Assembly (NCBI GenBank): GCA_938003765.1
Contig: CALKYE010000254.1
Span: 29,197-93,196 of the forward strand
DNA from: an uncultured Planctomycetia bacterium
GTDB taxonomy: Bacteria; Planctomycetota; UBA1135; GCA-002686595
DNA: 64,000 nt
Reading direction: 5' to 3'
Shown here: one piece after another, positions 1 through 64,000 of the stretch
How the letters are laid out: every line of letters starts with the position of its first letter
Numbering within the stretch: the first letter of the stretch is position 1
Translations under genes and position numbers: made by a program
Notes under the pieces: generated by a model
Seen by the model: the letters and a program-made list of their open reading frames with translations, nothing else
Told to the model about the DNA's origin: nothing
The model's database searches: none

Positions 1-2
1 CC

Positions 3-2423
3 GCCGGTGTTTCCGCCGCTCGAGCGCAGCGGCGTGCGGCGCACGGGCGCGTTGACGCACTGCACACCGCCTTGGAACGGCGTGGCGGAGGCGCCGAACA
101 CGCCGTAGTAGAGGAGGCCTGGACGTTGATTGAGCACGTTCGCGGCCGTGATGACGAAGGGCGTCGTCCCGACGAGCGCGACGCTCGGTTCACCGCTCCA
201 TCCGATCGACGGCGTGCAGCCCAGGCTGTTCACCTTCGCGGTGCAGTAGCTGCGCAGCGCGCCGCACGGATTCGACCAGCGCGCGATCCCCCGCGAGGGG
301 ATGCCCACGAAGTCGAAGTGGCCGCCGATGAACAGCGCGCGCGAGCCGCCGCTCTCGTCTTCGAAGGCTTCGAGGTCGAAGGGTTCCCCAACGGGCGATG
401 CCGGGCCCGCGGCCGCGAACGTCTCCATCTGTCCGTTGCGGAAGCGCTGGCCGCCTCCCGTGTAGAGCGCCGGACCGCTTCCGTCGTCGAACACTTCGAG
501 TTCCCAGCCGTCGTATTCCGCTGTGAGCGGATATGACGTCCACGCTGCGCCGTCGAAGCGATAAAGGGCGTCGAGCCCGCCTGCGAACAGCTCGGGACCC
601 GAGCCGTCGTCGAACACAGCGCCGGAGAGGAAGCTGACGCCGGCCGGCAGGCCGGTGGTCGGCAGCGCCGTCCACTGCGTTCCATCCCAGCGGTGAGCGG
701 GTGAGGGTTGCGCTCCCAGCGCGTAGAGCTCCTCGCCCAACGGACCGGGCGGGTCGAACACCAACAGCTCCGCGACGTTGGTCACGAGTCCAGGAACGTC
801 GTGCCAGGTCGTACCGTCCCAGCGCGTGACCCTCCAGGTCAACGGCGAGCTCGGGTTGGACGGCGCGGCGTACAGCTCCGCGCTCGCGGCGCCGGGCGCT
901 CGATAGCTCGCGAATGCCCGCACCCGCGTCGGGCCGTTCGTCCCGAGCTGACTCCAGCTGCCGCCGTCGAACCTCCAGACGGAGTTGGGAAGGTCCGCGG
1001 AGACCACCAGCACCTCGGCGCCGACGCTGGGGTCGAACCAAGCGGTGACGGCGTCGATGAAAGCGCCGCTGATCGGGCTGGACGGAAGGGTCGACCAAGC
1101 GACGCCGTCCCAGAGCGCGAGGCCGAACGGGTGTGAGCCGCTGCTGAGAGCGAAGCCGCGTCCGCTGACGGCGAGCTTCGCGCGACCGTCGCGGGGATCG
1201 AGCCAGCGGGCGAGCGAGACGACCTCGGGATCGTCGAAGTATCCCACCTGGAAACTGGGAGCGATCGGCGGCGTCAGGCTCATCGCCGCCGGCGCCATGA
1301 CTTGACTCCAGGTTCCCGCGCCGAAGCGCGCGATGCGCTGCGCGTCGAGCCACGGCCCGTTGATCGGCTGTAGCCAGGTGAACTGGCCGGCGGTGTAGAG
1401 CTGCTCACCGCCGCCGGTTCCATCGTTGTGGAAGGCCAGCGCGAGCGGGACACCGTTGGAGAGGTCCTGGACCAGACGAGTCCAGCCTGCGGCCGGTGTC
1501 CAACGCTGGACGAAGCCCGCGAACATTCCGCCACACGCGTAAAGAGCGAGGTCCGCGCCTTCCTGACGCACGATGAGATCGTGCACCGAGTGCGCGCCGT
1601 CCACTGTGAGAAGCGAGGTCCAGTTCGAGCCGTCCCACACCGCCACGCCGCTGTCCACGCCCAGCAGCCGCTGACCGCCCACCACGAGCCAGCGCTGCCC
1701 CGGCCCCGCGTCGTAGGAGACCATCGCGCGCAGGATCGCGTCGGCGCCCAGCGCGGCGCCGACTCCCGCCCAGTTCGCGCCGTCCCAGCGCACGACCCGC
1801 GCTCCGCCGTCGCGCGCCGCGAACAGACTCGGACCGCTGCCGTCGTCGTGGACGGCGAACGCGCGAACGGTTCCGCTGAGTCCGCCGCCAACCTGGCTCC
1901 AGCTCGCGCCGTCCCAGCGCGCGACCCGCGACGTGCTCGTCGCGCCGCTCGACGTGAACCCGCCGCCGGCGTAGAGCGCTGAACCGCTGCCGTCGTCGAA
2001 GCTCTGGAGCGCCAGCACGGGCCCGCCGGTCAGTCCGGCGCCGAGCGCAGACCAACTCGCGCCGCTCCAACGCGCGACTCGAGTCGCCGAGGTGGCCCCC
2101 GAGGCTTTGAACGCGCCGCCGGCGTAGAGCTTCGGCCCGCTGCCATCGTCGTGGACTTCGAGGGCGTTGACCGCTCCGTCGAGCCCGGCTCCGAGCGCGC
2201 TCCACTGCTCGCCATCCCAGACGGCCACGTGCGCAGCGGCGACAGCGCCGGCCCCGTTGAATCGACCGCCGGCGTAGAGCTTGAGCCCCGCTCCGTCGTC
2301 GAAGCGCTTCAGCTCCTCGACCTGATCGTCGAAGCCGCCGCCGTGGAACGTGGGCGTGAACTGCGGGCATTGCGCCACAGCGAAGTTGGCGCAAGTGAGG
2401 GCGATCGCGAGACGCAGCATCAT
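3..2423 (-). CDS. Secreted beta-propeller-like repeat protein with the shared Cys-containing C-terminal module; 3' end cut by the window edge
   Basis: Absent from the ORF track because the frame stays open to the left edge. Hand translation from ATG 2423 gives the signal peptide MMLRLAIALTCANFAVAQ. It is followed by ~55-aa repeats (VAVWDGEQWSALGAGLDGAVNALEVHDDGSGPKLYAGGAFK..., ARWDGASWSQVGGGL...). Bases 3-248 translate to YCTAKVNSLGCTPSIGWSG...GLLYYGVFGASATPFQGGVQCVNAPVRRT, which matches the C-terminus of 31105..32091. The repeats are paralogous to 25918..28599. Confidence 0.8.
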   Translation of the reverse strand, partial: MMLRLAIALTCANFAVAQCPQFTPTFHGGGFDDQVEELKRFDDGAGLKLYAGGRFNGAGAVAAAHVAVWDGEQWSALGAGLDGAVNALEVHDDGSGPKLYAGGAFKASGATSATRVARWSGASWSALGAGLTGGPVLALQSFDDGSGSALYAGGGFTSSGATSTSRVARWDGASWSQVGGGLSGTVRAFAVHDDGSGPSLFAARDGGARVVRWDGANWAGVGAALGADAILRAMVSYDAGPGQRWLVVGGQRLLGVDSGVAVWDGSNWTSLLTVDGAHSVHDLIVRQEGADLALYACGGMFAGFVQRWTPAAGWTRLVQDLSNGVPLALAFHNDGTGGGEQLYTAGQFTWLQPINGPWLDAQRIARFGAGTWSQVMAPAAMSLTPPIAPSFQVGYFDDPEVVSLARWLDPRDGRAKLAVSGRGFALSSGSHPFGLALWDGVAWSTLPSSPISGAFIDAVTAWFDPSVGAEVLVVSADLPNSVWRFDGGSWSQLGTNGPTRVRAFASYRAPGAASAELYAAPSNPSSPLTWRVTRWDGTTWHDVPGLVTNVAELLVFDPPGPLGEELYALGAQPSPAHRWDGTQWTALPTTGLPAGVSFLSGAVFDDGSGPELFAGGLDALYRFDGAAWTSYPLTAEYDGWELEVFDDGSGPALYTGGGQRFRNGQMETFAAAGPASPVGEPFDLEAFEDESGGSRALFIGGHFDFVGIPSRGIARWSNPCGALRSYCTAKVNSLGCTPSIGWSGEPSVALVGTTPFVITAANVLNQRPGLLYYGVFGASATPFQGGVQCVNAPVRRTPLRSSGGNTG

Positions 2424-2679
2424 CTTGGAAGCTCGCTTCCGGCCCGCTGGCCGGGGGAAGAGGTGCGAGGGTCGAGCGTTCGCTGGCGCCGAACGCCGAA
2501 CGACATTGCAGCACCTCTGCGCCGATCCGGCTACGACGGGCGCGTTTCACAAGAGCTCCTTCGACGAGCTCAGTCCATCGATCGTCGCGGCGCGTGCAGC
2601 TCCTTCACGAACACTCGCTGGCGCGCGATGCGATCTGCGGCGGCGACGCGCTGCGCAGCAGCGCTACGATGCGAGCTCC

Positions 2680-5388
2680 TTGAGCTCGACAACCACATGG
2701 GCGGCGCTGGGTGGTCTCGCGATGGTCACGGCGGCGGCTTGCACGCTCAGCCTTGGCGAGGACGAGGCGGTGGAACTGAGCGGCTTCGACGCCACGCAGC
2801 GACTCGAGGCTGAGTTGCTCGCGGCGCAGTTGCGCTGCGCGGCGTGCCATGCGGCGCCCGAGGCCACGCGCATCGAGCCCGTGGCCGCGCCCGTGCTCGA
2901 TGGCGTCGGCGCGCGCAAGTCGCCCGCGGGACTGCGCAAGTGGCTCAGCGACCCGCACGGCGCGAAGCCGGGCACGGCGATGCCCGATTTGCTCGCTGCG
3001 CTGCCCGAACGCGAGCGCGAGGACGTGCTCGACGCGCTGGTGCACTACCTCGCGGCGCAGGGCGGCCCGCTCGAGCCGCGCGAAGAGACCGTCGACGTGC
3101 GCACGCTCGAAGAGGGCCGCAGGCTCTATCACTCGGTCGGCTGCGTCGCCTGCCACGCGCCGCAGGAGTCGCTCGACGACCTGGACTCGCCGACGTGGGA
3201 TTTCGAGGCCGACGAAGCGCTCGCGCCAGCCGTTGCGGCCGATCTGGGCGCGCCGGCGTTCGACACGACCCTCGAGGCGCTGACGCGCTTCCTCATCGAC
3301 CCGCTCGCCGTGCGTCCGTCCGGTCGCATGCCCGCGCTGCACTTGAGCGACGAGGAAGCGCGCGCGATCGCGACGTACCTGCTCCGCGAGCAGTGCGACG
3401 GCGACTCGCTGAGCTGGGCGCCGGGTTGGGAGGCGCAGTACTTCGAATACGAGGGCCCGTTTCCGGACCTCAACCAACTGCAGCCGGTGCGCGAGGAAGT
3501 CGTGCTCGAGCTCGACGAGCTGCCGGACGGACACCGCGCCGACTACTTCGCCTATCGCTTCCGGGGCTTCGTCGAAGTCCCGCAGAGCGGCGAGGTCGAG
3601 TTCACGACGCGCTCCGACGACGGCGCGCGACTGTGGGTGGACGAGACGTTGATCATCGACGAGTGGCACGACCAGGCCCCGGCGAATCACTCGGGGACGC
3701 TCTGGCTCGAGCGCGGCCGCCACGCGCTCGAAGTGTGGTGCTTCGAGATCCAAGGCGGACAGGAGTTCGCGCTGCAGTGGAAGTTGCCCGGCGGCGAGCG
3801 GGTCACGCTCCCGGCGCAGGCCGTCGTTCACGCGGGGCTGCGCATGAAGCCGACGGTCGACGAGTTCGCGCTCGATGCGAGCAAGGTGGAGCGCGGTCGC
3901 GCCGAGTTCGCGCGGCTGGGCTGCGCGGCGTGCCACGCGATCGAAGGGCGTGAGCCTCACGTCGCCCCGCTGCGACCACCGCCGCTCGCTGCGTTGCGCT
4001 CACGCAACTCCGAGGGTTGCCTCAGCGCCGTTCCACGCGCACGTGCGCCGCACTTCGACCTCGACGACGAGCAAGTGCTCGCCTTGCGCACGCTGCTGCT
4101 CCAGCCGCAGCGCCTGAGCACGCCGCGCGACGGCGCCGAGCAGGCGCACGCGCAGCTCTCGCAGCTCGGCTGCTACGCCTGTCATCGCCGCGGTGAGCAA
4201 GGCGGGCCCGACGCGTCGCGCTCGGGCTACTTCCGGCCGACGACCGAACTCGACCTCGGTGACGAAGGCCGTCTCCCGCCGCACCTGGACGGCGTGGGCG
4301 CGAAGCTCAAGCTCGAAGCGCTGGAGGGCGTGCTCGAGAGCGGGCGAGGCGTGCGGCCTTATCTCGCCACGCGCATGCCGCAGTTCGGCGCGCACAACGT
4401 CCGCGGGCTCGCCCAACTCCTCGTCGAAGTCGACGGCGAACCCGGCGACTCGCTCGCGCCGCCGTTCGACGCCGCGCACATCGAAGCGGGCCGCAAGCTC
4501 GCGGGCTCGAAGGGCCTGGGCTGCATCCAGTGCCATTCGTTCAACGGCGTCGAGTCGCTCGGCATTCCGGCGGTCGACCTCGGGCTCGTCGCGGAGCGCT
4601 TGCAGCCGCGCTGGTTCCAGCGCTTGCTGCTCGATCCGCGCTCGGTCGGAATGAACTCGCGCATGCCGATCCTGTGGCAAGAGGCCAGCGACGGAACGCT
4701 GCTCAGTCCGGTGAAGGAGCTGTGCGGCGGAGATCCGAGCGCGCAGATCGACGCGCTGTGGTCGTACCTCTCGCTCGGCGCGGCCATGCCGATCCCCGAG
4801 GGCCTCGACACGCCGGACTCGGAGTACGAGCTCATCCCGGATGACGAGCCGCTGATGTGCGCTGTGTTCCTCGAGGACGCGAGCCCGCGCGGGATGATGG
4901 TCGGCTTCCCCGAGGGCGTGCACTACGCCTTCGACGTCGAGCATTCGCGACTGGCGTGGATGTGGCGCGGGCGCTTCTTCAACGCCAAGGGCACCTGGCG
5001 CGCGCGAGCGGGAGCGCTCGAGCGGCCGCCGACGGCCGACGCCTATCGCTTCTCGGGAGGCTTGCCGTTCGCCTTCGACGCGCCGCGCGGCGTCGATGAG
5101 TGGCCCACGATTTCGCGAGACGAAGCGCGCTACCGGCGCTTGGGCTGGCGCTTCGACAGCGCTCGCGTACCGGTCTGGCGCTACGCCTTCGGCGAGGTCG
5201 TGATCGAGGAGCGCATCGTTCCACGGATCGAGTCGGGCCGCGCCGCGCTCGTTCGCGAGTTCACACTCAGCGCGCCGCGCGCGATCGACAACCTGTACTT
5301 CGACATCCTCGAGCGGCGTCGCGTGGAGGGCTGGAAGCGCGAAGGCGACGTCTTCGTGACGCGGTTCACCCAGGAGGTGGCGCTGTGA
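2680..5388 (+). CDS. Multi-haem c-type cytochrome with an internal PA14 domain
   Basis: Five CxxCH motifs (CAACH, CVACH, CAACH, CYACH, CIQCH). PA14-like segment GWEAQYFEYEG...FALQWKLPGG. The track start at 2350 is an Arg-rich over-extension. TTG 2680 gives a lipoprotein-like MSSTTTWAALGGLAMVTAAAC; ATG 2722 is the alternative start. Confidence 0.8.
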   Translation: MSSTTTWAALGGLAMVTAAACTLSLGEDEAVELSGFDATQRLEAELLAAQLRCAACHAAPEATRIEPVAAPVLDGVGARKSPAGLRKWLSDPHGAKPGTAMPDLLAALPEREREDVLDALVHYLAAQGGPLEPREETVDVRTLEEGRRLYHSVGCVACHAPQESLDDLDSPTWDFEADEALAPAVAADLGAPAFDTTLEALTRFLIDPLAVRPSGRMPALHLSDEEARAIATYLLREQCDGDSLSWAPGWEAQYFEYEGPFPDLNQLQPVREEVVLELDELPDGHRADYFAYRFRGFVEVPQSGEVEFTTRSDDGARLWVDETLIIDEWHDQAPANHSGTLWLERGRHALEVWCFEIQGGQEFALQWKLPGGERVTLPAQAVVHAGLRMKPTVDEFALDASKVERGRAEFARLGCAACHAIEGREPHVAPLRPPPLAALRSRNSEGCLSAVPRARAPHFDLDDEQVLALRTLLLQPQRLSTPRDGAEQAHAQLSQLGCYACHRRGEQGGPDASRSGYFRPTTELDLGDEGRLPPHLDGVGAKLKLEALEGVLESGRGVRPYLATRMPQFGAHNVRGLAQLLVEVDGEPGDSLAPPFDAAHIEAGRKLAGSKGLGCIQCHSFNGVESLGIPAVDLGLVAERLQPRWFQRLLLDPRSVGMNSRMPILWQEASDGTLLSPVKELCGGDPSAQIDALWSYLSLGAAMPIPEGLDTPDSEYELIPDDEPLMCAVFLEDASPRGMMVGFPEGVHYAFDVEHSRLAWMWRGRFFNAKGTWRARAGALERPPTADAYRFSGGLPFAFDAPRGVDEWPTISRDEARYRRLGWRFDSARVPVWRYAFGEVVIEERIVPRIESGRAALVREFTLSAPRAIDNLYFDILERRRVEGWKREGDVFVTRFTQEVAL

Positions 5389-6839
5389 TCACGCTCGCTT
5401 TGCTCGCGGCGCTCGGGCCGCAGGACTCGACGCCCGACCCGCGCTCGGAAGCGCGCTACTACGCCGTCGAGACGCTCGCGCTCCCCGAGCACGTCGAACT
5501 CGAAGTCGGCGGTCTGCTCGCACGCGCCGATGGCTCGATCCTCGCCTGCACGCGGCGCGGAGAAGTGTGGTGCATCCGCGATGCGTTCAGAGCGGGCCGC
5601 GAGCCGCGCTTCGTGCGCTTCGCGCAGGGTCTGCACGAGCCGCTCGGCCTCGTCGAGCACCAAGGCTGGATCTACGTGGCGCAGCGCGGCGAGCTCTCGC
5701 GGATGCGCGACGTCGACGGCGACGATCGGATGGACGAGCTCGAGACCGTGTGCGACGCGTGGAGCGTGTCGGGCAACTACCACGAGTACAACTTCGGCCC
5801 CGCGCTCGCGCCCGACGGCTCGCTGTGGATCACGACCAACAAGCCCTTCGGAGACGAGCCCTTCGGACGCGCGAAGTGGCGCGGGTTCGCGCTGCGCATC
5901 GGACTCGACGGTTCGATGCAGCCGATGTGCGCGGGGCTGCGCTCGCCGGCCGGCATCGGCGCGGCGCCGTGGGGCGATTTGTTCTACACGGACAATCAGG
6001 GCGAGTGGTGCGGCGCGAGCAAGCTCGCGCACCTCGAGCCCGGCGACTTCCACGGCCATCCGTGGGGCGCGTTTTCGTGCGACGACCCGCTGTGGACGTT
6101 CTCCAAGCCCGGCGAGGCGCCGAACGGCGTGCTGATGCCCGAGGTCGCCGCGACGATGGCGAGCTTCAAGCTTCCGGCCGTGTGGTTTCCCTACGACAAG
6201 ATGGGGCGCTCGCCCGCGGGCTTCGTGTGGGACGAGTCGAGCGGCGCCTTCGGGCCGTTCGCGGGGCAGATGTTCGTCGGCGATCAGTACCAGTCGTCGG
6301 TGATCCGCGTGCAGCTCGAGAAGGTCGGCAAGCGTTGGCAGGGCGCGTGCTTCCCGTTCCGCCGCGGGCTGTCGAGCGGCGTCGTGCGCGTCGCGTGGGA
6401 CGGACGCGGCGGCCTGTTGTGCGGGCTCACCGACCGCGGCTGGGGGAGCCTGGGCAATCGCACGCACGGCCTCGAGCGCCTCACGTGGACCGGCGAGACG
6501 CCGTTCGAGATCCGCGCCATGCACGCGCGGCCCGACGGCTTCGAGCTCGAGTTCACCGCGCCGGTCGAACTCGCGTCGGCGTCCGAGCCCGCGAACTACC
6601 AGTTCTCGAGCTACACCTACTTGCTGCACGAGAACTACGGCAGCGACGAGGTCGACAAGCGTGAGCTGAGCGTGCGCGAGGCGCGCGTCTCCGACGATCG
6701 GCTCAGCGTGCGTCTGGTCGTCGAGGGCCTGCGCGAGGGCTACGTGCACGAACTCGCCTGCGGCGTGGCGCAGGCGGGCGGGACGCACCTCGTGCACGAC
6801 AAGGCGTACTACACTCTGATCGAGCTGCCCGCGAAGTGA
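5385..6839 (+). CDS. Glucose/sorbosone-dehydrogenase-like beta-propeller protein (PVC-type putative membrane-bound dehydrogenase domain)
   Basis: GTG 5385 overlaps the upstream stop (GTGA), with AGGAGG 8 nt upstream. Shares motifs with 11563..14235: RRGEVW/RRGQVW, GLHEPLGL/GLHEGLGL, FYTDNQGEW/FYTDNQGDW, GDFHGHPW/GAFFGHPA. Confidence 0.7.
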   Translation: MITLALLAALGPQDSTPDPRSEARYYAVETLALPEHVELEVGGLLARADGSILACTRRGEVWCIRDAFRAGREPRFVRFAQGLHEPLGLVEHQGWIYVAQRGELSRMRDVDGDDRMDELETVCDAWSVSGNYHEYNFGPALAPDGSLWITTNKPFGDEPFGRAKWRGFALRIGLDGSMQPMCAGLRSPAGIGAAPWGDLFYTDNQGEWCGASKLAHLEPGDFHGHPWGAFSCDDPLWTFSKPGEAPNGVLMPEVAATMASFKLPAVWFPYDKMGRSPAGFVWDESSGAFGPFAGQMFVGDQYQSSVIRVQLEKVGKRWQGACFPFRRGLSSGVVRVAWDGRGGLLCGLTDRGWGSLGNRTHGLERLTWTGETPFEIRAMHARPDGFELEFTAPVELASASEPANYQFSSYTYLLHENYGSDEVDKRELSVREARVSDDRLSVRLVVEGLREGYVHELACGVAQAGGTHLVHDKAYYTLIELPAK

Positions 6840-7942
6840 TGCCGTCCGCACCGATCGAGTCGAGCCGTCTGCGCGCGGCGTTGTTGGCCGTCGCCATCGC
6901 GCTCTCGTCCGCGGCGCTGGCGGCGCCGGCGCGAGCCTGGCCGGGCGACGACGTCAGCGCCAAGATCACGCGGCTGCGCGACTCGCGCATCAGCGTCGAC
7001 GAGCGCGAGCGGCTGTGCGGCGAGCTCCTCGCGCTGGGGCCCAGCGGCGCGGGCGCGCTGGCGACGCTGGCGAGCGAGCAGGTCGAGCGCGCGACGAAGA
7101 ACGCGGCCAAGCTCGAGACGCGCTACTTCAAGGACTTCGAGAAGGCGGCGCTCAAGCTGGTGGACGCGCGCTCGACCAAGGCGGCGCTCGCGGCGGTCGA
7201 CGAGGCGCGCACCGCGGTGCGCAAGCTGCAGAGCAAGGCCGATCTCTCGAAGTCCGATGTCGAGCAGGTCGGCGACCCCGCAGTGGCCAAGCTGCGCGAG
7301 GTGTTCGAGGTCACGCCCGAGCAGGTCGCCGAGGCGAACGCGGCGCTGGCCGCGCAACGCGAGGAGCTCTCGCAGGCCTGGTGGCAGGCGAGCGATTGGT
7401 TCGACACGGCTCAACGCGCGCTGCGCGTGCTCGGCGACACCAAACGCGCCGGGCCCAGCGATCCGACGGCGCGCTGGGACGACTTGGTCGCGCAGGAGGT
7501 GTGGCTGTGCACGCTCGCGCTGCCGATGAGCCCGGGCGATCGACGCACGCTGCTCCAGAACCGCGAACTGGCGCCGCAGATCGACCCCGAGGAAGCCGCG
7601 GGCGTGCTCGACCTCAACCAGTTGCGCCTGTTGCTCGGCCTCAACGCCGTCGCGATCGACGTGAAGCTGTGCGACGCGTCGCGCGACCACTCGAACGACA
7701 TGCGCACGCTCGGCTTCTTCGCGCACGAGTCGCCCGTCGAGGGCAAGAAGACGCCGTGGGATCGCGCTGCGCGCTTCGGCACGAGCGCGGGGGCCGAGAA
7801 CATCGCCGCGGGACAAACGACGGGCGCCGGCGCCAACCGCGCCTGGTGGTACAGCCCCGGACACCACAAGAACATGCTCGGCGGGCACTCGCGCATCGGC
7901 CTGGGCCGCAGCGAGACGCACTGGACGCAGATGTTCGGTTGA
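6836..7942 (+). CDS. Secreted CAP/SCP-domain protein with a helical N-terminal region
   Basis: Signal peptide ...ALSSAALAAPARA. C-terminal CAP-like motifs: HSNDMRTLGFFAHESP, GENIAAG, WYSPGHHKNML, IGLG...HWTQMFG. The start (GTG 6836 or ATG 6839) overlaps the upstream stop. Confidence 0.8.
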   Translation: MMPSAPIESSRLRAALLAVAIALSSAALAAPARAWPGDDVSAKITRLRDSRISVDERERLCGELLALGPSGAGALATLASEQVERATKNAAKLETRYFKDFEKAALKLVDARSTKAALAAVDEARTAVRKLQSKADLSKSDVEQVGDPAVAKLREVFEVTPEQVAEANAALAAQREELSQAWWQASDWFDTAQRALRVLGDTKRAGPSDPTARWDDLVAQEVWLCTLALPMSPGDRRTLLQNRELAPQIDPEEAAGVLDLNQLRLLLGLNAVAIDVKLCDASRDHSNDMRTLGFFAHESPVEGKKTPWDRAARFGTSAGAENIAAGQTTGAGANRAWWYSPGHHKNMLGGHSRIGLGRSETHWTQMFG

Positions 7943-7960
7943 GAGGTTGAGCGTCACACG

Positions 7961-8851
7961 ATGAAGGAGCCGATCGAAGTCGACCTCGCGTCGCTGCGGG
8001 CCAAACCCGGTCGGCGCGTGCGCCTGGATCGGTGGGCGACGCGGCAGGCGCCGCTGTACGCGAGCAAGAAGGAAGCGAAGGAGCGGCTCGAAGCCGGCGC
8101 GCGCGAACTCGCCGCGCTGCAGGAGCGCCTTTACGCGCACAACCGCTACGCGCTGCTCCTGATCTTCCAGGCCATGGATTCGGCCGGGAAGGACGGCGCG
8201 ATCCGGCACGTGATGTCCGGCGTGAACCCGCAGGGCTGTCAGGTGTTCAGCTTCAAGCACCCCAGCGCGGAGGAGCTCGACCACGACTTCCTGTGGCGCA
8301 CGCACCGCGCGCTCCCCGAGCGCGGCCGCATCGGCATCTTCAATCGCTCGTACTACGAGGAGGTGCTGATCGTGCGGGTGCAGCCGCAGATCCTGCGCGC
8401 GCAGAGCCTTCCCGAGCCGACGCTGCGCTCCAAGAGCTTCTGGGAGGAGCGCTACCGCTCGATCGTCGAGTCCGAGGAGCACCTCGTCCGCAACGGCACG
8501 CGCGTGGTGAAGTTCTTCCTGCACCTCTCGCGCGAGGAGCAGCGCCAGCGCCTGCTCGCGCGCATCGACGATCCGGAGAAGAACTGGAAGTTCTCGGGCG
8601 CCGACCTCGAGCAGCGCCGCGCGTGGGGCGACTACATGGACGCGTACGAGCGCTGCATCACCGCCACGAGCACCGCGAGCGCGCCCTGGTACATCGTGCC
8701 CGCCGACGACAAGTGGAACGCGCGCCTCTCGATCTCGAGCGTCGTGCGCCAGACGCTGCGCGGACTGGACCTCGACTTCCCTCGGGCGAACGCTGAACGC
8801 CGCGCCGAGTTGGCCGAGTATCGCCGCCAGCTCGAGTCGGACGCGGAGTGA
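7961..8851 (+). CDS. ppk2: Polyphosphate kinase 2 (PPK2) family phosphotransferase
   Basis: Single-domain, 296 aa. P-loop-like [29 protein letters not shown] and [10 protein letters not shown] are typical of PPK2. Confidence 0.85.
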
Positions 8852-8861
8852 CGCCGTCGCC

Positions 8862-10325
8862 ATGCGCATGCGCGAGCGAGCGTTCGAGATCGCCGGCGTA
8901 GCGCTCGGCGTCGTCGCGCTCGCGCTGAGCTGGAGCGCCTCGTCGCTCTATGGACTGGGGATCGACGCCGACGGCGTGTGGAACCTGTCCGCGGGCGTGA
9001 GCCTGGTCGAAGGTCGCGGGCTCGTGACCTGCCGCGACGAGCCGTTCACGCTGTGGCCGCCGCTGTACCCGCTGGTGATGGCGGCGCTCGAGTTCGCGCG
9101 CGTCGACGTCCTCGCCGGACTGCGCGTGCTGCATCTGGTTGCGCTCGCCGCGACGCTCGCGCTCAGCGCACGGTTGGCGTTCGTGCTCTCGGGCTCGCGC
9201 TGGGCCGTCCTCGCGACGCTCGGCTCGCTGGCGCTGTCCTCGCGCGTGCACGAGTTCACGATCCAGGTGTTGTCCGAGACGTTCTTCGTCCCGCTCGTGC
9301 TCGGCGCAGTGGTCGCCGCTCGCGCGTGGTTCGAGAGTCCGACGCGCTCGCGTTGGGTCGCGCTGGTCGCCCTCAGCGCCCTCGCGTGCCTGCAGCGCTA
9401 CGTCGGCGTCGCGGTCGTGCTTACGGTGGGCGGCGCCCTGCTCTGCGCGGGGCCCGGCGGTTTGGGCTCGCGTGCGTTGCGAGCCACGCACTACGCGGCC
9501 GCGTCGGTGGCGCCGCTGCTCGCCTGGTTCGCGCGCAACTACCGCATCGAAGGCGCGTTCACCGGCGGTCGCGATGCGGCCATCGAGCCGTCAGAGGCGA
9601 TCGCGAGCGACACGCTGAGCACGCTCGCGCGCTGGATCGTTCCGGACGGCGCGCCGCAGTGGGTCGCGGCCGTGCTCTACGCGCTCGCGGCCGTGCTCGT
9701 CGCGCGCGGGCTGCTCGATCCGCAGCGCCGCCGCGATTGGGCCCTGAGCGCGTCGACAGCCGGCGTGTACCTCGTCCTGGTGGTCGCCATGGCCACCGCG
9801 GTGCGCGTCGATCGCATCGCCGATCGGCTGCTCTACCCCGCGCTCCCGCTGCTCGTGGCGCTCGTCTGGGCGAGCTGCTTCCGCGCGGTGAGCTCGCCGC
9901 GCGTGCTGGCCGCGTTCGTCATCGTCGCGCTCGCGAGTTGGAGCGCAGGTGCGCTGCGGCTCGTCGGCCACTACGAGCGCTGGCGCAGCGATGGGGCCGG
10001 CACGCTCCACACGCGCCTGTGGCAGGAGCACGCGCTGACGCACGATCTGCGCCGCCTCTCGATCCGCGGGCCGTGCTGGTCGAACGCGCCGGAATTGGTG
10101 TGGATGCTGCAGCGGATCCCCGTGCGCTTCCTCGCGCCCGGATCGCGGGCCTGGACGCGCGCTGGAGAGCAAGCCGCGTTGAGCGGCGGGTCGTTGGCCT
10201 GGTTCCAGCAGGATGGCAAGCCCAAGGGCGCGCTGCCCGAGCTCGCGCGACTCGCGCGCACCAGTCCTCTCGCCGCGGTGGAGGACGGGCTGCTGCTGCG
10301 CCTCCATCCTGCGGACGAGCGCTGA
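8862..10325 (+). CDS. Polytopic membrane protein, GT39/ArnT-like glycosyltransferase (tentative)
   Basis: Multiple hydrophobic helices. N-terminal loop DADGVWNLSAG...EPFTLWPPLYPL resembles the PMT/ArnT family. No unambiguous signature. Confidence 0.5.
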   Translation: MRMRERAFEIAGVALGVVALALSWSASSLYGLGIDADGVWNLSAGVSLVEGRGLVTCRDEPFTLWPPLYPLVMAALEFARVDVLAGLRVLHLVALAATLALSARLAFVLSGSRWAVLATLGSLALSSRVHEFTIQVLSETFFVPLVLGAVVAARAWFESPTRSRWVALVALSALACLQRYVGVAVVLTVGGALLCAGPGGLGSRALRATHYAAASVAPLLAWFARNYRIEGAFTGGRDAAIEPSEAIASDTLSTLARWIVPDGAPQWVAAVLYALAAVLVARGLLDPQRRRDWALSASTAGVYLVLVVAMATAVRVDRIADRLLYPALPLLVALVWASCFRAVSSPRVLAAFVIVALASWSAGALRLVGHYERWRSDGAGTLHTRLWQEHALTHDLRRLSIRGPCWSNAPELVWMLQRIPVRFLAPGSRAWTRAGEQAALSGGSLAWFQQDGKPKGALPELARLARTSPLAAVEDGLLLRLHPADER

Positions 10326-10396
10326 TCGTCCCGGGTGAGGACTTTCGCGCGCCGAGCGGTCGCTGCACACTTGTGCGCCCTCTCCAATCCCCACGC

Positions 10397-11566
10397 ATGC
10401 AAACACGCCCCTTTCCGTCGCTTCTCTTTGCTCTTGTGTTGTCCGCCGCCGGCGCCTGGAACCCCGCGCGCGGCCAGGACGAACCCGAACGCGACGGCAA
10501 ATGGCTGTACCAGCGGCACTGCTCGGGCTGCCACAACGACAACGGCGACGGCAAGGGGCCGACGATCACGGCGCTCGGGCTCGAGGCGCGCGACTTCAAG
10601 GCGGGCGGCTTCGCTTTCGGCGACTCGCGCGAGCAGATCTTCAAGACGCTCTCGACTGGAATCCCCGGGCGTTCGCCGATGCCGTCGTTCGCCGGCGTGA
10701 TGGACGAGGACGAGCGCTGGCTCGTCGTCGACTACGTGCGCACGCTGATGCCGCCGCGCAAGGACGAGGCGCCGAGCCGCACGATCATGGTGGTCGCCGA
10801 CAAGCCGGTGATGGCGCGCGGCAAGCTGCCGCCGATCGCCGAGGGCGCGAAGCAGACGACGCGCGGGCTCCTGCTCGGCGATCCCTCGGGCATGACCTTC
10901 GAGTACGACCTCGACGGCGCGCGACTGCTCGGCGTGCGCCTGGGGCAGTTCGCGGATCGCGAGGACTGGGGCGACCGCGGCGGCGCGTATTTGAAGCCGC
11001 TCGGCAAGCTCGTTTACCGGCGCGTGGACGACACGCTCGAGTGGCCCGTGACGCTCGCGACGCCCGATCCGAAGGCTGCGCCGTTCCGGCGCGTCGTGCG
11101 CTCGAGCTGGACGCACTCGGATCGCGCCGGGCTCGACTACGACGTCGTCGACGCCCGCGGGCTCGTTCGCGCTCGCGTGCGCGAGAGCGTGAGCGTGCAG
11201 CGACTGTCGATCGGCGCAGGGTTCACGCGCCGCTGGGAGGCGACGCCGGCGCAAGGCGTGCAGTCGTGCTCGTTCTCGGTGGCCGATGCGCACGGCCAGC
11301 CGTGGAAGGCCAATCCGCGCGCGCCAGCGGCGGGGCAGCCAGCGCGCAAACCGTCGTGGTGGACCTGTGAGCTCGGAGACGAAGGCGTCGAGCTCGTGCT
11401 GCCGCGCTCGAGCCAAGCGCTGGGCGTGACGCCGAGCGAGCAGGCGCTCGTGTTCAGCGTGTTCAGTCGGTCGGGCGAAGCGCTCGTCCTCGAAGCCACG
11501 CTCGTCCGCGCGGCGCAGTTCACCCCCGAGCTGGGCGAGCAACTCGCCACGGAGATCGGCCAATGA
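10397..11566 (+). CDS. Secreted mono-haem c-type cytochrome with a C-terminal domain related to the C-terminus of 2680..5388
   Basis: ATG 10397 gives the signal peptide MQTRPFPSLLFALVLSAAGAW. Contains CSGCH plus a distal SPMPSF (Met ligand region). The track ORF 8978..11566 is an over-extension. Confidence 0.75.
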   Translation: MQTRPFPSLLFALVLSAAGAWNPARGQDEPERDGKWLYQRHCSGCHNDNGDGKGPTITALGLEARDFKAGGFAFGDSREQIFKTLSTGIPGRSPMPSFAGVMDEDERWLVVDYVRTLMPPRKDEAPSRTIMVVADKPVMARGKLPPIAEGAKQTTRGLLLGDPSGMTFEYDLDGARLLGVRLGQFADREDWGDRGGAYLKPLGKLVYRRVDDTLEWPVTLATPDPKAAPFRRVVRSSWTHSDRAGLDYDVVDARGLVRARVRESVSVQRLSIGAGFTRRWEATPAQGVQSCSFSVADAHGQPWKANPRAPAAGQPARKPSWWTCELGDEGVELVLPRSSQALGVTPSEQALVFSVFSRSGEALVLEATLVRAAQFTPELGEQLATEIGQ

Positions 11567-14235
11567 GCGCAGCGCTCCTTCTCGTGCAAGCCGCGGCGAT
11601 CGCCGCACTCGAAGCCGATCACTACGTCGTCGATTACCTGCCGACGCCCGAGGGCGCGCGCATCGAAGTCGGCGGCATGGACTTCCTGCCCGACGGCCGG
11701 CTCGTCGTGTCGACGCGCCGCGGTCAGGTGTGGATGGTCGAGAACCCGCTCGCGGCCGATCCCAAGGACGCGAAGTTCACGCTCTTCGCCGAAGGCCTGC
11801 ACGAAGGCCTCGGGCTCGAGGTCGTGAACGGCGAGATCTACGTGCTGCAGCGCGGCGAGCTCTCGAAGCTGTTCGACGACGACGGCGACGGCGCGTGCGA
11901 CCGCATCGACACCTTCGCGCAGGGTTGGGGCTACTCGGGCCACTACCACGAGTTCGCCTTCGGGCTGCCGCGCGACAACGCGGGCAACTTCTACGCGAGC
12001 TTCAACGTCTCGTTCGGCGATCCGCACTGGTGGCACGGGCGTTCGACCGTGCCCGACCGCGGTTGGATCCTGCGCATCAAGCCCGACGGCTCGCTCGAGC
12101 GCGTGGCGAGCGGCGCGCGCAGTCCGTGCGGCCTCGGCCGCAACAGCGCGGGCGACATCTTCTACACGGACAACCAGGGCGACTGGATGCCGGCCTGTCC
12201 GATCTTCCACGTCACCGACGGCGCGTTCTTCGGCCATCCGGCGGCGTTGAACTGGACCAAGGAGTACCTCGACGCGGGCCGCACGGCGAGCGACACCGAG
12301 ACGCCGGACCATCCGCGCGTGAACGCCGCGATCTGGCTGCCGTACGACTGGTCGCGCTCGACGGGCAACCTCGTCCCCAACGAAACCGGCGGCAAGTTCG
12401 GGCCGTTCGAGAAGCAGCTCTTCGTGGCCGAGATGACCAACGGCTACGTGCTGCGCGCGGACCTCGAGAAGGTGCGCGGCCAGTACCAGGGCTGGGTGAT
12501 CCCGTTCCGCCACAAGGTGGGCTCGAACGTGCGCCTGCGCTTCGCTCCGGACGGCACGTTGATGTGCGGCTTCACCGATCGCGGTTGGGGCGGACAGCCT
12601 CCGGGCGACGGCATCGGCCGCATCCGCGTGAAGCCGGGCGCGACGCCCTTCGAAGTGCAGTCGGTCAAGCTCGTTCCCGGCGGCTTCGAGGTCTCGTTCA
12701 CGCAGCCGCTGAGCCTCGCGGCGCCGACGGCGGTGATCGCGGCGAAGGTGACGCAGTACGACTACAACTACTGGTGGGAGTACGGCTCGCCTCCGACCAA
12801 CACGGTCGAGCGCGCGCTGGTCGGCGCCGCGCTCTCGGCGGATCGCAAGAGCGTCACGCTGAACGTCGCGGGACTGGCGGCGGGCATGGTCGCGCGCGTG
12901 GACCTCGGACCCCTCGAGTCGGAGTCCGGCGCGCCGCTGCTCCACCGCGAGTTCGCCTACACGGTCAATCAGCTCGTCGACGGACCCGAGAGCAAGGAAC
13001 TCGTCGCCAAGGCCGTCCCGCAGCCGCAAGCGCGCGAGCGCGGCGACGAGGGGATGCTCTACCTGATGCGCGGTGAGACGCTCGCCGCGTGGAACGCGCC
13101 GGGTTGGAGCGCGGGCGAGGTGAAGCTCGATCCGGCCGACAAGCGCAAGCTCGTGCTCGCGCCCGATCAGAAGCCCAACGATTGGAGCGGCGCCGCGGTC
13201 TCGAACGTCGGCGCTGAGAAGCCCGGCGAGTTGGTGAGCAAGTTCGAGCTCGGCGACATCGACTTCTCCTTCGAGTTCCTGCTGCCCGAGGACGGCAACT
13301 CCGGGCTGTACCTGATGGGCCGCTACGAAGTGCAGTTGCGCGACAACGGCGGCCGCACCGAGCTCGGTTACGGCGATTTGGGCGGCGTGTACGCGGCGGG
13401 CGACAGCTCCGCGTGGCCCGGTCGCGCGCCGAATTTCGACGTCTGGCGCGGCGCCGGGCGCTGGCACTCGATGACCGGCAGCTTCAAGGCGCCGCGCTTC
13501 GACGGCAGCGGGAACAAGCTCGAGAACGCTCGCCTGCGGCGTGTGATGGTCAACGACACGCTGCTCCACGAGGAGCTCGAGCTGCCCTGCCCGACGGCCG
13601 GCGGCTGGGAAGGTGAAGTGCGCTTCGGACCGCTGCGCATCCAGGGCGACCACGGGCACGTGGCGATTCGCGGACTGCGCGTGCGCAGCCGCGAGGCGAA
13701 GCCCGAGCTCGAAGGCTGGACGCGCATCTTCGACGGCGAGTCGCTCGACGGTTGGAAGATCTCCGACGGCGGCGCGTGGAAGGTCGAGGAGGGCGCGCTC
13801 GTCGGCAGCGGCGCGGCGAGCCACATTTTCAGCCCGCGCGGGGACTACCGCGACTTCGAGGTGCGCGCCCAGGTGCGCATCAACCGCGGCGGCAACTCCG
13901 GGATGTACTTCCGCACCGCCTTCGGGTCGAGCTGGCCCTCGGGCTACGAAGCGCAGATCAACAACTCGCACAGCGATCCGGTCAAGACCGGGAGCCTCTA
14001 CCACCGCGAGCTGATCAAGACGCAACTCGTGCCCGACGACCTGTGGTTCGACTACCGCGTGCTGTGTCGCGACGAGGCCGACGGCGTGCGCATCCAGATC
14101 CGCGTCAACGACGTGCTCGTGACCGACTACCTCGACCGCGAGCGCAAGCACGCCTCGGGGCACATCGCCATCCAGCAGCACCACGACGGCTCGGTGATTC
14201 GCGTGCGCGACGTGTACGTGCGCGAGCTGCGCTGA
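11563..14235 (+). CDS. Dehydrogenase-like beta-propeller fused to two DUF1080 (3-keto-disaccharide hydrolase-like) domains
   Basis: ATGA overlap with the upstream cytochrome gene. The N-terminal 420 aa are paralogous to 5385..6839. Two C-terminal modules carry DUF1080 hallmarks (FDGESLDGWK...NSGMYFR...GYEAQI...GHIAIQQH...VRDVYVREL). Confidence 0.8.
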   Translation: MSAALLLVQAAAIAALEADHYVVDYLPTPEGARIEVGGMDFLPDGRLVVSTRRGQVWMVENPLAADPKDAKFTLFAEGLHEGLGLEVVNGEIYVLQRGELSKLFDDDGDGACDRIDTFAQGWGYSGHYHEFAFGLPRDNAGNFYASFNVSFGDPHWWHGRSTVPDRGWILRIKPDGSLERVASGARSPCGLGRNSAGDIFYTDNQGDWMPACPIFHVTDGAFFGHPAALNWTKEYLDAGRTASDTETPDHPRVNAAIWLPYDWSRSTGNLVPNETGGKFGPFEKQLFVAEMTNGYVLRADLEKVRGQYQGWVIPFRHKVGSNVRLRFAPDGTLMCGFTDRGWGGQPPGDGIGRIRVKPGATPFEVQSVKLVPGGFEVSFTQPLSLAAPTAVIAAKVTQYDYNYWWEYGSPPTNTVERALVGAALSADRKSVTLNVAGLAAGMVARVDLGPLESESGAPLLHREFAYTVNQLVDGPESKELVAKAVPQPQARERGDEGMLYLMRGETLAAWNAPGWSAGEVKLDPADKRKLVLAPDQKPNDWSGAAVSNVGAEKPGELVSKFELGDIDFSFEFLLPEDGNSGLYLMGRYEVQLRDNGGRTELGYGDLGGVYAAGDSSAWPGRAPNFDVWRGAGRWHSMTGSFKAPRFDGSGNKLENARLRRVMVNDTLLHEELELPCPTAGGWEGEVRFGPLRIQGDHGHVAIRGLRVRSREAKPELEGWTRIFDGESLDGWKISDGGAWKVEEGALVGSGAASHIFSPRGDYRDFEVRAQVRINRGGNSGMYFRTAFGSSWPSGYEAQINNSHSDPVKTGSLYHRELIKTQLVPDDLWFDYRVLCRDEADGVRIQIRVNDVLVTDYLDRERKHASGHIAIQQHHDGSVIRVRDVYVRELR

Positions 14236-14333
14236 GCGCGCGGGTTGAACCGACTCTGAACGCACGAGGCGCCTCGGCGCAGCCAATCTCTCGTCCGCGT
14301 CGCTCTCCTCACGCCTGCGACGCGGACGATCCC

Positions 14334-15527
14334 GTGCAACACAGAGCTGCTCCGACCCTTCGCCCGTTCCTGCCATCGTCGTTGCTCCCGCTGCTCGCGG
14401 CGCTGCCCGCGCTCGCGATGCCGCAGGATGACCCTCCGTCCAGTGTGCTGGCCCGCGGCGAGCAGCCGACGGAAACCGGCGCTGCGCCGCAGGAGTCTTC
14501 GAGCCGCGCGTGGAGCAAGCTCGCCACCGAGCGCTACGCCGGCAAGCAGGACGACATCTTCTTCCTCGACGCCGACACGGGCTGGTACGTCAACGGCGCG
14601 GGGAAGATCTTCAAGAGCACGGACGGCGGCGCGAGCTGGGTCGAGAAGCTGCACCAGCCCGGGACGTACTTCCGCTGCATCACGTTTCTCGACGCGCAGC
14701 ACGGCTTTGCGGGCAACATCGGGCCGGGCTATTTCCCCGGAGTGAGCGACCCCAAGCCGCTGTACCGCACCGCTGACGGCGGCGAGAGCTGGAGCGCGGT
14801 CGACAGCATCGAAGGCGCGCCCGTGGTCGGTCTGTGCGCGCTCGAGGTCGTGCGCGAGCCGTTCATCAACGCGGGCGTGCTCGATTCGCGCGCGCGCCTC
14901 GTGGCGGTCGGACGCGTCGGCGGACCCGCGGTGTTCCTGTGGTCCGACGACCTCGGCGCGACGTGGAAGCAGCGCGACCTCGGCGACAGCGCAGCGATGG
15001 CCTTCGACGTTCACTTCCACGACTTCAAGCGCGGCTTCATCGCGGCCGGGACCGACTCGAACGTCTCGCTGTCGAGCGCGCTGATCCTCGCCACCGAAGA
15101 CGGCGGCCAGACCTGGAAGCCGACGTATCGGTCGACCCGGCCGTTCGAGCTGACGTGGAAGATCTCCTTCCCGACGCGCGAAACGGGCTACGTCACGGTG
15201 CAGTCCTACAACCCTGATCCGAGCGCTTCGCAGCGCTTCGTGGCCAAGACCACGGACGGCGGCAAGTCCTGGAGCGAGTTGCCGCTCGTCGACGACTTCA
15301 AGGTGCGCGCGTTCGGCGTCGGCTTCGTCGACGAACGACGCGGCTGGATCGGCGCGATGCCGGGCGGCTTCGAGACCACCGATGGGGGGGCGAGCTGGAC
15401 GCGCGTCGAGATGGGCGCCGCCGTCAACAAGATCCGCATCGTCCGCAGGCCCGACGGGAGCGCGCTCGGCTTCGCGATCGGCGTCGAGGTGCATCGCCTC
15501 GAGCTGCCCGCCGCGGGCGCGAAGTGA
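14334..15527 (+). CDS. Secreted BNR/Asp-box beta-propeller protein (Ycf48/sialidase-like fold)
   Basis: Six Asp-box motifs: STDGGASW, TADGGESW, SDDLGATW, TEDGGQTW, TTDGGKSW, TTDGGASW. GTG 14334 gives the signal peptide ...LLPLLAALPALA; ATG 14418 is the alternative start. Confidence 0.8.
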   Translation: MQHRAAPTLRPFLPSSLLPLLAALPALAMPQDDPPSSVLARGEQPTETGAAPQESSSRAWSKLATERYAGKQDDIFFLDADTGWYVNGAGKIFKSTDGGASWVEKLHQPGTYFRCITFLDAQHGFAGNIGPGYFPGVSDPKPLYRTADGGESWSAVDSIEGAPVVGLCALEVVREPFINAGVLDSRARLVAVGRVGGPAVFLWSDDLGATWKQRDLGDSAAMAFDVHFHDFKRGFIAAGTDSNVSLSSALILATEDGGQTWKPTYRSTRPFELTWKISFPTRETGYVTVQSYNPDPSASQRFVAKTTDGGKSWSELPLVDDFKVRAFGVGFVDERRGWIGAMPGGFETTDGGASWTRVEMGAAVNKIRIVRRPDGSALGFAIGVEVHRLELPAAGAK

Positions 15528-15543
15528 GCGCGAAGTGAGCGCG
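15517..15543 (+). repeat. 2.5 copies of an 11-bp tandem repeat (GCGCGAAGTGA) spanning the stop codon of 14334..15527
   Basis: Read directly. Confidence 0.8.
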
Positions 15544-15751
15544 TCGCGCGCGCGGCGGATCTCCGCGAGCGCCGGGTTCTGTCCTCTGCTCGACGCTTCG
15601 CTCACGGGGCCATCGCGCCGAGCGCGCTTTCACCGGCTCCGCTAGCTGCACGAACCGCTTGCAAGTGCGGCGGGCGAGCGCTGCGTCGCGAAACGTCGTC
15701 GCCGGGCGCGCGGGATAGACTCCGCGCCCACCCCAGCCGGAGCCCTGTTCG

Positions 15752-18700
15752 ATGCACTTGCTCAGCACTGTTCTCGCCGCTTCGTTCGCCTGCGCCGCAC
15801 TCGCGCCCTCCGCGGCGGCGCAGATCCAACTCCACGGCCTGCTCGGCGATCACATGGTGCTGCAGCGCGACGCTGACGTGGTGCTGTCGGGCAAGGCGAC
15901 GCGCAACGTGACCGTGCGCGTCGAGCCCTCGTGGTCGAGCGCGCCGCTCAACGCCTCCGCCGACGCGCGAGGGGACTGGTCCGTCGTCGTGCGCACGCCG
16001 GGCGCAGGCGGGCCGCACACGATCAAGTTCTCCGGCGACGGCGAACGCACGTTGAGCGACGTCTACAGCGGCGAGGTCTGGCTGTGCTCGGGGCAGTCCA
16101 ACATGGAGTGGACCGTCTCGCAGTTCCCGAACGAGGCCTTCGGCGAGCGCGGCGCGGCCGACGAGATCGCGCGCGCGAACTGGCCGCAGGTCCGACTGCT
16201 CGACACGCCCAATCGCCTGTCCACGTACCCGCGCCGCGACGCGGTGGGGGAGTGGACCGTCTGCTCGCCGCGCACGGTCGGATCGTGGAGCGCGACCGCG
16301 TACTACTTCGGCCGCATGCTGCACCGCGAGCTGGGCGTGCCGATCGGCCTGGTCACCGCCGACTGGGGCGGCACGCGCGTCGAAGCCTGGATGAGCACGC
16401 GCTCGCTCGCGCCGTTCGGTCAGTACGCCGGCACGCTCGACTACCTCGCCGTCGCCGGCGATCCGAACGCGCGCATGAAGTACGCGCGCGAGCACGGCGC
16501 GAACTGGTGGGACCGCGTCGATGCGGCCGCGCCGCGTTCGATCCCCGCCACTTGGTTCACGACGGGCTTCGACGCTTCCGCGTGGGCCAGCATGGACCTG
16601 CCGGCCGATCTGAGCGGCGACGAGCTCTCGTCCTTCGACGGCTTCGTGTACTTCCGCACCGTGGTCGACGTTCCTGCGGAGTTCGCCGGCAAGGGCGCGA
16701 CGCTCGAGCTGGGGCCGATCGACGATCGCGACGACGCGTGGTTCGACGGCCAACACGTCGGCGGCACGCGCGAGGACGGGCGCTGGAGCGTGGCGCGCAA
16801 GTACAAGCTGCCCGCCGAGCTCGTGAAGGCCGGTCCGCGCGCGATCGCGGTGCGCGTGCTCGACACGGGCGGCAAGGGCGGCATCAACGGGACTGTGCAG
16901 CAACTGGTGCTGCGCTCGGACGACGCGGGGCTCGCTCCGCTGCCGCTCGCGGGCGCGTGGCGCTACCGCGTCGGAGCGCGCATGAGCGAGCTGCCCTCGA
17001 TGGGGCAGTCGAGCATCGAGGTGAACTCGAACACGCCGAGCGTGCTGTTCAACGGCATGCTGGCGCCGCTGCAGCCGCTGAAGTTCCGCGGCGCCATCTG
17101 GTACCAGGGCGAATCGAACGTCGGCGAGGCGCGCCAGTACGAGCGGCTGTTCCCCGCGCTGATCGACGACTGGCGGCGCTACTTCGACTGCGGCGCGTTC
17201 CCGTTCTACTACGTGCAGATCGCGCCGTTCGAGTACCGCGGGTTCGCTCCGCACGCGGCCGCCGAGCTGCGCGACGCCCAGCGCAAGGCGTTGTCCACGC
17301 CGGGCACGGGCATGGCGATCGCGATGGACGTCGGCATGGTGCGCGACATCCATCCGGGCGGGAAGCAGCAGATCGGTCGGCGACTGGCGCTGTGGGCGCT
17401 CGAGAAGACCTACGGACGCGACGTGCTCTCGCACACCGGCCCGCTGTTCCGCAGCGCGACGCCGCAGGGCGACAAGCTGCGCGTCGAGTTCGACGGCGCG
17501 GAGGGCGGTCTCGTCATCGAAGGCGGCCCGCTGCGCGACATCTGGATTGCGGGCGAGGACCGGCGCTTCTTCGAGGCCGATGCGCAGCTCGACGGCCAGG
17601 CGCTGCTGCTGTCGAGCCCGCAAGTCGCCGCGCCGGTCGCGGTGCGCTACGGCTGGCGCAACGCGTCGCTGCCCAACCTCTACAACGCCTCGCACCTGCC
17701 CGCGTCCTCGTTCCGCTCGGACGACTGGGAGCTGGGTGACGTGATCGCCGTCGAGGACCGCGGGGCGACGAGCCACCTCAACGGCGCGCGCGAGTTCCGC
17801 CCGCTCTACAACGGTCGCGACCTGTCGGGCTGGGTGAACGTGAACTGCGCGCCGGGGACTTGGATCGCCAAGCCCGACCGCATCTGGTGCTCGGGTTCGC
17901 CCACGGGCGTGCTGCGCACCGAGAAGCAGTACGAGAACTTCGAGCTCGAGCTCGAGTGGCGCCATCTCGCGCGCCAGGGCAACGCCGGTCTGTTCGTGTG
18001 GAGCGATCCGCTCACGGCGCGCGGCCAGCCCTTCACGCGCTCGATCGAGGTGCAGGTGATGAGCGGCATGGAAGGCCAGGGCTTCACCAGCGACGGCGAC
18101 GTGTTCCCGATCCACGGCGCGGTGATGAAGCCCAGCAACGGCCGAGGCGGCGGCGCGCGCGCGTTCCCGACCGAGCTGCGCGCGCGGCCGTCGGGCGAGT
18201 GGAACCACTACCGCCTGCGCTGCGTGAACGGCGAACTCGAGCTCGCGGTCAACGGCAAGGTGGTCACGCGCGGTTCGGAGTGCTCGCCGCGCAAGGGCTA
18301 CATCTGCCTCGAGTCGGAGGGCTCGCCGGTCGAGTTCCGCAACCTGCGCATCAAGGAACTGCCGCCCGCATCGCCGGCGCTCGAAGCGCGCCACGTCGCG
18401 CTGGTCGACGACGGTTTCCGCTCGCTCTACAACGGCGTCGATTTCAGCGGCTGGAAGTTCGGGCCCGAGCACAGGGGCCACTGGCGCGCGAATGACTGGA
18501 CGATCGACTTCGACGGCGAGGGGACCGACCTGTGGAGCCAGGAGGAGTTCGGCGACTTCGTGTTGATCGCCGACTGGCGCTGGAGCGGACCGGCGCACGA
18601 CGCCGACCTGCCGGTGATCCTGCCCGACGGCTCGCAGCCGCTCGGCGCCGACGGCAAGCCGCAGACCGCGCGCGTGAAGGAGTGCGGAGACAGCGGCATC

Positions 18701-19027
18701 TACCTGCGCGGCAGCTCGAAGAGCCAGGTCAACATCTGGTGCTGGCCGGTGGGCTCGGGCGAGGTGTACGGCTACCGCACGGACGCGTCGATGCCGGCCG
18801 AGGTGCGCGCCGCGGTCACTCCCAAGGTCGTGGCCGACGCGCCGTTGGGCGAGTGGAACCGCTTCGTGATCACGATGAAGGGCGATCGGCTGAGCGTGGT
18901 GCTCAACGATCAGCTCGTGCTCGATCAGGCGCAGTTGCCCGGCGTCGCGCCGCGCGGCCCGATCGCGCTCCAGAAGCACGGCTCGCCGATCCAGTTCGCG
19001 AACCTGTACGTCAAGCGACTCGACTGA
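15752..19027 (+). CDS. Sialate O-acetylesterase-like (SASA/SGNH) domain fused to two DUF1080 domains
   Basis: Signal peptide. GEVWLCSGQSNMEW is the SASA catalytic-Ser motif. The C-terminal ~430 aa contain two DUF1080-like modules (YNGRDLSGWV...IEVQV...ICLESEGSPVEFRNLRIKEL; YNGVDFSGWK...IALQKHGSPIQFANLYVKRL). Confidence 0.8.
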   Translation: MHLLSTVLAASFACAALAPSAAAQIQLHGLLGDHMVLQRDADVVLSGKATRNVTVRVEPSWSSAPLNASADARGDWSVVVRTPGAGGPHTIKFSGDGERTLSDVYSGEVWLCSGQSNMEWTVSQFPNEAFGERGAADEIARANWPQVRLLDTPNRLSTYPRRDAVGEWTVCSPRTVGSWSATAYYFGRMLHRELGVPIGLVTADWGGTRVEAWMSTRSLAPFGQYAGTLDYLAVAGDPNARMKYAREHGANWWDRVDAAAPRSIPATWFTTGFDASAWASMDLPADLSGDELSSFDGFVYFRTVVDVPAEFAGKGATLELGPIDDRDDAWFDGQHVGGTREDGRWSVARKYKLPAELVKAGPRAIAVRVLDTGGKGGINGTVQQLVLRSDDAGLAPLPLAGAWRYRVGARMSELPSMGQSSIEVNSNTPSVLFNGMLAPLQPLKFRGAIWYQGESNVGEARQYERLFPALIDDWRRYFDCGAFPFYYVQIAPFEYRGFAPHAAAELRDAQRKALSTPGTGMAIAMDVGMVRDIHPGGKQQIGRRLALWALEKTYGRDVLSHTGPLFRSATPQGDKLRVEFDGAEGGLVIEGGPLRDIWIAGEDRRFFEADAQLDGQALLLSSPQVAAPVAVRYGWRNASLPNLYNASHLPASSFRSDDWELGDVIAVEDRGATSHLNGAREFRPLYNGRDLSGWVNVNCAPGTWIAKPDRIWCSGSPTGVLRTEKQYENFELELEWRHLARQGNAGLFVWSDPLTARGQPFTRSIEVQVMSGMEGQGFTSDGDVFPIHGAVMKPSNGRGGGARAFPTELRARPSGEWNHYRLRCVNGELELAVNGKVVTRGSECSPRKGYICLESEGSPVEFRNLRIKELPPASPALEARHVALVDDGFRSLYNGVDFSGWKFGPEHRGHWRANDWTIDFDGEGTDLWSQEEFGDFVLIADWRWSGPAHDADLPVILPDGSQPLGADGKPQTARVKECGDSGIYLRGSSKSQVNIWCWPVGSGEVYGYRTDASMPAEVRAAVTPKVVADAPLGEWNRFVITMKGDRLSVVLNDQLVLDQAQLPGVAPRGPIALQKHGSPIQFANLYVKRLD

Positions 19028-19066
19028 CGCGCGCGCGGCCGGCCGAACGCGGTCCGGTCGCGTGTT

Positions 19067-19618
19067 TCAATGCTGCTCGAGCTGCGCGCGCAGTCGCACG
19101 AGCACGCGGTAGTAGCGCGCCTTGATCGCGCCGGGCGTCGTGCGCTCCTCGGCGGCGATGCTCTCGAACGATTGTCCGTCCCGCGCGTGCAGCATCACGA
19201 GGCGCAGGTCCGGGTTCGGACCTTCCCGTGCGAGGGATTCGAGCGCTCCTCGCAGCGCGGCGCGCTCGGATTGGCACTCATCGATCGATCCTGAGACGTC
19301 GCGCGAGTCCACCCAGTCGGTGCGCGCAGCGCGGTGGAGCTGGCGGAGCATGTCGATCAGCGCGAAGTCGCACATGCGACCGACCCAGGTGCGCAGGCTG
19401 GAGTGTCCGCGAAAGTGGGACAGGCTCTGGAACACTCGCAGGAACACGTCCTGCTCGATGTCGTCGAGGTCGGAGTTCGAAAGCGGGAAGCCCAGCGCGC
19501 GATTGCGGATGTGAAGCCGCGCGCGAATGAACGCGAGACGAGCGACCAACTCGCGCTTCGCCGCCGCGTCGCCGGCGCACGCTTGCTGCACCAACGGCAG
19601 ATCTTCGATGGACTCCAT
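19067..19618 (-). CDS. ECF-type sigma-70 family sigma factor
   Basis: Region 2-like DIEQDVFLRVFQSLSHFRGHSSLRTWVGRM. Region 4-like SFESIAAEERTTPGAIKARYYRVLVRLR. Confidence 0.75.
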   Translation of the reverse strand: MESIEDLPLVQQACAGDAAAKRELVARLAFIRARLHIRNRALGFPLSNSDLDDIEQDVFLRVFQSLSHFRGHSSLRTWVGRMCDFALIDMLRQLHRAARTDWVDSRDVSGSIDECQSERAALRGALESLAREGPNPDLRLVMLHARDGQSFESIAAEERTTPGAIKARYYRVLVRLRAQLEQH

Positions 19619-19683
19619 GGACGCGCTGCCGCTGCGGCCGCGAACAGCTCTCGCTGTGCGCCCGGCTCGGGTTGCGCTCGTCG

Positions 19684-19695
19684 CATGAATTCATG
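19684..19695. promoter_or_regulatory. Perfect 12-bp palindrome CATGAATTCATG in the divergent region between the ECF sigma gene and the DUF1800/DUF1501 pair
   Basis: Read directly. It is the AT-richest spot of a 235-bp divergent intergenic region. The function is unproven. Confidence 0.35.
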
Positions 19696-19853
19696 ACTCG
19701 CGACGCGATTCTCTGAACTGGCGCCGACTCTGATCCGACTAGCGATCGCGCGCGCGATCTCGTGCACGCACGCGACGGCGATGGCGCGAACAGCGTGCAC
19801 AGCGTGCGACCCACCACTCCGTCCACGCCCCCCCACTCGAAACGAGCACTTCC

Positions 19854-21674
19854 ATGGCGCACGCCCCGCTTCGCAGCAGTTCCGTGCTGCGCACCGCCAT
19901 CCTCACGGTCTGCACCGCCGCCTCAGCGTTCGCGCAGGTCACGTACACGCCCGCGGAACTCAGTCGCGCGAGCCACGTGCTGCGGCGCATGCAGCACGGA
20001 GCGTCGATCTTCGACTTCCCGAACGTGCTCGCCAACGGCGCGACGACGCAGAACACGAACATCATCAACTACATCCTCGCCAAGACCAGCGCGACACCGA
20101 TCAACGCTGGCGCCGAGGCGAACACGCTCCTGGGCTTCTACCCGTTCCCGATCACGGTGGGGCTGAGCGATCCGGCCGCCATCGGCCACGTTCCGCAGTC
20201 GGGATCCGTCGGTTGGCGCATCCACGAACTCGCCGAGGCCTCGATCGTCCGCGCGGTCTGGTCGGAGGACACGCTCCGCGAGGTGATGACGCGCTTCTGG
20301 CAAGAGCACTTCAACACGCACTGGGGCGTCACGCGCAACTACCTGCGCAGCATGTTCCAGTCGCAGGGCTACGCGAACGCCGACATCCTCGCGCAGGAGT
20401 ACGCCACGTACTTCGAGTGGCAGCAGAACGATCGCTTCCGAGTGAACGCGATGGGCAACTTCAGAGCGTTGCTCGACGCGAGCGCCAAGGGCGCGACGAT
20501 GATGGTCTACCTGGACACGGTGAACAGCCAGGGGCCCACGCCGAATCAGAACTACGCGCGCGAGCTGTTCGAGCTGCACACGATGAGTCCGACTTCGCCG
20601 TTCCCGACGGCGCTGGGCGCCGTGATGCTGCCCAACTACGCGTACTCGGACATTATCGCCGCGGCCGAGATCTTCTCGGGCTGGCGGCTCACGAACACGA
20701 GCACGGCGCCGGCCGCGCCCAACATCGTGTTCTCGTTCCTCCCCACGGTCTGCCCGACCGGCACGACACCGCTCACCGGCCACGTCACGACCTGTCCGAC
20801 GCCGGGTTCGAAGGTGCTGTTCAACGCGTCGTACCTCAATCCCTTCGTAGGCGCGACCGCGCCGATCCCCGAGAATCCGACGGCGCCGACCGAGGGTGAT
20901 CTGCTGCTCGATCACCTCGCCAACAGCCCGGCGACCGCGTACTTCATCTCGACCAAGCTGTATCGACTGCTGGTCAAAGACGTCGAGCCGGCGCCGTTCG
21001 ATCCGCTGCTGATGAACTGCATCACGGCCTGGTACACGCAGCCCGGCGGCAACCTCCAGGCGGTGATCCAGACGCTGCTCGCGTCGAACGAGTTCCTCAA
21101 CGACACGACGGCGCGCTGGACCAACGAGCGCCAGCCGATCGAGGCCGTGGCCCAGACCGTCGACGTGTTCCACGGCATCGGCGTCAATCCGCTCGGCGGA
21201 ACACCGGCGGAGCACAAGGCGCGCATCGCCCGCATCCGCACGCTGATCGAAGAACACGGCGGCCAGTACCTGTTCCGCTACGGCGCCCCGGACGGATTCA
21301 CGCGCGGCGACAGCGAGCTGCTCACCACCTACCGGATGCTCGGCGCGACGAAGCTGCGCCAGGAGCTGTACTCGCTGTTCGGCGCGTTCACCACGAACTA
21401 CCCGAGCGTCTTCTTCGACTACTTCGCGAACCTGCCGTTCATCAACTGGCTCGACGAGTGGTCGATCGTGAACTGGTTCCACTTCGTCGCCTTCACCAAC
21501 GAGCTCAGCGGCGGCGACCAGAACCTCCTGTGGTGGTTCCTGTTCACGGACCTCAACGGAAACGTCGGCAACACGTTGACGACGGACTTCTTGAACAACC
21601 TCCCGGTCTTCATCCAGCGCGTGACGACGGGTCTGTCGTACATCGCTTGCCACCCCCTCAACAACCTGAAGTGA
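19854..21674 (+). CDS. DUF1800 family protein
   Basis: Signal peptide. FWQEHFNTHW and NYARELFELHTMS are DUF1800 hallmarks. Classic pairing with the downstream DUF1501 gene. Confidence 0.85.
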   Translation: MAHAPLRSSSVLRTAILTVCTAASAFAQVTYTPAELSRASHVLRRMQHGASIFDFPNVLANGATTQNTNIINYILAKTSATPINAGAEANTLLGFYPFPITVGLSDPAAIGHVPQSGSVGWRIHELAEASIVRAVWSEDTLREVMTRFWQEHFNTHWGVTRNYLRSMFQSQGYANADILAQEYATYFEWQQNDRFRVNAMGNFRALLDASAKGATMMVYLDTVNSQGPTPNQNYARELFELHTMSPTSPFPTALGAVMLPNYAYSDIIAAAEIFSGWRLTNTSTAPAAPNIVFSFLPTVCPTGTTPLTGHVTTCPTPGSKVLFNASYLNPFVGATAPIPENPTAPTEGDLLLDHLANSPATAYFISTKLYRLLVKDVEPAPFDPLLMNCITAWYTQPGGNLQAVIQTLLASNEFLNDTTARWTNERQPIEAVAQTVDVFHGIGVNPLGGTPAEHKARIARIRTLIEEHGGQYLFRYGAPDGFTRGDSELLTTYRMLGATKLRQELYSLFGAFTTNYPSVFFDYFANLPFINWLDEWSIVNWFHFVAFTNELSGGDQNLLWWFLFTDLNGNVGNTLTTDFLNNLPVFIQRVTTGLSYIACHPLNNLK

Positions 21675-21684
21675 GCGCAGTCCC

Positions 21685-23250
21685 ATGCAACAGCCCAATC
21701 GATTCAACCGTCGCGCTGCGCTCAAAGCCGGCCTTGCTGGAGGTTTGGCCGCCGCGCTGGTCCGCACCTCGATCGGCGCCGCGCCGACGTGGATGGCGGG
21801 TTCGCCGCACAAGCTCCTGACCATCTTCCTGCGCGGGGGCTACGACGCGAACAGCGCCGTCATTCCCCACGGCGATCCGACGTACACGCTGGCCAACCGC
21901 GGAAGCACGTTCATTCCCCAGGCCAACTCGATCGCGGTGGGCGGCCTCAATCCGCTCTCGATGGGGCTCAACCCCGCGATGGCGCCGATCGCGCCGCTCG
22001 TCAACGCCGCGATGCCGCGCATGGTGTTCCTCCACGCGACGGGCAATCCCGCTCGCACGGGTTCGCACTTCGACGATCAGCGCACCTGGGAGACGGCCAC
22101 CACGCAGTGCAACATTCCGCCGCTGTTCGACATCGAAGAGGGCTGGATCACGCGCGTGGTCAGCCAGATCTTCGGCGTCGGGTTCCACGCGGCGAGCGTG
22201 TCCGAGTCCATGCAGCAGATGTACCGGACCCGGCTCGCGCCCAACAACACGTTCACGCCGGCTCGCGTGCTGCCGCACATCCGCGCGCTGAAGGACTACC
22301 CCGGCGACTCCGTGAACCAGTTCACGCTCGAGACGATCTTCCCGACGCTCGACTCCAAGCTGGTCGGGAACGCGGCTCCGCCTTCGGGCCTGCGCGCCCT
22401 GTTCTCGGGCGGCGCCGGCAAGGACGCCTTCGCGCGCGCGGTGGGGAGTCAGATGGTGGAGAGCGCCGAGTCCGTCGAGCAGGCGCTCGCCACGCTCACG
22501 CCTCCGGGCGTGTACACGCCGCTGGGCGGCGCGCTCTATCCGTTCGGGAAGCCGCCGGGAACCGTGAACCCGTACCCCACGCCCGCGAACGCCGGTTTGC
22601 TCTTGGACATCGACCCGATCCGTCGCTTCTTCATGAACCTGCGCGACGCGATGACGCTCCTGCGGCACGTGCCCGACGTCAACGTGGCCGGGATCGAGAT
22701 CGGCGGCTTCGACACGCACTCCAATCAGGGCGGGTGGAACTCGACGACCAACATGATCGAAGGTCCGCTCGCGGGTCTGCTCAACGCGGTCGCGTTCGGC
22801 ATCGCCTCGGTCGACGCGGAAGCGAGCGCCGGCGGGTTCGGAGCGGGCGGGAGCATCACGGTGCTCGTCGTCAGTGAGTTCGGCCGCACGTCGGCGGCGA
22901 ACACGTCCCAGGGCACCGACCACGGCGGCGCGAGCTGCGTGTGGGTCGGGAACTTCGGGAGCGGCCTGACCCGCGTCAGGACCTCGCTCACCAGCGGCGC
23001 CGTGTTCAACACCGCGCCGGCGGAGTGGCCGGGCCTGTTCTCGGCCAACGACCAGACCTTCGGTTGCCCCGGCAATCCGAGCTCGCCCGCGCCCTATCCG
23101 TTCATGAACATCGCGACGGACTTCCGCGCGGTGTACGGGCGGATCCTGCGGACGCTGTACGGCGCGACCACGCCGCAGCTCGATCAGGTCATCCCGGGCT
23201 ACTCGTCACTCTCGGGCCCGACCGCCGTCGAGCCGGTGTTCATCGTCTGA
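21685..23250 (+). CDS. DUF1501 family (sulfatase-like) protein with a Tat-type signal
   Basis: NRRAALKAGLAGGLAA, FLRGGYDANS, GGFDTHSNQGG, SEFGRT, GTDHGGAS. Confidence 0.85.
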   Translation: MQQPNRFNRRAALKAGLAGGLAAALVRTSIGAAPTWMAGSPHKLLTIFLRGGYDANSAVIPHGDPTYTLANRGSTFIPQANSIAVGGLNPLSMGLNPAMAPIAPLVNAAMPRMVFLHATGNPARTGSHFDDQRTWETATTQCNIPPLFDIEEGWITRVVSQIFGVGFHAASVSESMQQMYRTRLAPNNTFTPARVLPHIRALKDYPGDSVNQFTLETIFPTLDSKLVGNAAPPSGLRALFSGGAGKDAFARAVGSQMVESAESVEQALATLTPPGVYTPLGGALYPFGKPPGTVNPYPTPANAGLLLDIDPIRRFFMNLRDAMTLLRHVPDVNVAGIEIGGFDTHSNQGGWNSTTNMIEGPLAGLLNAVAFGIASVDAEASAGGFGAGGSITVLVVSEFGRTSAANTSQGTDHGGASCVWVGNFGSGLTRVRTSLTSGAVFNTAPAEWPGLFSANDQTFGCPGNPSSPAPYPFMNIATDFRAVYGRILRTLYGATTPQLDQVIPGYSSLSGPTAVEPVFIV

Positions 23251-23268
23251 GTCGTCGAGCAGAGTTCC

Positions 23269-23316
23269 CCGCGGGGCGCGTTCGGAGCGATCGCTCGCTC
23301 CGGGCGCGCCCCGCGG
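23269..23316 (+). terminator. Compound hairpin 19 nt after the DUF1501 stop
   Basis: 12-bp stem CCGCGGGGCGCG/CGCGCCCCGCGG enclosing the perfect 12-bp palindrome GAGCGATCGCTC. No U-tract. Confidence 0.4.
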
Positions 23317-23845
23317 CGCTGATCGGGCGCACGTCCCGGACTCACCGCGCGCAGAGTTCGCCGCGCTCGGGGCCGAGCCGCTGCGACGACTGTCGCCCGC
23401 CGCGAGATCGACCGGACTCATCACGCGCACATGTCCGACGAGCGGCCGGGTGACTCGGACGTGGTCGAGCTGGAGCACGACGCGCTAGTGATCGCGATCC
23501 GTGCCGTTGCGAGCCTCGTCGCACTGCTCGTGCTGTTCGCGCTGCGCCGCCGCAACGGCTGTGGAGAGCGACGATGGGCTGCGCAGGAGGGCTTCGTCCG
23601 TCGCGAGGCGCGCGTTCGAGGACTCTGGACGCGCCGCGCGAGCTCAGGGTGCGAAGACTCTTCCGAGCTCGAGGGGGCGAGCCGCGACGAAAGGCTGACT
23701 CTTCGCGCCTCGCGGGATTGCGCATTTGCCCCTACCATCGGAACGCTCGAGGCTCGACTGCGGGCGCCAGGGATGCGCCGCAGTGGCCGGCCCTCGCTCG
23801 CCGTTGTTGCGGCCTTCCACTGAACCCGACGGATCGACTCTCTCC

Positions 23846-25762
23846 ATGCGACTCAGCGCCCGCCATCTGGCTCCTTTCATCGCGCTCTCGTGCGCGTCCT
23901 CGCTCGCGGCCCAGTCCACCGCTCTCGTGAGCGCCACGGGCGTAGGAGGCCCCGGCAACGGCCGGTCCTGGCTCAGCCCGACGGGCTCGGCGGTCACGCC
24001 CGACGGCCGGTGGGTCGTGTTCCACAGCGACGCGAGCAATCTGACGAACACGAACTCGCCCGGTCAGACGGACGTGTACATCCGCGACCTCACCAGCGGT
24101 GGGACCGAGCGCATCAGCGTAGGAGGCGCCGGCGGCGAGCCCAACGGCCCGAGCACGAACGGCTCGGTCTCGAACGACGGGCGCTACGTGGTGTTCCAGA
24201 GCGAGGCGCAGAACCTCGCCGTCGGCGACACCAACCTGTCGAGCGACATCTTCTTGCGCGACCGTCAGCTCGGCATCACCACCATCATCAGCGTCAGCAC
24301 GGGCGGCTCGATCGGCAACGCCGCCAGCTTCAATCCGGTCATCTCCGGCGACGGCCTGTTCATCGCCTACGCGAGCGCCGCGTCGAACCTGATCCTGAAC
24401 GACCCCAACGGGAAGGTCGACGTGTTCGTGCGCAACCTCGCCACGGGCCAGACCCGCATGGTGACCGTGTTGAGCGGCGGCGCGGACGGCGACAGCGATC
24501 AGCCCACGATCTCCGGCGACGGCCGCTTCATCGCCTTCCGCAGCGCAGCGACGAACCTCGTCGCGGGCGACCTCGGCGGCTTCAACGACATCTTCGTGCG
24601 CGACATGACCGGCACGAGCTTCGAACTCGTCAGCGTGTCGACCCTCGGCGCCCAGGCCGACGGGCCGAGCGACTTGCCGAGCATCTCCGCGGACGGCTCG
24701 CGCATCGTGTTCACCAGCACGGCTGCGAACCTCGCGATTCCGGGCGCTCCCACGCTGAACGTGCACCTGCGCGATCGCAACGCGGGCTCGACCACGCTCT
24801 TGAACGTCGGACCTTCCGGGGTCTCCAACCTGGCCGCGACGCGGCCGCGCATCTCGAAGAACGGCGAGTACGTCTCGTTCCTCTCGCAGTCGAACAACCT
24901 GACCCCCGGGCACAGCGGCGCCGCGACCGACGCGTTCGCGCTGCAGCTCTCGACCGGCGTGATCCAGCGCGCGAGCCCGCCGATCACCCCGGAGCCCTCC
25001 GAGCCCAACTCGAACATCCTCGAGAACGGCGGCATCAGCGACGACGGACGCTTCATCGCCTTCTCGACTCCGGCGAGCAACCTGGTGGCGGGGGACGCGG
25101 GCAGCCTCGAGGACGTGTTCGCGCGCGATCAGTTGCGCGACTGGTTCATCGACGTCGACGCGGATCAGTACGGCGACGTGACCACTCTGCTCACCGCGAG
25201 CTTCCGCCCGTCGGGCTACATCAGCGTCGGCGGCGACTGCGACGACGCCAACCCCGCGGTCAACCCGGGCGCCACGGAGGTCTGCAACGGGATCGACGAC
25301 AACTGCGACGGCGTGATCGACGAGGTCGCGTGGCAGTCGTACTGCGGCACGGCCACCAGCCAGCGCGGTTGCCGTCCGAGCCTGAGCGCCGTCGGCTTCC
25401 CGAGCGCGAGCGCGGCTTCCGGCTTCACGCTGCGCATGAGCGGCGTCGACGGCCTGCGCCCGTGCTCGATGATCCACGGCTTCTCCTCGTCCGCGGTCGC
25501 GTGGGCGCTCGGCAGCACGAGCGTGCGCTGCGTCTCGTTCCCCTGGACGCGCGTGAACACGTCGCTCTCGAGCGGCACGCCGGGCCAGTGCGACGGCGAG
25601 TACTCGATCGACTGGCTCGCCTTCATGGCCGCCAACCCCGGCGCGATGGGCAACCCCCTCACGGCGGGCGCGACCTTCTACGTGCAGGGCTGGTTCCGCG
25701 ACCCGGGCGCGCCGAAGAACTCGAACCTCGCCAACGCGGTGCAGTTCACGCTGTGCCCGTGA
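23846..25762 (+). CDS. Secreted seven-blade PD40/TolB-like propeller protein with a MopE-like Cys/Asp motif and the shared C-terminal module
   Basis: ATG 23846 gives the signal peptide MRLSARHLAPFIALSCASSLAAQ. Seven units of type SxDGRFIAFxSxAxNLVxGDxNxxxDVFVRD. Then GGDCDDANPAVNPGATEVCNGIDDNCDGVIDE. C-terminus ...GQCDGEYSIDW...YVQGWFRDP...FTLCP. Confidence 0.85.
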   Translation: MRLSARHLAPFIALSCASSLAAQSTALVSATGVGGPGNGRSWLSPTGSAVTPDGRWVVFHSDASNLTNTNSPGQTDVYIRDLTSGGTERISVGGAGGEPNGPSTNGSVSNDGRYVVFQSEAQNLAVGDTNLSSDIFLRDRQLGITTIISVSTGGSIGNAASFNPVISGDGLFIAYASAASNLILNDPNGKVDVFVRNLATGQTRMVTVLSGGADGDSDQPTISGDGRFIAFRSAATNLVAGDLGGFNDIFVRDMTGTSFELVSVSTLGAQADGPSDLPSISADGSRIVFTSTAANLAIPGAPTLNVHLRDRNAGSTTLLNVGPSGVSNLAATRPRISKNGEYVSFLSQSNNLTPGHSGAATDAFALQLSTGVIQRASPPITPEPSEPNSNILENGGISDDGRFIAFSTPASNLVAGDAGSLEDVFARDQLRDWFIDVDADQYGDVTTLLTASFRPSGYISVGGDCDDANPAVNPGATEVCNGIDDNCDGVIDEVAWQSYCGTATSQRGCRPSLSAVGFPSASAASGFTLRMSGVDGLRPCSMIHGFSSSAVAWALGSTSVRCVSFPWTRVNTSLSSGTPGQCDGEYSIDWLAFMAANPGAMGNPLTAGATFYVQGWFRDPGAPKNSNLANAVQFTLCP

Positions 25763-25792
25763 TCGGACGCGGCTAGAGCGTCGAGCCAAAGC

Positions 25793-25837
25793 AACAGCCC
25801 CGGGCCCGTTCGCAGCGCGACGGGACCCGGGGCTGTT
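25793..25837. terminator. Bidirectional terminator-like hairpin between convergent genes
   Basis: 17-bp GC-rich stem (AACAGCCCCGGGCCCGT / ACGGGACCCGGGGCTGTT, one bulged A) with a 10-nt loop. Verified base by base. Confidence 0.6.
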
Positions 25838-25917
25838 GTCGTTCACCGCTCGTGCGCGGCCGGGTTCAGAGGGACCGCGGGCCGCGCCTGCGTCGAGGGT
25901 TGCGCGTCACACCGCTT

Positions 25918-28599
25918 TCAGCGGTAGACGAGCCGCACGCCGGGCGTCAGCGACGAGCTACGGCATGCGAGCGGGTCGCGAAACCACGCTTGCACTTCGA
26001 CCACTGCGCCTGCGACCCACGGGCTTCCGAGCGAGCCTGGTGTGGCGAGCTGGTACGCGCTCCAGTCGAGCGTGAGAGCGCCGTCGCACTGGCCAGTCGC
26101 GCCGCCTGAGTCCTGAGCGGGCAGTCGCTGGCGCGCTCCACTCACGCACAATCGAGCTGAGCCGTTCGCGCACCAAGGCTGATTCATCGCTCCGTTCACG
26201 CCGTAGAAGAAGAGCCCCGTGCGCTGGGCATCAATGTGATCCGCGTGGAGTTCGCAGACTGTCGAGTGGTCCACACTCGGGTGCGCCGTCGCCCAAATGC
26301 GCGAGTCGCACCCGTTCGTTGCGCTCGGAGCCTGCGGCGTGCAGAAGCTCTCGGGCCGCGCCGTGCTCCAGTGTGCGACGTAGCTGTCGCCGGCTGGACT
26401 GACGGCGAAGCTGCCGACCACGTAGATGCCTTCGTCTCCAGGTCGACTCGACCAAGCCAACTCGAAGAGTTCCACGTCGAGGCCAGCTCCCAGAGGTGTC
26501 CACGCGCCGTTGGACCAGCGCGCCAGTCTTCGCGCGGGTTGTCCGCCTGCGATCTGGAAGTTGCCCGCTGCGTAGAGTCCGCAGTCGGCCCCGCCCGCGG
26601 CGGAGGCCAGCGCGTTCACAGGTCCGGAGATCCCCACTCCGAGCGCATGCCACTGAGCGCCATCCCACTTCGCGATCCCTGGCGCCAGGATGTTCCCCGC
26701 GACGTTGAAACGCCCTCCGACGTACAGCGCCGGTCCACTCCCGTCGTCGTGGGTCACCAGCGCGTTCGCGGGCAGATCTGTTCCGCCTCCAACGGAGTTC
26801 CACGCCGTTCCGTCCCAGCGGGCGATGTATCGGACGGTCGGGCTTCCGACGACGCTGAAGTCGCCGCTCGCATACAGCTCGGGGCCCGCCCCGCTGTCGA
26901 AGAATGCCAGTCCTCTGGGCCACCCCCCGAGTCCACTCCCGACTTGCGCCCAGCTCGCGCCGGTCCAGCGAGCGAGGTTGAAGACCAGGCCCGACGACGC
27001 CTGATTGAATGGACCGCTGACGAAGAGCTGCGCGCCGGCCCCGGCGCCTCGTGACGCGACGCGGTACACCGTGTTGTTCAGCCCCGCGGTCATGTCCACC
27101 CACACGGCGCCGTCCCAACGCGCTACGCGACTCGGATTCGTCGCGCCGGGCAACGTGAACGTCCCGACCGCGATCAGTTCCTCATGAATCGCGGGGTGAA
27201 AGGACCCGAGGTCGATCACGGAGCCCGTCAGCGCGCCGCCGACGTTGGACCACGCTTGGCCATCCCAGCGCGCGAGCGAGCCGAGTGCGATCCCTCCCGG
27301 GGCCATGGCGCCTCCGCCGAAGTAGAGCCCCGCCGCAGGCCCACTCTCGATCGAGTGCGCCGCACCCACGGCCCGAGTGAAGCCCGGCGAGATGGGCTCG
27401 AAGGAGCCGTTGCGAGAACGCGCCAGATTGTTCGTGAGGGCGCTCCCGGCTCTGTCGAAGCGCCCGCCGATGAAGAACTGCGAGCCGCTCCCGTCGTCGA
27501 ACGCGCAAGCGGTCGACACGAAGCTGCTCAACGTTGGTGCGACTCCACCGCCGACGCCGCTCCAATTCACGCCGTCCCACCTGGCGATGCCATGCGCCCC
27601 CCCGCTGCTCGGTGCGCTGAGCGCGCCACAAGCGAACAAGACGGGCCCGCTGCCATCGTCAAGGACAACCAGCTCGGACACGCCGCCGGCCAGGCCCAGA
27701 GATCCGACACTGACCCACTGAGACCCGTTCCACTTCGCGACGGATGAAGGCGGGCTCACCGAGAAGAATCCGATGCCTGACCCTGCGTAGAGCGCTTCCC
27801 CTGAGCCGTCGTCGAAGATCGCCAGTGACGAAACGCCGCCGCCAAGCCCGGCGCCGAAGGCAGACCATGACTGCCCGTCCCAACGAGCGACGTTGTTGGC
27901 GGCCACACCGCCCGCGGAGCTGAAGTCGCCGCCGACGATGAGGTGCTCGACGCCCGCCACGGTCTGCGTCGCCAAGGACGTCACACGTGCGCCCACGACT
28001 CCGCCGCCGACATCGACCCAGGCTTGACCGTCCCACAGCGCAACTCGTCCGAGGGGAACGGACCCAGATGCTTGGAACTCTCCGCCGGCGAAGAAGCCGG
28101 GGCCTGAAGTGCGACGGGCGAGCGCGACGACGGAGCCGTTCAAGCCTGCGCCGAGGGCGCGCCATGACGATCCGGTCCAGCTCGCTACGTTGTTGGCTGA
28201 CGTTCCGCCAGCAGAGCTGAAGCTCCCGCCGATCACCAGTTCTCGGCCCGCGCCCGTGTCAACGCTCAGCAGCGGCGCGCCGCCCGCTGACTGCAGGCTC
28301 AGGCCCGACCCGAGCGGGGACCAGCCCTCACCGTTCCACTTGGCGATGCATGCTGCCGGCGTGGCGCCAGCCGTGGAGAACAAGCCGCTCACGAACAGCG
28401 CCGGCCCCGACCCATCATCGTGGACCGCGAAGTCGAGCACCACGGCTGAATCTCCCGGAGCGCTCACGACCCCGGACTGCGGTCCGCGGAACGGACGCCA
28501 GTCCAGCCCGGCCGGGTCGTTCGCTCGCGCCGCCAGGCCGAGGCACGCGAGCAGCGCGAGCGTGCGAATCACGGGCGGCGAGCCGCAGCGCGACTTCAT
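25918..28599 (-). CDS. Secreted beta-propeller-like repeat protein (paralogue of 3..2423) with the shared C-terminal module
   Basis: Signal peptide. About 13 repeats of DDGSGxALYxGGxFxxAGGxxAxxIAxWDGxxWxxLGxG. C-terminus GLFFYGV...ARLCVSGARQRL...GQCDGALTLDW...VQAWFRDP. Confidence 0.85.
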   Translation of the reverse strand: MKSRCGSPPVIRTLALLACLGLAARANDPAGLDWRPFRGPQSGVVSAPGDSAVVLDFAVHDDGSGPALFVSGLFSTAGATPAACIAKWNGEGWSPLGSGLSLQSAGGAPLLSVDTGAGRELVIGGSFSSAGGTSANNVASWTGSSWRALGAGLNGSVVALARRTSGPGFFAGGEFQASGSVPLGRVALWDGQAWVDVGGGVVGARVTSLATQTVAGVEHLIVGGDFSSAGGVAANNVARWDGQSWSAFGAGLGGGVSSLAIFDDGSGEALYAGSGIGFFSVSPPSSVAKWNGSQWVSVGSLGLAGGVSELVVLDDGSGPVLFACGALSAPSSGGAHGIARWDGVNWSGVGGGVAPTLSSFVSTACAFDDGSGSQFFIGGRFDRAGSALTNNLARSRNGSFEPISPGFTRAVGAAHSIESGPAAGLYFGGGAMAPGGIALGSLARWDGQAWSNVGGALTGSVIDLGSFHPAIHEELIAVGTFTLPGATNPSRVARWDGAVWVDMTAGLNNTVYRVASRGAGAGAQLFVSGPFNQASSGLVFNLARWTGASWAQVGSGLGGWPRGLAFFDSGAGPELYASGDFSVVGSPTVRYIARWDGTAWNSVGGGTDLPANALVTHDDGSGPALYVGGRFNVAGNILAPGIAKWDGAQWHALGVGISGPVNALASAAGGADCGLYAAGNFQIAGGQPARRLARWSNGAWTPLGAGLDVELFELAWSSRPGDEGIYVVGSFAVSPAGDSYVAHWSTARPESFCTPQAPSATNGCDSRIWATAHPSVDHSTVCELHADHIDAQRTGLFFYGVNGAMNQPWCANGSARLCVSGARQRLPAQDSGGATGQCDGALTLDWSAYQLATPGSLGSPWVAGAVVEVQAWFRDPLACRSSSLTPGVRLVYR

Positions 28600-29897
28600 G
28601 GCGCGAAGAGCACGCTCACGCCATTGCTCGCGTTGAGTCCGTTGCCGCCGCCGGTCGGGTCGCGGTAGGCGAACTGGAAGTTCCAGGTCGAGCCGGCGAG
28701 CACCGCCGCGGGTCCGCCGCTGAACGGCGCGAGCGTCAGATCGAGCGGGCGGACGAGCGCGCCCGAGCTATCGGTGGTGAGCACCGGCGGCACGCGTTGC
28801 CGCGGCGCGCCGACGCACAGCGTGCCGGCGCCGTAGGGCGTGGTCGACTGCGTCGGACCGTAGAACAGGAAGCCGTTCGCGCTGGTCGGCGCGTAGTTGA
28901 CGCCGAAGGCGAGGTCGTTGGTCGCGATCGACGAGGTTCCGATCGGGCTCAGCACCGCGCCCGCGCCGGCCGAGTTCGGCGACGTGTCGCAGTACAGGTC
29001 GAAGTCGACCGGATCGCCGAGCGTGCGGTCGACATGCCGGATCAGCGTGCGCAGCGAGATCTCGGCCGCCCGGCGCGCGTTGGGCCAGCTCAGTCCCGAA
29101 CCGACGTGGATGTGACCTGCTGCGACGCACCAGGCCGGGTCCGTCGGGCTCGAGTGGATCGACTGGTACCACACGCCGTGGTACGCGATGAACTCCGACA
29201 GGAAGCCGCCGCCGCTGCCCGAGAAGCAGATGAAGGCGCTGAGCGGCGGGCTCGCGGTGTTGACGTCGTCGAGGATCTCCTGGACCGGCAGAGTCGAGAG
29301 TCGGAGTTGGCCCGGCCCGATCGAGCTGTCGGGCGGCGCCGGCGTGGGCTGCGTCGGGCTGAGGTAGTCGCCCACCCACGACGTGCGGTTGTACTGGTTC
29401 ATCTCCAGCTCCCAGTTCTGTCCCGTCCCGCCGCGGCTGAAGGTGATGATCGCGATGGGCTGCAGCGAGTTGACGATGGGCCAGAAGTCCGCGGAGGTGT
29501 CCTGGTAGTCGACGGTGAGATCGCCCGTGCCCATGCCGCAGCTCGAGCAGTTGGCCGGACTGAACTCGGGGAAGTACGAGTAGACGTCGTAGCCGCGTCC
29601 CTCCCAGTTCGAGCCGATCCAACCCTGCGGGTTCTGCGCGGGGTTGGTGCTGAAGCGCCGCACCGCTTCGTTCGACGGCGGCCAGTAGCCGGTGAGGAGG
29701 ATCGCGGGCCGCTGGCCGAGCTGCATCTGCTGCGCGCGCGGCGTCCCCGTCGTCGGCGTCGGCAGATTCGACTGCGGCGGGTCGAGGCGACGGGCGAAGG
29801 TCGCCGGCGCTCCCATTTGGGCGGTTGCGGGGGCGGCGCCGAGCGCGACGGCCAGAGCGGGGAGCAGGGTCAGCGCGGGGACGATTTTGTTGAGCAT
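28596..29897 (-). CDS. Secreted pyroglutamyl-peptidase (C15)-like protein with Ser at the nucleophile position, plus the shared C-terminal module
   Basis: ATGA overlap with 25918..28599. By-eye alignment to PCP-I: ILLTGYWPP~VLLTGFDPF, IAIITFSRGGTGQNWELEMNQYN~IIICVGQAGGRMQITPERVAIN, GGGFLSEFIAY~AGTFVCNHLFY, AAGHIHVG~GGFIHIP. C-terminus GFLFYGP...GTLCVGAPRQRV...FQFAYRDP. Confidence 0.6.
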   Translation of the reverse strand: MLNKIVPALTLLPALAVALGAAPATAQMGAPATFARRLDPPQSNLPTPTTGTPRAQQMQLGQRPAILLTGYWPPSNEAVRRFSTNPAQNPQGWIGSNWEGRGYDVYSYFPEFSPANCSSCGMGTGDLTVDYQDTSADFWPIVNSLQPIAIITFSRGGTGQNWELEMNQYNRTSWVGDYLSPTQPTPAPPDSSIGPGQLRLSTLPVQEILDDVNTASPPLSAFICFSGSGGGFLSEFIAYHGVWYQSIHSSPTDPAWCVAAGHIHVGSGLSWPNARRAAEISLRTLIRHVDRTLGDPVDFDLYCDTSPNSAGAGAVLSPIGTSSIATNDLAFGVNYAPTSANGFLFYGPTQSTTPYGAGTLCVGAPRQRVPPVLTTDSSGALVRPLDLTLAPFSGGPAAVLAGSTWNFQFAYRDPTGGGNGLNASNGVSVLFAP

Positions 29898-29908
29898 GGA
29901 GATCTGGA

Positions 29909-30367
29909 GTGATGGCGATGCGACGAACGAGTCAATCTACTCGGGGCATGGATTACCCGCTGGACCCACAGGGTTTCGATCCCGTCGCCACGATGCCGGC
30001 GGCCGGTTTCTTCGGCTTCGCGTTCCGCGCGCGTGACGAACGGTCCGCGACCGTCGCGCTGCCGCTGCGGCCCGAACTGTTCCAGGGTCAGCAGCGCGTT
30101 CACGGCGGCGTGATCGCCAGCCTGGCGGACACCTGCGCAGTCTGGTTGCTGCTGCCCCGCGTGCTGCCCGAGCGCACCATCACGAGCATCGAGTTCAAGC
30201 TCAACTTCGTGCGGCCGGCCGTCGCCGAGCGCGGCGAGTTGCTCGCGCTCGCGCGCCCCGTCCGCGTGGGTCGCACGGTCGCGCTGGCGGACGTGGACGT
30301 CACTCAGGCCGGCGAGCTCGTCGCCAAGGGCCTGTTCACGTACCTCGTGTCGCCGCTCGAGCGCTGA
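29909..30367 (+). CDS. PaaI-family hotdog-fold thioesterase
   Basis: QRVHGGVIASLADTCAVW and the overall ~140-aa hotdog pattern. The start is uncertain (GTG 29909, ATG 29912/29918, or ATG 29948). Confidence 0.75.
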   Translation: MMAMRRTSQSTRGMDYPLDPQGFDPVATMPAAGFFGFAFRARDERSATVALPLRPELFQGQQRVHGGVIASLADTCAVWLLLPRVLPERTITSIEFKLNFVRPAVAERGELLALARPVRVGRTVALADVDVTQAGELVAKGLFTYLVSPLER

Positions 30368-30380
30368 CGCGCGCTGCGGT

Positions 30381-30755
30381 TCAGCGCTTCTCTTCGAGCA
30401 GGCCGACCAGATTGCCGTCCGGGTCGCGCAGGAAGCCGATCCACAGTTCGTGGTCGCTCATGCGTGCGGCGAGCTGCGGCGTGCGCTCGCTCAGCGCGCC
30501 GCGCGCGACGAACTCCGCGTGCGTCGACTCGATGTCGCTGACGCGGAAGTAGGGGATCGAGTTCGCGCCGACCGCGCCCGCGCCCTGCGGGATGCTCAGC
30601 ATGATGCGGACGCCCTTGCCGTCGAGGAACGCGAGGCCCGGCGCGGGCCGGAACAGGAGCGCGAGTCCGAGGCAGCCCTGGTAGAAGCCCAGCGCGAGAT
30701 CGACGTCGCTCACGGTGATGGCGAGTTGGGCGAGGCCTTCGACGCTGCGGGTCAT
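30381..30755 (-). CDS. VOC/glyoxalase-bleomycin resistance family protein
   Basis: 124 aa from ATG 30755 (MTRSVEGLAQLAITVSDVDLALGFYQ...WIGFLRDPDGNLVGLLE). The track ORF 30381..31244 is over-extended. Confidence 0.8.
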   Translation of the reverse strand: MTRSVEGLAQLAITVSDVDLALGFYQGCLGLALLFRPAPGLAFLDGKGVRIMLSIPQGAGAVGANSIPYFRVSDIESTHAEFVARGALSERTPQLAARMSDHELWIGFLRDPDGNLVGLLEEKR

Positions 30756-31104
30756 GGTTGAGTTCGCGTGCTCGGCACGATGTTCCTTCGACCGGTTCGT
30801 CGAGCGAGGCCCGACGTCGGCGATCCGCGCCCGCGCACCTGCGTCGTCGAACCGCGCGCCCGAATCTACGCGGAGCCGAGCCCCGAGTGCTGCGCCGAGT
30901 CGCGCTCGAGGCGCGAGGTCCGCGCACTTCCCCAACGGCTGTCGACGCACGCCAATTCGCCCCGAATCCGCGATTCGCCGTGGATTGCGGGTAACGCCGC
31001 CGCCGTGCGGGGGCTTCATCGCTGGGGCGACCTCCGCTCGCTTCCGTGGGCGCGCGCCGCGGCGCCCGCCACCGAGTTCCGACGCCAACCTCTCCGGCAG
31101 TTCC

Positions 31105-32091
31105 ATGTTCACCGCCAAGCCTGTGTTCCGTGTTCTCTCGCTGCTCGCCTTGGCTCTGCTCCCGGGCGCTGCGCGCGCGCAGACCAACCTGCTCGTCAAC
31201 GGCGACGCCGAAGCAGGAGACACGAGTGGGTGGGTCGACCCCATCTCGCAAGGCTTCGACGTGACGAGCTCACCGTCAGCGGTCTACGCCGGCGGATTCA
31301 GCTTCCACGCGGGGGTCACGGGCCCGATGGGCGCGTGGAACAACGAGCTGCGACAGGACGTCGACGTCAGCTCGCTGGCCGCGATGATCGACGCGGGAAC
31401 CGTCGTGAGCGTGTTCTCGTGCGCGGGGCGCACGAACGAGGGCGGCGGCTCGTCCGATCCCGGTCGGGTGCGCGTCGAGTTCCTCGCGGCGGGCGGCGCG
31501 TTGCTCGAGGTCTACGACACGGGCGTCTTCGCTCCCACCAACACCTGGGTCACGCGCGCGGACTCGCGTCCGGTTCCGGCGACGACCCGCAGCGTGCGCG
31601 TGCGGCTGATCGGCACGCGCTCGGTCGGCGCCTCGACCGACTGCTACTTCGACGAGCTCGTGCTGCGCATGCAGTGCGGCTCGGCCACGTACTGCACCGG
31701 CAAGCAGAACTCGCTCGGCTGCACGCCCGCGGTGAGCATCAGCGGAAACGCGAGCTTGTCGTCGAGCACGCTCGTCGTCGGCGCGTCGCAAGTGCTCAAC
31801 AACAAGTTCGGGCTCCTGTTCTGGGGCTTGGCGCCGGCCGCTGCGCCGTTCCAAGGCGGCACGCTGTGCGTTCAGCCGCCGACGCTGCGCACGTTCACGC
31901 AGCTGTCCGGCGGGAGTCCCAGCGGCAACGACTGCACGGGCGCGTTCTCGTTCGCGTTCTCTTCGAGCTACCTCGCGAGCGTTGGGCTCTCGGTCGACGA
32001 CGTCGTGTACTGTCAGTTCTGGTCGCGCGATCCGGCCAGCGCGATCACGACGAGCCTCTCGAACGCTGCGCAGTTTCGAGTCTGTCCCTGA
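31105..32091 (+). CDS. Secreted galactose-binding/CBM-like domain protein with the shared C-terminal module
   Basis: ATG 31105 gives the signal peptide MFTAKPVFRVLSLLALALLPGAARAQ. NLLVNGDAEAGDTSGW is a CBM-like start. C-terminal 135 aa: YCTGKQNSLGCTPAVS...FGLLFWG...PFQGGTLCVQPPTLRT...YCQFWSRDP...FRVCP. Confidence 0.8.
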   Translation: MFTAKPVFRVLSLLALALLPGAARAQTNLLVNGDAEAGDTSGWVDPISQGFDVTSSPSAVYAGGFSFHAGVTGPMGAWNNELRQDVDVSSLAAMIDAGTVVSVFSCAGRTNEGGGSSDPGRVRVEFLAAGGALLEVYDTGVFAPTNTWVTRADSRPVPATTRSVRVRLIGTRSVGASTDCYFDELVLRMQCGSATYCTGKQNSLGCTPAVSISGNASLSSSTLVVGASQVLNNKFGLLFWGLAPAAAPFQGGTLCVQPPTLRTFTQLSGGSPSGNDCTGAFSFAFSSSYLASVGLSVDDVVYCQFWSRDPASAITTSLSNAAQFRVCP

Positions 32092-32186
32092 CGGCGAGAG
32101 CGAGCTCGAGCTCGCCGGCCGCGAAGCGCTGCGCCATCGCGGACAGCTCGTGGTGACTCGAGGCCAGCGACGAGCTGTAGGAAACT

Positions 32187-32228
32187 AAAGAGCTGGCGCG
32201 ACCTGATCGCAGGCGCGCCAGCTCGTTT
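32187..32228. terminator. Bidirectional rho-independent terminator between convergent genes
   Basis: AAA + 15-bp stem (GAGCTGGCGCG.CCTG / CAGGCGCGCCAGCTC) with an ATCG tetraloop + GTTT. Verified base by base. Confidence 0.7.
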
Positions 32229-32243
32229 CATGCGCTCACACGC

Positions 32244-33884
32244 TCACGCGCCGCGCGCGCAGAAGCAGGAAGCCCGCAGCGCGATGTCCGAACGCGCCCA
32301 GGCCTTGCGGAACGCGGCGTCGAGCTTGCGCGCCTCGCTGTCGCGGCCCGTGCGGCGCAGGCACTCGGCGAGACCGTGGAGCGACCAACCGTTGCTCGGG
32401 TGGCGCGCGAGGTCCGTGCGGTAGACCTGCTCGGCCTCTTCGAGGCGACCTTGCTCGAGGAGCAGCGCGCCCAGCGCGTGACGCGCCGGCTGCACCCAGC
32501 CCCACGGCTCGTCGTAGCGCAGCGCATCGTCCTTCGCGACCGCGCTCCGCAGGTGCGCGAACGCGGCGTCGAACTCGCCTCTGCGGTACGCGATCTCGCC
32601 CGCGACCATGTCGCGCGCGACGGCGAGCACCGCGCGGTAGGTGTTGTTGCCGACGGTGTAGTCCTCGGGAACGCGCTCGCACGCGGCATCGAACAGCCTC
32701 TGCTCAGCCGCGGCCTCGTCGACGCGACCGAGCGCGCCCAGCGCGAGCGCACGCGCGTAGCGCCAGGTGGCGAGGGTTCCGAAGAGCTCGTCGGACGGCT
32801 GCGGCTCTTCGAGGATCTCGTTCCACATCCCGAAGCGCACCATGGCGTGGTACGGCGAGGCCAGGAAGCCCTCGAGGAACTGCGGCATCTCTCGCACGAC
32901 GTCCATCGGCATCTGCTCGACGACGTCGCGTGCGGCGCGGAGCGCGACGGCGCGTTGACCGTCGAACATCGCCGACCACATCAGGAAGTGGTAGTTGTGC
33001 GCGCGGTAGATCGCGTAGAAGCCGCCGGCCCCTGCGCGTTCGACGCGTTTGCGATCCGCTCGCGTCGCGGCTCGGTTGGCTTCGATCGCGCCCACGTAGT
33101 TGCCGACGCGAATGTCGATGTGCGCGGGCATGTGGACGAGGTGGCTCGAGCCGGGCACGCGCTTGCGGAGCATGTTCGCGGCCGGGACCGCGCGCTGCGG
33201 CTCGGGTGAAGCCTCCATCGTGTGGATGAAGAAGTGCGCCGCGCCCGGATGGTCCGGCGTGCGCGCGAGCACCCGTTCGAGCTCTGCGATCACTTCGGGA
33301 GTCTCGGGCCGCGGCTCGCCCTCCGCGCTCCACAGATCCCACGGGCGCAGGTCCATCAGCGACTCGGCGAACAGCGTCGCGACGTCGTCGTCGCCGGGAT
33401 GCTTGCGCGCGACTTCGCGCATGGCCTCGCTGTAAGCCACGTCCAACTCGCGGCGGTCTTCCGGCGCCGGCCAGGCATAGCGCTTCGCGAGCGCCTCGAT
33501 CAGATCGCGTTCGACCGGGCTGGCGTGCTCGAGGCGCGCGAGAGCCTTGTTGATCTCCTCGACCGCGTTGCGCGAGCTGTCCTCGTCCATCGCGGGGTTG
33601 TTGATGTGCGGCCCGAACGCGTACGCGCGGCCCCAGTAGGCCATCGCGCAGTTCGGATCCGCCTCGGCCGCTTTGGCGAACGAGTCGCGCGCCACCTCGT
33701 GGTCGAACGCGAAGCACAGCACCAGTCCCTGGTCGAACCAGCGCTGAGCGGCGGGTGAGTCGGTCGAGACCTTGCGGTGGTACTGACCGAGTTCGCTCGT
33801 GCTCCAGGGGGCGTCGTGCGGAGTCGACGAGCAGCCGGCGAGCACCGCGAGAGAAAGTACGGACGTGCAGAGCAATCGGAGCAT
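32244..33884 (-). CDS. TPR-repeat lipoprotein
   Basis: ATG 33884 is preceded by AAGGAGG. Lipobox LAVLAGC. TPR-like helical repeats throughout (MAYWGRAYAF..., EAEQVYRTDLARHP...). Confidence 0.75.
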   Translation of the reverse strand: MLRLLCTSVLSLAVLAGCSSTPHDAPWSTSELGQYHRKVSTDSPAAQRWFDQGLVLCFAFDHEVARDSFAKAAEADPNCAMAYWGRAYAFGPHINNPAMDEDSSRNAVEEINKALARLEHASPVERDLIEALAKRYAWPAPEDRRELDVAYSEAMREVARKHPGDDDVATLFAESLMDLRPWDLWSAEGEPRPETPEVIAELERVLARTPDHPGAAHFFIHTMEASPEPQRAVPAANMLRKRVPGSSHLVHMPAHIDIRVGNYVGAIEANRAATRADRKRVERAGAGGFYAIYRAHNYHFLMWSAMFDGQRAVALRAARDVVEQMPMDVVREMPQFLEGFLASPYHAMVRFGMWNEILEEPQPSDELFGTLATWRYARALALGALGRVDEAAAEQRLFDAACERVPEDYTVGNNTYRAVLAVARDMVAGEIAYRRGEFDAAFAHLRSAVAKDDALRYDEPWGWVQPARHALGALLLEQGRLEEAEQVYRTDLARHPSNGWSLHGLAECLRRTGRDSEARKLDAAFRKAWARSDIALRASCFCARGA

Positions 33885-34204
33885 CGCTCCTCCTTTGGGG
33901 GAATGCGCAGCGGCGGACGCCGAACTTCGCGTTGAGCGCGAAGCGGCGCCGAGGACCATAGCTCGCCTTCATGGAAGTGAGACACACCAACCTCCGCATC
34001 TGCGCGCCGCGGTGAGTCGCCTGAGCTCGCGCCGAAGCGGACTCGCGCTGGGAATGCCGTGAAAACGCGCTGCGAGCGTGGTTTCGACCCTGGGAGGTCA
34101 GTGTGCGCAGGGCGACGCACCGGCGGGGGCGAGAGGTCGATCACTCGGCTCAGCGCGGCTCCGCCGGGAGCTCGCGTGGCCCTGGCGAAGATCTACCGAT
34201 GGGG

Positions 34205-34230
34205 CGAGAGCGCGCTCGAGCGCGAACTCG
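34205..34230 (-). terminator. Palindromic hairpin ~35 nt downstream of the ABC-F stop
   Basis: 14-bp perfect palindrome CGCGCTCGAGCGCG flanked by CGAG/CTCG. Confidence 0.3.
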
Positions 34231-34261
34231 CTCCGAGTGCTTGCTCCGACGAGCTCCTCGC

Positions 34262-36169
<1,908 letters not shown>

Positions 36170-36218
36170 TCCACGCGCTCCAAATGGGGCGCGAGAGGAT
36201 AGCGGCCAGCGGCGCGGC

Positions 36219-37625
36219 TCAGCGCGCGAGAAACGCGTCGAAGGCGGCTTCGAAGTCTTGTGCGGCGTCCGTGGAGGCGCCGATCGAGCGGCGGGTCGTT
36301 TCGAGGCAGAGCCGGTGCAGCGAGACCTGGCGCTGGCCCGAGGCGATGCGCTTGGCGAACTCGCGCGAGAGCGTCTGCAGCGTGGAAGCGCGCTGCGGCG
36401 CGCCGTCCGCGTCCAGGAAGCGCACGAACGCGGTGTCGTAGGCGCGGCGCAGCTCCGCGTAGCACTTGCGCACGCCGGGCGGCGCGTTGTTCACGAGCTC
36501 GGGCGTGCGTTCGGGGTTGCCGAGCCAAGGACCTTGCACGCTGAACGCGGCTCGGTTGGTGTCGAGGTCGATCAGCTCGAAGCCGCGCTCGCCGCGCGCG
36601 TGGCGCAGCGCATCGACGAAGCCCTTGGCCGCGCCCGGTCCGCGGTACGGGCTCTTGTAGCGGCTGAGCATGCTCAGCCATTGGATCGCGGCGCCGAGGT
36701 CGCCGCCCAGGCTCGCGTCCGACGCGCCCGAGCACAGCGTCTCGTCGCTCCCCAAGACGCTCAGCGTGTCGTCGACCGCGAGCCCTTCGCGCCACCAGCG
36801 CGGAGCGCCGGCGTGGCGGACGTTCGAAATCGCGTGCGATGCGTTGTGGGTCAGGTTCTCGAGCACCGTGAGCGGGGCCAGCGGCTCGTCGATGAAGGCC
36901 TTGGGATCCGCGCCGGTCGCGCAACTGGCGAGGCCGATGACGAGCACGCCGTCGGGCAGGAAGAACTCGCGGCACATGCTCAGCCAGGGAGCATCGATCC
37001 AGCGCAGCGCGCTGGGGCGAAGCGCGACGTGGGCGCCCGCGAGCCCGCACAACTGCGCGCGCGTCGGCGCGATGCACACGACGTAGCCGTAGGCGTCGGC
37101 CGCGCGCGGAGCGCCGTGGATCTGCTCGAACAGCGCATCGTGGAGCGCGACCTCGCGCTCGTTCGCCGCGCGCTTCCCCGGCTTCCACGCAGCGGCCCAG
37201 CGCGCGAACTCCTGCGCCTGAGCCGCGCTGACTCCATCGGCGGAGAGGCGCGTGAGCCAGCGCACCTGGACCTTGGCCAGCGCGTCGACGTACTTGCTCA
37301 GGTCACGCGACGGCTTGTGCGGCGTCCACTCGCCGCTCGAGCTCAGCGCCTCGCGCGGCGTCCACAACTCGAACGCGCCGACGCGCACGCGCTCGTGCAG
37401 CGGCGCCAGGCGCGCGCGCAGATCGGTCGCCTGTGCGGAGGCGGCGTCGAACGCCTGCGCGCGTTCGAGCAACTTCACGCCGTAGGCCTCGACCGGCCAG
37501 CCGCTCGTCGCTTGGGCTCGCGCGCTCGTTGCGCCGAGCGCGACGCTCGCGCCGAACAACGCTGCGACAAGTGCTGCTCGCCACGCCGCTGGAGGGCGGC
37601 CGCAACTGTCCGTGACTCGACGCAT
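36219..37625 (-). CDS. Secreted hypothetical protein, MA-clan/DUF1570-like with a degenerate HExxH (HNASH)
   Basis: Signal peptide ...GATSARAQ. Clear paralogy with 38242..39627: GAFELWTP/GAFELWAP, APTRAQ, DETLCSG/DETNCTG, RGFELIDLD/GGFTILDLD, FDAFLAR/FRAWLVR. Confidence 0.7.
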   Translation of the reverse strand: MRRVTDSCGRPPAAWRAALVAALFGASVALGATSARAQATSGWPVEAYGVKLLERAQAFDAASAQATDLRARLAPLHERVRVGAFELWTPREALSSSGEWTPHKPSRDLSKYVDALAKVQVRWLTRLSADGVSAAQAQEFARWAAAWKPGKRAANEREVALHDALFEQIHGAPRAADAYGYVVCIAPTRAQLCGLAGAHVALRPSALRWIDAPWLSMCREFFLPDGVLVIGLASCATGADPKAFIDEPLAPLTVLENLTHNASHAISNVRHAGAPRWWREGLAVDDTLSVLGSDETLCSGASDASLGGDLGAAIQWLSMLSRYKSPYRGPGAAKGFVDALRHARGERGFELIDLDTNRAAFSVQGPWLGNPERTPELVNNAPPGVRKCYAELRRAYDTAFVRFLDADGAPQRASTLQTLSREFAKRIASGQRQVSLHRLCLETTRRSIGASTDAAQDFEAAFDAFLAR

Positions 37626-37779
37626 GTGCGCGCCTCTCGTGTGCCTCTGGCTCGAAACGCGCGTCCGCCCGCGCGGTTCCGAGGTTGGTCAATCGTCTCG
37701 CACGCCCTTCGTATCCCGACGCGGGCGCGCAGTCACCGCTCGATCCGTCGCTACGATGCGCGACGCGAGCCCCCAAGCC

Positions 37780-38211
37780 ATGCCCACCCTCTTCACGCGC
37801 ATCATCCAAGGCGAGTTGCCCGGCCGCTTCGTGTGGCGCGACGAGCACTGCGTCGCCTTCCTTTCGATCCAGCCCATCCGCCCCGGACACACCCTGGTGG
37901 TTCCGCGCGCGGAGATCGACCACTGGAACGACATGCCGCCCGAGCTGTGCGCGCACGTGTTCGAAGTCGCGCGCGGGCTGAGTCAGGCCATGCGCCGCGG
38001 CTTCGGCTGCGAGAAGGTCGGCCTGTCGATCGTGGGCCTCGAAGTGCGCCACGCGCACCTGCACCTGATGCAGCTCGACGAGCCCGGCGACATGGACTTC
38101 GCGCGCCAGCGCAAGGACGTTCCGGCCGCAGAGTTCGATGGCGCGGCGGAGACGATTCGCACCGCGCTGCGGGAGCTGGGCTTCGCCGCGCGAGCGCAGC
38201 GGATCGACTGA
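37780..38211 (+). CDS. HIT (histidine triad) family protein
   Basis: MPTLFTRIIQGELPGRFVW...RPGHTLVVPR...VRHAHLHLM contains the HxHxHxx triad. ATG 37756 is the alternative start. Confidence 0.85.
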   Translation: MPTLFTRIIQGELPGRFVWRDEHCVAFLSIQPIRPGHTLVVPRAEIDHWNDMPPELCAHVFEVARGLSQAMRRGFGCEKVGLSIVGLEVRHAHLHLMQLDEPGDMDFARQRKDVPAAEFDGAAETIRTALRELGFAARAQRID

Positions 38212-38241
38212 GACGCGCGAAGAGCGCGGCGGAGCGCGGAC

Positions 38242-39627
38242 TCAGCGCACGAGCCAGGCGCGGAAGCGCGCTTCGAGGTCGGCCTCCGGGTCGTGGCTCT
38301 CGCCGAGCGTGAGCTGGAAGTGCTCGCGAACCAGGCGGTGGAGTGCGTTGCGCTCCGCGGTGGAGTGGAACGGAACGTCGCGGAGCGCGCTGAGCAGGAC
38401 ACGGAAGCGTTCGGGGAACTCGGCCTGGAGGAAGCCGACGAAGGCGACGCTGTACGCGCGCTGGAACTCGGCGAAGCCCTTGCGCGCTCCCAAGCCGCCC
38501 TGGACCGCCTCCGCTGGAGTGGGAGCGTCGGGGCCCAGGATCAGCGCGCGCAGGACTTCCGCCGGGCGTTCGCGATCGAGGTCGAGGATCGTGAATCCGC
38601 CGTCGCGCGCGGCGGCGCGCAGTGGTTTGGCGAAGCGGTTCGAAGAGGCGCCGCGGAAGGGTCCCTTCTCGCGCGAGAGCAGCGCGAGCGCCTCGAGTCC
38701 GCCGATCCACCAGGTCGGCATGCTCTCGACTTCGCGGCAGCCGGTGCAGTTGGTCTCGTCGGCGCCGCACAGCGTCAGCGTGGCGTCGATCGCGAGCGCC
38801 TCGACGAACCACGGCGGGGTCATCGGAACGAGCCAGTAGATGATCTGGTGCGCCGCCGCGTGCGTGAACCACTGCTCCCGCTCGGGTCGGCTCATTCCCG
38901 AATCCTCGAGCACCGCCGAGCCCTCGTGCCGGAGCGCCCAGGTCGCCGCGAACACACTGGATCCGTCGAGCAACGCCGTGAACGGCGCGGTCAGCTCCAC
39001 GTGATTCCAGATGTGCCGCTGCGTCCGCACGCTCAGCAGGCCGCGGGCGCCGACGACGGCCACGTACTGCGCCCGTGTCGGGGCGAGGATCATCGTCAGG
39101 CGCCGTCCGCTGCGCATCGGCAACCCGAAGTGAGCTTCGAGAGCCGCCAGCGCCGACTGAGCGTCCTCGCTCGGCGGGGTGTGCGGTAACGCTTGGAACG
39201 AGGACCACCAGCCTTCGACCCGCGTGAGCGCCGCTCGCGCCGCCGCGCTGGTGGGTTCGGACGGGTCCTCGCGGTCGAGCCAGTAGCGCTGCAGCGCCAG
39301 CAGCGCACGACCGCGGTCGACGAGGTCCTTGGCGCGCGCCCCCGGCGCCTCGCGGCCCTTGGCGTCGAGCGTGACGAGCGGCGCCCACAGCTCGAACGCG
39401 CCGAAGGGGAGGGCGTCGTGGAGCGAGCGCAGGCGTTCCGAGGTCGTGTCGGCGCTGTTGGCGCTCGGACCGGCGCGCTCGTCGGCGAGTTCGACCAGGC
39501 GCTGGCCGAGCCGCTCGAAGGGCTCGACGTCGAAGTTCTGCGCTGCAATCGCGGGAGTTGCGACGAGAGCCAACGAGGCGACGCGAACGCCCGCCAGGCG
39601 CCGCAGTGAAACGATCGGCGAAAGCAC
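38242..39627 (-). CDS. Secreted hypothetical protein, paralogue of 36219..37625, with a degenerate HExxH (HAAAH)
   Basis: GTG start. Signal peptide ...LVATPAIAAQ. See the paralogy motifs listed for 36219..37625. THAAAHQIIYW...PPWFVEALAID. Confidence 0.7.
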   Translation of the reverse strand: MLSPIVSLRRLAGVRVASLALVATPAIAAQNFDVEPFERLGQRLVELADERAGPSANSADTTSERLRSLHDALPFGAFELWAPLVTLDAKGREAPGARAKDLVDRGRALLALQRYWLDREDPSEPTSAAARAALTRVEGWWSSFQALPHTPPSEDAQSALAALEAHFGLPMRSGRRLTMILAPTRAQYVAVVGARGLLSVRTQRHIWNHVELTAPFTALLDGSSVFAATWALRHEGSAVLEDSGMSRPEREQWFTHAAAHQIIYWLVPMTPPWFVEALAIDATLTLCGADETNCTGCREVESMPTWWIGGLEALALLSREKGPFRGASSNRFAKPLRAAARDGGFTILDLDRERPAEVLRALILGPDAPTPAEAVQGGLGARKGFAEFQRAYSVAFVGFLQAEFPERFRVLLSALRDVPFHSTAERNALHRLVREHFQLTLGESHDPEADLEARFRAWLVR

Positions 39628-39754
39628 GGCCCCTCCTGCCAGGGATGGACGTGATTGGGGGATTGGGGAAGCTGCCGTCGCCGCCCAGGCAACTCGCGCG
39701 CCGAGCTCGTCAACTCATGCGGCGGACGAGTCGCCGATCACCGCGCTGCGCGGC

Positions 39755-41158
39755 TCAGTGTCCGCCGGCGCTCTTCGGTCGCGCGTTCCAGATCGTCGCG
39801 CACAGCGCCAGGCCGATGATCACGACCGGCAGCATCGCGCCCGGCCAGATGCTCCAGTTCGCAGCGTCCGCCGCCGCATCGCCCTTGGGCAGCTTCGCGC
39901 CGTACAGGAAGGCCTGCGCGCCGCCGCCCAAGTACACGAACCCGTCGATGATCCCGGTCACCAGGCCGGCGTTCTTCGAGCCGCCGAAGTCCGCCGAGGC
40001 CGTGCCCGAGAGCATGCCGTGCACGCCGATCACGCACAGCGACATGAACACGACGCTCCAGCCGAGCGACGGTTCGCCCAGCAGGAAGTACGCGGCGACG
40101 GCGCCGAGCAGCATGCCGGCGTAGAGCACGCTCGAGACCGGTCCGCGGCGACTGGAGAACACGTGGTCGGAGATGAAGCCCGCGAACACGCCGCCGAGGA
40201 TGCCGGCGACGCACATGAGCATGCCCCAGTTGGCGTAGAAGAACGATTCGCGGCCTTCGATCGCGCCCAGGTAGAGCCGGCCCTGCTTCATCACCGCCTG
40301 GCGCAGGAAGCCCGAGCAGAACTCGATGCCGACGATGATCCAGATCACGCGCTGCGAGAACATGCGCCGCGCCACCTCGCCGAAGCTGAGGCGGCCGACT
40401 TGGCCCGAGCTCGCGTCGCCCGTGTTGAAGTCGGGGAAGCCCGCGTGGCCGGGCGTGTCGCGCACGAGCACCAGCGCCATCACCAGGCACGCGCCGATCA
40501 CGCCGGCCGGAATCCAGAACGCCATCGAAGCGCCGAGCTTCCGATAGATCTCGAGGCTCCAGTCGTAGGAGAAGTAGAGCCCCAGCGAGATCAGGATCCC
40601 GAACAGCCCGCCGAGCACGCCGCGCTCGCGCACGTGGAACCAGGGCGCGTTGACCTTGACGATCGAGACGGCGCCGAAGCTCTGGAAGTACATGTTGATC
40701 GCGTTGAGCAGCATCAACGCCGACTTGAGCGCTTCGCCGTCGAGTTCTCCGGCGCTCGAGCGCGCGAAGACGATGGCCATGCCGGCGTTCATCAGCGCTG
40801 AGCCGGCCGTCGCCGCGATCATCGTCGCGCGGCCGCCGAAGCGGTCGGTGAGCGGGCCGTTGATCAGGAACGCGATGCCGTAGACCCACTGGCCGACGCC
40901 GTCGATCTCGTTGAAGACCGACTTGGCGAGCAGTCCCGCCTTGTCGAGCTCGCTCGCGATCGCGGACAGGTTGTAGCGCCCGAAATAGAGGAACGCGTAG
41001 GCGAGGCCGAGCGGGATCCAGTTCGCGAGCCGGCGCTTCTTGAAGGCCTCGGAGTGGCCGAGCTCGACCTTCGGCAGGCGTCGCACCACGACGGCGACGG
41101 CGACCAGCAGCAGGAGGATCGGGAGCAGCTTCTGCAGCCAGTGCGGGAGGTCGCTCAT
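39755..41158 (-). CDS. MFS transporter (organophosphate:Pi antiporter-like)
   Basis: About 12 predicted TM helices. LGLAYAFLYFGRYNLS and GPLTDRFGGR resemble the GlpT/UhpC-type MFS. Confidence 0.7.
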   Translation of the reverse strand: MSDLPHWLQKLLPILLLLVAVAVVVRRLPKVELGHSEAFKKRRLANWIPLGLAYAFLYFGRYNLSAIASELDKAGLLAKSVFNEIDGVGQWVYGIAFLINGPLTDRFGGRATMIAATAGSALMNAGMAIVFARSSAGELDGEALKSALMLLNAINMYFQSFGAVSIVKVNAPWFHVRERGVLGGLFGILISLGLYFSYDWSLEIYRKLGASMAFWIPAGVIGACLVMALVLVRDTPGHAGFPDFNTGDASSGQVGRLSFGEVARRMFSQRVIWIIVGIEFCSGFLRQAVMKQGRLYLGAIEGRESFFYANWGMLMCVAGILGGVFAGFISDHVFSSRRGPVSSVLYAGMLLGAVAAYFLLGEPSLGWSVVFMSLCVIGVHGMLSGTASADFGGSKNAGLVTGIIDGFVYLGGGAQAFLYGAKLPKGDAAADAANWSIWPGAMLPVVIIGLALCATIWNARPKSAGGH

Positions 41159-41260
41159 CGTGCGTTCCGATTCGTTGCAGCGGAGTGGTTCAAGAGTCCG
41201 TCGACGATTCCCAGGCGCTCTGTCGCTCGCCGCCGCGCGTCGAAGCGTCGAGTCATCCCG

Positions 41261-42160
41261 CTAGCGGCGGACGAGGGAGGCCAGCTCGCGCACGGACTCG
41301 ACGACGTGGTCGATGGCGCCGTCCGCGCGACTGTCGAGCACCCAACTCGGCGTGTGCGGATGGCGGCGCAGCACGAGCTCGCGCGGCGCGAACGCGTGGC
41401 CGGCGCGGCGCAGGACGTGCGGGAGCGCGAGGTCGAGCGAGAACACGTCGCCGATCACCATCTGCGGGCGCTCCTCCTCGATCACCTTGCGGTACAGCGG
41501 CCGGTCGACGTGGATCTTGCGGCCGGAGAGCTGGATCGAGTCGTCGCCGGGGCCGAGCGTCATCTTCTGCGCGGCGCCGCGCACGCGCATCTGTCCGCCG
41601 GGCTCGACGCGCGCGTCGACGCCGATCTGGCGGAACCAGCCGACGATCTTGTCGGAGCTCGAGTTCGACACGACCACGACTTCGCAGCCGCGCGCGAGCA
41701 GTTCCTCCAGCATCGCCTTGGCGCCCGGAACGAGCGCGGGCGGGTGCTGGATGCGAAAGGCCGCCGTGGCGGCCATGAAGCAGTGGTCCGCGAACTTGGT
41801 CAGCGTCTCGAAGCCGCTGGCGAGGATCGCGTCGCGGTAGCGCTTGGCGATCGGCTCGTCGCAGCGCTCGTCGAGCAGCATCGCGATGGCGTTGGCCTCG
41901 CAGAACGGGTCCTCGTCGACGTAGGCCGTGATGCGCCCGTCCGGCGCCCAGCCGTAGCGCGCAGGCTCGAGCTTCACGCGGCGCTCGAACTCGTCGAAGT
42001 GCTCGCGCGCCTGATCCGCGCCGATGTTCGCCAGGCGCGCCGCCTCGGCGATCAGGTAGAGCTTGACGTTCTGCGCCTCGAACGCCTGGTCGGTCCAGAC
42101 GCCGTCGAAGTCGCTCAAGAGCTTGAATGCGGCCTGGGACCCCATGGGGGCGCGGATCAT
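41261..42160 (-). CDS. HAD-superfamily hydrolase-like protein
   Basis: ATG 42160 overlaps the upstream stop (ATGA). Motif I LLSDFDGVWTD, motif II VVVVSNSS, motif IV MVIGDVFSLD. Confidence 0.65.
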   Translation of the reverse strand: MIRAPMGSQAAFKLLSDFDGVWTDQAFEAQNVKLYLIAEAARLANIGADQAREHFDEFERRVKLEPARYGWAPDGRITAYVDEDPFCEANAIAMLLDERCDEPIAKRYRDAILASGFETLTKFADHCFMAATAAFRIQHPPALVPGAKAMLEELLARGCEVVVVSNSSSDKIVGWFRQIGVDARVEPGGQMRVRGAAQKMTLGPGDDSIQLSGRKIHVDRPLYRKVIEEERPQMVIGDVFSLDLALPHVLRRAGHAFAPRELVLRRHPHTPSWVLDSRADGAIDHVVESVRELASLVRR

Positions 42161-42909
42161 ACGGGCTCGCCGGCCAGCGCGCGGATCTCGAAGGGCTTCA
42201 ACTTGCGCTGCGCGCCGGGCGCCAGCGAGCCGAGTTCGAGCGGTCCGATGGCGACGCGCGCGAGCTCGATCACGCGGCTTCCGAGCGCCTCGAACATGCG
42301 CCGCACCTGACGATTGCGGCCCTCGCAGATCGCGACCTCGACCCGCGTGTCGGCGCCGCTCGCGCCCAGGCGACGAACGCGCGCCGGCGCGGTCGGGCCG
42401 TCGTCCAGCTCGACCCCCGCGCGCAGTCGCTCGAGCTGCGCGTCGTCGAGCGAGCCGGCGGCGAGGCACTCGTAGCGCTTGAACATGCGCGAGCGCGGAT
42501 TGGTGATGCGCTCCGCCCAGTCCGAGTCGTTGGTGAACAAAAGCAGCCCGCTGGTGTCGAGGTCGAGTCGCCCCACGGGCGCGACCCATTGGTCGAGTTC
42601 GCCGAGGAGCTCGTACACGCTCGCGCGGCCGCGCTCGTCGCTGCGCGTCGTGACGTAGCCGACCGGCTTGTGGAATGCGAGGTAGAGCTTGGCCGCTGCT
42701 GCGAGCGGCGCATCGTCCACTTCGACCCGGTCGCTGCGCAGGTCGACCCAGCTCTGCGGATCGCGCACGCGCAGTCCGTTGACGCGCACGCGGCCGGCGG
42801 CGATCGCGGCTTGCGCTTGCGAACGCGACATCAGTCCCGCGCGCGAGAGCACACGGTCTAGCGTCTTGCGCTGCTCCTGCGGGCGACCGTTGTTTCGAGC
42901 CGATGGCAT
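42157..42909 (-). CDS. Pseudouridine synthase, RsuA/RluB/RluE/RluF family
   Basis: S4-like LDRVLSRAGLMSRSQAQAAIAAGRVRVNG. Catalytic motif VGRLDLDTSGLLLFTND. EGRNRQVRRMF. Start trimmed to ATG 42909. Confidence 0.85.
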   Translation of the reverse strand: MPSARNNGRPQEQRKTLDRVLSRAGLMSRSQAQAAIAAGRVRVNGLRVRDPQSWVDLRSDRVEVDDAPLAAAAKLYLAFHKPVGYVTTRSDERGRASVYELLGELDQWVAPVGRLDLDTSGLLLFTNDSDWAERITNPRSRMFKRYECLAAGSLDDAQLERLRAGVELDDGPTAPARVRRLGASGADTRVEVAICEGRNRQVRRMFEALGSRVIELARVAIGPLELGSLAPGAQRKLKPFEIRALAGEPV

Positions 42910-43040
42910 GCCGGCGCGATGGTACCCCGGCCGACGCTCCGCGCAGGAAGCGCGGATTTGCTTGATGCCTTCGCGGGTCGGGCTGCGTTTAGACTCTCGA
43001 GCGCCTGGTTCGGGATGCGGCGCTGAGGCGAGGAACATTC

Positions 43041-44870
43041 ATGGCATTCGAGCGGATCTTGGTGGCGGCAATCGCGGCGTGGACTCTGTCGGCGTGCGGT
43101 GGTGGGGGCGGAGGCGGAGGAGGCAGCGCACCCGCTGCGCCTGCGAACCTCGCCGCCAACATCAACGGCGCGGTGATCGAACTCACCTGGGACGGCTCGG
43201 TCGGCGCCCAGAGCTACCGCATCTACTACGACCTCGAACCCGGCGTCTCGCGCGCGGCGTTCGCGTTGGTGACGGAGGTCGCCCACGACAACCAGTCCGC
43301 CGTGCAGGGCGTCGACCTGACGACGGGCCCCTCGTTCCGCGGCTTCTTCGCCATCACGGCGGTGGGCGGCGGCGGCGACGAGAGCGCGCTCACGGGTGAG
43401 GTGGCGGCCGACACGGGTCTGAGCCTCGCGGCCGACACGCTGTACTCGCATCAGTGGCACCTGCACAACGTCGGCCAAGGCGGCGGCACCCCCGGCGAGG
43501 ACGTGCGCATCGAGCAGGCCTGGGCCGCAGGCGTCGACGGAACCGACGTGCGCATCGCGGTGGTCGACGACGGCCTCGAGATCGGGCACGAGGACCTGTT
43601 CTTCAACTGCCCGCCAGGCGAGTCGCACAACTACACCAACGGCTCGAAGGACCCGACCGGCGGCGCGCACGGAACGTCGTGCGCGGGCGTCGCGGCGGCT
43701 GTCGGCGGCAACGATCTGGGGGTCGTAGGCGCCGCGCCCGAGGCCTTCCTCGTGGGCTACAACCTGCTGCAGAACTTCACCAGCTCGAACGAAGCGAACT
43801 CGATGACGCGAGACGCTGCGAAGAACTGGATCAGCAGCAACTCGTGGGGCGCGCCGGACGGGCTGGGCGTCCCGCAGCCGTCGAGCTCGAACTGGCGCAC
43901 GGCGGTCGAGACGGGCCTCGCGAACGGCCGCAACGGTCTGGGGCTGGTGTACCTCTGGGCGGCCGGCAACGGCGCGACCACGGGCGGCGCCGGACCGGGC
44001 GACAACTCCAACCTCGACGGCCGCGCGAACTTCTACGGCGTGATCGCGGTGGGCGCGGTGGGGGACGACGGCGTGAAGGCGGACTACTCCGAGAACGGCG
44101 CGAACCTGCTCGTGTGCGCGCCGTCGATGGGTCGCGCCAACCACGGCATCAGCACGGTCGATCGCTCCGACGGCGCCGGCTACAACGACGGCGCGCAGGC
44201 GGGCGACTTCCCCGACGCCAACTACACCAACACGTTCAACGGCACGTCGTCCGCGACGCCGCTCGTGGCGGGCGTTGCGGCCTTGATGCTCGAGGCGAAC
44301 CCCGCGCTGACTTGGCGCGACGCGCGGCTGGTGCTGGCGCAGAGCACGCGCATCAACCACCCCGGCGACGTCGGTTGGTTCGTGAACGGCGCGGGCCACT
44401 TGTTCAACCACAAGTACGGCTTCGGCGTCGTCGACGCGCAGGCGGCGGTGACGTTGGCCCAGGGCTGGACCAACGTCGGGCCGATGCTCACGCACACCAG
44501 CTCGACGGCTGCGGTGAACACGCCCATCCCCGACGCCGATCCGATCACCGGCGTCTCGGACACGATCTCGATCGCCGGCTCGGGCATCAACTTCATCGAG
44601 CACGTCGAGATCCTGTTCGACGCGGACGACCACACTTACGTCGGAGACCTGCTGATCTTCCTCGAGTCGCCCACGGGCTCGATCAGTCTGCTCTCGGAGC
44701 CTCACAACATCTCGGGCGGCAACGTGCCCTACGACGGCTGGGTGTTCGGCAGCGTGCAGCACATGGACGAGCCCGCCGACGGCGATTGGACTCTCACCGT
44801 GCGCGACACGCTCCCCGGCGACACCGGAACCTTCAAGTCGTGGCGCCTGCGCTTCCGCGGCCGTTCCTGA
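43041..44870 (+). CDS. Kexin/furin-like S8 serine protease lipoprotein with a P (Homo-B) domain
   Basis: Lipobox LSAC followed by poly-Gly. Catalytic Asp VVDDG, His HGTSCAG, Ser NGTSSATP. C-terminal P-domain (HTYVGDLLIFLESPTG...DGDWTLTVRD...GTFKSWRLRF). Confidence 0.85.
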   Translation: MAFERILVAAIAAWTLSACGGGGGGGGGSAPAAPANLAANINGAVIELTWDGSVGAQSYRIYYDLEPGVSRAAFALVTEVAHDNQSAVQGVDLTTGPSFRGFFAITAVGGGGDESALTGEVAADTGLSLAADTLYSHQWHLHNVGQGGGTPGEDVRIEQAWAAGVDGTDVRIAVVDDGLEIGHEDLFFNCPPGESHNYTNGSKDPTGGAHGTSCAGVAAAVGGNDLGVVGAAPEAFLVGYNLLQNFTSSNEANSMTRDAAKNWISSNSWGAPDGLGVPQPSSSNWRTAVETGLANGRNGLGLVYLWAAGNGATTGGAGPGDNSNLDGRANFYGVIAVGAVGDDGVKADYSENGANLLVCAPSMGRANHGISTVDRSDGAGYNDGAQAGDFPDANYTNTFNGTSSATPLVAGVAALMLEANPALTWRDARLVLAQSTRINHPGDVGWFVNGAGHLFNHKYGFGVVDAQAAVTLAQGWTNVGPMLTHTSSTAAVNTPIPDADPITGVSDTISIAGSGINFIEHVEILFDADDHTYVGDLLIFLESPTGSISLLSEPHNISGGNVPYDGWVFGSVQHMDEPADGDWTLTVRDTLPGDTGTFKSWRLRFRGRS

Positions 44871-44914
44871 TCCGCTCCGCACACGTCTTCGACGCCGCCA
44901 ACGAAAGAACCAAC

Positions 44915-45631
44915 ATGAAGCTCTCCGTCCTCACCTTGTCGCTCGCGCTGCTGGCCGCTTGCGCCGCCGACGATGCGCCGCAAACGGTGTCCGCCGACTC
45001 GAGCGCGACCCCTTCGACGAACTCCAGCGCGCCCGCGACGGGCGGCCGCACCGTTCAGGCCCAGGCTCAGGAGGCCACCACCTTGGGTGACAAGTCCCGG
45101 CGCGCCCCCAACGACCTGACGCGCGCGCTCACGTACTTCGACGGCGAGTCGGAGCGCACCGTGTGGATCTCGAACGAACTCGTCGCCGAGATCGGACCCA
45201 CCGAAGAAGGGCGCGCGCGAGTGCTGCAGTTCGACAGCACGGCCGAGCAAGCGCTCCAACCGCAGGCCGGCGTGCGACTGTGGCGGCTGCGCGCGTTGCA
45301 GAGCGCCGACGAAGCCTCGCGCACGCTCACTCGCGATGAGTTGCGCTTCTCGCCCGTCGTGCACGAGACCGCATCGAGCGCTTCGCCGCGCGGAGCGTTG
45401 CCGGGCGGAGCAGTCGCGACCTTCCCGGCCGACTGGGACCGCGCGCGCATCGACGCGTGGCTCGCCAAGCACGGCACGAGCATCGTCGAGCCTGCGGTGC
45501 TCGAAGCGAACATGTTCCTCGTCGCGTCCGCGCCCGGGCTGGCGTCGATCGAGCTCGCCACTCGTCTCCACGCCACCGGCGAGATCGTCTCCTGCACGCC
45601 GAACTTCTGGCGCGAGGTCGTCACGCGCTGA
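44915..45631 (+). CDS. Lipoprotein with a protease-prodomain-like C-terminal segment
   Basis: ATG 44915. Lipobox LLAAC. C-terminus IDAWLAKHGTSIVEPAVLEANMFLVASAPGLASIELATRLHATGEIVSCTPNFW resembles subtilase/I9-type prodomain endings (...V.yaePN.). Tentative. Confidence 0.55.
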   Translation: MKLSVLTLSLALLAACAADDAPQTVSADSSATPSTNSSAPATGGRTVQAQAQEATTLGDKSRRAPNDLTRALTYFDGESERTVWISNELVAEIGPTEEGRARVLQFDSTAEQALQPQAGVRLWRLRALQSADEASRTLTRDELRFSPVVHETASSASPRGALPGGAVATFPADWDRARIDAWLAKHGTSIVEPAVLEANMFLVASAPGLASIELATRLHATGEIVSCTPNFWREVVTR

Positions 45632-45696
45632 GCGTCGCGCCGCCGCGTTGCGGTTGAGAAAAAAGCCGGGCGGGGGTTGCCGACCGGAGCGCCTTC

Positions 45697-45731
45697 ATCT
45701 ACCACGGTAGTTACAAGCTACCAAGGTAGTT
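45697..45731. promoter_or_regulatory. Two tandem 16-bp dyad boxes (ATCTACCACGGTAGTT, AGCTACCAAGGTAGTT; centres 19 bp apart) immediately upstream of the TPR/ExbB/ExbD operon
   Basis: Read directly in a locally AT-richer stretch. Each box is CTACC-NN-GGTAG with a conserved 3' TT. It ends 26 nt before GTG 45758. Closely related to the box at 53492..53507. Confidence 0.6.
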
Positions 45732-45757
45732 GAACGCGTCCTCCGGAGGCCCTCGCC

Positions 45758-48700
45758 GTGCTCCCGCCCCGCTTCCAAACCCCGCTTTTCTCGCTGATTC
45801 TGGCCGTTTGTGGCGCGCTGCCCGCGCCGGGCCTCGCCGCGCAGGAGTCCGCCGACGAGCGCTACTCCTTCCTCGTCGGCCTGTGCGACGAGCGCGAATG
45901 GCGCCTGGCTGAACGCGAGGCGCGCGCCTTCCTCGAGGAGTTCCCGCGCCACGCCAAGGCCGACCTCGCGCGCTACCGACTCGCCACCGCGTTGTTCGAG
46001 CTGGGCGAGCGCCAGGCCGCGCGCGATGTGTACGCGCAACTCGAGCGGCGCGCGGAGTTCGAGTTCCGCGCCGAGGTCCTGTTCCGCCTGGGCCAGTGCG
46101 AGCTGAGCCTGGGTCGTGCTGCGCAAGCCATTGCGGCCTTCGAGCGCGTGCGCGCGCTCACGTCGCACTACCTCGCGCCGGCGGCCGAGTTCTTCCTCGC
46201 CGAAGCGCGCTTCGCCGCGGGCGAGTTCGCAGCGGCGGACGAGGGCTATGCGCGCGTGCTCGGCTCGTCCGCGGCGGGCGAGTACGAACGCGAAGCGCGC
46301 TACGGTCAGTGCTGGTGCGCGTTCCGCTTGTCGCGCAACGAGCAGGCGCTCGAGCGCATCGCGCAGTACCTCCAACGCTACGCGCAGCACGACAGCGCTC
46401 TGGAGTTGCGCTACGTCGAGGGCGAGATCCACCTGGCCGCGCAGCGCCCGCGCGAAGCGCTCGCGTCGTTCACGGCGGTGCGCTCGGGTCCGTTCGCGCA
46501 GCGCGCGCTGCGAGGCCGCGCCTTCGCGAGCTCCGCTCTCGGCGATCATGCTGCGGCGGCGCGCCTGTTCGGCGAGTTGCTCGAGCAGGCGCCGCAGGGT
46601 GAGTTCGCGGCCGAGGCCGGTCTGCAGCGCGGCATCCAACTGCTCCTCGCCGGGGATGCTCGCAGCGCCGCGCAGGCGTTGGACTCGCGCGCCAACGACC
46701 CCGAGTCGTGGTACTGGCTCGCGCGGGCCCGTTCGGAGAGCGGTGATCGTTCCGGCGCGCTCGATGCGCTCGAAGCGGCGTTGGCCGCCAAGCCGAAGGG
46801 TGAGCTGCTCGAGCGGCTCAGCGTGTTGCGCGGCGACGTGCTGAGCGCGCTCGGACGCACGGACGACGCGGCCAAGGCCTACTCGGCGGCTCGCAGCGAC
46901 TACGCGTTGCACGCGGCGGCGATCACGGCCTTCAACGCAGGCAAGCTCGACGACGCTGCGCGGACGGCGCGAGCGCTGCTGGAGCAGTTCCCGCAGAGCA
47001 CGTTCGCCGCGCCGATGCGCGTCGTGTGCGGCGAGGAAGCGCTCGCTCGCAAGGACTACGGCGCGGCCGCGCGCGAGTTCGACGCAGCGGCCGGCGACGA
47101 GAGCGCGCAAGACGCGACGCGGGCGCGAGCCTCGTTGCGTGGCGCGTGGTGCGCGCTGCTCGCGGGGGACGCGGAAGGGGCGCTCGAGCGTTCGCAGCGC
47201 ACCGCACGACAGTTCGCCGACGGCGTCGAGGCGCAGGAGGCGCGCTTCGTGCTCGCGCGCGCGGCGGACAAGCTCGGCCGCAGCGAACTCGCGATCGAGG
47301 CGTGGAGCGACTACGTGCGCGCGCAGCCGCGCGGTGAGCACGCCGCCGAAGCTCTCGCGGGGCTCGCGCGCGTCGACCGCGAACGTTCGGCGCAGTGGAG
47401 CGCGCGCCTCGCGGAGCAGTTCCCCGACTCGCAGGCGGTGGTGGGGGCGTTGCTCGAGCTCGCCGAGCGCGAGGCGAGCGAAGGGCGCGTCGCGCGCGCG
47501 CTCGAGCTGTACCGCGACGTGCTCCAGCGTTGGCCTGAGCATCCGCGGGCGGGCGAGGCGCGCTACGCACTCGCATGGCGCCTCTTCGAAGCCGGCGAGT
47601 TCAACGCGGCCGCCGACGAGTTGGAGCTCCTCGCGCAGGTCGACGGACTCGACCCCGCCGTCGCGAGTTCGGCCGCAGAGCTCGCCGTGTGGGCCTCCAG
47701 TCGCGCCGGCGATCGCGACGGCGCCGTGGCCGCCTACCAGCGCTACCGTCGACTCGGCGCCGAGCCGCGCAAGCTGCTCGGTGCGGCCCGACTGGCTGGC
47801 GCGGCTCTCGCCGACGCCGGTCGACCGCAGGAGGCTCGAGCGCTGTTCGACGAGTTGCTCGGCCGAGCGCGCGGCGATCGCGCCGTGCAGGCGGAAGTGC
47901 TGCTCGAGAGCGCGTGGATCGCGCTCGACGCCAAGGACGTCGACGAAGCCGAAGCAGCGCTGCGCACGGCGCTCAAGTTCGGCCCCGCGCCCGCCGCGCG
48001 ACCGGCGCTCGCTCAAGCGCTGTTCTTCGCGGGCGAGTTGCGCTTCGACGCGGGCGAGTTCGATCAGGCGCGCGCCTTGTACGAGCTCGCGCTCCCTGGG
48101 GCCGCCGCGGACGTCGCTGCGCAAGCGCTCTACAAGCTCGGCTTCGCGCACCTTCGCACGGAACGGCTCGACGACGCGGCGCTCGCGTTTGCGCGCGTCG
48201 CGAGCGAGCACCCCGAGCACGAGCTGGCCGGCGAGACGCGCTACCTCAGCGCGAACTGCCGCTTCCGCCAGGGCCGCTTCGAGGAGTGCGCGCAACTGCT
48301 TTCGAGCTTCGTGCGCGAGTCTCCGCGCCACGCTTGCGCGCCCAAGGCTCTGCTCGAGCTGGGCGTGGCCTGCGGCGAGCTCGGGCGCTGGAGCGAGTGC
48401 CAAGCCGCGTTGAGCGAGCTCGCGCGCCGCAACGCGAAGGACATCGACGTCGCGCACGCGGACCTGTGGCGTGCTCGCGCCGCTCGCGAGCGCGGCGACG
48501 TGCGCGGAGCGCGCGCGAGCCTCGAACGAGTGCTCGCCGCCGACAAGGGACTGCACGCCGCGCGCGCGCGGATCGAGCTGGGTCGCCTCGACTCCGACGC
48601 GGGCGAACACGAGGACGCGCTAGCGCAGTTCCTCAAGGTCGCGCTGCTCTACGAGGGCGGCGACGTCGTTCCACAGGCGTTGTTCCTCGCCGCCGGCTCG

Positions 48701-48823
48701 CTCGAGGCCCTCGAGCGCTTCGACAAGGCCCGCGCGCGCTACGCCGAGGTCGTCGAGAAGCACTCGGGTTCGCCGTACGCCGCGCGCGCTCGCGAGCGAC
48801 TCGAAGCGCTCGCAGGCAAGTAG
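45758..48823 (+). CDS. Giant secreted TPR-repeat protein (CpoB/YbgF-like repeats)
   Basis: GTG 45758 with GGAGG 8 nt upstream. Signal peptide. About 1000 aa of TPR-like helical hairpins (AxxxYxLAxxxFxxGxxxxA pattern). Confidence 0.8.
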   Translation: MLPPRFQTPLFSLILAVCGALPAPGLAAQESADERYSFLVGLCDEREWRLAEREARAFLEEFPRHAKADLARYRLATALFELGERQAARDVYAQLERRAEFEFRAEVLFRLGQCELSLGRAAQAIAAFERVRALTSHYLAPAAEFFLAEARFAAGEFAAADEGYARVLGSSAAGEYEREARYGQCWCAFRLSRNEQALERIAQYLQRYAQHDSALELRYVEGEIHLAAQRPREALASFTAVRSGPFAQRALRGRAFASSALGDHAAAARLFGELLEQAPQGEFAAEAGLQRGIQLLLAGDARSAAQALDSRANDPESWYWLARARSESGDRSGALDALEAALAAKPKGELLERLSVLRGDVLSALGRTDDAAKAYSAARSDYALHAAAITAFNAGKLDDAARTARALLEQFPQSTFAAPMRVVCGEEALARKDYGAAAREFDAAAGDESAQDATRARASLRGAWCALLAGDAEGALERSQRTARQFADGVEAQEARFVLARAADKLGRSELAIEAWSDYVRAQPRGEHAAEALAGLARVDRERSAQWSARLAEQFPDSQAVVGALLELAEREASEGRVARALELYRDVLQRWPEHPRAGEARYALAWRLFEAGEFNAAADELELLAQVDGLDPAVASSAAELAVWASSRAGDRDGAVAAYQRYRRLGAEPRKLLGAARLAGAALADAGRPQEARALFDELLGRARGDRAVQAEVLLESAWIALDAKDVDEAEAALRTALKFGPAPAARPALAQALFFAGELRFDAGEFDQARALYELALPGAAADVAAQALYKLGFAHLRTERLDDAALAFARVASEHPEHELAGETRYLSANCRFRQGRFEECAQLLSSFVRESPRHACAPKALLELGVACGELGRWSECQAALSELARRNAKDIDVAHADLWRARAARERGDVRGARASLERVLAADKGLHAARARIELGRLDSDAGEHEDALAQFLKVALLYEGGDVVPQALFLAAGSLEALERFDKARARYAEVVEKHSGSPYAARARERLEALAGK

Positions 48824-48926
48824 CCATTCCATCGCAACGCGCGGCGCGCGCCTGCGCCGTGCGAAGTCCACTCACTCCTGTCCGTCTCCAGCACGAGGCC
48901 GTACTGGCCGCCTCGCCGAGGTTCGC

Positions 48927-49658
48927 ATGTTGTTCGCACCGCAAGACACGCCGCCGCGTCCGATCGCTCAACTCGACAGCGTCTTCGAAATGGTCGTCGC
49001 CGGTGGTCCGGTGATGATTCCGCTAGCGCTGTGCTCGCTCGTCGCGCTCACCTGCGCGTTCGAGCGCGCTCTGCGCCTGCGCGCGCGCTCGCTCGGGATC
49101 GCCGAGCTCGAACGCGAACTTTTGCCCGCGCTCGCCTCGGGCGGCGCGACGGCCGGGCTCGCGCTGCTCGAGCGCCACTCGACTCCCGCGGCGCGCGTGC
49201 TGCGCGCGGGTCTGAGCCGCTGGGACGCGCCGTACCTCGAGCGCGAGAAGGAGCTCGAAGAGGCGGGCCTGCGCGAGGTGCGCGGTCTGTCCGCCAACCT
49301 CAAGCCGCTGGTCTACGTCGCGATGCTCGCGCCGCTGCTGGGCTTCCTCGGCACCGTCTACGGAATGATCGTGGCCTTCTCGACGGTGGCGTTGAGCGAA
49401 GGCCTCGGCCGCCCCGAACTCCTCGCGGCCGGCATCAGCCAGGCGCTGGTGACGACGGCCGCGGGTCTGACGATCGCGGTGCCGACGCAGGTCCTCTACT
49501 ACTGGCTGAAGTCGCGTGTCGAGCGCTTCGCACGCAACGTCGAGGAGCTGTGGGAACGCTCCGCGCGCACGCTCCGCTCCGGAGTCACGCCGCCGCCCGC
49601 GACACCGAGCGCTCCTCCCGTCGCAGAGCCTCTCTCGAGCGCCGCGCAACCTGCCTAG
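48927..49658 (+). CDS. MotA/TolQ/ExbB-family proton channel protein
   Basis: Three TM helices. LGFLGTVYGMIVAF and ISQALVTTAAGLTIAVP are family hallmarks. Confidence 0.9.
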   Translation: MLFAPQDTPPRPIAQLDSVFEMVVAGGPVMIPLALCSLVALTCAFERALRLRARSLGIAELERELLPALASGGATAGLALLERHSTPAARVLRAGLSRWDAPYLEREKELEEAGLREVRGLSANLKPLVYVAMLAPLLGFLGTVYGMIVAFSTVALSEGLGRPELLAAGISQALVTTAAGLTIAVPTQVLYYWLKSRVERFARNVEELWERSARTLRSGVTPPPATPSAPPVAEPLSSAAQPA

Positions 49659-49667
49659 GAGCCTCCC

Positions 49668-50081
49668 ATGCACTTGCGCGACGAAGAGCCGCTCGACGAG
49701 CAGGCCCTCAACCTGACTTCGATGACCGACCTGGTCTTCCTGCTGCTCGTGTTCTTCCTGTGCGCGACGACGTTCCTCGATCCCGAGCGCGCGTTGCGGC
49801 TGGAGCTGCCCGCTGCGCAGAGCGCCGAACGTCGCGATGTCCCGCTCGAGGAGCTCGTGATCAACGTCTCCCGCGACGGAGTCCTCACCCTCGCCGGGCG
49901 TTCGATCGATCGCCCCGCGCTCGAGCGCGAGCTGCGGGCCGCGTTCGCGCGCGATCCGCAGACGCCCGTGACGATCCGCGGCGATCGCCTCGCGACGCAC
50001 GAGAACATCGTCTCCGTGATGGACGTCTGCGGGCAGGCGGGGCTCTCGAACCTGGCTGTCGGAACGCTCGAAGGCTCGTAG
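49668..50081 (+). CDS. ExbD/TolR-family protein
   Basis: AGGAG SD. LNLTSMTDLVFLLLVFFL TM helix with the conserved Asp, then a periplasmic domain (VTIRGDRLATHENIVSVMDVC). Confidence 0.9.
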   Translation: MHLRDEEPLDEQALNLTSMTDLVFLLLVFFLCATTFLDPERALRLELPAAQSAERRDVPLEELVINVSRDGVLTLAGRSIDRPALERELRAAFARDPQTPVTIRGDRLATHENIVSVMDVCGQAGLSNLAVGTLEGS

Positions 50082-50091
50082 GAGATCCGCC

Positions 50092-53000
50092 GTGCTCACC
50101 GCCGCCTCGCGCAAGAACGTCGTGATCGCCATGGCGCTCGCGGGCGCCGCCTTGCTCGCCTTCAACCGCTGGGTGCTGCCGGCGTTGTTCGACCTGCGGC
50201 CGATCCGCGACGGCGCCGGCGTGTACGCGCGCGACGACGCACGCCTGCGGTTGGCGGTGTGGGAGTCGCCGCGCCCGATGGCCGGCGAGCTCGACACACA
50301 GGCTCGCGAGTCGCACGCGCGCACGTCGCCCGACGGCCGCTGGATCGTCTACAGCGTCGGCGAACTCGGCGGCGACTGTGAGCTCTACCTCGCGGAGCTC
50401 GTCGGCGGCGTCCCCGGCGCTCCGCGCGCGCTCGCCGAGTTGAACAGCGCGGCGGACGAGCTCTCGCCCGCGTGGAGCGACGACGCGCTGTACTTCTGCT
50501 CCGATCGCGCGAACGGCGCGGGCGGGTTCGATCTCTACCGCGCGGCGTGGGACGGCGTTTCGTTCGGCGCCGTCGAAGCTCTGGCGGAACTCAACGGCCC
50601 CGCGAACGAGTGCGATCCCGCGCCCGCCGCCGGATTCCTGGTGTTCGCGAGCGATCGCGACGGCGCGGGCTTCGACTTGTACTCGGCGCCGACGGGCGGC
50701 CGCGCGGAGAAGCTCGAACGGCTCTCGAGCGCCGCGCACGAGCGCGATCCGTTCGTCACCCCCGACGGACGCGCGTTGTACTTCGCGAGCAACCGCGCGC
50801 GCGGCGGCGAGGACTTCGACCTCCTGCGCAGCTTCTTCGACCTCGGCGAGTGGCTCGCGCCCGAGCGCATCGCCGGACTGGATTCACGCGCCTGCGAACG
50901 CGCGCCCTCGACCTCGCACGACGGCCTCACGCTGCACTTTGCGCGCGCGGGCGACCCCTCGGCCGAGCTGCTCGTGTCGCGATCGATCGAGCTCTTCCGC
51001 GGCGCCGCGCCGGCGCGGGGATGGGCTGACCTGTGGCTGATGGCAGCGCTCCTGCTGCTGGCTTTGGTCGCCGCGCTGTCCAAGCGCTGGGAGGAGCTCG
51101 ACCTTCTCTACAAGTGCGCGCTGGCGAGCGTCATCGCGCACTTGCTCGTGCTCTTGCTGTTGCGCGAGCTGCACCCCGACGCGGAGGCCTGGGACAAAGG
51201 ACCTCCGCCGCAGCAGCGGATCCGCGTGCGGCTCGAAGCGCCGCGCGAGCGCGGCATCGTCGAACGTGCGGGCCGGCTCGACAGCGAGCGCGTGGCGCGC
51301 AACGAGGCCGAGCAGCCGCAGCGCGCAGAGTTCCAAGCGCCCGCGGATGAGCAGCTCTCGAGCGCTGCTGCGCCGCTCGCGATGGAGTCTGCGCCGATCG
51401 CATCGGCGCCGCAGCCGCAGGCGGCCGAGCTGGAACGCTCCGAGAGCGCGGACGCGGCGCGAACGCCGCCGGTCGAGTTGCCGAGCGAGGCGCGCGCGCG
51501 ACGTGCAGCGTTGGCCGCTCGCGAAGAGGCGCCGCAGCCCTCTGCATCGCGCGCAGAACGCGGTGAGGTTGCGACACCGGGGCCCTCGCTCGCGTTGGTC
51601 GCGCCTCGCGCTGAGGATGACAGCGCTCCAGCCGCATCGGCGCTCACGCGTCAGGCGCCGGAACGAACCGACGAGCGTCTGCCCGCCGCGCAATCTGGCG
51701 CTCCGCTCGAGCGCTCGATCGACGCCGGTGCGCTCGCGGCCGGCCCGCAGGTCGAGTTGCCCGCCGAATCGCCGGCGCGCAGCTCCGCGCTCGAGCCTGA
51801 CGCTCCGCTGTCCGCGCCGCGCTCGTTCGAACGCGAGCGTGCGCCCGCAGAGAGCGCGCGTGGCGCGTCCGCACCCGAGCGAGTCGAGGTCGCGCGCGCC
51901 GCTGATGCGTCGGAGACGAGCGGCCCCGCGAATCACGCGCCGTTGGAGCGCGCTGCGGCGCCGCAGCTTGCTCCCGAGCGCGCATCCGCGTTCGCCTCGG
52001 CCGCTGGCGAGCCGCTCTCGCGCGACGCAGCCGATGCGGCGGGGCCCGAGCTCGCGCTTCCTCGCGAGTCGCGCCAGCTCAGCTCGCTCGCCGCGTCGCC
52101 CGCGAACGAAGCTCCTGCGCCGCGCGCGCTCGCGCCGCAGCGCCGGGCGTCTCCCGACGACTCCGGCCCGAGTGCGCCGATCGCCGCCGCTGCGCCGACG
52201 GACGAGCCTCTCGAGAGCTCCGCGCCCGCGCTGCAGCCTCTCGAAGCCGCGCCGCGCGCAGCAGCGCTCGACACACCACCGGCGCCTCGACCGCTCGACG
52301 ACACGCCGTACCGCTCGCGCTTCGGAACCGAGAAGGAGATCGCGCTGCGCGAGCACGGCGGCACCGAGGAGACCGAGCGCGCGGTGGCGAACGGTCTGCG
52401 CTACCTCGCCAGTCGCCAGCGCCGCGACGGCTCGTGGGGCTCGCCCAACGATGCGCATGCGAAGTACCGCGACGTGCGCGTGGGCAAGAGCGGATTGGCG
52501 CTGCTCGCGTTCCTCGGGGCCGGGCACACGCCGGGTTCGAGCGGCGAGTACGCCCGAGTGAGCGACGCGGCCGTGCAGTGGCTGCTGGCTGTTCAGGATG
52601 CCGACACCGGGCACTTCGGCGACTGCGAGGCCTACGGCCACGGCATCGCGACCTACGCGCTGGCCGAGTGCTACGCGCTGACGCGCGACGCGCGACTCGG
52701 CGACGCGGTGCGGCGCGCGGTCGAGCGCATCCTCTCGCAGCAGATCACGCGCGGCGACGCGCGTTCGATCGGCGGCTGGAGCTACTTCTATCCCGATGGC
52801 GCGATCTTCGATCGCTGGCCGCGCGCTTCGATCGCAGCCTGGCAAGTGATGGCGCTCGAGTCCGCGCGACTGGGCGGCATCGAGGTTCCCGACGAAGCGT
52901 TCGAGCGCGCGCGCGAGTTCCTGCGCGGCTCGTGGGACGCCGAACTCGGCCGCTTCCGCTACAGCCACGATCCGCAGCGCCTGCGCTCGGGCTACGCGAC

Positions 53001-53412
53001 CTTGCCGGGCTCGACACCGGCGGCGCTGTTCGCGCTGTCGCTGCTCGGCGAGGATCTCGCGGCCACGCGCTGGCGCGAGGCGGTCGACTTCGTCAGCGGC
53101 TGCGCGCCGAACGGCTACCGCTGGGAAGGCGAGCAGGCCTTCGTCGAGCGCGCCGGGGGCAACTTGTACTTCTGGTACTACGGCAGCCTTGCGCTGCTGC
53201 GACGCGGCGGCGATGCGTGGGAGCGCTGGAACGTCGCGCTGAAGGAGTCGCTCCCGCCCGCGCAGGCGGCGGACGGCTCGTGGGCGCCGCTCGACGTGTA
53301 CAGCCAATACGCGGGCGACGACGAGCGCGACCGCGTGTACTCGACGGCGATGTGCGTGCTCTCGCTCGAGGTGTACTACCGCTACTTCACGCCGCTGCTC
53401 CAGGTGCGCTGA
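50092..53412 (+). CDS. Membrane protein fusing PD40/TolB-like repeats, a P/A/E-rich extended linker and a C-terminal prenyltransferase/terpene-cyclase-like alpha-alpha toroid
   Basis: GTG 50092 with a TAGGAG SD. N-terminal TM. PD40 units (SPDGRWIVYS, LYFCSDRANGAGGFDLYRA, LVFASDRDGAGFDLYSA, LYFASNRARGGEDFDLLRS). Two TM helices near aa 320-360. A ~400-aa linker. Toroid motifs (GLRYLASRQRRDGSWG, LLAVQDADTGHFG, SIGGWSYF, AADGSWAP). Confidence 0.8.
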   Translation: MLTAASRKNVVIAMALAGAALLAFNRWVLPALFDLRPIRDGAGVYARDDARLRLAVWESPRPMAGELDTQARESHARTSPDGRWIVYSVGELGGDCELYLAELVGGVPGAPRALAELNSAADELSPAWSDDALYFCSDRANGAGGFDLYRAAWDGVSFGAVEALAELNGPANECDPAPAAGFLVFASDRDGAGFDLYSAPTGGRAEKLERLSSAAHERDPFVTPDGRALYFASNRARGGEDFDLLRSFFDLGEWLAPERIAGLDSRACERAPSTSHDGLTLHFARAGDPSAELLVSRSIELFRGAAPARGWADLWLMAALLLLALVAALSKRWEELDLLYKCALASVIAHLLVLLLLRELHPDAEAWDKGPPPQQRIRVRLEAPRERGIVERAGRLDSERVARNEAEQPQRAEFQAPADEQLSSAAAPLAMESAPIASAPQPQAAELERSESADAARTPPVELPSEARARRAALAAREEAPQPSASRAERGEVATPGPSLALVAPRAEDDSAPAASALTRQAPERTDERLPAAQSGAPLERSIDAGALAAGPQVELPAESPARSSALEPDAPLSAPRSFERERAPAESARGASAPERVEVARAADASETSGPANHAPLERAAAPQLAPERASAFASAAGEPLSRDAADAAGPELALPRESRQLSSLAASPANEAPAPRALAPQRRASPDDSGPSAPIAAAAPTDEPLESSAPALQPLEAAPRAAALDTPPAPRPLDDTPYRSRFGTEKEIALREHGGTEETERAVANGLRYLASRQRRDGSWGSPNDAHAKYRDVRVGKSGLALLAFLGAGHTPGSSGEYARVSDAAVQWLLAVQDADTGHFGDCEAYGHGIATYALAECYALTRDARLGDAVRRAVERILSQQITRGDARSIGGWSYFYPDGAIFDRWPRASIAAWQVMALESARLGGIEVPDEAFERAREFLRGSWDAELGRFRYSHDPQRLRSGYATLPGSTPAALFALSLLGEDLAATRWREAVDFVSGCAPNGYRWEGEQAFVERAGGNLYFWYYGSLALLRRGGDAWERWNVALKESLPPAQAADGSWAPLDVYSQYAGDDERDRVYSTAMCVLSLEVYYRYFTPLLQVR

Positions 53413-53491
53413 TGGGACGGCGGAGCTCGCGCGTACACAAGGCCAACACGCCGACGCGGATTGCGTACGGGGCCGCCCCTGTTCAGCCGAT

Positions 53492-53507
53492 AACTACCGT
53501 AGTAGTT
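53492..53507. promoter_or_regulatory. 16-bp dyad box AACTACCGTAGTAGTT, 59 nt upstream of the blaI-like gene (candidate autoregulatory operator)
   Basis: Arms AACTAC/GTAGTT are perfect inverted repeats. 11 of 14 core positions are identical to the boxes at 45697..45731. Sits in the only AT-richer patch of the intergenic region. Confidence 0.6.
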
Positions 53508-53566
53508 TTGAGGCGCAGCGGGTCGCGAGGCGCGATCCGTCTCAGCGCGAAGGAAGCGAACGAGCG

Positions 53567-53974
53567 ATGAAGGACAAGGACCGGATCCACCATCTTGGCG
53601 AGCTGCAGCACGCGATCATGCGCGTGCTCTGGGCCGAGGGCGAAGCGAGCGTGGCGCGCGTGCAGGAGGCGTTGCCCGAAGAGCACCGCCGCGCGCTCAC
53701 CACGATCGCGACCATGCTGACCAAGATGGAGCGCAAGGGCGTGGTCACGCACCGCTCCGAGGGGCGCTTCTTCATCTACGCGCCCGCGGTGAAGGAGACC
53801 GACGTGCGCCGCTCGATGGTCGAGGACCTGACCGAGCGTCTGTTCGACGGCGACGTCGCGGCGCTGGTGTCGCACCTGCTCACCGAGCAGGAGATCGAGC
53901 GCGACGAGCTCGCGCGCCTGCAGAAGCTCATCGAAACGCGTCGCAAGGGGGACAAGGGCCATGGGCGCAAGTGA
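53567..53974 (+). CDS. BlaI/MecI/CopY-family winged-helix transcriptional repressor
   Basis: LGELQHAIMRVLW...TIATMLTKMERKGVV...GRFFIYAP is a typical penicillinase-repressor fold pattern. Overlaps the downstream M56 gene by 14 nt. Confidence 0.9.
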   Translation: MKDKDRIHHLGELQHAIMRVLWAEGEASVARVQEALPEEHRRALTTIATMLTKMERKGVVTHRSEGRFFIYAPAVKETDVRRSMVEDLTERLFDGDVAALVSHLLTEQEIERDELARLQKLIETRRKGDKGHGRK

Positions 53975-55898
53975 GTTCGCGCTCAGCGCGCTCGCCTTCG
54001 TACTGACCTACGCCATCCACAGCACGCTGCTGCTCGGCGTGGCGTGTCTGCTCGCCCCGCGAATCGTGCGCTCGCTGGCGTTGCGCGAGAAGCTGTGGAA
54101 GACGGCCATGTTCGGCGGTCTGTTGACCTCGCTCGTGCAAGTCGGCGCGAGCATGGAGACGCCGCTGTTCCACTGGACGTTGGAGTCGCACTCCGAGGCG
54201 AGTTCGCTCGCCGCCGACAACCAGCTCGAGCTCGAACGCGCGCCCCAGCTGCAGCTCGAACTGGCGCTCGCTCCCGCGACGACCGACGCTTCCGACGGCG
54301 CGAGCGAGCCCGCGGCCGCGGACGGAGCTCGAACGGAACTCTGCGTCGAGGACGGCGCGTCGACGAACGTCTCCTCGCCCGCTCAGGTCCGGGCGAAGGT
54401 CGCGAGTGCTGCACCCGCGCCGCGCGTTTCGCCGATCGTGTCCGCCGCGCCGACGGAGCGCGACCTGGCCGCGAACCCCGTTCGCGAGAGCGACTCGGCA
54501 CACGAGAACGAGCTCGCAGGCGCCGCCGCGCGCGAAGCCGACGCGCCGAGCGCTTCGATCGAGCGCGAAGACTCTGAGAGCTGGTCGGCCGCGCTGGTGC
54601 GCGGATGGCGAACGTGGACGGCGCGAGGCCTCGCGCTGTGGGCCGTGTTCGCCTGCGCCGTGCTGGTCGTGTTCGCCTCGATGTGCCTGCGCCTCGTGCG
54701 TTGCATGCGCGGTCGCACGGAGCTCGAGAGCGGTGAGCTGCGCGACGTGCTCGACCGACTGGTCCGGCAGGCGTACCCCGCGGGGCGGCGCGTGCGCTTG
54801 TACGTCGCGCCCGAGTTGCGCGCTCCGGTGAGTCTGGGCTGGCTGCGACCCGCGATCTGCGTTCCGCCGCGCGCGTTGGTCGAGCTGAGCGCCGATGAGC
54901 AGGAGAGCATGCTCGCGCACGAGCTCGCGCACCTGGTGCGCCGCGATCCGCTGTGGCTCTCGGCCGCGTGGCTCGTCGAACGCGTGTTCTTCTTCCAGCC
55001 GCTGCACCGCGTCGCGCGCGCCGAGCTGCACGACCTCGCCGAGCTGGCGTGCGACGAGTGGGCCGCGCGCCGCACCGGCGATCGGCTCGCGCTCGCGAGT
55101 TGCCTCGCGCGCATCGCCGAGTGGATCATCGCCGCGCCGCGCGCCTTGCCTGCGACCTCGATGGCCGAGCACCACGGCCGCTGTCGATTGACGCAGCGCA
55201 TCGAACGGCTCCTCGACGACGAAGCCGGGCTCGCGCGCGACGAGCGCACGCGCCGTTGGTTGGCGCCGGCGATGGCGACCGGCCTGGGAGCGCTGGTCTT
55301 CGTGGCGCCGGGTGTGTCGGCGCCCGCGACGACGACGGATGCGAGCGTGTTCGATCACGCGCAGGTCGACTCGCCTGAGTTCGACGCGAGCGCGGAAGAG
55401 CGCGCGCCGGCGCCTTTGCGGACGACGACGGACGCTTCGTGGGTTCCGGCCGCGCCGAGCAACGCAGGTCGGCCGGCGGCTGCGTCGCCCTCGGAGCTCG
55501 ACTCCGCCGCGCCGCGCGAGTTCGCCGCGCAGCTCGATCTCGCCGATTCGGCTCTCGACGCGCCGACTCCGCCTGCCGCGCCGACGCCGACTCTGGCGAC
55601 GCTGCCGGCGCCCACGGTCGACGAGCGCGCGTCACTGAACGCGCAGCTCGATCAGTTGAACGCGAGCCTGTCCGCGCTGCGCGCCGAGTTGGGCCCGCTG
55701 CGCGACGAGGTCGGCGATCTCGGCCGCGACTCGCAGGTCGCGCGCGCCCTGTCGGCCATCGCGCGACGTATCGACAACCTGGAGCGCCGGTCTCAGTCGC
55801 TCCAGCAAGTGATCCAAGTGCTCGAAACGCTCGAGTCGAAGCCAGCCCATCCTTCGAGCACTTCCGTTGGTTTCCAAGGTTCCAGGAGTCTTCCGTGA
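53961..55898 (+). CDS. BlaR1-like M56 family membrane metalloprotease/signal transducer lacking a PBP-type sensor domain
   Basis: N-terminal TM helices. HELAHLVRRDPLW (HExxH). The C-terminal ~230 aa are low-complexity plus coiled coil (LNAQLDQLNASLSALRAELGPLRDEV). No SxxK motif seen. Confidence 0.85.
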   Translation: MGASEFALSALAFVLTYAIHSTLLLGVACLLAPRIVRSLALREKLWKTAMFGGLLTSLVQVGASMETPLFHWTLESHSEASSLAADNQLELERAPQLQLELALAPATTDASDGASEPAAADGARTELCVEDGASTNVSSPAQVRAKVASAAPAPRVSPIVSAAPTERDLAANPVRESDSAHENELAGAAAREADAPSASIEREDSESWSAALVRGWRTWTARGLALWAVFACAVLVVFASMCLRLVRCMRGRTELESGELRDVLDRLVRQAYPAGRRVRLYVAPELRAPVSLGWLRPAICVPPRALVELSADEQESMLAHELAHLVRRDPLWLSAAWLVERVFFFQPLHRVARAELHDLAELACDEWAARRTGDRLALASCLARIAEWIIAAPRALPATSMAEHHGRCRLTQRIERLLDDEAGLARDERTRRWLAPAMATGLGALVFVAPGVSAPATTTDASVFDHAQVDSPEFDASAEERAPAPLRTTTDASWVPAAPSNAGRPAAASPSELDSAAPREFAAQLDLADSALDAPTPPAAPTPTLATLPAPTVDERASLNAQLDQLNASLSALRAELGPLRDEVGDLGRDSQVARALSAIARRIDNLERRSQSLQQVIQVLETLESKPAHPSSTSVGFQGSRSLP

Positions 55899-57667
55899 TG
55901 AAACTGGTCTTGTCTCTCTCCGCGCTCGGACTGATCGGCAGCGGCGCCGCTGCTGTCTCGACGCAGAGTTCTTGTGCGAGCCCCAAGCCGTGCGCCACGA
56001 CGCTCGCGGCGGACTCGAGCTGCTCGCAGGCCACGCCGCTCGCGATCAGCGTCGCCGCCGTTCCTGCGCAAGGCGACAAGGTCGCTGCGCGCGCCGCTGA
56101 ACTCGAGGCCCTCGCTGGCGAGCAGGGTCTCGCCGACTCCGCGCAGGACGAGCCCGCGGGGATCTCGACCAAGGCGCCCCAGCAGCGTCAACCGCGCGTG
56201 TTCCGCTACGAAGGCGGCACGCTCACGCCCTCCGCTCCGAATAGCGTCGCGACGCCGCGGGCCCCGGCCGCACCGCGCGCTCCGGCGGCGCCTCACGCTC
56301 CGGCGGCGCCTCACGCGGCCGCGCAACCGTGTGCGCCGTGCCCTGCCGCGCCGGCGTGTCCGCCGTGCCCGCCGTGCGAACCTTCGAAGGCGACGCCCGC
56401 TGCGCCGCACTCGAAGAGCAAGTCGAACGGTTCGGTGGCGAGCACGCAGCAGTGGCGCGCTCAGGTCGAGCGACAGATCGCGACTGCGCGCGACGCCCAA
56501 GAGCACGCCCGCCAACGCATGCGCGAAGCGCTGGATCAGCAGCGCGAGGCGCAGCAGCGCGCGCGCGAAGAGGTCGAGCGTGCGCGCGAGCGCAGTCAGA
56601 CGCAGACCAAGCGTGCGCTCGAGCAAGCTGAGCGCGCCGCCATCATCGTGCGCGACAAGGCCGAGCGCGGGCACGCTGCGGAGTCCAAGCGCCGCGCCTC
56701 TGGCGCCAGCGAACGCGAACTCGAACTCGAGCGCCGTGTGCAGGAGCTGGAGGCGCGTCTGATGGAGATGGAGCGCTCTCGCGGCGGGCAGGCCGGGCCT
56801 GGTGCGCACACACAGTCCGGGCCGCACGGCGTGAGCGGTGGTGTGCGCAGCCGCGTGCACGCGCCCGCCGCCCCGTCCGCCCCGCACGGCGCCAGCGGCG
56901 GTGCGCGCATCCGCGCGCGCGTCGTGGGGCCGAACGGCAGCGGCGGAGTGTTCCTCGAGACCTCGCCCGAGTCCGACGACCGCGAGTGCAATCCCAGTCG
57001 CGTGCGCGTGCTGCGCATGCCGGCCGGGAAGGGCACGGTCGTCGTGCCCGGTGATCTCGGCGGGCTGGTCGATCTCGACGGGCTCGACATCGCGGTGATC
57101 GCGCCCGACGGCAGCCGCGTCGACTGGGGCGAGAGCATCGCGAAGTGGGCCGAGGAGTTTGCTCACGAGCAGGCGCAGTGGGCGGAAGAGTTCGCGCGCG
57201 CGCACGCCGGCGAGTGGAGCGAGCTCGCCTTGGAGCGCTTGGACGACGTCGAGGACGCCTGGGACTCGGCCTGGGAGCGCTACGAGGATCAGCTCGAGGA
57301 GGCTCAGGAACTCGAGGAAGAACTGCGCGAGGAAGCCGAGGAGGCAGCCGAGGAAGCTGCGGAAGAGGCGGCCGAGGCCGAAGAGCTCCAACGCGAAGCC
57401 GCTGAGCGGACGCGCGAGTCGCGGCTCGCGCCGCACGTGGTCCGTGGCGAGCAGAGCCAGGCGCTCGCGCCGCTGGCCGCGCTGAGCCTGCTCGGGAAGC
57501 AGGATCCGCTGGGGCTCTCGCGCCTCGCCAACTACCCGGGCGAGTCGAGCACGGAGCAGCTCCGCAGCGCCGTGAACGAGATGCAGAGCGAGGTCGATGG
57601 CCTGCGCGCGGCGCTGCGCGAGTTGCGCGAGCAGCTCGAGCAACGCAAGCGCACCGCGACCTTCTGA
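55898..57667 (+). CDS. Secreted coiled-coil protein with a Cys/Pro-rich cluster (third gene of the BlaI/BlaR1-like operon)
   Basis: ATG 55898 overlaps the upstream TGA by 1 nt; AGGAG is 10 nt upstream. Signal peptide MKLVLSLSALGLIGSGAAA. QPCAPCPAAPACPPCPPCEPS. Long charged helices. Acidic EEAAEEAAEEAAEAEE tract. Confidence 0.75.
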   Translation: MKLVLSLSALGLIGSGAAAVSTQSSCASPKPCATTLAADSSCSQATPLAISVAAVPAQGDKVAARAAELEALAGEQGLADSAQDEPAGISTKAPQQRQPRVFRYEGGTLTPSAPNSVATPRAPAAPRAPAAPHAPAAPHAAAQPCAPCPAAPACPPCPPCEPSKATPAAPHSKSKSNGSVASTQQWRAQVERQIATARDAQEHARQRMREALDQQREAQQRAREEVERARERSQTQTKRALEQAERAAIIVRDKAERGHAAESKRRASGASERELELERRVQELEARLMEMERSRGGQAGPGAHTQSGPHGVSGGVRSRVHAPAAPSAPHGASGGARIRARVVGPNGSGGVFLETSPESDDRECNPSRVRVLRMPAGKGTVVVPGDLGGLVDLDGLDIAVIAPDGSRVDWGESIAKWAEEFAHEQAQWAEEFARAHAGEWSELALERLDDVEDAWDSAWERYEDQLEEAQELEEELREEAEEAAEEAAEEAAEAEELQREAAERTRESRLAPHVVRGEQSQALAPLAALSLLGKQDPLGLSRLANYPGESSTEQLRSAVNEMQSEVDGLRAALRELREQLEQRKRTATF

Positions 57668-57695
57668 ACCTCCGCGCGGACCTCCGCGCCTTTCA

Positions 57696-57738
57696 CGCGC
57701 CCCGCTTCGAACCGATCAACGGCTCGCGGCGGGGCGCG
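57696..57738. terminator. Hairpin between convergent genes (candidate bidirectional terminator)
   Basis: 10-bp stem CGCGCCCCGC/GCGGGGCGCG enclosing a 23-nt loop with a small internal CCG/CGG helix. No U-tract. Confidence 0.4.
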
Positions 57739-57763
57739 CCATTTCCAGAGCGCTCGCGAAGCT

Positions 57764-60523
57764 CTACTTGGGTCGCACGCCGTCCGGGCGCGGTGCGAAG
57801 CGCGTCTCGGTCAGGCTCAGCGTCCGCGGCTCGTCTCCGCGCGCCCGCGCGCCGTCCTCGATCAACAGCGCCGCCAGCGCGGTCCAGCCCGTCTGGTGGC
57901 TCGCGCCCAGGCCGGCCCCGGTCTCGGCGTGGAAGTACTCGTGGAACAGCACGAGCTCACGCCAGTTCGGATCGTCGCGGTAGCGCTCGGCGCCTCCGTG
58001 GCATGCGCGCGCGCCGCGCTCGTCGCGCAGGAACAGACGCGACAGCCGTTGCGCCAGCTCGTGCGCCACGACGTCGAGCGTCACGCGCCGCCCCGAGCCG
58101 GTGGGGAACTCGACCGTCAGCGACTGGCCGTAGAAGTGGTGGTAACGCTCGAGCGCTTCGATCACCAGGAAGTTGATCGGGAACCACACCGGCCCGCGCC
58201 AGTTGGAGTTGCCGCCGAACAGGCTCGTGTTGGACTCGCCCGGGGCGTACTCGACCGAGTAGGTGCGCCCGCCGAGTTCGATGCGGAACGGCGCGCGCTC
58301 GTGGACCTTGGAGAGCGAGCGCACTCCGAAGGGTGAGAGGAATTCGTTCTCGTCGAGCACGTAGCGCAGCATGCGCTCGAGGCGTTCGCGCGAGGGGATC
58401 GCCAGCAGGCGCAGGCCGCTGTGGCGCTGCGAGCACTCGAGGTAGCCGATGCGCTTGGCGAGGTCCTTGCGGTTCTCGAGGAACCACTGCATGCGCTTGG
58501 CGAAGCCCGGCAGGCGCTCGAGCGTCGCGTCGTCGAGGATCTCGACCGCGATCATCGGCATCACGCCGACCAGTGAGCGCACGCGCAACGGCGTGTCGCG
58601 GCCGTCGAGCTTGAGCTCGTCGTAGTAGAAGCCGTCCTGCTCGTCCCACAGCCCCGAGCCGCCGAGCGAGTTCATCGCGTCCGCGATGGCCACGAAGTGC
58701 TCGAAGAACTTCGAGGCCATGTCCTCGTAGGAGGGGTCCTCTTTGGCGAGCTCGATCGCGATCGAGAGCATCGTGCCGCAGTAGAACGCCATCCACGCCG
58801 TGCCGTCGGCCTGGTCGAGCAAACCTCCGCCCGGCAGCGGCGCGCTGCGATCGAACACGCCGATGTTGTCGAGGCCCAGGAAGCCGCCGGCGAACACGTG
58901 GCGGCCCGCGTGGTCCTTGCGGTTGACCCACCAGGTGAAGTTGAGCAGCAGCTTCTGGAAGCAGCTCGCGAGCCAGCGCCGATCGCGCGCGCCCGGCGGC
59001 CCCGACTTCTTGTACACGCGCCAACAAGCCCAGGCGTGCACCGGCGGATTCACGTCGTCGAGCGCCCACTCGTAGGCCGGGATCTGCCCGTTGGGGTGCA
59101 TGTACCACTCGCGCAGGAACAGGCCGAGCTGCTGCTTCGCGAAGTCGATGTCGATGCGCGCGAAGGGCAGCATGTGGAAGGCGAGGTCCCAGGCTGCGTA
59201 CCAGGGATACTCCCACTTGTCCGGCATCGAGATGACGTCGCGGTTGTAGAGGTGCGCCCAGGTGTGGTTGCGACCCTTGCTGCGCTGCGCGGGAGGCGTC
59301 GGTTGCGCCGGATCGCCTTCGAGCCAGTCGGGGACGATGTAGTGATAGAACTGCTTGGTCCAGCACAGGCCTGCGTACGCCTGACGCAGCGTCGCGCGCT
59401 CGTCCGCGGTGGCGAGCGCGGGCGTGCGAGCCTCGTAGAACTCGTCGGCCTCGCGCCGACGCGCTTCGAACACGCGCTCGAAGCCCGCGTCGAACGGCGC
59501 GCTCGCTGAGTCGCTTCCTTTGCGCAGCTCGCGCAAGCGCAGGCGCACGCGCACCCGACCGCGAGCGGGGATCTCGAGTCGATACCACGCGGCGGCCTTG
59601 GTGCCGCGCGGCTCCTGGGCCAACGCTTCGCGCCGACCGTTCACCACCAGCTCGTGGAACGCGTCCTTGAAGCTCGTTCCCGTCGCATCGCCGCCCCACA
59701 GCGTGCGCACGTTGCTCTCGTTCTCGGTGAACACGAGTTCCGGCGGCGCGGCGCCGTCGAGCGGCTCGACGCACAGCTCGTACTCGCCGAGCGTGTCATG
59801 GCGCGCGAGCACGCGTTCGGCTCCGCTCAGCTCGAGCGAGGGCTTCGGGCCGTGCTCTTCGCCAGTGCGGCCCCAGCTCCACGTGTTGCGGAACCACAGC
59901 GTGGGCAGGAGCTCCAGTCGCGCGCTCTGCGCGCCGCGATTGTGGATCTCGATCGCGATCAGGAGGTCGCGGTCGCTGGCCTTGGCGTACTCGACGAACA
60001 CGTCGAAGTAGCGCTCGCCCTCGAACACGCCGGTCGCCTCGAGCTCGAACTCCGGATCGTTGCGCGTGCGGCGGCGACTCTCCTCGACGAGCTGCTCGTA
60101 GGGGAACGCCGCCTGCGGGTACTTGTACAGCGCGCGCATGTACGAGTGCGTCGGCGTCGAGTCGAGGTAGTAGTAGCACTCCTTGACGTCCTCGCCGTGG
60201 TTGCCCTCCGGACCGCTGAGTCCGAACAGGCGCTCCTTGAGGATCCGGTCGCGGCCGTTCCACAGCGCGAGCGCGAAGCACAGGCGGCACTGGCGATCGG
60301 TGATCCCGAGCAGTCCGTCCTCGCCCCAGCGATACGCGCGCGAGCGCGCTTGCTCGTGCGGGAAGTAGCTCCACGCGCTGCCGTCCGCGGAGTAGTCCTC
60401 GCGCACCGTGCCCCACTGGCGTTCGGAGAGGTACGGGCCCCAGCGCTTCCAGTTCGCCGCGCGCGAGCGGTCCTCGGCCAGCCGTTGGTCCTCGGCGGTG
60501 CTTCGTTGTCGTTCGCGGGGCAT
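57764..60523 (-). CDS. GH63/MGH1-like glycoside hydrolase (large cytoplasmic glucosidase-like protein)
   Basis: N-terminus WKRWGPYLSERQWGTVREDYS..., FALALWNGRD.ILKERLFG, and the C-terminal (alpha/alpha)6 region WDEQDGFYYD, NWRGPVWFPINFL are typical of this family. Confidence 0.75.
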   Translation of the reverse strand: MPRERQRSTAEDQRLAEDRSRAANWKRWGPYLSERQWGTVREDYSADGSAWSYFPHEQARSRAYRWGEDGLLGITDRQCRLCFALALWNGRDRILKERLFGLSGPEGNHGEDVKECYYYLDSTPTHSYMRALYKYPQAAFPYEQLVEESRRRTRNDPEFELEATGVFEGERYFDVFVEYAKASDRDLLIAIEIHNRGAQSARLELLPTLWFRNTWSWGRTGEEHGPKPSLELSGAERVLARHDTLGEYELCVEPLDGAAPPELVFTENESNVRTLWGGDATGTSFKDAFHELVVNGRREALAQEPRGTKAAAWYRLEIPARGRVRVRLRLRELRKGSDSASAPFDAGFERVFEARRREADEFYEARTPALATADERATLRQAYAGLCWTKQFYHYIVPDWLEGDPAQPTPPAQRSKGRNHTWAHLYNRDVISMPDKWEYPWYAAWDLAFHMLPFARIDIDFAKQQLGLFLREWYMHPNGQIPAYEWALDDVNPPVHAWACWRVYKKSGPPGARDRRWLASCFQKLLLNFTWWVNRKDHAGRHVFAGGFLGLDNIGVFDRSAPLPGGGLLDQADGTAWMAFYCGTMLSIAIELAKEDPSYEDMASKFFEHFVAIADAMNSLGGSGLWDEQDGFYYDELKLDGRDTPLRVRSLVGVMPMIAVEILDDATLERLPGFAKRMQWFLENRKDLAKRIGYLECSQRHSGLRLLAIPSRERLERMLRYVLDENEFLSPFGVRSLSKVHERAPFRIELGGRTYSVEYAPGESNTSLFGGNSNWRGPVWFPINFLVIEALERYHHFYGQSLTVEFPTGSGRRVTLDVVAHELAQRLSRLFLRDERGARACHGGAERYRDDPNWRELVLFHEYFHAETGAGLGASHQTGWTALAALLIEDGARARGDEPRTLSLTETRFAPRPDGVRPK

Positions 60524-60639
60524 GTGGGGAGCGCGGGAGGATGAAGATGGGGTTTATCGGTCCGCGAAGCGAGCGGCACGAGCGCCGACAGGCGGCGCTT
60601 CGACAGCGGATCGGCTCTGGGCTACCGTGCGCTTCGTTC

Positions 60640-61281
60640 ATGCCGCCCATCGAGCCCGCGCACGCGTCGCAGACCGACGCCACCGTCCTCGACGACGCCC
60701 AGGAGCGCTCGCTGCTCGAGCGGCTGCGCGCGGGCGACGAGCGCGCGTTCGAGGAGCTGGTCGCGCGCTTCGCGGGGCGCATGCTCGCGGCCTCGCGCCG
60801 GATCCTGCGCTCGGACGAGGAGGCCCAGGACGCCGTGCAGGACGCGTTCCTCTCCGCCTTCAAGGCGCTCGACAGCTTCCAGGGCGACTCGCGCTTGGGC
60901 ACCTGGCTGCACCGCATCGCGATCAACGCGGCCCTGATGCGGCTGCGCACCGTCAAGCGCCGCGGCGAGCGCGACGAGCAGTCGCTCCTGCCGAACTTCG
61001 CCGAGGACGGCCATCACGAGGTGGCCCCGCGTCGCTGGTCCGAGCCGGACACGCAGCGCATCGAGATCGAGGAGACCCGCGCGCTGGTGCGGGCCAAGAT
61101 CGACGAGCTGCCGGACGGCTACCGCCTCCCGCTCGTGCTGCGCGATCTCGAAGGGTTGAGCAACGAAGAGCTCGCGCAGCGCCTGGGTGTCACGGTCAAC
61201 GCCGCCAAGATCCGCCTGCACCGCGCGCGGCAAGCGCTGCGCACGCTGCTCGACCCGCACTTCGGAGCCGCGGGAGCATGA
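60640..61281 (+). CDS. ECF-type sigma-70 family sigma factor
   Basis: Region 2 EEAQDAVQDAFLSAFKALDSFQGDSRLGTWLHRIAINAAL. Region 4 LSNEELAQRLGVTVNAAKIRLHRARQALR. Start trimmed to ATG 60640. Confidence 0.85.
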   Translation: MPPIEPAHASQTDATVLDDAQERSLLERLRAGDERAFEELVARFAGRMLAASRRILRSDEEAQDAVQDAFLSAFKALDSFQGDSRLGTWLHRIAINAALMRLRTVKRRGERDEQSLLPNFAEDGHHEVAPRRWSEPDTQRIEIEETRALVRAKIDELPDGYRLPLVLRDLEGLSNEELAQRLGVTVNAAKIRLHRARQALRTLLDPHFGAAGA

Positions 61282-61300
61282 AGTCCGTCGAATCGTTCGC

Positions 61301-61732
61301 ATGCGTAACGGTCTGTGCGGCCGGGCATCGGATGAGTGGAAACGTGAGTCGAACAGCGTGAACTGCAGTCAATTCAAAGCGGCCATCGAAGCCCTGCGCG
61401 CTGGAGCGCCCGGCGCCGCCGTGTGTGATCAGTTCCGCGCGCACGCGCGCTCCTGTCCGACGTGCGCGAGCGAGTTCGCGCCGCTGCTCACCACCAAGTG
61501 CCAGCAGATCACGGACTTTCTGTCCGAGTACTTCGAGGGGCAGTTGGGCGACGAAGAGCGCCGCGTGTTCGAGTTCCACATGCAGGCGTGCCCCGAGTGC
61601 AAGTGCTACCTCGACAGCTACCGCGAGTCGATCCGACTCGCGCGCGACTGCGCGCAGCCCGCGCCGCCGCCGCCCCAGCGCCTGATCGACGCGATCTTGG
61701 CCGCGCGCCGCGGTCAGTGCTCGAACGGCTGA
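61301..61732 (+). CDS. Soluble anti-sigma factor with two zf-HC2 (ZAS, HxxxCxxC) motifs
   Basis: Lies directly downstream of the ECF sigma. Motif 1 is CDQFRAHARSCPTC. Motif 2 is the canonical CQQITDFLSEYFEGQLGDEERRVFEFHMQACPEC. No TM helix. GTG 61358 is the alternative start. Confidence 0.7.
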   Translation: MRNGLCGRASDEWKRESNSVNCSQFKAAIEALRAGAPGAAVCDQFRAHARSCPTCASEFAPLLTTKCQQITDFLSEYFEGQLGDEERRVFEFHMQACPECKCYLDSYRESIRLARDCAQPAPPPPQRLIDAILAARRGQCSNG

Positions 61733-61793
61733 GCGCGCGGCGATAGTCGCAGGCGCCGAAGGCGCGAATGGTCCTGCACGCGGCGGCGTCGCG

Positions 61794-62225
61794 TCAGTTC
61801 AGCGCGAGGCGCGCGCCGACCAGCGGCAGTTGCGCGCGGCGCAGCCAGGCGACCAGTGCGCCCGCGACGAAGGTGACGAGCGCCAGCGCGAACAACAGGC
61901 CGCCGTCGCTCTCGCCGTCGACGACGATCTCGACGCCCAGTTGCGTGAGGTGCGAGCCGATGGCGCCCGCCATCACGCCCATCGCCAGCACGCCGCCGAT
62001 TGCGGCGGTGCGCGGCGCGAGCAGCAGCGCCACCGCGATGAGCTCGACCACGCCGCTGGCGATGCGGCCCCACGGCTCGGCGCCGAGCGTCTCGAAGATG
62101 TGCACGGACTCGGGCGCGCCGCTGAACTTGAAGAACAGCGTCTGCCCGAGGATCACCGCGGCGACGATCTGCGCGCTCCACGCAACGCGCTTGGCGCCGC
62201 GGCTGAGGTCGGTCGGATGCGCCAC
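61794..62225 (-). CDS. DoxX-family membrane protein
   Basis: Four hydrophobic helices. AQIVAAVILGQTLFFKFSG and GVVELIAVALLL follow the DoxX pattern. GTG start 3 nt after the upstream stop. Confidence 0.75.
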   Translation of the reverse strand: MAHPTDLSRGAKRVAWSAQIVAAVILGQTLFFKFSGAPESVHIFETLGAEPWGRIASGVVELIAVALLLAPRTAAIGGVLAMGVMAGAIGSHLTQLGVEIVVDGESDGGLLFALALVTFVAGALVAWLRRAQLPLVGARLALN

Positions 62226-62228
62226 GGA

Positions 62229-62807
62229 TCAGGCCTCCGTCGCCGCGAACGTCGCAGCGCTCGCGTCCAACTGCTTCGGCGCGGGCTTCTCGAGGATCGA
62301 CTTCCAGCTCGAGTTGGCCTTGGTCGCCAGCGCGGCTTCGTCCTTGATCCACTTCTCGCGCGTGTCGTTGAAGAACGACTTGTAGAACAGGTGGAGCTTG
62401 CCGTCGGTGATCTTGAACGACTTGGGATCGATCTCGACCTTCTCGCCCTGCGCCATCGCATAGGCGCACCAACCGCCGTACTGCGGTTCGAAGCGGTCGG
62501 GCGTCTTGAGGAACAGCGTCTTGTTGGCCTCGCTCGCGAAGCGGTACACGACGCCCTTGTGCGTGACGCTGATCTTGTCCGAGCCCTTGAGCGGTTTGCC
62601 GCCGCCCTCGGGGAAGTACGCGACCGGGTCGTAGCCCTCGATGGCGAGCTTGTTCTTGTCGAGGTTGAAGTGCTTCACGTCGCGCTCGCCGTCCTGTTGC
62701 AGCGCGTAGGGCGTCGAGCTCTGCGCCTGCGGCGAAGCCGCCGCGGCGTGGGGGAATGCGAGTCCGGCGAGGATCGAGAATGCGACGATGGCTGAGGAGC
62801 GGAGCAT
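62229..62807 (-). CDS. Secreted YHS-domain protein
   Basis: ATG 62807. Signal peptide. LAIEGYDPVAYF...HKGVVYRFASEANKTLFLKTPDRFEPQYGGWCAYAMA is typical of the YHS-domain family. Track ORF trimmed. Confidence 0.8.
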   Translation of the reverse strand: MLRSSAIVAFSILAGLAFPHAAAASPQAQSSTPYALQQDGERDVKHFNLDKNKLAIEGYDPVAYFPEGGGKPLKGSDKISVTHKGVVYRFASEANKTLFLKTPDRFEPQYGGWCAYAMAQGEKVEIDPKSFKITDGKLHLFYKSFFNDTREKWIKDEAALATKANSSWKSILEKPAPKQLDASAATFAATEA

Positions 62808-62934
62808 GGCGGTGCGACGGTCGTGGGTGGCGTGGCGAAGGCGCCCGGAGGGTCGAGCGGCGGCGGTTGGATGCGCTCGCCGCGGCCCGGTTTCCCGCGC
62901 GCGGATTTCTGCTCTGCGCCGTCGTCTGGGCGCC

Positions 62935-62964
62935 TTGACCGTTTTGAGAATCGGCGAGTAGTCT
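62935..62964 (+). promoter_or_regulatory. Sigma-70-like promoter candidate (TTGACC, 18-nt spacer, TAGTCT) about 440 nt upstream of the RRM gene
   Basis: Read directly. It is the only good -35/-10 pair I see in the 598-bp intergenic region. Confidence 0.35.
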
Positions 62965-63404
62965 CCAGTGGTGCGGCGACCGCGGGGTCGCCCGTCCGAG
63001 GCCTCCCAACGTCCCCGAGCCCGCTCGAGAGCGGCACGCAACGAGTCAGCCAGCGCCCGTCGATTCCTTCGACCCCTTTGCGCGCCTCGCTGCGACCCAC
63101 GCCCAGCCTCGACGAATCGCCTCGACGATCTGCTTCGACGACCCGCGTCCCATGGCGTTCCCTCGCGCCCTTTCGCTGCCGCTGCGCAGCCACGTGTTGC
63201 GCCCGCACTCGCGACCGCTAGACCGCGCCGTCCGTTCACTCGCGTTCGATTCGACTGTGTCCAACGCACACAGAGTCGAGCACGTCATCGTCGCTGCCCC
63301 CGGCTTCTCGCGCACGACCTCGAACGACGGCTGGCAGCCGTCGGCGCGCGTGCAGGCCGTGGACCGCGCGCTCCTCTCGCACGTCGAGGTCCACTGACAG
63401 CGTC

Positions 63405-63998
63405 ATGGCCTATCGGGCTTACGTCGGCAACATCCCGTTCACGTTCACCAAGGCGGACCTCGAGGGTCTGTTCAAGTCGTTCGGCGTCGTGAAGTCGACC
63501 GACATCATCATCGACCGCGAGACAGGGCGCTCCCGCGGCTTCGGCTTCGTCGAGATGGAGACGGCCGAGCAACTCGCCGCCGCCATCCAGGGCATGAACG
63601 GCTCGCTCGTGAACGGGCGGCCGCTCACCGTGAACGAAGCGCGCGAGCGCGAGCGTTCGGCCGGGCCGCCGCGCGGACCGGGCGGCTTCGCGCCGCGTCC
63701 GAGCGGAGATCGGCCGTTCAATTCCGATCGGCCGCCGCGCAGCTTCGATCGACCCGCGGGGGAGCGTTCCTTCGGCGATCGTCCGGCGCCCGGCGCCGCG
63801 CGACCTGGCGCTCCCAGCGGTCCCGGCGCCGCACGTCCGGCGAGCGATCGCGGCGCGGCCGGTCCTGGCCCCGGCGCCGGTCCGGGCAAGCGCGAGCGCG
63901 CGCCCGAACGCACTCCCGAGCGTCGCCATCCGAAGATGGACAGCTACGAGCGCGAGCACAAGGACTGGCGGCGCTACAGCGACGACGACGACAGTTGA
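63405..63998 (+). CDS. RRM-domain RNA-binding protein with a long R/G/P-rich tail
   Basis: RNP-2 AYVGNI and RNP-1 RGFGFVEM. Followed by ~110 aa of low complexity (GPPRGPGGFAPRPSGDRP...) ending in DDDDS. Confidence 0.9.
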   Translation: MAYRAYVGNIPFTFTKADLEGLFKSFGVVKSTDIIIDRETGRSRGFGFVEMETAEQLAAAIQGMNGSLVNGRPLTVNEARERERSAGPPRGPGGFAPRPSGDRPFNSDRPPRSFDRPAGERSFGDRPAPGAARPGAPSGPGAARPASDRGAAGPGPGAGPGKRERAPERTPERRHPKMDSYEREHKDWRRYSDDDDS

Positions 63999-64000
63999 GC

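Follow-up and report, generated by a model that had tools for sequence, protein, structure and literature searches.

Five genes in the stretch of DNA analysed here (64,000 nucleotides, called the window) encode secreted proteins whose N-terminal parts, the cargo, are unrelated and whose C-terminal parts are alike. The question raised by this locus is whether these C-terminal parts constitute one domain and, if so, what the domain does for the proteins that carry it. A first-pass annotation of the window had likened them to the tags of a dedicated sorting system, which for this module is an analogy only. We read the module as an autonomous extracytoplasmic beta-sandwich used as a swappable C-terminal localisation tag of Sec-exported proteins in an uncultured, high-GC clade of Planctomycetota, and we assign to this reading a probability of roughly 0.45, a little short of even odds.

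The shared module in the window

Table 1. Genes of the window that carry the module, and their module copies (E-values are from an HMM built of external sequences only).
Feature	Coordinates	Strand	Description	HMM E-value
Gene A, 638 aa	23846..25762	+	signal peptide MRLSARHLAPFIALSCASSLAAQ, PD40 propeller, Cu-binding_MopE motif (residues 464-493), C-terminal module	
Module copy A	~25322..25759	+	variant YCGTATSQRGC..., ends FTLCP; match reaches last residue	2.2e-35
Gene B, 893 aa	25918..28599	-	signal peptide, Rax2/DUF5122-type repeat propeller (Pfam Rax2 8e-14), C-terminal module	
Module copy B	~25921..26391	-	variant FCTPQAPSATNGC..., ends VRLVYR	1e-35
Gene C, 433 aa	28596..29897	-	signal peptide ending ATAQ, pyroglutamyl-peptidase-I-fold cargo, C-terminal module	
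Module copy C	~28599..29006	-	ends VLFAP	1.6e-25
Gene D, 328 aa from MFTAKPVF...	31105..32091	+	signal peptide ending ARAQ, ~165-aa cargo, C-terminal module	
Module copy D	~31666..32088	+	canonical YCTGKQNSLGC ... PFQGGTLCV ... QFWSRDP ... FRVCP	2.8e-56
Gene E, 3' end beyond window edge	3..2423	-	signal peptide MMLRLAIALTCANFAVAQ, B-like propeller, C-terminal module	
Module copy E	3..293	-	canonical YCTAKVNSLGC..., first ~95 residues inside window	1.1e-35

It was found that the external-only HMM recovers exactly these five of the 601 six-frame ORFs of the window, with E-values from 2.8e-56 to 1.6e-25, and there is no sixth copy among them, the next-best ORF having an E-value of 0.46. The C-terminal regions also match each other in pairwise BLASTP (E of 2e-17 for D/E, 5e-17 for A/B, 4e-11 for A/D, 9e-7 for C/D and 0.04 for A/C), and copies D and E are 46.5% identical over 86 aligned positions. 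By both searches, five copies are shared by five proteins and lie where the first-pass annotation had put them. We define the family by a profile match, a terminal position, the core pair Cys2-Cys61 and the QxWxRDP motif (YCTxKxNSxGC ... QxWxRDP). All five window copies fit this definition by profile, with the exceptions that copy B ends in VRLVYR in place of CP, without the terminal Pro, and that copy C is without the second and fourth cysteines (the Cys11/Cys83 pair). The consensus motifs quoted in the annotation hold across the family.

Pfam and NCBIfam gave no match to the module in the five window proteins or in 9 further variants (both at E<=1), nor in 82 family members (E<=1e-4). A PDB sequence profile search with the module had no match, and nothing relevant was found in the literature on Planctomycetes C-terminal sorting or on the motif strings of the module. 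The module is a real, conserved domain of ~135 residues and its family has no name.

All five proteins carry Sec-type signal peptides and unrelated cargo, in agreement with the earlier description. For gene A, Pfam recognizes both the PD40 propeller (E 1.8e-17) and the MopE motif (E 2.7e-13) named there, and the orthologue in L079 has the identical architecture. The repeat propeller ascribed to two proteins is recovered as the Rax2/DUF5122-type cargo of B (Pfam) and the B-like cargo of E (BLASTP 1.4e-14 between the two proteins). The C15-peptidase-like cargo proposed for gene C, which has 905 homologues, is weak by sequence and strong by fold: in the AF2 model (pLDDT 91.8) it matches pyroglutamyl peptidase I (4hps_B) by Foldseek with an E-value of 2e-10 and a TMt of 0.73. 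The "CBM-like" cargo of gene D was not verified, with no match in Pfam or NCBIfam and only 2 homologues.

AF2 predicts module D (139 residues, pLDDT 97.1, pTM 0.90) to be an all-beta sandwich of ten strands and one short helix, and the same ten-strand sandwich is predicted for copy C (residues ~299-430). By the model the module is an independent folding domain, joined to the cargo by a short Pro/Ser/Thr connector, and its last 12 residues, with the consensus G-L-S-N-A-L-R-F-T-I-C-P, end in a beta strand. Foldseek against PDB and BFVD returned no close neighbour, the best TM values being 0.47-0.49 and belonging to generic sandwiches only. In the family alignment, Cys 2 and 61 are both present in 138 sequences and singly in 3, and Cys 11 and 83 are both present in 129 and singly in 2. 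From the sequences we infer two disulfides, Cys2-Cys61 and Cys11-Cys83, in pairing as well as in geometry, and the conserved loops may cluster into a putative binding site.

Family size, position and cargo

The family comprises 15,095 clusters at 50% identity, and its named members are all from uncultured Planctomycetota. Among the best 150 of these representative clusters, the C-terminus is at most 3 residues away from the module in 149. A genomic scan with a trimmed canonical alignment, covering 1.37 Mb of related loci, gave 158 module copies. None of them is tandem, internal or N-terminal, and a stop codon directly follows the module in 150 of 155 copies. Pro takes the last position in 65% and Gln in 17%. 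Strict terminal position could stem merely from how 3'-end domain shuffling works. The annotation had named a match to a known carbohydrate-binding or adhesion family, with internal or N-terminal copies, as one case against its reading; the searches above gave no such family, and the 158 genomic copies include no internal or N-terminal one.

Many paralogues exist within single genomes. At least 26 module ORFs are found in 209 kb of WYBT01 (slightly fewer distinct ones, as two loci overlap), at least 18 in JADYYP01 and at least 16 in JAEUHY01, each count covering parts of the genome. The combination of variable cargo, a signal peptide, an invariant extreme-C-terminal domain and many paralogues per genome is thereby confirmed and extended beyond the window. 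Whether the module is always on signal-peptide proteins, as the annotation asked, is answered positively for five of five in the window, and for the family at least 107 of the 139 complete ORFs begin, by a crude test, like a signal peptide. Together with the paired cysteines, this speaks for an extracytoplasmic domain. The signal peptides of the family mostly end in A-Q.

Pfam families of the cargo in 82 proteins include FG-GAP, PD40, SBBP, beta-helix, CHRD, RCC1, M28, M12, CotH and LamG, and S8 subtilases are a further cargo with 32 module-bearing members in 26 loci. Most of the cargo consists of non-enzymatic propellers and repeats. Between syntenic orthologues, the identities of module and cargo are 0.68/0.64, 0.68/0.39 and 0.76/0.72; for gene B and its orthologue in L079 they are 68% and 39%. 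In none of the pairs is the cargo better conserved than the module, which is under purifying selection.

Planctomycetota are not known to have a T9SS, and little is understood of how they export and display their many large surface proteins. An unannotated, lineage-restricted and strictly C-terminal domain family of >15,000 clusters (50% identity) offers a concrete way into this question and outlines the predicted surface or secreted proteome across an uncultured clade. A profile of the module would also better annotate thousands of "hypothetical" proteins.

Tag exchange and the localisation reading

As a localisation tag, the module would act as follows. Sec would carry the precursor over the inner membrane, and in the oxidising periplasm the module would fold and be fixed by Cys2-Cys61 and Cys11-Cys83. 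The loops KxNSxGCxP, PFQGG-x-LCV, RT..Q.SGG..DCxG and QxWxRDP would then bind one common, presumed partner, either an envelope component or a receptor/scaffold protein, and propellers, proteases and lectin-like domains would so be held at, or delivered to, what is presumably the cell surface. The function would be akin to that of a dockerin or to the anchoring role of the T9SS CTD.

At 58-97% identity, the gene C cargo has orthologues whose C-terminus bears the YC-type module, one of two divergent variants of it, a Dockerin_1 domain, or nothing. For example, a dockerin replaces the module in orthologue P0340 (PF00404, E 2.2e-5, 25 bits against a cut-off of 22.9). There are several dockerin-bearing orthologues and one close tagless case. 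That one cargo has the module, its variants, a dockerin or nothing at a single position argues for a swappable localisation tag, and a dockerin at the exact place of the module in close orthologues implies an equivalent localisation role. For the dockerin swap and the untagged orthologue, anchoring or docking is at least as good an explanation as an export signal. No other alternative tags emerged from mixed clusters in the loci. The gene D cargo, with its two homologues, gave no second case of tag exchange.

Dockerins have ~60 residues and consist of duplicated Ca-binding EF-hand-like helices. The module is like them, including the non-cellulosomal planctomycetal ones (NCBIfam NF041540, GC-type), in being a single, mostly C-terminal accessory on varied secreted enzymes, but it is a 135-residue beta-sandwich of unrelated fold and sequence, with predicted disulfides and no known cohesin-like partner. 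Being all-beta and without a PF00404 match, it was rejected as a dockerin type I domain. According to the "planctosome" proposal (PMC6461901), planctomycetal peptidases tagged with dockerins assemble at the cell surface.

When ~790 ORFs from 79 loci were clustered, the recurrent non-module neighbours were ECF sigma factors, WD40 Ser/Thr kinases and cargo-specific genes. These are regulators rather than envelope machinery, which counts against the localisation-tag reading. The module could serve as bait toward a partner or machinery, and if it is a binding or anchoring domain, it is a potential display tag in these organisms.

Alternative roles and gene neighbourhood

We consider it unlikely that the module is an export signal, that is, an analogue of the T9SS CTD which a putative dedicated outer-membrane translocon reads in the periplasm and maybe then cleaves. 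A strict extreme C-terminus with a conserved last residue, signal peptides on very diverse cargo, and at least 16-26 substrates in parts of single genomes are what such a signal would lead one to expect. The module also resembles T9SS CTDs in being folded and all-beta, in forming the very C-terminal end of Sec-exported proteins of diverse cargo, in its many copies per genome and in its restriction to a lineage. Signal peptides tend to expose Gln in both, and the A-Q ends recall the Bacteroidetes Q-rule, which co-occurs with T9SS (PMC5837995). However, the T9SS CTD of Bacteroidota is, according to PMC11285876, a compact Ig-like sandwich with seven strands (3+4) and ~70-100 residues, compared with ~135 residues, ten strands and two conserved predicted disulfides for this module of Planctomycetota. 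The module was rejected as a T9SS CTD by fold and size and by having no match to Por_Secre_tail, TIGR04183 or CHU_C, and no T9SS CTD structure is among the 50 best PDB matches of its model. Neither the window nor the recurrent neighbours of module genes in the 79 loci include a processing or secretion gene, and no T9SS-like or PorU-like genes were seen among the neighbours examined in the 20-kb loci. The untagged and dockerin-bearing orthologues further indicate that the module is not needed for the export of the gene C cargo.

A bolder proposal, which we hold to be doubtful, is that the module and its VCQ-type and CPCGN-type relatives mark proteins handled by an as yet undescribed pathway, specific to Planctomycetota, of outer-membrane translocation, or of covalent or tight attachment to that membrane, for folded disulfide-bonded proteins, with the conserved free C-terminus ...F-x-[IV]-x-Pro-COOH read by dedicated machinery. 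If true, this would add a new secretion or surface-attachment system to those of bacteria, its substrates in environmental genomes running into the thousands.

It is also rather improbable that the module is a lectin- or CBM-like binding domain, which would direct secreted enzymes and adhesins not to the cell's own envelope but to a polymer, a particle or the surface of prey outside. Binding to an external ligand would suit a beta-sandwich of this kind, with its conserved polar and aromatic loops, just as well. The predicted disulfides and the weak likeness, by Foldseek, to generic Ig/FN3-like and lectin-type sandwiches only are consistent with this, and the dockerin exchange marks the module as a binding-type accessory rather than a part of catalysis. 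CBM and PPC domains are likewise small beta-sandwich accessories on secreted hydrolases. The module, unlike these, is on many non-enzymes, and unlike typical CBMs it is never tandem, internal or N-terminal (0 of 158 copies; 149 of the top 150 representatives terminal). It matches no Pfam CBM or lectin model, and no glycoside hydrolase or other CAZyme is among the 25 cargo families listed of the 35 found in 82 proteins.

A C-terminal propeptide or PPC-like intramolecular chaperone, aiding folding or keeping hydrolases inactive until its removal after secretion, would suit the S8, M28 and M12 proteases but is very improbable for a module without a PPC match that is at least as conserved as its mostly non-enzymatic cargo and stands as an independent domain behind its connector.

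Tripartite sorting signals are ~25-40 residues long, consist of a motif, a transmembrane helix and a basic tail, and are cut by a dedicated sortase-type enzyme. They too sit at the C-terminus of signal-peptide proteins whose cargo varies, with paralogues within genomes, but the module is a globular domain that ends in ...F-x-[IV]-x-P. LPXTG, PEP-CTERM, GlyGly-CTERM and MYXO-CTERM were each rejected, the module having no hydrophobic helix or Arg/Lys tail.

The other genes of the window are ordinary planctomycetal ones, namely DUF1800/DUF1501, cytochrome c-PA14, 3-keto-disaccharide hydrolase, ExbB/ExbD, TPR, S8/P-domain, ABC-F and MFS genes.

Module genes of the window and their cargo

The window has a GC content of about 70%, and its gene content is planctomycetal in type (DUF1800/DUF1501, cytochrome c-PA14 and 3-keto-disaccharide hydrolase domains, ECF sigma factors and TPR proteins). 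According to the first-pass annotation, five of its proteins (A-E) end in a common module, and this was borne out: a check HMM made from 87 sequences, all from outside the window, was run on the 601 six-frame ORFs and matched just the same five (E 2.8e-56 to 1.6e-25; next ORF 0.46). In pairwise BLASTP, only the C-terminal ~85-160 residues of the five proteins are alignable (E 2e-17 to 0.04), with the exception of B and E, whose propellers are related too. Judged by both sets of E-values, the five-copy observation is correct and far beyond chance.

Coordinates of the module genes and other features (~, approximate)
Feature	Sequence	Position	Strand	Signal-peptide region
Gene A, module-ending	window	23846-25762	+	23846-23914
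Gene B, module-ending	window	25918-28599	-	
Gene C, module-ending	window	28596-29897	-	29817-29897
Gene D, module-ending	window	31105-32091	+	31105-31182
Gene E, module-ending, extends past window start	window	3-2423	-	2370-2423
Regulator neighbour	window	19067-19690	-	
TPR-ExbB-ExbD-PD40 cluster	window	45758-53412		
Tandem array of module genes	L037	6508-15913		
Tandem array of module genes	L049	~8483-19599		
Tandem array of module genes	L045 and L075	~5800-15650		

Sec-type signal peptides are present in all five proteins, as had been stated. The cargo, i.e. the part N-terminal of the module, contains in A both the PD40 repeats and the MopE-type motif described earlier, and the propeller reported for B is of the Rax2/DUF5122 type. 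The label "CBM-like" for the cargo of D found no confirmation. The cargo of C had been likened to C15 peptidases; its sequence similarity to pyroglutamyl peptidase I (PGP-I) is below threshold, but its AlphaFold2 model (pLDDT 91.8) matches the PGP-I fold strongly in Foldseek (4hps_B, E 2e-10, TMt 0.73). This fold spans residues ~60-295. The catalytic Cys of PGP-I (AGTFVCNH) corresponds in the alignment to a nearly invariant Ser (GGGFLSEF), the position of the catalytic Glu is retained, and the triad His may be among two invariant, unaligned His (GHIHVG).

Fold, distribution and position of the module

The module matched no Pfam or NCBIfam model (five window proteins, 82 relatives and 9 variants) and no PDB sequence. 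The AlphaFold2 model, run on an alignment of 91 sequences, is very confident (pLDDT 97.1, pTM 0.90) and is an all-beta sandwich with ten strands and one short helix; the model of gene C shows the same strand arrangement, and all structural statements on the module refer to predicted models only. When searched with Foldseek against PDB and BFVD, the model had no match at E <= 0.001, and the top TM-scores (0.47-0.49) belong to generic Ig/FN3-like sandwiches, among them the transglutaminase N-domain, adhesin repeats and phage tip proteins.

Positions that hardly vary among 143 genomic copies are Y1, C2, N7, S8, G10, C11 and P13 in the first part, P54, F55, G57, G58, C61, V62, P65 and R68 in the middle, and C83, G85, Q112, W114, R116, D117, P118 and L126 in the last part. 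Cys 2 and 61 occur together in 138 copies, singly in 3 and are both missing in 2, while for Cys 11 and 83 the counts are 129, 2 and 12, with gene C among the copies without the pair. We read the two coupled pairs as putative disulfides. The initial YC follows a short Pro/Ser/Thr connector (4-8 residues).

When 1.84 billion representative proteins were scanned in full with HMMER, 15,095 clusters reached E <= 0.001, and 3,859 of these E <= 1e-30; of the top 150 clusters, 149 have a match that stops at most 3 residues from the protein C-terminus. An earlier homologue search had yielded proteins of at most 263 residues only, an apparent tool bias. At least 561 matches were confirmed in GTDB species representatives, and about 25 MAGs account for the best 80 of them. 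The named sources are all uncultured Planctomycetota MAGs, save one 4-kb contig encoding an S8-type module protein (L029, VGBR01000028.1) and binned as "Actinomycetota bacterium". Since Planctomycetota MAGs come from the same lake sample, this is probably a case of misbinning rather than evidence of the family outside the phylum. The NCBI names of full-length members cover the cargo only, e.g. "FG-GAP repeat protein".

Position was surveyed in 78 distinct related loci (numbered with the prefix L) and the window, 1.37 Mb in total; since YCTxK and QYWSRDP, the canonical patterns, were used to pick the loci, the statistics describe mainly that subfamily and its flanks. None of the 158 module ORFs has two copies. 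Among the 155 with a stop codon, 150 terminate exactly at the last model position, and the other 5 have short extensions or are evident fragments. Pro is the last residue in 65% and Gln in 17%, preceded by the consensus L-[ST]-[ND]-A-[LV]-x-F-[TV]-[IV]-x. At least 26 module ORFs lie in 209 kb of WYBT01 (two loci overlap, so the distinct genes are slightly fewer), at least 18 in JADYYP01 and at least 16 in JAEUHY01. With simple heuristics for gene calling and signal peptides, at least 107 of 139 complete module ORFs passed a crude test for a signal-peptide-like N-terminus. The cargo is highly diverse, including FG-GAP/VCBS, PD40, SBBP, LVIVD and RCC1 propellers, beta-helix, CHRD, LamG, CotH, M28 and M12 domains as well as large S8 peptidases; no glycoside hydrolases were found in the 25 cargo families listed of 35.

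Tandem arrays of 4-5 paralogous module genes (see table), for example of ~600-aa FG-GAP proteins all starting ...AQTLVRSVNGPA, indicate recent local gene expansion.

Exchange of C-terminal units and candidate function

For the cargo of gene C, 905 homologues were found, and the best 120 are 58-97% identical to it. After the conserved cargo end, four types of unit were observed: the YC-type module; a ~127-residue variant (VCQxDLGFxGPG ... AQxAYxDP ... GLxNALRLxLQ; e.g. P0309, P0361, P0376, P0278); a Cys-rich "CPCGN" variant of ~150-165 residues with the pattern ...CPCGN...GC.[NH]S... (e.g. P0321, P0328, P0342; L050:1-1185 also has this type); and, in 6 proteins, a type I dockerin of ~60 residues, which in P0340 exceeds the Pfam cut-off (25 bits vs 22.9). 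In P0381 nothing follows the cargo. Therefore, the C-terminal unit is a swappable accessory that a known docking domain can replace. Both variants lack matches in Pfam and NCBIfam and are picked up by the module HMM (E 2e-8 to 8e-3, 13-protein test set); the module is part of a wider superfamily of C-terminal domains, and module and variants end alike in Q-x-x-[YFW]-x-D ... [ST]-N-A-x-x-x-x-x-[PQ].

With a probability of roughly 0.45, we consider the module a binding or anchoring domain for secreted proteins, which would dock to a receptor or envelope component that all of them share. Three observations favour this: the exchange with dockerins, the single orthologue without a tag, and the location of the conserved residues, which lie mostly in the loops stapled by the putative disulfides. 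With dedicated localisation domains the module shares its strict terminal position, the signal peptides, the diversity of cargo, the copy number and the restriction to one lineage. That the module is an obligatory export signal appears unlikely: the same cargo occurs with another unit or none, and the module is thus not needed for it to exist as a secreted enzyme. We also doubt that it is a lectin or CBM-like binder of an external ligand; no CAZyme was seen among the listed cargo families and the module is never tandem or internal in the 158 ORFs, which makes it un-CBM-like. A propeptide is very improbable.

In its behaviour, the module is similar to T9SS CTDs and to dockerins, yet it is a member of neither family, and its HMM comparison gave no match to either. 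The T9SS CTD is a seven-stranded 3+4 sandwich according to PMC11285876, in contrast to the ten strands, ~135 residues and putative disulfides of the module, and the dockerin is helical and Ca-binding whereas the module is all-beta. LPXTG, PEP-CTERM and MYXO-CTERM have a motif, a transmembrane helix and a basic tail, and the module has none of the three. C-terminal localisation domains on varied secreted cargo are a known kind; the domain itself, its fold neighbourhood, host clade and variant superfamily are new, and the family has neither a name nor a model, structure or paper that we could find. The proposal by Andrei et al. that a cohesin-dockerin "planctosome" anchors peptidases in freshwater Planctomycetes (PMC6461901) is a precedent, within the phylum, for docking such enzymes at the surface. 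The family, with its putative function and uncultured hosts, is large, clean and testable, and is relevant to how Planctomycetota export and display their proteins.

Gene neighbourhood and signal peptides

No secretion or processing genes recur beside the module genes in the 79 loci. WD40 Ser/Thr kinases are neighbours in 17 of the 79 and ECF sigma factors in 10, both as raw counts; their recurrence suggests regulated expression. They lie directly upstream of module genes or their tandem arrays (L001, L033, L037, L048, L049, L052, L071, L074 and others; see table for the window).

The window's thioesterase-C-B-A order is syntenic in L079, from a related genome (JGI 3300063059, 1.2-Mb contig Ga0604639_0000003, 482978-504288), where gene D is missing, the C protein is ~73% identical, and a Ser/Thr kinase and an ABC-F gene flank the other side of the cluster. 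Each module there retains the subtype of its window orthologue. The identities of module and cargo are 0.68 and 0.64 for A, 0.68 and 0.39 for B, and 0.76 and 0.72 for C. The module is conserved at least as well as its cargo in these pairs, which we take as a sign of selection. Also conserved in L079 is a window cluster of a large TPR protein, ExbB, ExbD and a 1,106-aa PD40 protein, which resembles an envelope system of the Tol/Ton type and has no visible connection to the module.

In module proteins, most signal peptides terminate in ...A-x-A-Q; in the window, those of A, C, D and E do. In loci L001-L078, 70 of 98 module ORFs have [AGS]Q right behind the hydrophobic core, compared with 48 of 212 other signal-peptide-like ORFs; the test is crude and its control weak. 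These endings recall the Bacteroidetes "Q-rule", in which an N-terminal Gln becomes pyroglutamate and which is reported as Bacteroidetes-specific (PMC5837995). The cargo of gene C may represent a C15-fold variant that is secreted and uses Ser as nucleophile, a prediction of note since the secreted proteins of this clade may start with pyroglutamate.

Follow-up and report, generated by a model that had tools for sequence, protein, structure and literature searches.

Three copies of a short dyad in the 64,000-nucleotide stretch of DNA analyzed here (the window) are very likely operators of the BlaI-family repressor encoded at 53567-53974. These sites would unite two blocks of genes, blaI-blaR1-X and TPR-exbB-exbD-PD40, in one repressed regulon that is relieved by BlaR1-like cleavage of the repressor. 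We infer BlaI binding, repression and proteolytic inactivation, and regard the regulon prediction overall as well supported. According to the original prediction, the BlaI-like repressor controls its own operon as well as the upstream Tol/Ton-like cluster. Conservation of the boxes in orthologous loci, their confinement to promoters, their retention where the two blocks are unlinked or fused, and their TAC-N4-GTA geometry lend support to that view.

Three related dyads precede the TPR operon and blaI

The tandem pair ahead of the TPR operon consists of predicted operator box 1 (ATCTACCACGGTAGTT, 45697-45712), the distal copy, and predicted operator box 2 (AGCTACCAAGGTAGTT, 45716-45731), which are in register with starts 19 bp apart. 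Predicted operator box 3 (AACTACCGTAGTAGTT, 53492-53507) is a putative autoregulatory site before blaI; none of the three is assigned a strand. The respective core dyads are TCTACC-AC-GGTAGT (45698-45711), GCTACC-AA-GGTAGT (45717-45730) and ACTACC-GT-AGTAGT (53493-53506), and the dyad common to all three is ACTAC(C)-NN-(G)GTAGT. Box 3 is present in single copy and has one imperfect arm, an A replacing G on the right; the same variant occurs in L018 and L019.

The GTG at 45758, the earliest start available to the 1021-aa TPR ORF, lies 26 nt past the end of box 2, and a GGAGG occupies 45745-45749. Box 3 stops 59 nt short of the blaI ATG (53567), inside the 154-nt gap between the PD40 gene and blaI. 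Checked against the sequence, the original prediction was exact in all box coordinates and sequences, and correct both in describing a two-copy dyad 19 bp apart and 26 nt from the operon start and in placing a third, related dyad 59 nt before the blaI-like gene. It had also located the pair in an unusually AT-rich patch of the window; GC content at the box sites does dip (0.645 vs ~0.72), but modestly, and other intergenic gaps in the window typically share this dip. The SD sequence of the TPR gene falls within a perfect palindrome of its own, CCTCCGGAGG (45740-45749).

The motif CTACN4GTAG matched the 64-kb window 3 times compared to 0.06 expected, all 3 matches being these boxes, and none of 100 shuffles reached this count. 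The looser pattern TACN4GTA likewise gave 3 matches (0.31 expected), while ACTACCNNGGTAGT, allowing up to 2 mismatches, gave 4 (0.27 expected). The only extra weak match in the window, at 18818, was rejected as a further regulon member, as it is without the TAC/GTA core and lies within a long ORF.

The cluster encodes a BlaI/BlaR1-like pair, an exported protein and a Tol-like operon

The repressor gene (53567-53974, plus strand) encodes a 135-aa BlaI/MecI-family winged-helix protein matching PF03965 Penicillinase_R (6e-32, residues 10-123), and phmmer aligned residues 7-123 with MecI 1sd6 (E 5e-11). Its recognition helix, TT(I/V)ATML.KME, is invariant wherever the box is kept, at 49-100% overall identity. 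MecI and BlaI repressors are cleaved at Asn101-Phe102 (N-F); the aligned residues in this protein are His103-Leu104, which are invariant in its clade. C-terminal CxC metal-binding motifs are absent from the protein, which has no cysteine, and the CopY/TcrY model TIGR02698 scored 77 bits, under its cutoff of 122.

Overlapping blaI by 14 nt is a gene for a 645-aa BlaR1-like M56 zinc protease (53961-55898, plus strand; PF05569 Peptidase_M56, 1.5e-21) with a HELAH motif. Neither PF00905 nor any other sensor domain was found in this protein even at E<=5; its C-terminal ~190 aa consist of low-complexity sequence and coiled coil, and the blaR1_generic model gave 39 bits against a cutoff of 400. The start of gene X (55898-57667, plus strand) overlaps the blaR1 stop as TGATG, through which X is translationally coupled to blaR1, and X follows blaR1 in all lineages examined. 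The product of X is a 589-aa exported, Pro/Ala-rich protein of coiled-coil and low-complexity sequence with no family match. At lenient thresholds, no TonB_C or other sensor domain was detected in either the BlaR1-like protein or X.

The predicted target operon lies wholly on the plus strand. Its first gene (45758-48823) encodes a 1021-aa CpoB/YbgF-like TPR protein that matched Pfam TPR families and exceeded the cutoff of TIGR02795 tol_pal_ybgF (216.7 bits vs 90.1). An ExbB/TolQ-like proton-channel subunit (48927-49658; PF01618 MotA_ExbB, 3e-24) and an ExbD/TolR-like subunit (49668-50081; PF02472, 1.7e-24) follow; their best NCBIfam models were TolQ and TolR, respectively, both under cutoff, as was the match to the TolB model among the cluster genes. 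The last gene (50092-53412) encodes an 1106-aa membrane protein in which an N-terminal PD40 (TolB-like) propeller is followed by a hydrophobic segment, a low-complexity linker and a C-terminal squalene-cyclase-like domain. No TolA, TonB or Pal was recognisable among the cluster genes. Pfam matches upheld the earlier calls of a TPR/ExbB/ExbD operon and a BlaI-like gene. The linker of the 1106-aa protein is long, and its C-terminal domain is highly conserved and ends YYRYFTPL; a homologue of this domain alone is encoded near blaI on the minus strand of one related locus (L009 4295-5467).

The boxes are conserved before blaI and before the TPR operon in related genomes

Examination of orthologous loci, which the original prediction had proposed as a check, revealed boxes at both positions. 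Tracing BlaI homologues with 66-96% identity to the contigs that encode them gave loci L001-L017, each with exactly one exact CTACN4GTAG, always 36-104 bp before blaI. At least one box was present 28-104 bp before blaI in every locus possessing both blaI and upstream DNA, with BlaI 49-98% identical among such relatives and 58-98% identical over L001-L023, L027-29, L032, L034, L038, L039, L041, L045 and L097. When up to 2 mismatches are allowed, many lineages have 2 abutting blaI boxes, ACTACCNNGGTCGT and then ACTACCNNGGTAGT, in a 14-bp register. From lineage to lineage, the blaI boxes keep the same arms, differ freely at the central dinucleotide and have flanks that cannot be aligned. Two types of neighboring gene were observed near blaI in lineages where it is unlinked from the TPR operon: an ECF sigma factor gene and a 148-aa gene lie directly upstream of blaI in L011 (7074-8053) and L012 (8703-9682), and a 1120-1150-aa CarboxypepD_reg-repeat protein is encoded on the opposite strand in L009 (6167-9622), L011 (2419-5841) and L013 (6217-9576).

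Searching with a profile of the 1106-aa protein yielded 80 species-level loci (L018-L097); all of those with informative names belong to Planctomycetota, the phylum to which the names of homologues also assign the window. Seven window proteins were mapped onto all loci, which were then scanned for boxes. The tandem pair, always in the 19-bp register, lies ahead of the TPR gene both in the window and in all close relatives (L001, L002, L004, L005, L018-L022 and L063), and the register was counted 15 times at TPR promoters. Single boxes lie 47-238 bp before the estimated TPR start in 12 species (L024, L030, L040, L043, L052, L056, L073, L075, L077, L080, L084 and L087), of which Engelhardtia mirabilis Pla133, Rohdeia mirabilis Pla163 and Saltatorellus ferox Poly30 are in culture. 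In all, 18 species-level genomes have a box before the TPR operon. In one clade (L004 2242, L005 2247, L020 4549 and L021 5627) a third, degenerate box, CCGACCC(C/T)GGTAGT, is found 19 bp past the tandem pair; this weak site extends the array to 3 sites in register.

The order of the 2 gene blocks is permuted between lineages. The blaI-blaR1-X block is downstream of TPR-exbB-exbD-PD40 in the clade of the window and upstream of it in L023-type genomes. Of the latter type are at least 11 species other than those with a box before the TPR operon, in which blaI-blaR1-X immediately precedes that operon and is encoded on the same strand (L023, L027-29, L032, L034, L038, L039, L041, L045 and L097). 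In L023 (2810-8891), overlaps of 4 nt and a gap of 25 nt connect the genes, boxes lie before blaI alone, and blaI-blaR1-X-TPR-exbB-exbD-PD40 in genomes of this type looks like a single transcription unit. One genome represents the opposite situation: L063 (MAG SJ533, JADYYP01, contig 45) keeps the tandem pair without a blaI within 10 kb, the blaI of this MAG being located on contig 43 (L007) and encoding a protein 87% identical to the BlaI of the window. Thus, the association of the box with the TPR operon survives unlinking. Conversely, 23 of 57 evaluable TPR-operon loci possess neither a box nor an adjacent blaI, 2 of them (L057 and L071) having fragments of blaI or blaR1 at the locus edge, indicating that the predicted BlaI control is restricted to certain lineages.

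The boxes are confined to promoters and their arms are invariant

A dispersed repeat unrelated to promoters, named in the original prediction as a contrary outcome, is not what the loci contained. Instead, 90 of 99 near-consensus boxes (up to 2 mismatches) fell within 35.7 kb of blaI/TPR promoter windows, which make up 2.2% of 1.64 Mb. Box density was 2.5 per kb in these promoter windows compared to 0.0056 per kb elsewhere, a ~450-fold difference, and the boxes found off-promoter numbered only 9 in 1.6 Mb of loci, all of them weak. These figures bear on the alternative that the boxes have no function, being chance similarities or a neutral repeat dispersed in the genome. In favor of that reading are the shortness of the boxes and the presence of only 3 copies in the window; against it are the shuffling results, conservation of both position and sequence in at least 18 species, and the promoter enrichment. 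Chance or neutral repetition is effectively refuted, and we assign it a negligible probability.

In an alignment of 8 orthologous TPR promoters, 26 of the 48 invariant columns correspond to the arms of the 2 boxes, against a mean column identity of 57%. CTACC and GGTAGTT are invariant in all 8, while the central NN varies. As judged by sequence comparison, these results show that the boxes are under purifying selection across many species and 3 gene arrangements.

Alternatively, the tandem palindromes might act as a nucleic-acid structure instead of a protein site, either a hairpin in the mRNA leader or a cruciform in the DNA, with an effect on transcription or translation. The 71-nt leader does fold at -27.4 kcal/mol (z = -4.2), with box 1 pairing with box 2, but such a fold is an automatic by-product of 2 identical palindromes and leaves the SD sequence unsequestered. 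Single boxes, as found before blaI and at distant TPR promoters, yield only a 5-6-bp stem with a 2-nt loop. Moreover, the arms are invariant, without compensatory changes or covariation, whereas variation is found at the unpaired central NN. A Rfam scan of 45500-53700 returned no family at the gathering threshold, and its 2 sub-threshold matches lie away from all 3 boxes. We consider a structural role for the boxes very unlikely. Separately, a long-range inverted repeat that brackets the boxes (45658-45674 / 45763-45792, 12-13 nt) was set aside as probably nonfunctional, because it is confined to the 3 closest genomes (the window, L018 and L019).

With the boxes read as protein-binding sites, their position relative to the promoter is of interest. 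Invariant blocks in the 8-promoter alignment that lie ahead of the tandem boxes fit TTGnGA-N17/18-TTGC (TTGnGAAAAA and TTGC, 17-18 nt apart) and constitute a candidate promoter element, represented in the window by TTGAGAAAAAA at 45654-45664 and TTGCCG at 45677-45682 (45654-45682, plus strand). A sigma-70 consensus scan of 45400-54000 gave no sites, and inspection by eye showed that the conserved TTGC block does not fit the -24/-12 spacing of a sigma-54 promoter. We propose that operator and promoter may overlap in the window, based on the 26-nt distance to the start codon and on analogy with a more distant lineage that has a canonical promoter, described below.

The palindrome is shared with other regulators, but BlaI is its only constant neighbor

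An exact scan of metagenome contigs for TACTACCNNGGTAGTA found it in at least 120 places. Among the matches listed, most were low-GC chance matches, 18 abutted a gene for a BlaI homologue (33-71% identity) and one was 86 nt before a TPR homologue. One lineage, with a BlaI of ~50% identity, has its box within a canonical promoter, TTGACA-N5-TACTACCNNGGTAGTAT, whose -10 element TAGTAT falls in the right arm of the box; directly next to this box, in a 14-bp register, is a second one, ATTACCNNGGTAAT (boxes at L110 1396, L124 4580, L136 1041, L157 2589, L158 1231, L190 1347 and L193 6725). For a predicted operator, this placement in the -10 region is the position expected of a repressor.

In unrelated metagenome contigs of high GC content, the 16-bp palindrome TACTACC-NN-GGTAGTA is also found ahead of genes for GntR-family regulators and of RHH-antitoxin/toxin pairs (L141 5827, L170 10826 and L207 3667; L115, L122, L145, L164, L165 and L166). 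Several repressor families therefore appear to use this dyad, and the palindrome alone is not diagnostic of BlaI. The boxes of the window could be operators of another protein whose gene lies elsewhere, either a paralogue of this BlaI or a dyad-binding regulator unrelated to it, in which case the blaI box would mediate cross-regulation rather than autoregulation. That only 64 kb of the genome is visible leaves room for such a protein, and M56/BlaI pairs are often multi-copy in Planctomycetota; within the 64-kb window no further BlaI paralogue was found. However, the BlaI orthologue group is the only regulator gene constantly beside the box, in all species and in 3 gene orders, and for this reason we disfavor control by a different regulator. 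The BlaI recognition helix is likewise invariant wherever the box is kept, the geometry of the box is that of the BlaI family itself, and neither the window nor the loci have a GntR or RHH gene close to the cluster. Control by a different regulator is thus an unlikely reading, and the BlaI encoded at 53567-53974 is the favored candidate for the protein that reads the boxes.

A predicted proteolytic switch for a Tol-like operon

Under the proposed mechanism, each 14-bp dyad, ACTACC-NN-GGTAGT, would bind one winged-helix BlaI homodimer. Two dimers, adjacent to each other in the 19-bp register, would occupy the promoter/leader of the TPR-exbB(tolQ)-exbD(tolR)-PD40 operon, and one would sit before blaI-blaR1-X, such that both units would be repressed at rest. 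An extracytoplasmic or envelope signal would activate the co-encoded BlaR1-like M56 metalloprotease; cleavage of BlaI by the protease would then lead to loss of the dimers and derepression of both units. We further suggest, as a tentative and rather doubtful extension, that a BlaR1-type protease sensor, in which a beta-lactam-binding domain was lost or never existed, monitors the envelope together with its co-transcribed partner, exported X, and that BlaI cleavage switches on a Tol-like PMF machine. If true, this would amount to a proteolytic envelope-stress circuit linking an M56 sensor to a Ton/Tol motor, and it might explain why TonB-related domains are frequent on M56 proteins in other phyla.

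Our literature search found almost no transcription-factor operators or regulons for Planctomycetota and no description of a BlaI operator or regulon from this phylum. Likewise, the searched literature contained nothing relevant on BlaI/BlaR1 in connection with Planctomycetes or with ExbB/ExbD/Tol-Pal, and no report of Tol-Pal or Ton being controlled by a BlaI-type repressor. That literature likewise contained no report of the predicted Tol-like, PMF-driven envelope output for either the BlaI/BlaR1 family or Planctomycetota. One M56 system without a beta-lactam domain gains a concrete predicted output, namely a Tol-like ExbB/ExbD operon together with its 14-bp operator. The prediction is directly testable, since the cultured, fully sequenced Engelhardtia, Rohdeia and Saltatorellus carry a box before the TPR operon, and the operator could become a genetic tool in Planctomycetota.

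Comparison with known systems

The closest parallels are BlaI-BlaR1 and MecI-MecR1 of Staphylococcus aureus and Bacillus licheniformis. As in those systems, a Penicillinase_R repressor whose full length aligns with MecI is encoded next to an M56 HEXXH membrane protease, the operators are TAC-N4-GTA dyads with 2 dyads at a regulated promoter, and autoregulation is predicted. S. aureus BlaR1 cleaves its repressor directly (PMC9834060), and by analogy we would expect direct cleavage in the present system as well. The differences are nevertheless substantial. The half-site is TACC/GGTA rather than TACA/TGTA, the fourth base being C instead of A; blaI precedes blaR1; the BlaR1-like protein is without a penicillin-binding sensor domain; the N-F cleavage dipeptide is replaced by H-L; and the predicted target is a Tol-like TPR/ExbB/ExbD/PD40 operon instead of a beta-lactamase or PBP2a.

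The cop, bla and mec operators recognized by CopY, BlaI and MecI share the form TACA-NN-TGTA, TACANNTGTA, and often occur twice per promoter (PMC7253601). For CopY/CopR, the cop box TACANNTGTA has the extended form RNYKACANNTGTMRNY, specificity reaches outward from the core, and there are distal and proximal operators (PMC7253601). The original prediction drew on this comparison, and it stands with respect to operator geometry: the repressors belong to the same protein family, their sites share the 10-bp core geometry and 2-nt centre, and specificity extends past the core, the conserved dyad in the present case being 14 bp. It does not hold beyond geometry, since a protein without cysteine has no CxC copper/zinc site; in addition, the repressor described here is paired with a protease, in contrast to the copper-export genes that accompany CopY/CopR.

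Approximately 94% of M56 'BlaR-like' sensors are without a beta-lactam-binding domain, and their outputs are mostly uncharacterised (PMC13492132). An M56 protein with no recognisable C-terminal domain is the commonest architecture, and is also that of CenR (PMC13492132). The BlaR1-like protein thus resembles the M56 protein of C. difficile CenIR in having a C-terminal region without a recognisable domain (PMC13492132). M. tuberculosis BlaI represses an ATP-synthase-linked gene and cell-division genes (PMC12565901), and this Rv1846c regulon, like the one predicted here, reaches beyond antibiotic resistance (PMC12565901). Both CenIR and M. tuberculosis BlaI differ from the present system in phylum and in targets.

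On the output side, the operon resembles Tol-Pal/Ton in its TolQ/ExbB-like and TolR/ExbD-like subunits, its CpoB/YbgF-type TPR protein, which scored above the NCBIfam cutoff, and its PD40 (TolB-like) propeller. It differs from them in that the cluster has no recognisable TolA/TonB or Pal and in the fusion of PD40 with both a membrane segment and a squalene-cyclase-like domain. PVC bacteria are reported to have TPR-tolQ-tolR clusters with unusual force transducers (PMC12204202). On the sensor side, the tests for a beta-lactam sensor and for a CopY metal site failed, which places the system with M56 systems that are without a transpeptidase domain. Its sequence, the pairing of its genes and the geometry of its operators mark it as a predicted proteolytic switch of the BlaI/BlaR1 type.

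Follow-up and report, generated by a model that had tools for sequence, protein, structure and literature searches.

The closest published relatives of the locus described here are the vWA-headed transducers, for which the concept of an alternative-headed transducer was published in 2025 (Williams-Jones et al. 2025, Mol Biol Evol, PMC12204202). They were described from PVC bacteria, Planctomycetes among them, and their function is stated as unknown; in these proteins an SHLS-type transmembrane helix (TMH) is joined through a disordered, motor-box-containing linker to a globular C-terminal head other than TonB, and their genes follow a TPR gene and tolQ/tolR-like genes (PMC12204202). The same paper reviews cryo-EM evidence for the binding of SHLS motifs to the motor, and the D-box was defined in PMC10907165, lying in E. 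coli TonB 29 residues past the Ser of the helix (S16 to I45).

The Planctomycetota operon analysed here has this gene arrangement and this helix, linker and non-TonB head in common with the vWA-headed system. It differs in the fold of the head, an (α/α)6 toroid instead of vWA, in having one tolR/exbD gene instead of a heterologous pair, in a linker of ~375 aa instead of ~100 aa, and in placing two additional TM segments and a TolB-like propeller ahead of the docking helix; toroid, prenyl, squalene and PD40 are not mentioned in PMC12204202. We consider it likely that the cluster is a Planctomycetota-specific, PMF-driven system of the Ton/Tol class for trans-periplasmic force transduction.

As in the Ton system (TonB-ExbB-ExbD), a motor of the ExbB/ExbD family with the conserved Thr and Asp is accompanied by a transducer that has a TMH with SxxxH, a D-box-like strand at TonB spacing and a long non-helical linker. 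Unlike TonB, this transducer has no TonB_C domain and carries its putative docking helix as the third TM instead of a single N-terminal one, and the operon neighbourhood is without a TonB-dependent transporter. Of the Tol-Pal system (TolQ-TolR-TolA-TolB-Pal-CpoB), the operon unites equivalents of TolQ and TolR with a TolA-like TMH and linker, a propeller of TolB fold and CpoB-like TPR modules, whereas it has neither a Pal/OmpA-like protein nor TolA domain III, and its propeller, which lacks the TolB N-terminal domain, is anchored in the membrane as part of the transducer. Tol-like folds are likewise fused in the TPR-propeller-OmpA lipoproteins of the PorE/CHU_0125 type of Bacteroidota, but these are outer-membrane lipoproteins that end in a peptidoglycan-binding OmpA domain and have no motor-docking TMH; although the CHU_0125 and PorE propellers are the best NCBIfam matches of our PD40 region, its scores fall well short of the respective cut-offs (61 against 620 and 46 against 600).

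Gene content and conservation

Within the 64-kb window, the whole stretch of DNA analysed, the four genes lie on the forward strand and encode a TPR protein of 1021 aa (45758-48823), an ExbB homologue of 243 aa (48927-49658), an ExbD homologue of 137 aa (49668-50081) and a transducer fusion of 1106 aa (50092-53412). The ORF coordinates leave gaps of 103, 9 and 10 nt in that order, the ribosome-binding sites GGAGG, GAGG, AGGAG and AGGAG (genes 1 to 4) stand 6-13 nt 5' of the start codons, and all four ORFs have the codon-position GC pattern typical of real genes, in a genome of 70% GC. The original prediction of four co-directional genes with short gaps and good Shine-Dalgarno sites thus stands, and its domain calls for the four products agree with Pfam and NCBIfam profiles and with AF2 models. 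It had also noted that no OmpA/Pal or TonB C-terminal domain was visible, and we detected none in the cluster or in ~35 other ORFs of the window.

The first product matches many TPR families, with TIGR02795 (YbgF/CpoB) recurring in seven stretches, so that it consists of ~7 CpoB/YbgF-like TPR modules, and hydropathy gives it an N-terminal type-I signal peptide, as expected of the secreted protein with CpoB/YbgF-like repeats that had been read from the sequence. The signal-peptide N-termini of its homologues lack a conserved lipobox Cys; in contrast to CpoB of Tol-Pal, the protein is about four times as long and is not a lipoprotein. The second and third products had been taken for a MotA/TolQ/ExbB channel and an ExbD/TolR subunit, and both assignments were confirmed by profiles (PF01618 MotA_ExbB, 3e-24; PF02472 ExbD, 2e-24) and by the retained functional residues: the pore residues Thr143 and Thr177 align to T145 and T178 of E. 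coli TolQ, and TM residue Asp21 aligns to the TM Asp D25 of ExbD. Unlike their Ton counterparts, both proteins score far below the NCBIfam TolQ, TolR, ExbB and ExbD equivalog cut-offs and therefore fall outside both named subfamilies.

Essentially all related Planctomycetota loci with enough upstream DNA, Pla163 (40% identity) and others at ~30% identity among them, preserve the collinear order TPR-ExbB-ExbD-PD40-toroid, so the arrangement is not due to chance and the four genes are conserved together, the point on which a synteny survey had been proposed. De novo clustering of neighbours recovered the fusion in 54 loci, the TPR gene in the same position in 52, ExbD in 49 and ExbB in 45, and no further widely shared neighbour gene. 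A minimal form, ExbB-ExbD followed by a protein with two TM segments (SxxxH), linker and toroid, was also found, which ties the toroid protein specifically to the motor. ExbB, ExbD and the transducer make up the core of the system, to which particular clades have added the TPR gene and the PD40 fusion.

The fusion protein

Hydropathy gives the 1106-aa protein three TM segments, TM1 (residues 10-32), TM2 (311-332) and TM3 (338-359). Between the first two lies a PD40 β-propeller (residues ~55-302; 50254-50997; PF07676, 2e-16), predicted to be periplasmic, whose AF2 model has a pLDDT of 86, with blocks above 90. Its top 16 PDB matches in Foldseek are all TolB (E ~3e-12), so that the TolB-type repeats proposed earlier are TolB-like by fold as well.

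TM3 (51103-51168) carries the motor-docking motif of TonB/TolA type, Ser346-x3-His350 (codons 51127-51129 and 51139-51141). In an alignment of 62 homologues spanning 27-87% identity, these two residues are the sole invariant columns of the TM region, and SxxxH occurs in 94 of 103 homologues. Thirty-one residues past Ser346 follows a D-box-like strand, I377-R-V-R-L381 (Φ-ζ-Φ-ζ-Φ; 51220-51234), flanked by proline on both sides, and the pattern lies at +30/31 from the Ser in most homologues, which agrees with the D-box of E. coli TonB both in position and in sequence pattern. TM3 gives way to a low-complexity linker of ~375 aa equivalent to domain II (51169-52293), rich in P, A, E, R and S (25% A, 14% P, 11% R, 11% E, 10% S) and without a Pfam match; its length ranges from 93 to 864 aa among homologues of the PD40 form, with a median of 426 aa. 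The likeness of this linker to TonB/TolA, at first a guess from composition, is now backed by the invariant SxxxH and the D-box-like strand. Residues 735-1106 (52294-53409), with QxxDGxW repeats, make up the C-terminal toroid, an (α/α)6 barrel in the AF2 model (pLDDT 93) and in Foldseek comparisons, as the proposed prenyltransferase-like alpha-alpha toroid implied; the family comprises ~6,200 clusters at 50% identity. Because of the docking signature in TM3, with its invariant Ser and His, and the D-box-like strand at TonB spacing, we infer that this protein is the force transducer of the system, with the toroid in place of the TonB/TolA C-terminal domain.

Putative operators and the adjoining regulatory genes

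The cluster also carries BlaI-type operators and adjoins a blaI-blaR1-like pair, neither of which was part of the original prediction. Two tandem operator-like palindromes of BlaI/MecI/CopY type, CTACCACGGTAGTT and CTACCAAGGTAGTT, stand 19 bp apart at 45699-45729, 28-60 nt 5' of the TPR start codon, and a third, CTACCGTAGTAGTT (53494-53507), lies 62 nt 5' of blaI. The palindrome reads ACTAC-N4-GTAGTT, with the same half-site spacing as the BlaI-family operator TACANNTGTA (PMC7253601), and the window has three occurrences of CTAC-N4-GTAG where 0.06 would be expected. Related loci totalling 1.37 Mb contain 17 strict matches, every one of them in front of the TPR gene or blaI; L002, L008, L010 and L067 share the site 5' of blaI. 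On the forward strand follow a BlaI/MecI-family winged-helix repressor of 135 aa that is predicted to regulate the operon (53567-53974; PF03965, 6e-32), and a BlaR1-like M56 membrane metalloprotease of 645 aa with an HELAH motif (53961-55898; PF05569, 1.5e-21). A profile search detected no penicillin-binding sensor domain in the latter; its C-terminal tail is P/A-rich and coiled-coil, the last 245 aa giving only weak matches of coiled-coil type. The pair adjoins the cluster in L002, L004, L008, L010, L032, L075 and L085. Since the operator arrangement recurs in relatives, inducible control of the operon is predicted, although such regulation may be clade-limited, as the strict operator precedes the TPR gene in just 11 of 41 loci (17 when one mismatch is allowed).

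Proposed mechanism and alternative explanations

We propose that ExbB and ExbD, in a 5:2 stoichiometry assumed by homology, form an ion-driven motor in the inner membrane, on which TM3 would dock through its Ser346/His350 face, while the IRVRL strand just outside the membrane would be captured by the periplasmic dimer of ExbD. The P/A/E-rich linker could then cross the periplasm and let the toroid, instead of TonB_C or TolA domain III, engage a target in the cell wall or outer membrane, the motor pulling or releasing it. The TolB-like propeller, a clade feature, would be held between TM1 and TM2 at the periplasmic face of the inner membrane, and the secreted TPR scaffold of ~1000 aa is presumably co-expressed with motor and transducer. 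The neighbouring BlaI-family repressor is predicted to act at the two tandem operators until an envelope signal activates the BlaR1-like M56 protease and repression is relieved. The output is most likely a Tol-Pal-like role in envelope integrity or in coupling of the outer membrane to the cell wall, which we favour because the system is accompanied by modules resembling CpoB and TolB but by no outer-membrane transporter gene.

The architecture itself, with its SxxxH helix, D-box and long non-helical linker, would also suit a Ton-like energiser in which the toroid contacts an outer-membrane uptake device other than a TonB-dependent transporter and PMF powers the import of polysaccharides or other macromolecules into the periplasm, which is enlarged in planctomycetes. 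The length of the linkers fits this, as do glycan-acting (α/α)6 enzymes (GH76, AGE epimerases and MmpH) among the structural neighbours of the toroid and the 'selfish' polysaccharide uptake of planctomycetes, the mechanism of which is stated as unknown (PMC6474216). We nevertheless regard import as unlikely: the related loci have no conserved outer-membrane transporter or CAZyme gene beside the cluster, the CpoB-like and TolB-like modules are parts of Tol type and not of Ton type, and control by a BlaI-type repressor is atypical for nutrient-uptake regulons. In Myxococcus, large TPR proteins of the Agl-Glt machinery accompany TolQR-like motors, and a motor for surface motility or secretion resembling Agl-Glt or GldLM, moving envelope-spanning complexes on large TPR scaffolds, might be read into our cluster too. 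The PorW/SprE and Tgl models match the TPR protein and a gliding-type role was speculated for the vWA-headed relatives (PMC12204202), but these matches are weak and far below the cut-offs, neither the window nor the conserved neighbourhood contains Glt, Gld, T9SS or pilus genes, and the system is a self-contained module of three to four genes, which makes such a motor very improbable.

We give equally little credence to the toroid as a membrane-tethered periplasmic enzyme (a terpenoid cyclase, prenyl-binding protein or glycan hydrolase or epimerase), with ExbBD serving another partner. Homologues are named 'terpene cyclase/mutase family protein' in databases, and the nearest structures are indeed enzymes, among them single-domain class II terpene cyclases, yet at a TM of just ~0.6. 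The Pfam matches to SQHop_cyclase_C and Prenyltrans (residues 750-885) are weak, at 21.6 against a gathering score of 26.1, a PDB profile search with the toroid sequence returned only distant squalene-hopene cyclase matches, and that sequence has no DxDD motif. Moreover, an enzyme would explain neither the invariant SxxxH helix and the D-box-like strand nor the fact that the toroid gene strictly adjoins ExbBD in the minimal form as well, and the module encodes no alternative candidate transducer.

A force-transducing machine with a Tol-Pal-like output hence remains our preferred reading. The PMF-driven Tol/Ton-like envelope machine of rearranged and fused parts that had been proposed gains support, each of its elements having held up, and the operon seems to represent a hitherto undescribed variant among the machines by which energy reaches the outer envelope of bacteria.

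Results

Gene cluster and motor subunits

The window has a GC content of 70% and its genes, among them those for DUF1501, DUF1800, PSCyt-type cytochrome and 3-keto-disaccharide-hydrolase domain proteins, are typical of Planctomycetota. Four co-directional ORFs were located on the + strand, encoding the TPR protein (45758-48823), the ExbB-like protein (48927-49658), the ExbD-like protein (49668-50081) and the 1106-aa large protein (50092-53412). The ORFs are exactly as the original prediction had described the cluster, which was also right on the gaps of 103, 9 and 10 nt between the genes and on the presence of good SD sites: GGAGG, GAGG, AGGAG and AGGAG, in gene order, lie directly before the four starts. 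The codon-position GC of all four ORFs follows the pattern of real genes. Pfam and NCBIfam searches returned the protein classes that had been expected (TPR/CpoB-like, MotA/TolQ/ExbB, ExbD/TolR and PD40 with weak squalene-cyclase/prenyltransferase-type matches), and a domain scan of the cluster and of the other window ORFs scanned bore out the claim that OmpA/Pal and TonB_C domains are absent.

Scanning of positions 44800-54100 for sigma-70 promoters and intrinsic terminators gave nothing exceeding shuffle expectation, and Rfam and tRNA scans of the whole window gave no matches. The approximately 890 nt that separate the TPR gene from the S8/P-domain protease gene (44871-45757) hold no convincingly coding ORF; the candidate ORFs 45067-45705 (-) and 44729-45571 (-) have an atypical codon-position GC. 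About 20 kb upstream of the cluster and in an unrelated genomic context, the window encodes a second PD40-repeat protein (678 aa; 23726-25762, +), which carries a putative metal-binding motif of the MopE type. The four cluster proteins were also compared with PADLOC to exclude a Zorya-type MotAB defence system, with zero matches.

The ExbB-like protein matched PF01618 with 85.6 bits (gathering cut-off 22.9) and the ExbD-like protein matched PF02472 with 86.8 bits (gathering cut-off 25.4), both above threshold. Pore-lining threonines are kept, T143 and T177 of the ExbB-like protein aligning with T145 and T178 of TolQ, and D21 in the single TM helix of the ExbD-like protein aligns to the TM aspartate of ExbD. 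Both subunits scored below the NCBIfam equivalog cut-offs, the former for TolQ (67.7 vs. 221) and ExbB (46.5 vs. 206), the latter for TolR (50.6 vs. 127) and ExbD (35.3 vs. 216). Repeats of the TPR protein match the YbgF/CpoB model (TIGR02795) in 7 stretches; the score of 216.7 (cut-off 90.1) is reached only as the sum over these repeated stretches of a 1021-aa protein, and the score against PRK10803 CpoB is 51 (cut-off 383). CpoB/YbgF is a protein of about 260 aa with a coiled coil and one TPR domain. Since the N-termini of TPR homologues carry type-I signal peptides without a conserved lipobox cysteine, the TPR protein is probably soluble in the periplasm.

Architecture of the large protein

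Hydropathy analysis placed the TM segments of the large protein at residues ~10-28, 312-330 and 338-356. The AF2 model of residues 1-400 (pLDDT 86) comprises an N-terminal helix (residues 2-33), a β-propeller (~55-302) and the TM2 (311-332) and TM3 (338-359) helices, and its top 16 PDB matches are all TolB (E about 3e-12), with S9-peptidase propellers ranking behind. Against TIGR02800 (TolB) the PD40 propeller scored 27, the cut-off being 343; it is flanked by TM helices and has no TolB-type N-terminal α/β domain by it. Lysine and arginine residues at the N-terminus and between TM2 and TM3, in the loop SKRWEELDLLYK, suggest, by the positive-inside rule, that the N-terminus is cytoplasmic and that propeller, linker and toroid are periplasmic. 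The linker (residues 360-734) is of low complexity (25% A, 14% P, 11% R, 11% E and 10% S), and the TM/linker region matched neither TonB_N nor any other Pfam family at E ≤ 1. Exact-sequence look-ups of the large protein and of its homologue P0336 found neither on record.

TM3, with the sequence LYKCALASVIAHLLVLLLL, holds Ser346-x3-His350. Across the membrane region of an alignment of 62 sequences (27-87% identity), only the columns of S346 and H350 are invariant, and SxxxH lies inside a hydrophobic segment in 94 of 103 homologues. Compared with SHLS, the downstream leucine of the motif is kept and the final serine is absent. At +31 from Ser346 we found PPPQQR-IRVRL-EAP, an alternating hydrophobic/hydrophilic strand with proline on either side, and most homologues carry the Φ-ζ-Φ-ζ-Φ pattern at +30/31 from the serine. 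E. coli TonB has S16-x3-H20 and the D-box QPISVTMVTP from I45 (+29), the D-box being the strand that the periplasmic dimer of ExbD captures (PMC10907165). Cryo-EM shows TonB and TolA bound to their motors through the SHLS motifs (work summarised in PMC12204202). Given the SxxxH motif, the D-box-like strand and the retained ExbB threonines and ExbD aspartate, the large protein is best read as the putative force transducer of the adjacent ExbB/ExbD motor, with the toroid in place of TonB_C or TolA domain III. Four residues before the docking serine, Cys342 (51115-51117; motif [KR]-C-x-[LV]-x-S-x3-H) is kept in at least 90% of homologues; this cysteine has no counterpart in TonB and TolA.

Residues 735-1106 were modelled by AF2 as an (α/α)6 barrel with a pLDDT of 93, and we regard the toroid fold predicted for this region as certain. 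The closest solved structures are single-domain class II terpene cyclases, small squalene-hopene cyclases, GH76 mannanases and AGE-type epimerases, with Foldseek TM-scores of only about 0.6 and 12-20% identity. The toroid sequence has QxxDGxW-type repeats, lacks the DxDD motif and scored below the Pfam and TIGRFAM cut-offs (PF13243 21.6 vs. 26.1; TIGR01787 22.8 vs. 322.7). Because of the low TM-scores, the missing DxDD motif and the Pfam scores below gathering thresholds, membership of the toroid in any enzyme family is not supported. Near its C-terminal end (53350-53409) there is a nearly invariant LEVYYRY(F/L)xP, almost always ~15 residues or fewer from the C-terminus, which holds throughout the toroid family down to members with about 30% identity and may be an interaction motif; the last 8 toroid residues have low pLDDT.

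Conservation and variant architectures

Homologues of the large protein come almost all from Planctomycetota MAGs and, in addition, from strain Pla163, where the order TPR-ExbB-ExbD-transducer is kept (40% identity), as it is in three further divergent loci. Scanning of species-representative genomes gave at least 551 loci, and nearly all of the best 80 carry a Planctomycetota label. By tblastn, essentially every locus that extends far enough upstream has TPR, ExbB, ExbD, PD40 and toroid collinear on a single strand, and de novo clustering of flank ORFs recovered the transducer in 54 loci, TPR in 52, ExbD in 49 and ExbB in 45, and no further component common to many loci. Among other neighbours, checked by this clustering and for genes of S8 protease, RluA, MFS, GH63 and ECF sigma proteins, only blaI/blaR and one DsbH-like gene, the latter limited to a clade, proved to be shared. 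When 1.84 billion cluster representatives were searched with a profile, 6,189 clusters fell into the toroid family at E ≤ 1e-30, the top 150 being mostly proteins of 1,000-1,450 aa. The toroid-headed family has thousands of members and appears to be largely confined to Planctomycetota.

Distant members without the propeller have about 600-650 aa and consist of a two-TM hairpin with SxxxH, the D-box-like strand, a shorter linker and the toroid; the median linker measures 182 aa in this minimal form vs. 426 aa in the PD40 form. A few of them are auto-annotated by JGI as 'outer membrane biosynthesis protein TonB'. Propeller-less members directly follow ExbB-ExbD with no TPR gene (locus L088 and loci L083-L087), and because of this arrangement the core module is ExbB-ExbD-toroid transducer, to which the TPR gene and the fused propeller are additions in the clade of the window. 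In some lineages (e.g. proteins P0203, P0141, P0158 and P0183) a real PDZ domain follows the toroid. Three proteins of 1748-1869 aa (P0058, P0061, P0064) contain two propeller-toroid units, arranged as PD40-toroid-PD40, SxxxH helix, linker and second toroid, and thus the toroid can also sit N-terminal of the docking helix. Apparently split transducer genes in two loci (L006, 5623-9263; L007, 5489-9671), encoding PD40-TM-linker and a separate toroid, were first taken as Rosetta-stone evidence and then discarded: the tails of the upstream products are rich in Arg and look out of frame, the downstream products are without signal peptides, and the splits are probably assembly frameshifts in MAG contigs.

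BlaI/BlaR1-like neighbours and a putative operator

Directly downstream of the cluster lies a gene for a BlaI-family repressor (53567-53974; PF03965 at 6e-32), followed by that for a BlaR1-like M56 protease (53961-55898; PF05569 at 1.5e-21, with a HELAH motif). No penicillin-binding (transpeptidase-like) sensor domain was detected by Pfam in the whole BlaR1-like protein or in its C-terminal 245 aa, and its C-terminal part is P/A/T-rich and then coiled coil. The ATG of a further + strand ORF (55898-57667) overlaps the blaR stop codon (TGATG), and this ORF may be the third gene of the blaI-blaR unit. Its product is a secreted protein of 589 aa in which a signal peptide is combined with a P/A-rich stretch carrying Cys-Pro motifs and with long coiled-coil-like segments rich in Glu and Arg; the ORF has zero Pfam matches and an atypical codon-position GC.

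CTAC-N4-GTAG, a palindrome with the extended consensus ACTAC-N4-GTAGTT, is present exactly 3 times in the 64 kb, vs. 0.06 expected. Two tandem copies 19 bp apart lie 28-60 nt before the TPR start (45699-45729), and the third (53494-53507) precedes blaI by 62 nt. Related loci totalling 1.37 Mb contain 17 strict motifs, all just upstream of either the TPR gene (L005, L008 twice, L014, L017, L020, L024, L030 twice, L033, L037, L039 and L077) or blaI (L002, L008, L010 and L067), and the 300 nt preceding TPR are about 20-fold enriched for the motif when 1 mismatch is permitted. The blaI-blaR pair is located directly upstream of TPR in L002 and L004 and about 1.5 kb upstream in L010. The operator TACANNTGTA of the BlaI/MecI/CopY family (PMC7253601) has the half-site spacing TAC-N4-GTA, the same as the window palindrome, and the operator-like site in L002 includes TACATATGTA. 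From these sites we infer that the operon is part of the adjacent BlaI-type repressor's regulon and would be induced by BlaR1-type proteolysis. Since the strict motif precedes TPR in only 11 of the 41 loci examined, the BlaI link may be clade-limited.

Discussion

The large protein resembles TonB in its TM helix with an SxxxH docking motif and in the Pro-flanked Φ-ζ-Φ-ζ-Φ strand shortly after this helix. The TonB_C domain binds Ton boxes; at E ≤ 0.01 it (PF03544) is absent from the large protein, whose C-terminal domain is the (α/α)6 barrel. The difference from Tol-Pal lies in the toroid that stands instead of TolA domain III and in the propeller, since TolB is a soluble periplasmic protein with an N-terminal α/β domain and a six-bladed propeller, whereas the propeller here has a TolB-like fold and is TM-flanked. 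Pal is an OmpA-like peptidoglycan-binding outer-membrane lipoprotein, and no Pal/OmpA-family match was found in the cluster, in the other window ORFs scanned or among conserved neighbours. The toroid-headed system would work like Ton and Tol; it is a member of neither, because the tests for their C-terminal domains failed, no Pal was found in these ORFs and ExbB/ExbD remain below the equivalog cut-offs.

Its closest published relatives are the vWA-headed force transducers (Williams-Jones et al. 2025, PMC12204202), which combine a vWA head and a disordered linker with an SHLS-bearing TMH, are encoded downstream of TPR-tolQ-tolR-tolR in PVC bacteria and whose function was unknown to the authors (PMC12204202). 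The two systems share the SHLS-type TMH, the disordered linker and synteny with TPR and tolQ/tolR-like genes, but differ in head fold, linker length, one tolR-like gene vs. a pair, the extra TMs and the fused propeller. No vWA Pfam match was obtained for the large protein, and toroid, prenyl, squalene and PD40 are all unmentioned in PMC12204202. Full-text searches of open-access PMC/bioRxiv that combined ExbB, ExbD or TonB with a toroid, prenyltransferase or squalene-type domain gave no description of a toroid-headed transducer. We take the system to be a Ton/Tol-class force transducer with an alternative head, and the initial view of the cluster as a Tol/Ton-like proton-motive-force envelope machine is supported by the motor residues, SxxxH, the D-box-like strand and conserved synteny.

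In the mechanism that we propose, the repressor would hold the tandem operators until an envelope signal activates the M56 protease and the repressor is inactivated. The TPR protein would be exported and ExbB/ExbD, by homology, would assemble as an ion-driven motor of 5:2 stoichiometry. Judging by the motifs, TM3 would dock on ExbB via S346/H350 and the IRVRL strand would be clamped by the ExbD dimer. The linker, which we estimate to reach some 20 nm as a coil and at most about 115 nm when stretched out fully, would cross the periplasm. The toroid would bind a cell-wall or outer-membrane target, and the motor would exert force on it. The propeller at the inner-membrane surface and the TPR scaffold would probably organise or gate the toroid-target interaction.

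As for the output, we favour a Tol-like role in envelope maintenance over Ton-like import, because CpoB-like and TolB-like parts co-occur with the system and a transporter gene does not; this preference is the weakest part of our argument. A wider reading, which we consider rather unlikely, makes the toroid-headed transducer a Planctomycetota-wide replacement of TonB/TolA: the missing energy coupler either for Pal-less outer-membrane/cell-wall coupling in FtsZ-independent division or for 'selfish' import of macromolecules into the planctomycetal periplasm, its (α/α)6 head binding a glycan or isoprenoid and not a protein β-strand, and switched on under envelope stress by BlaI/BlaR1-type proteolysis.

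Ton and Tol are the two classic routes by which inner-membrane energy reaches the outer envelope in diderm bacteria, and the envelope, division and macromolecule uptake of Planctomycetota are poorly understood. The vWA head, as a third type, was described as recently as 2025 (PMC12204202), and the motor-docking module of SxxxH helix and D-box is also joined to an (α/α)6 toroid. The system offers handles for testing in S346, H350 and the D-box residues, in a defined operator-repressor pair and in a well-folded head domain. If the BlaI link is true, a BlaR1-type switch would govern an envelope motor and not a β-lactamase.
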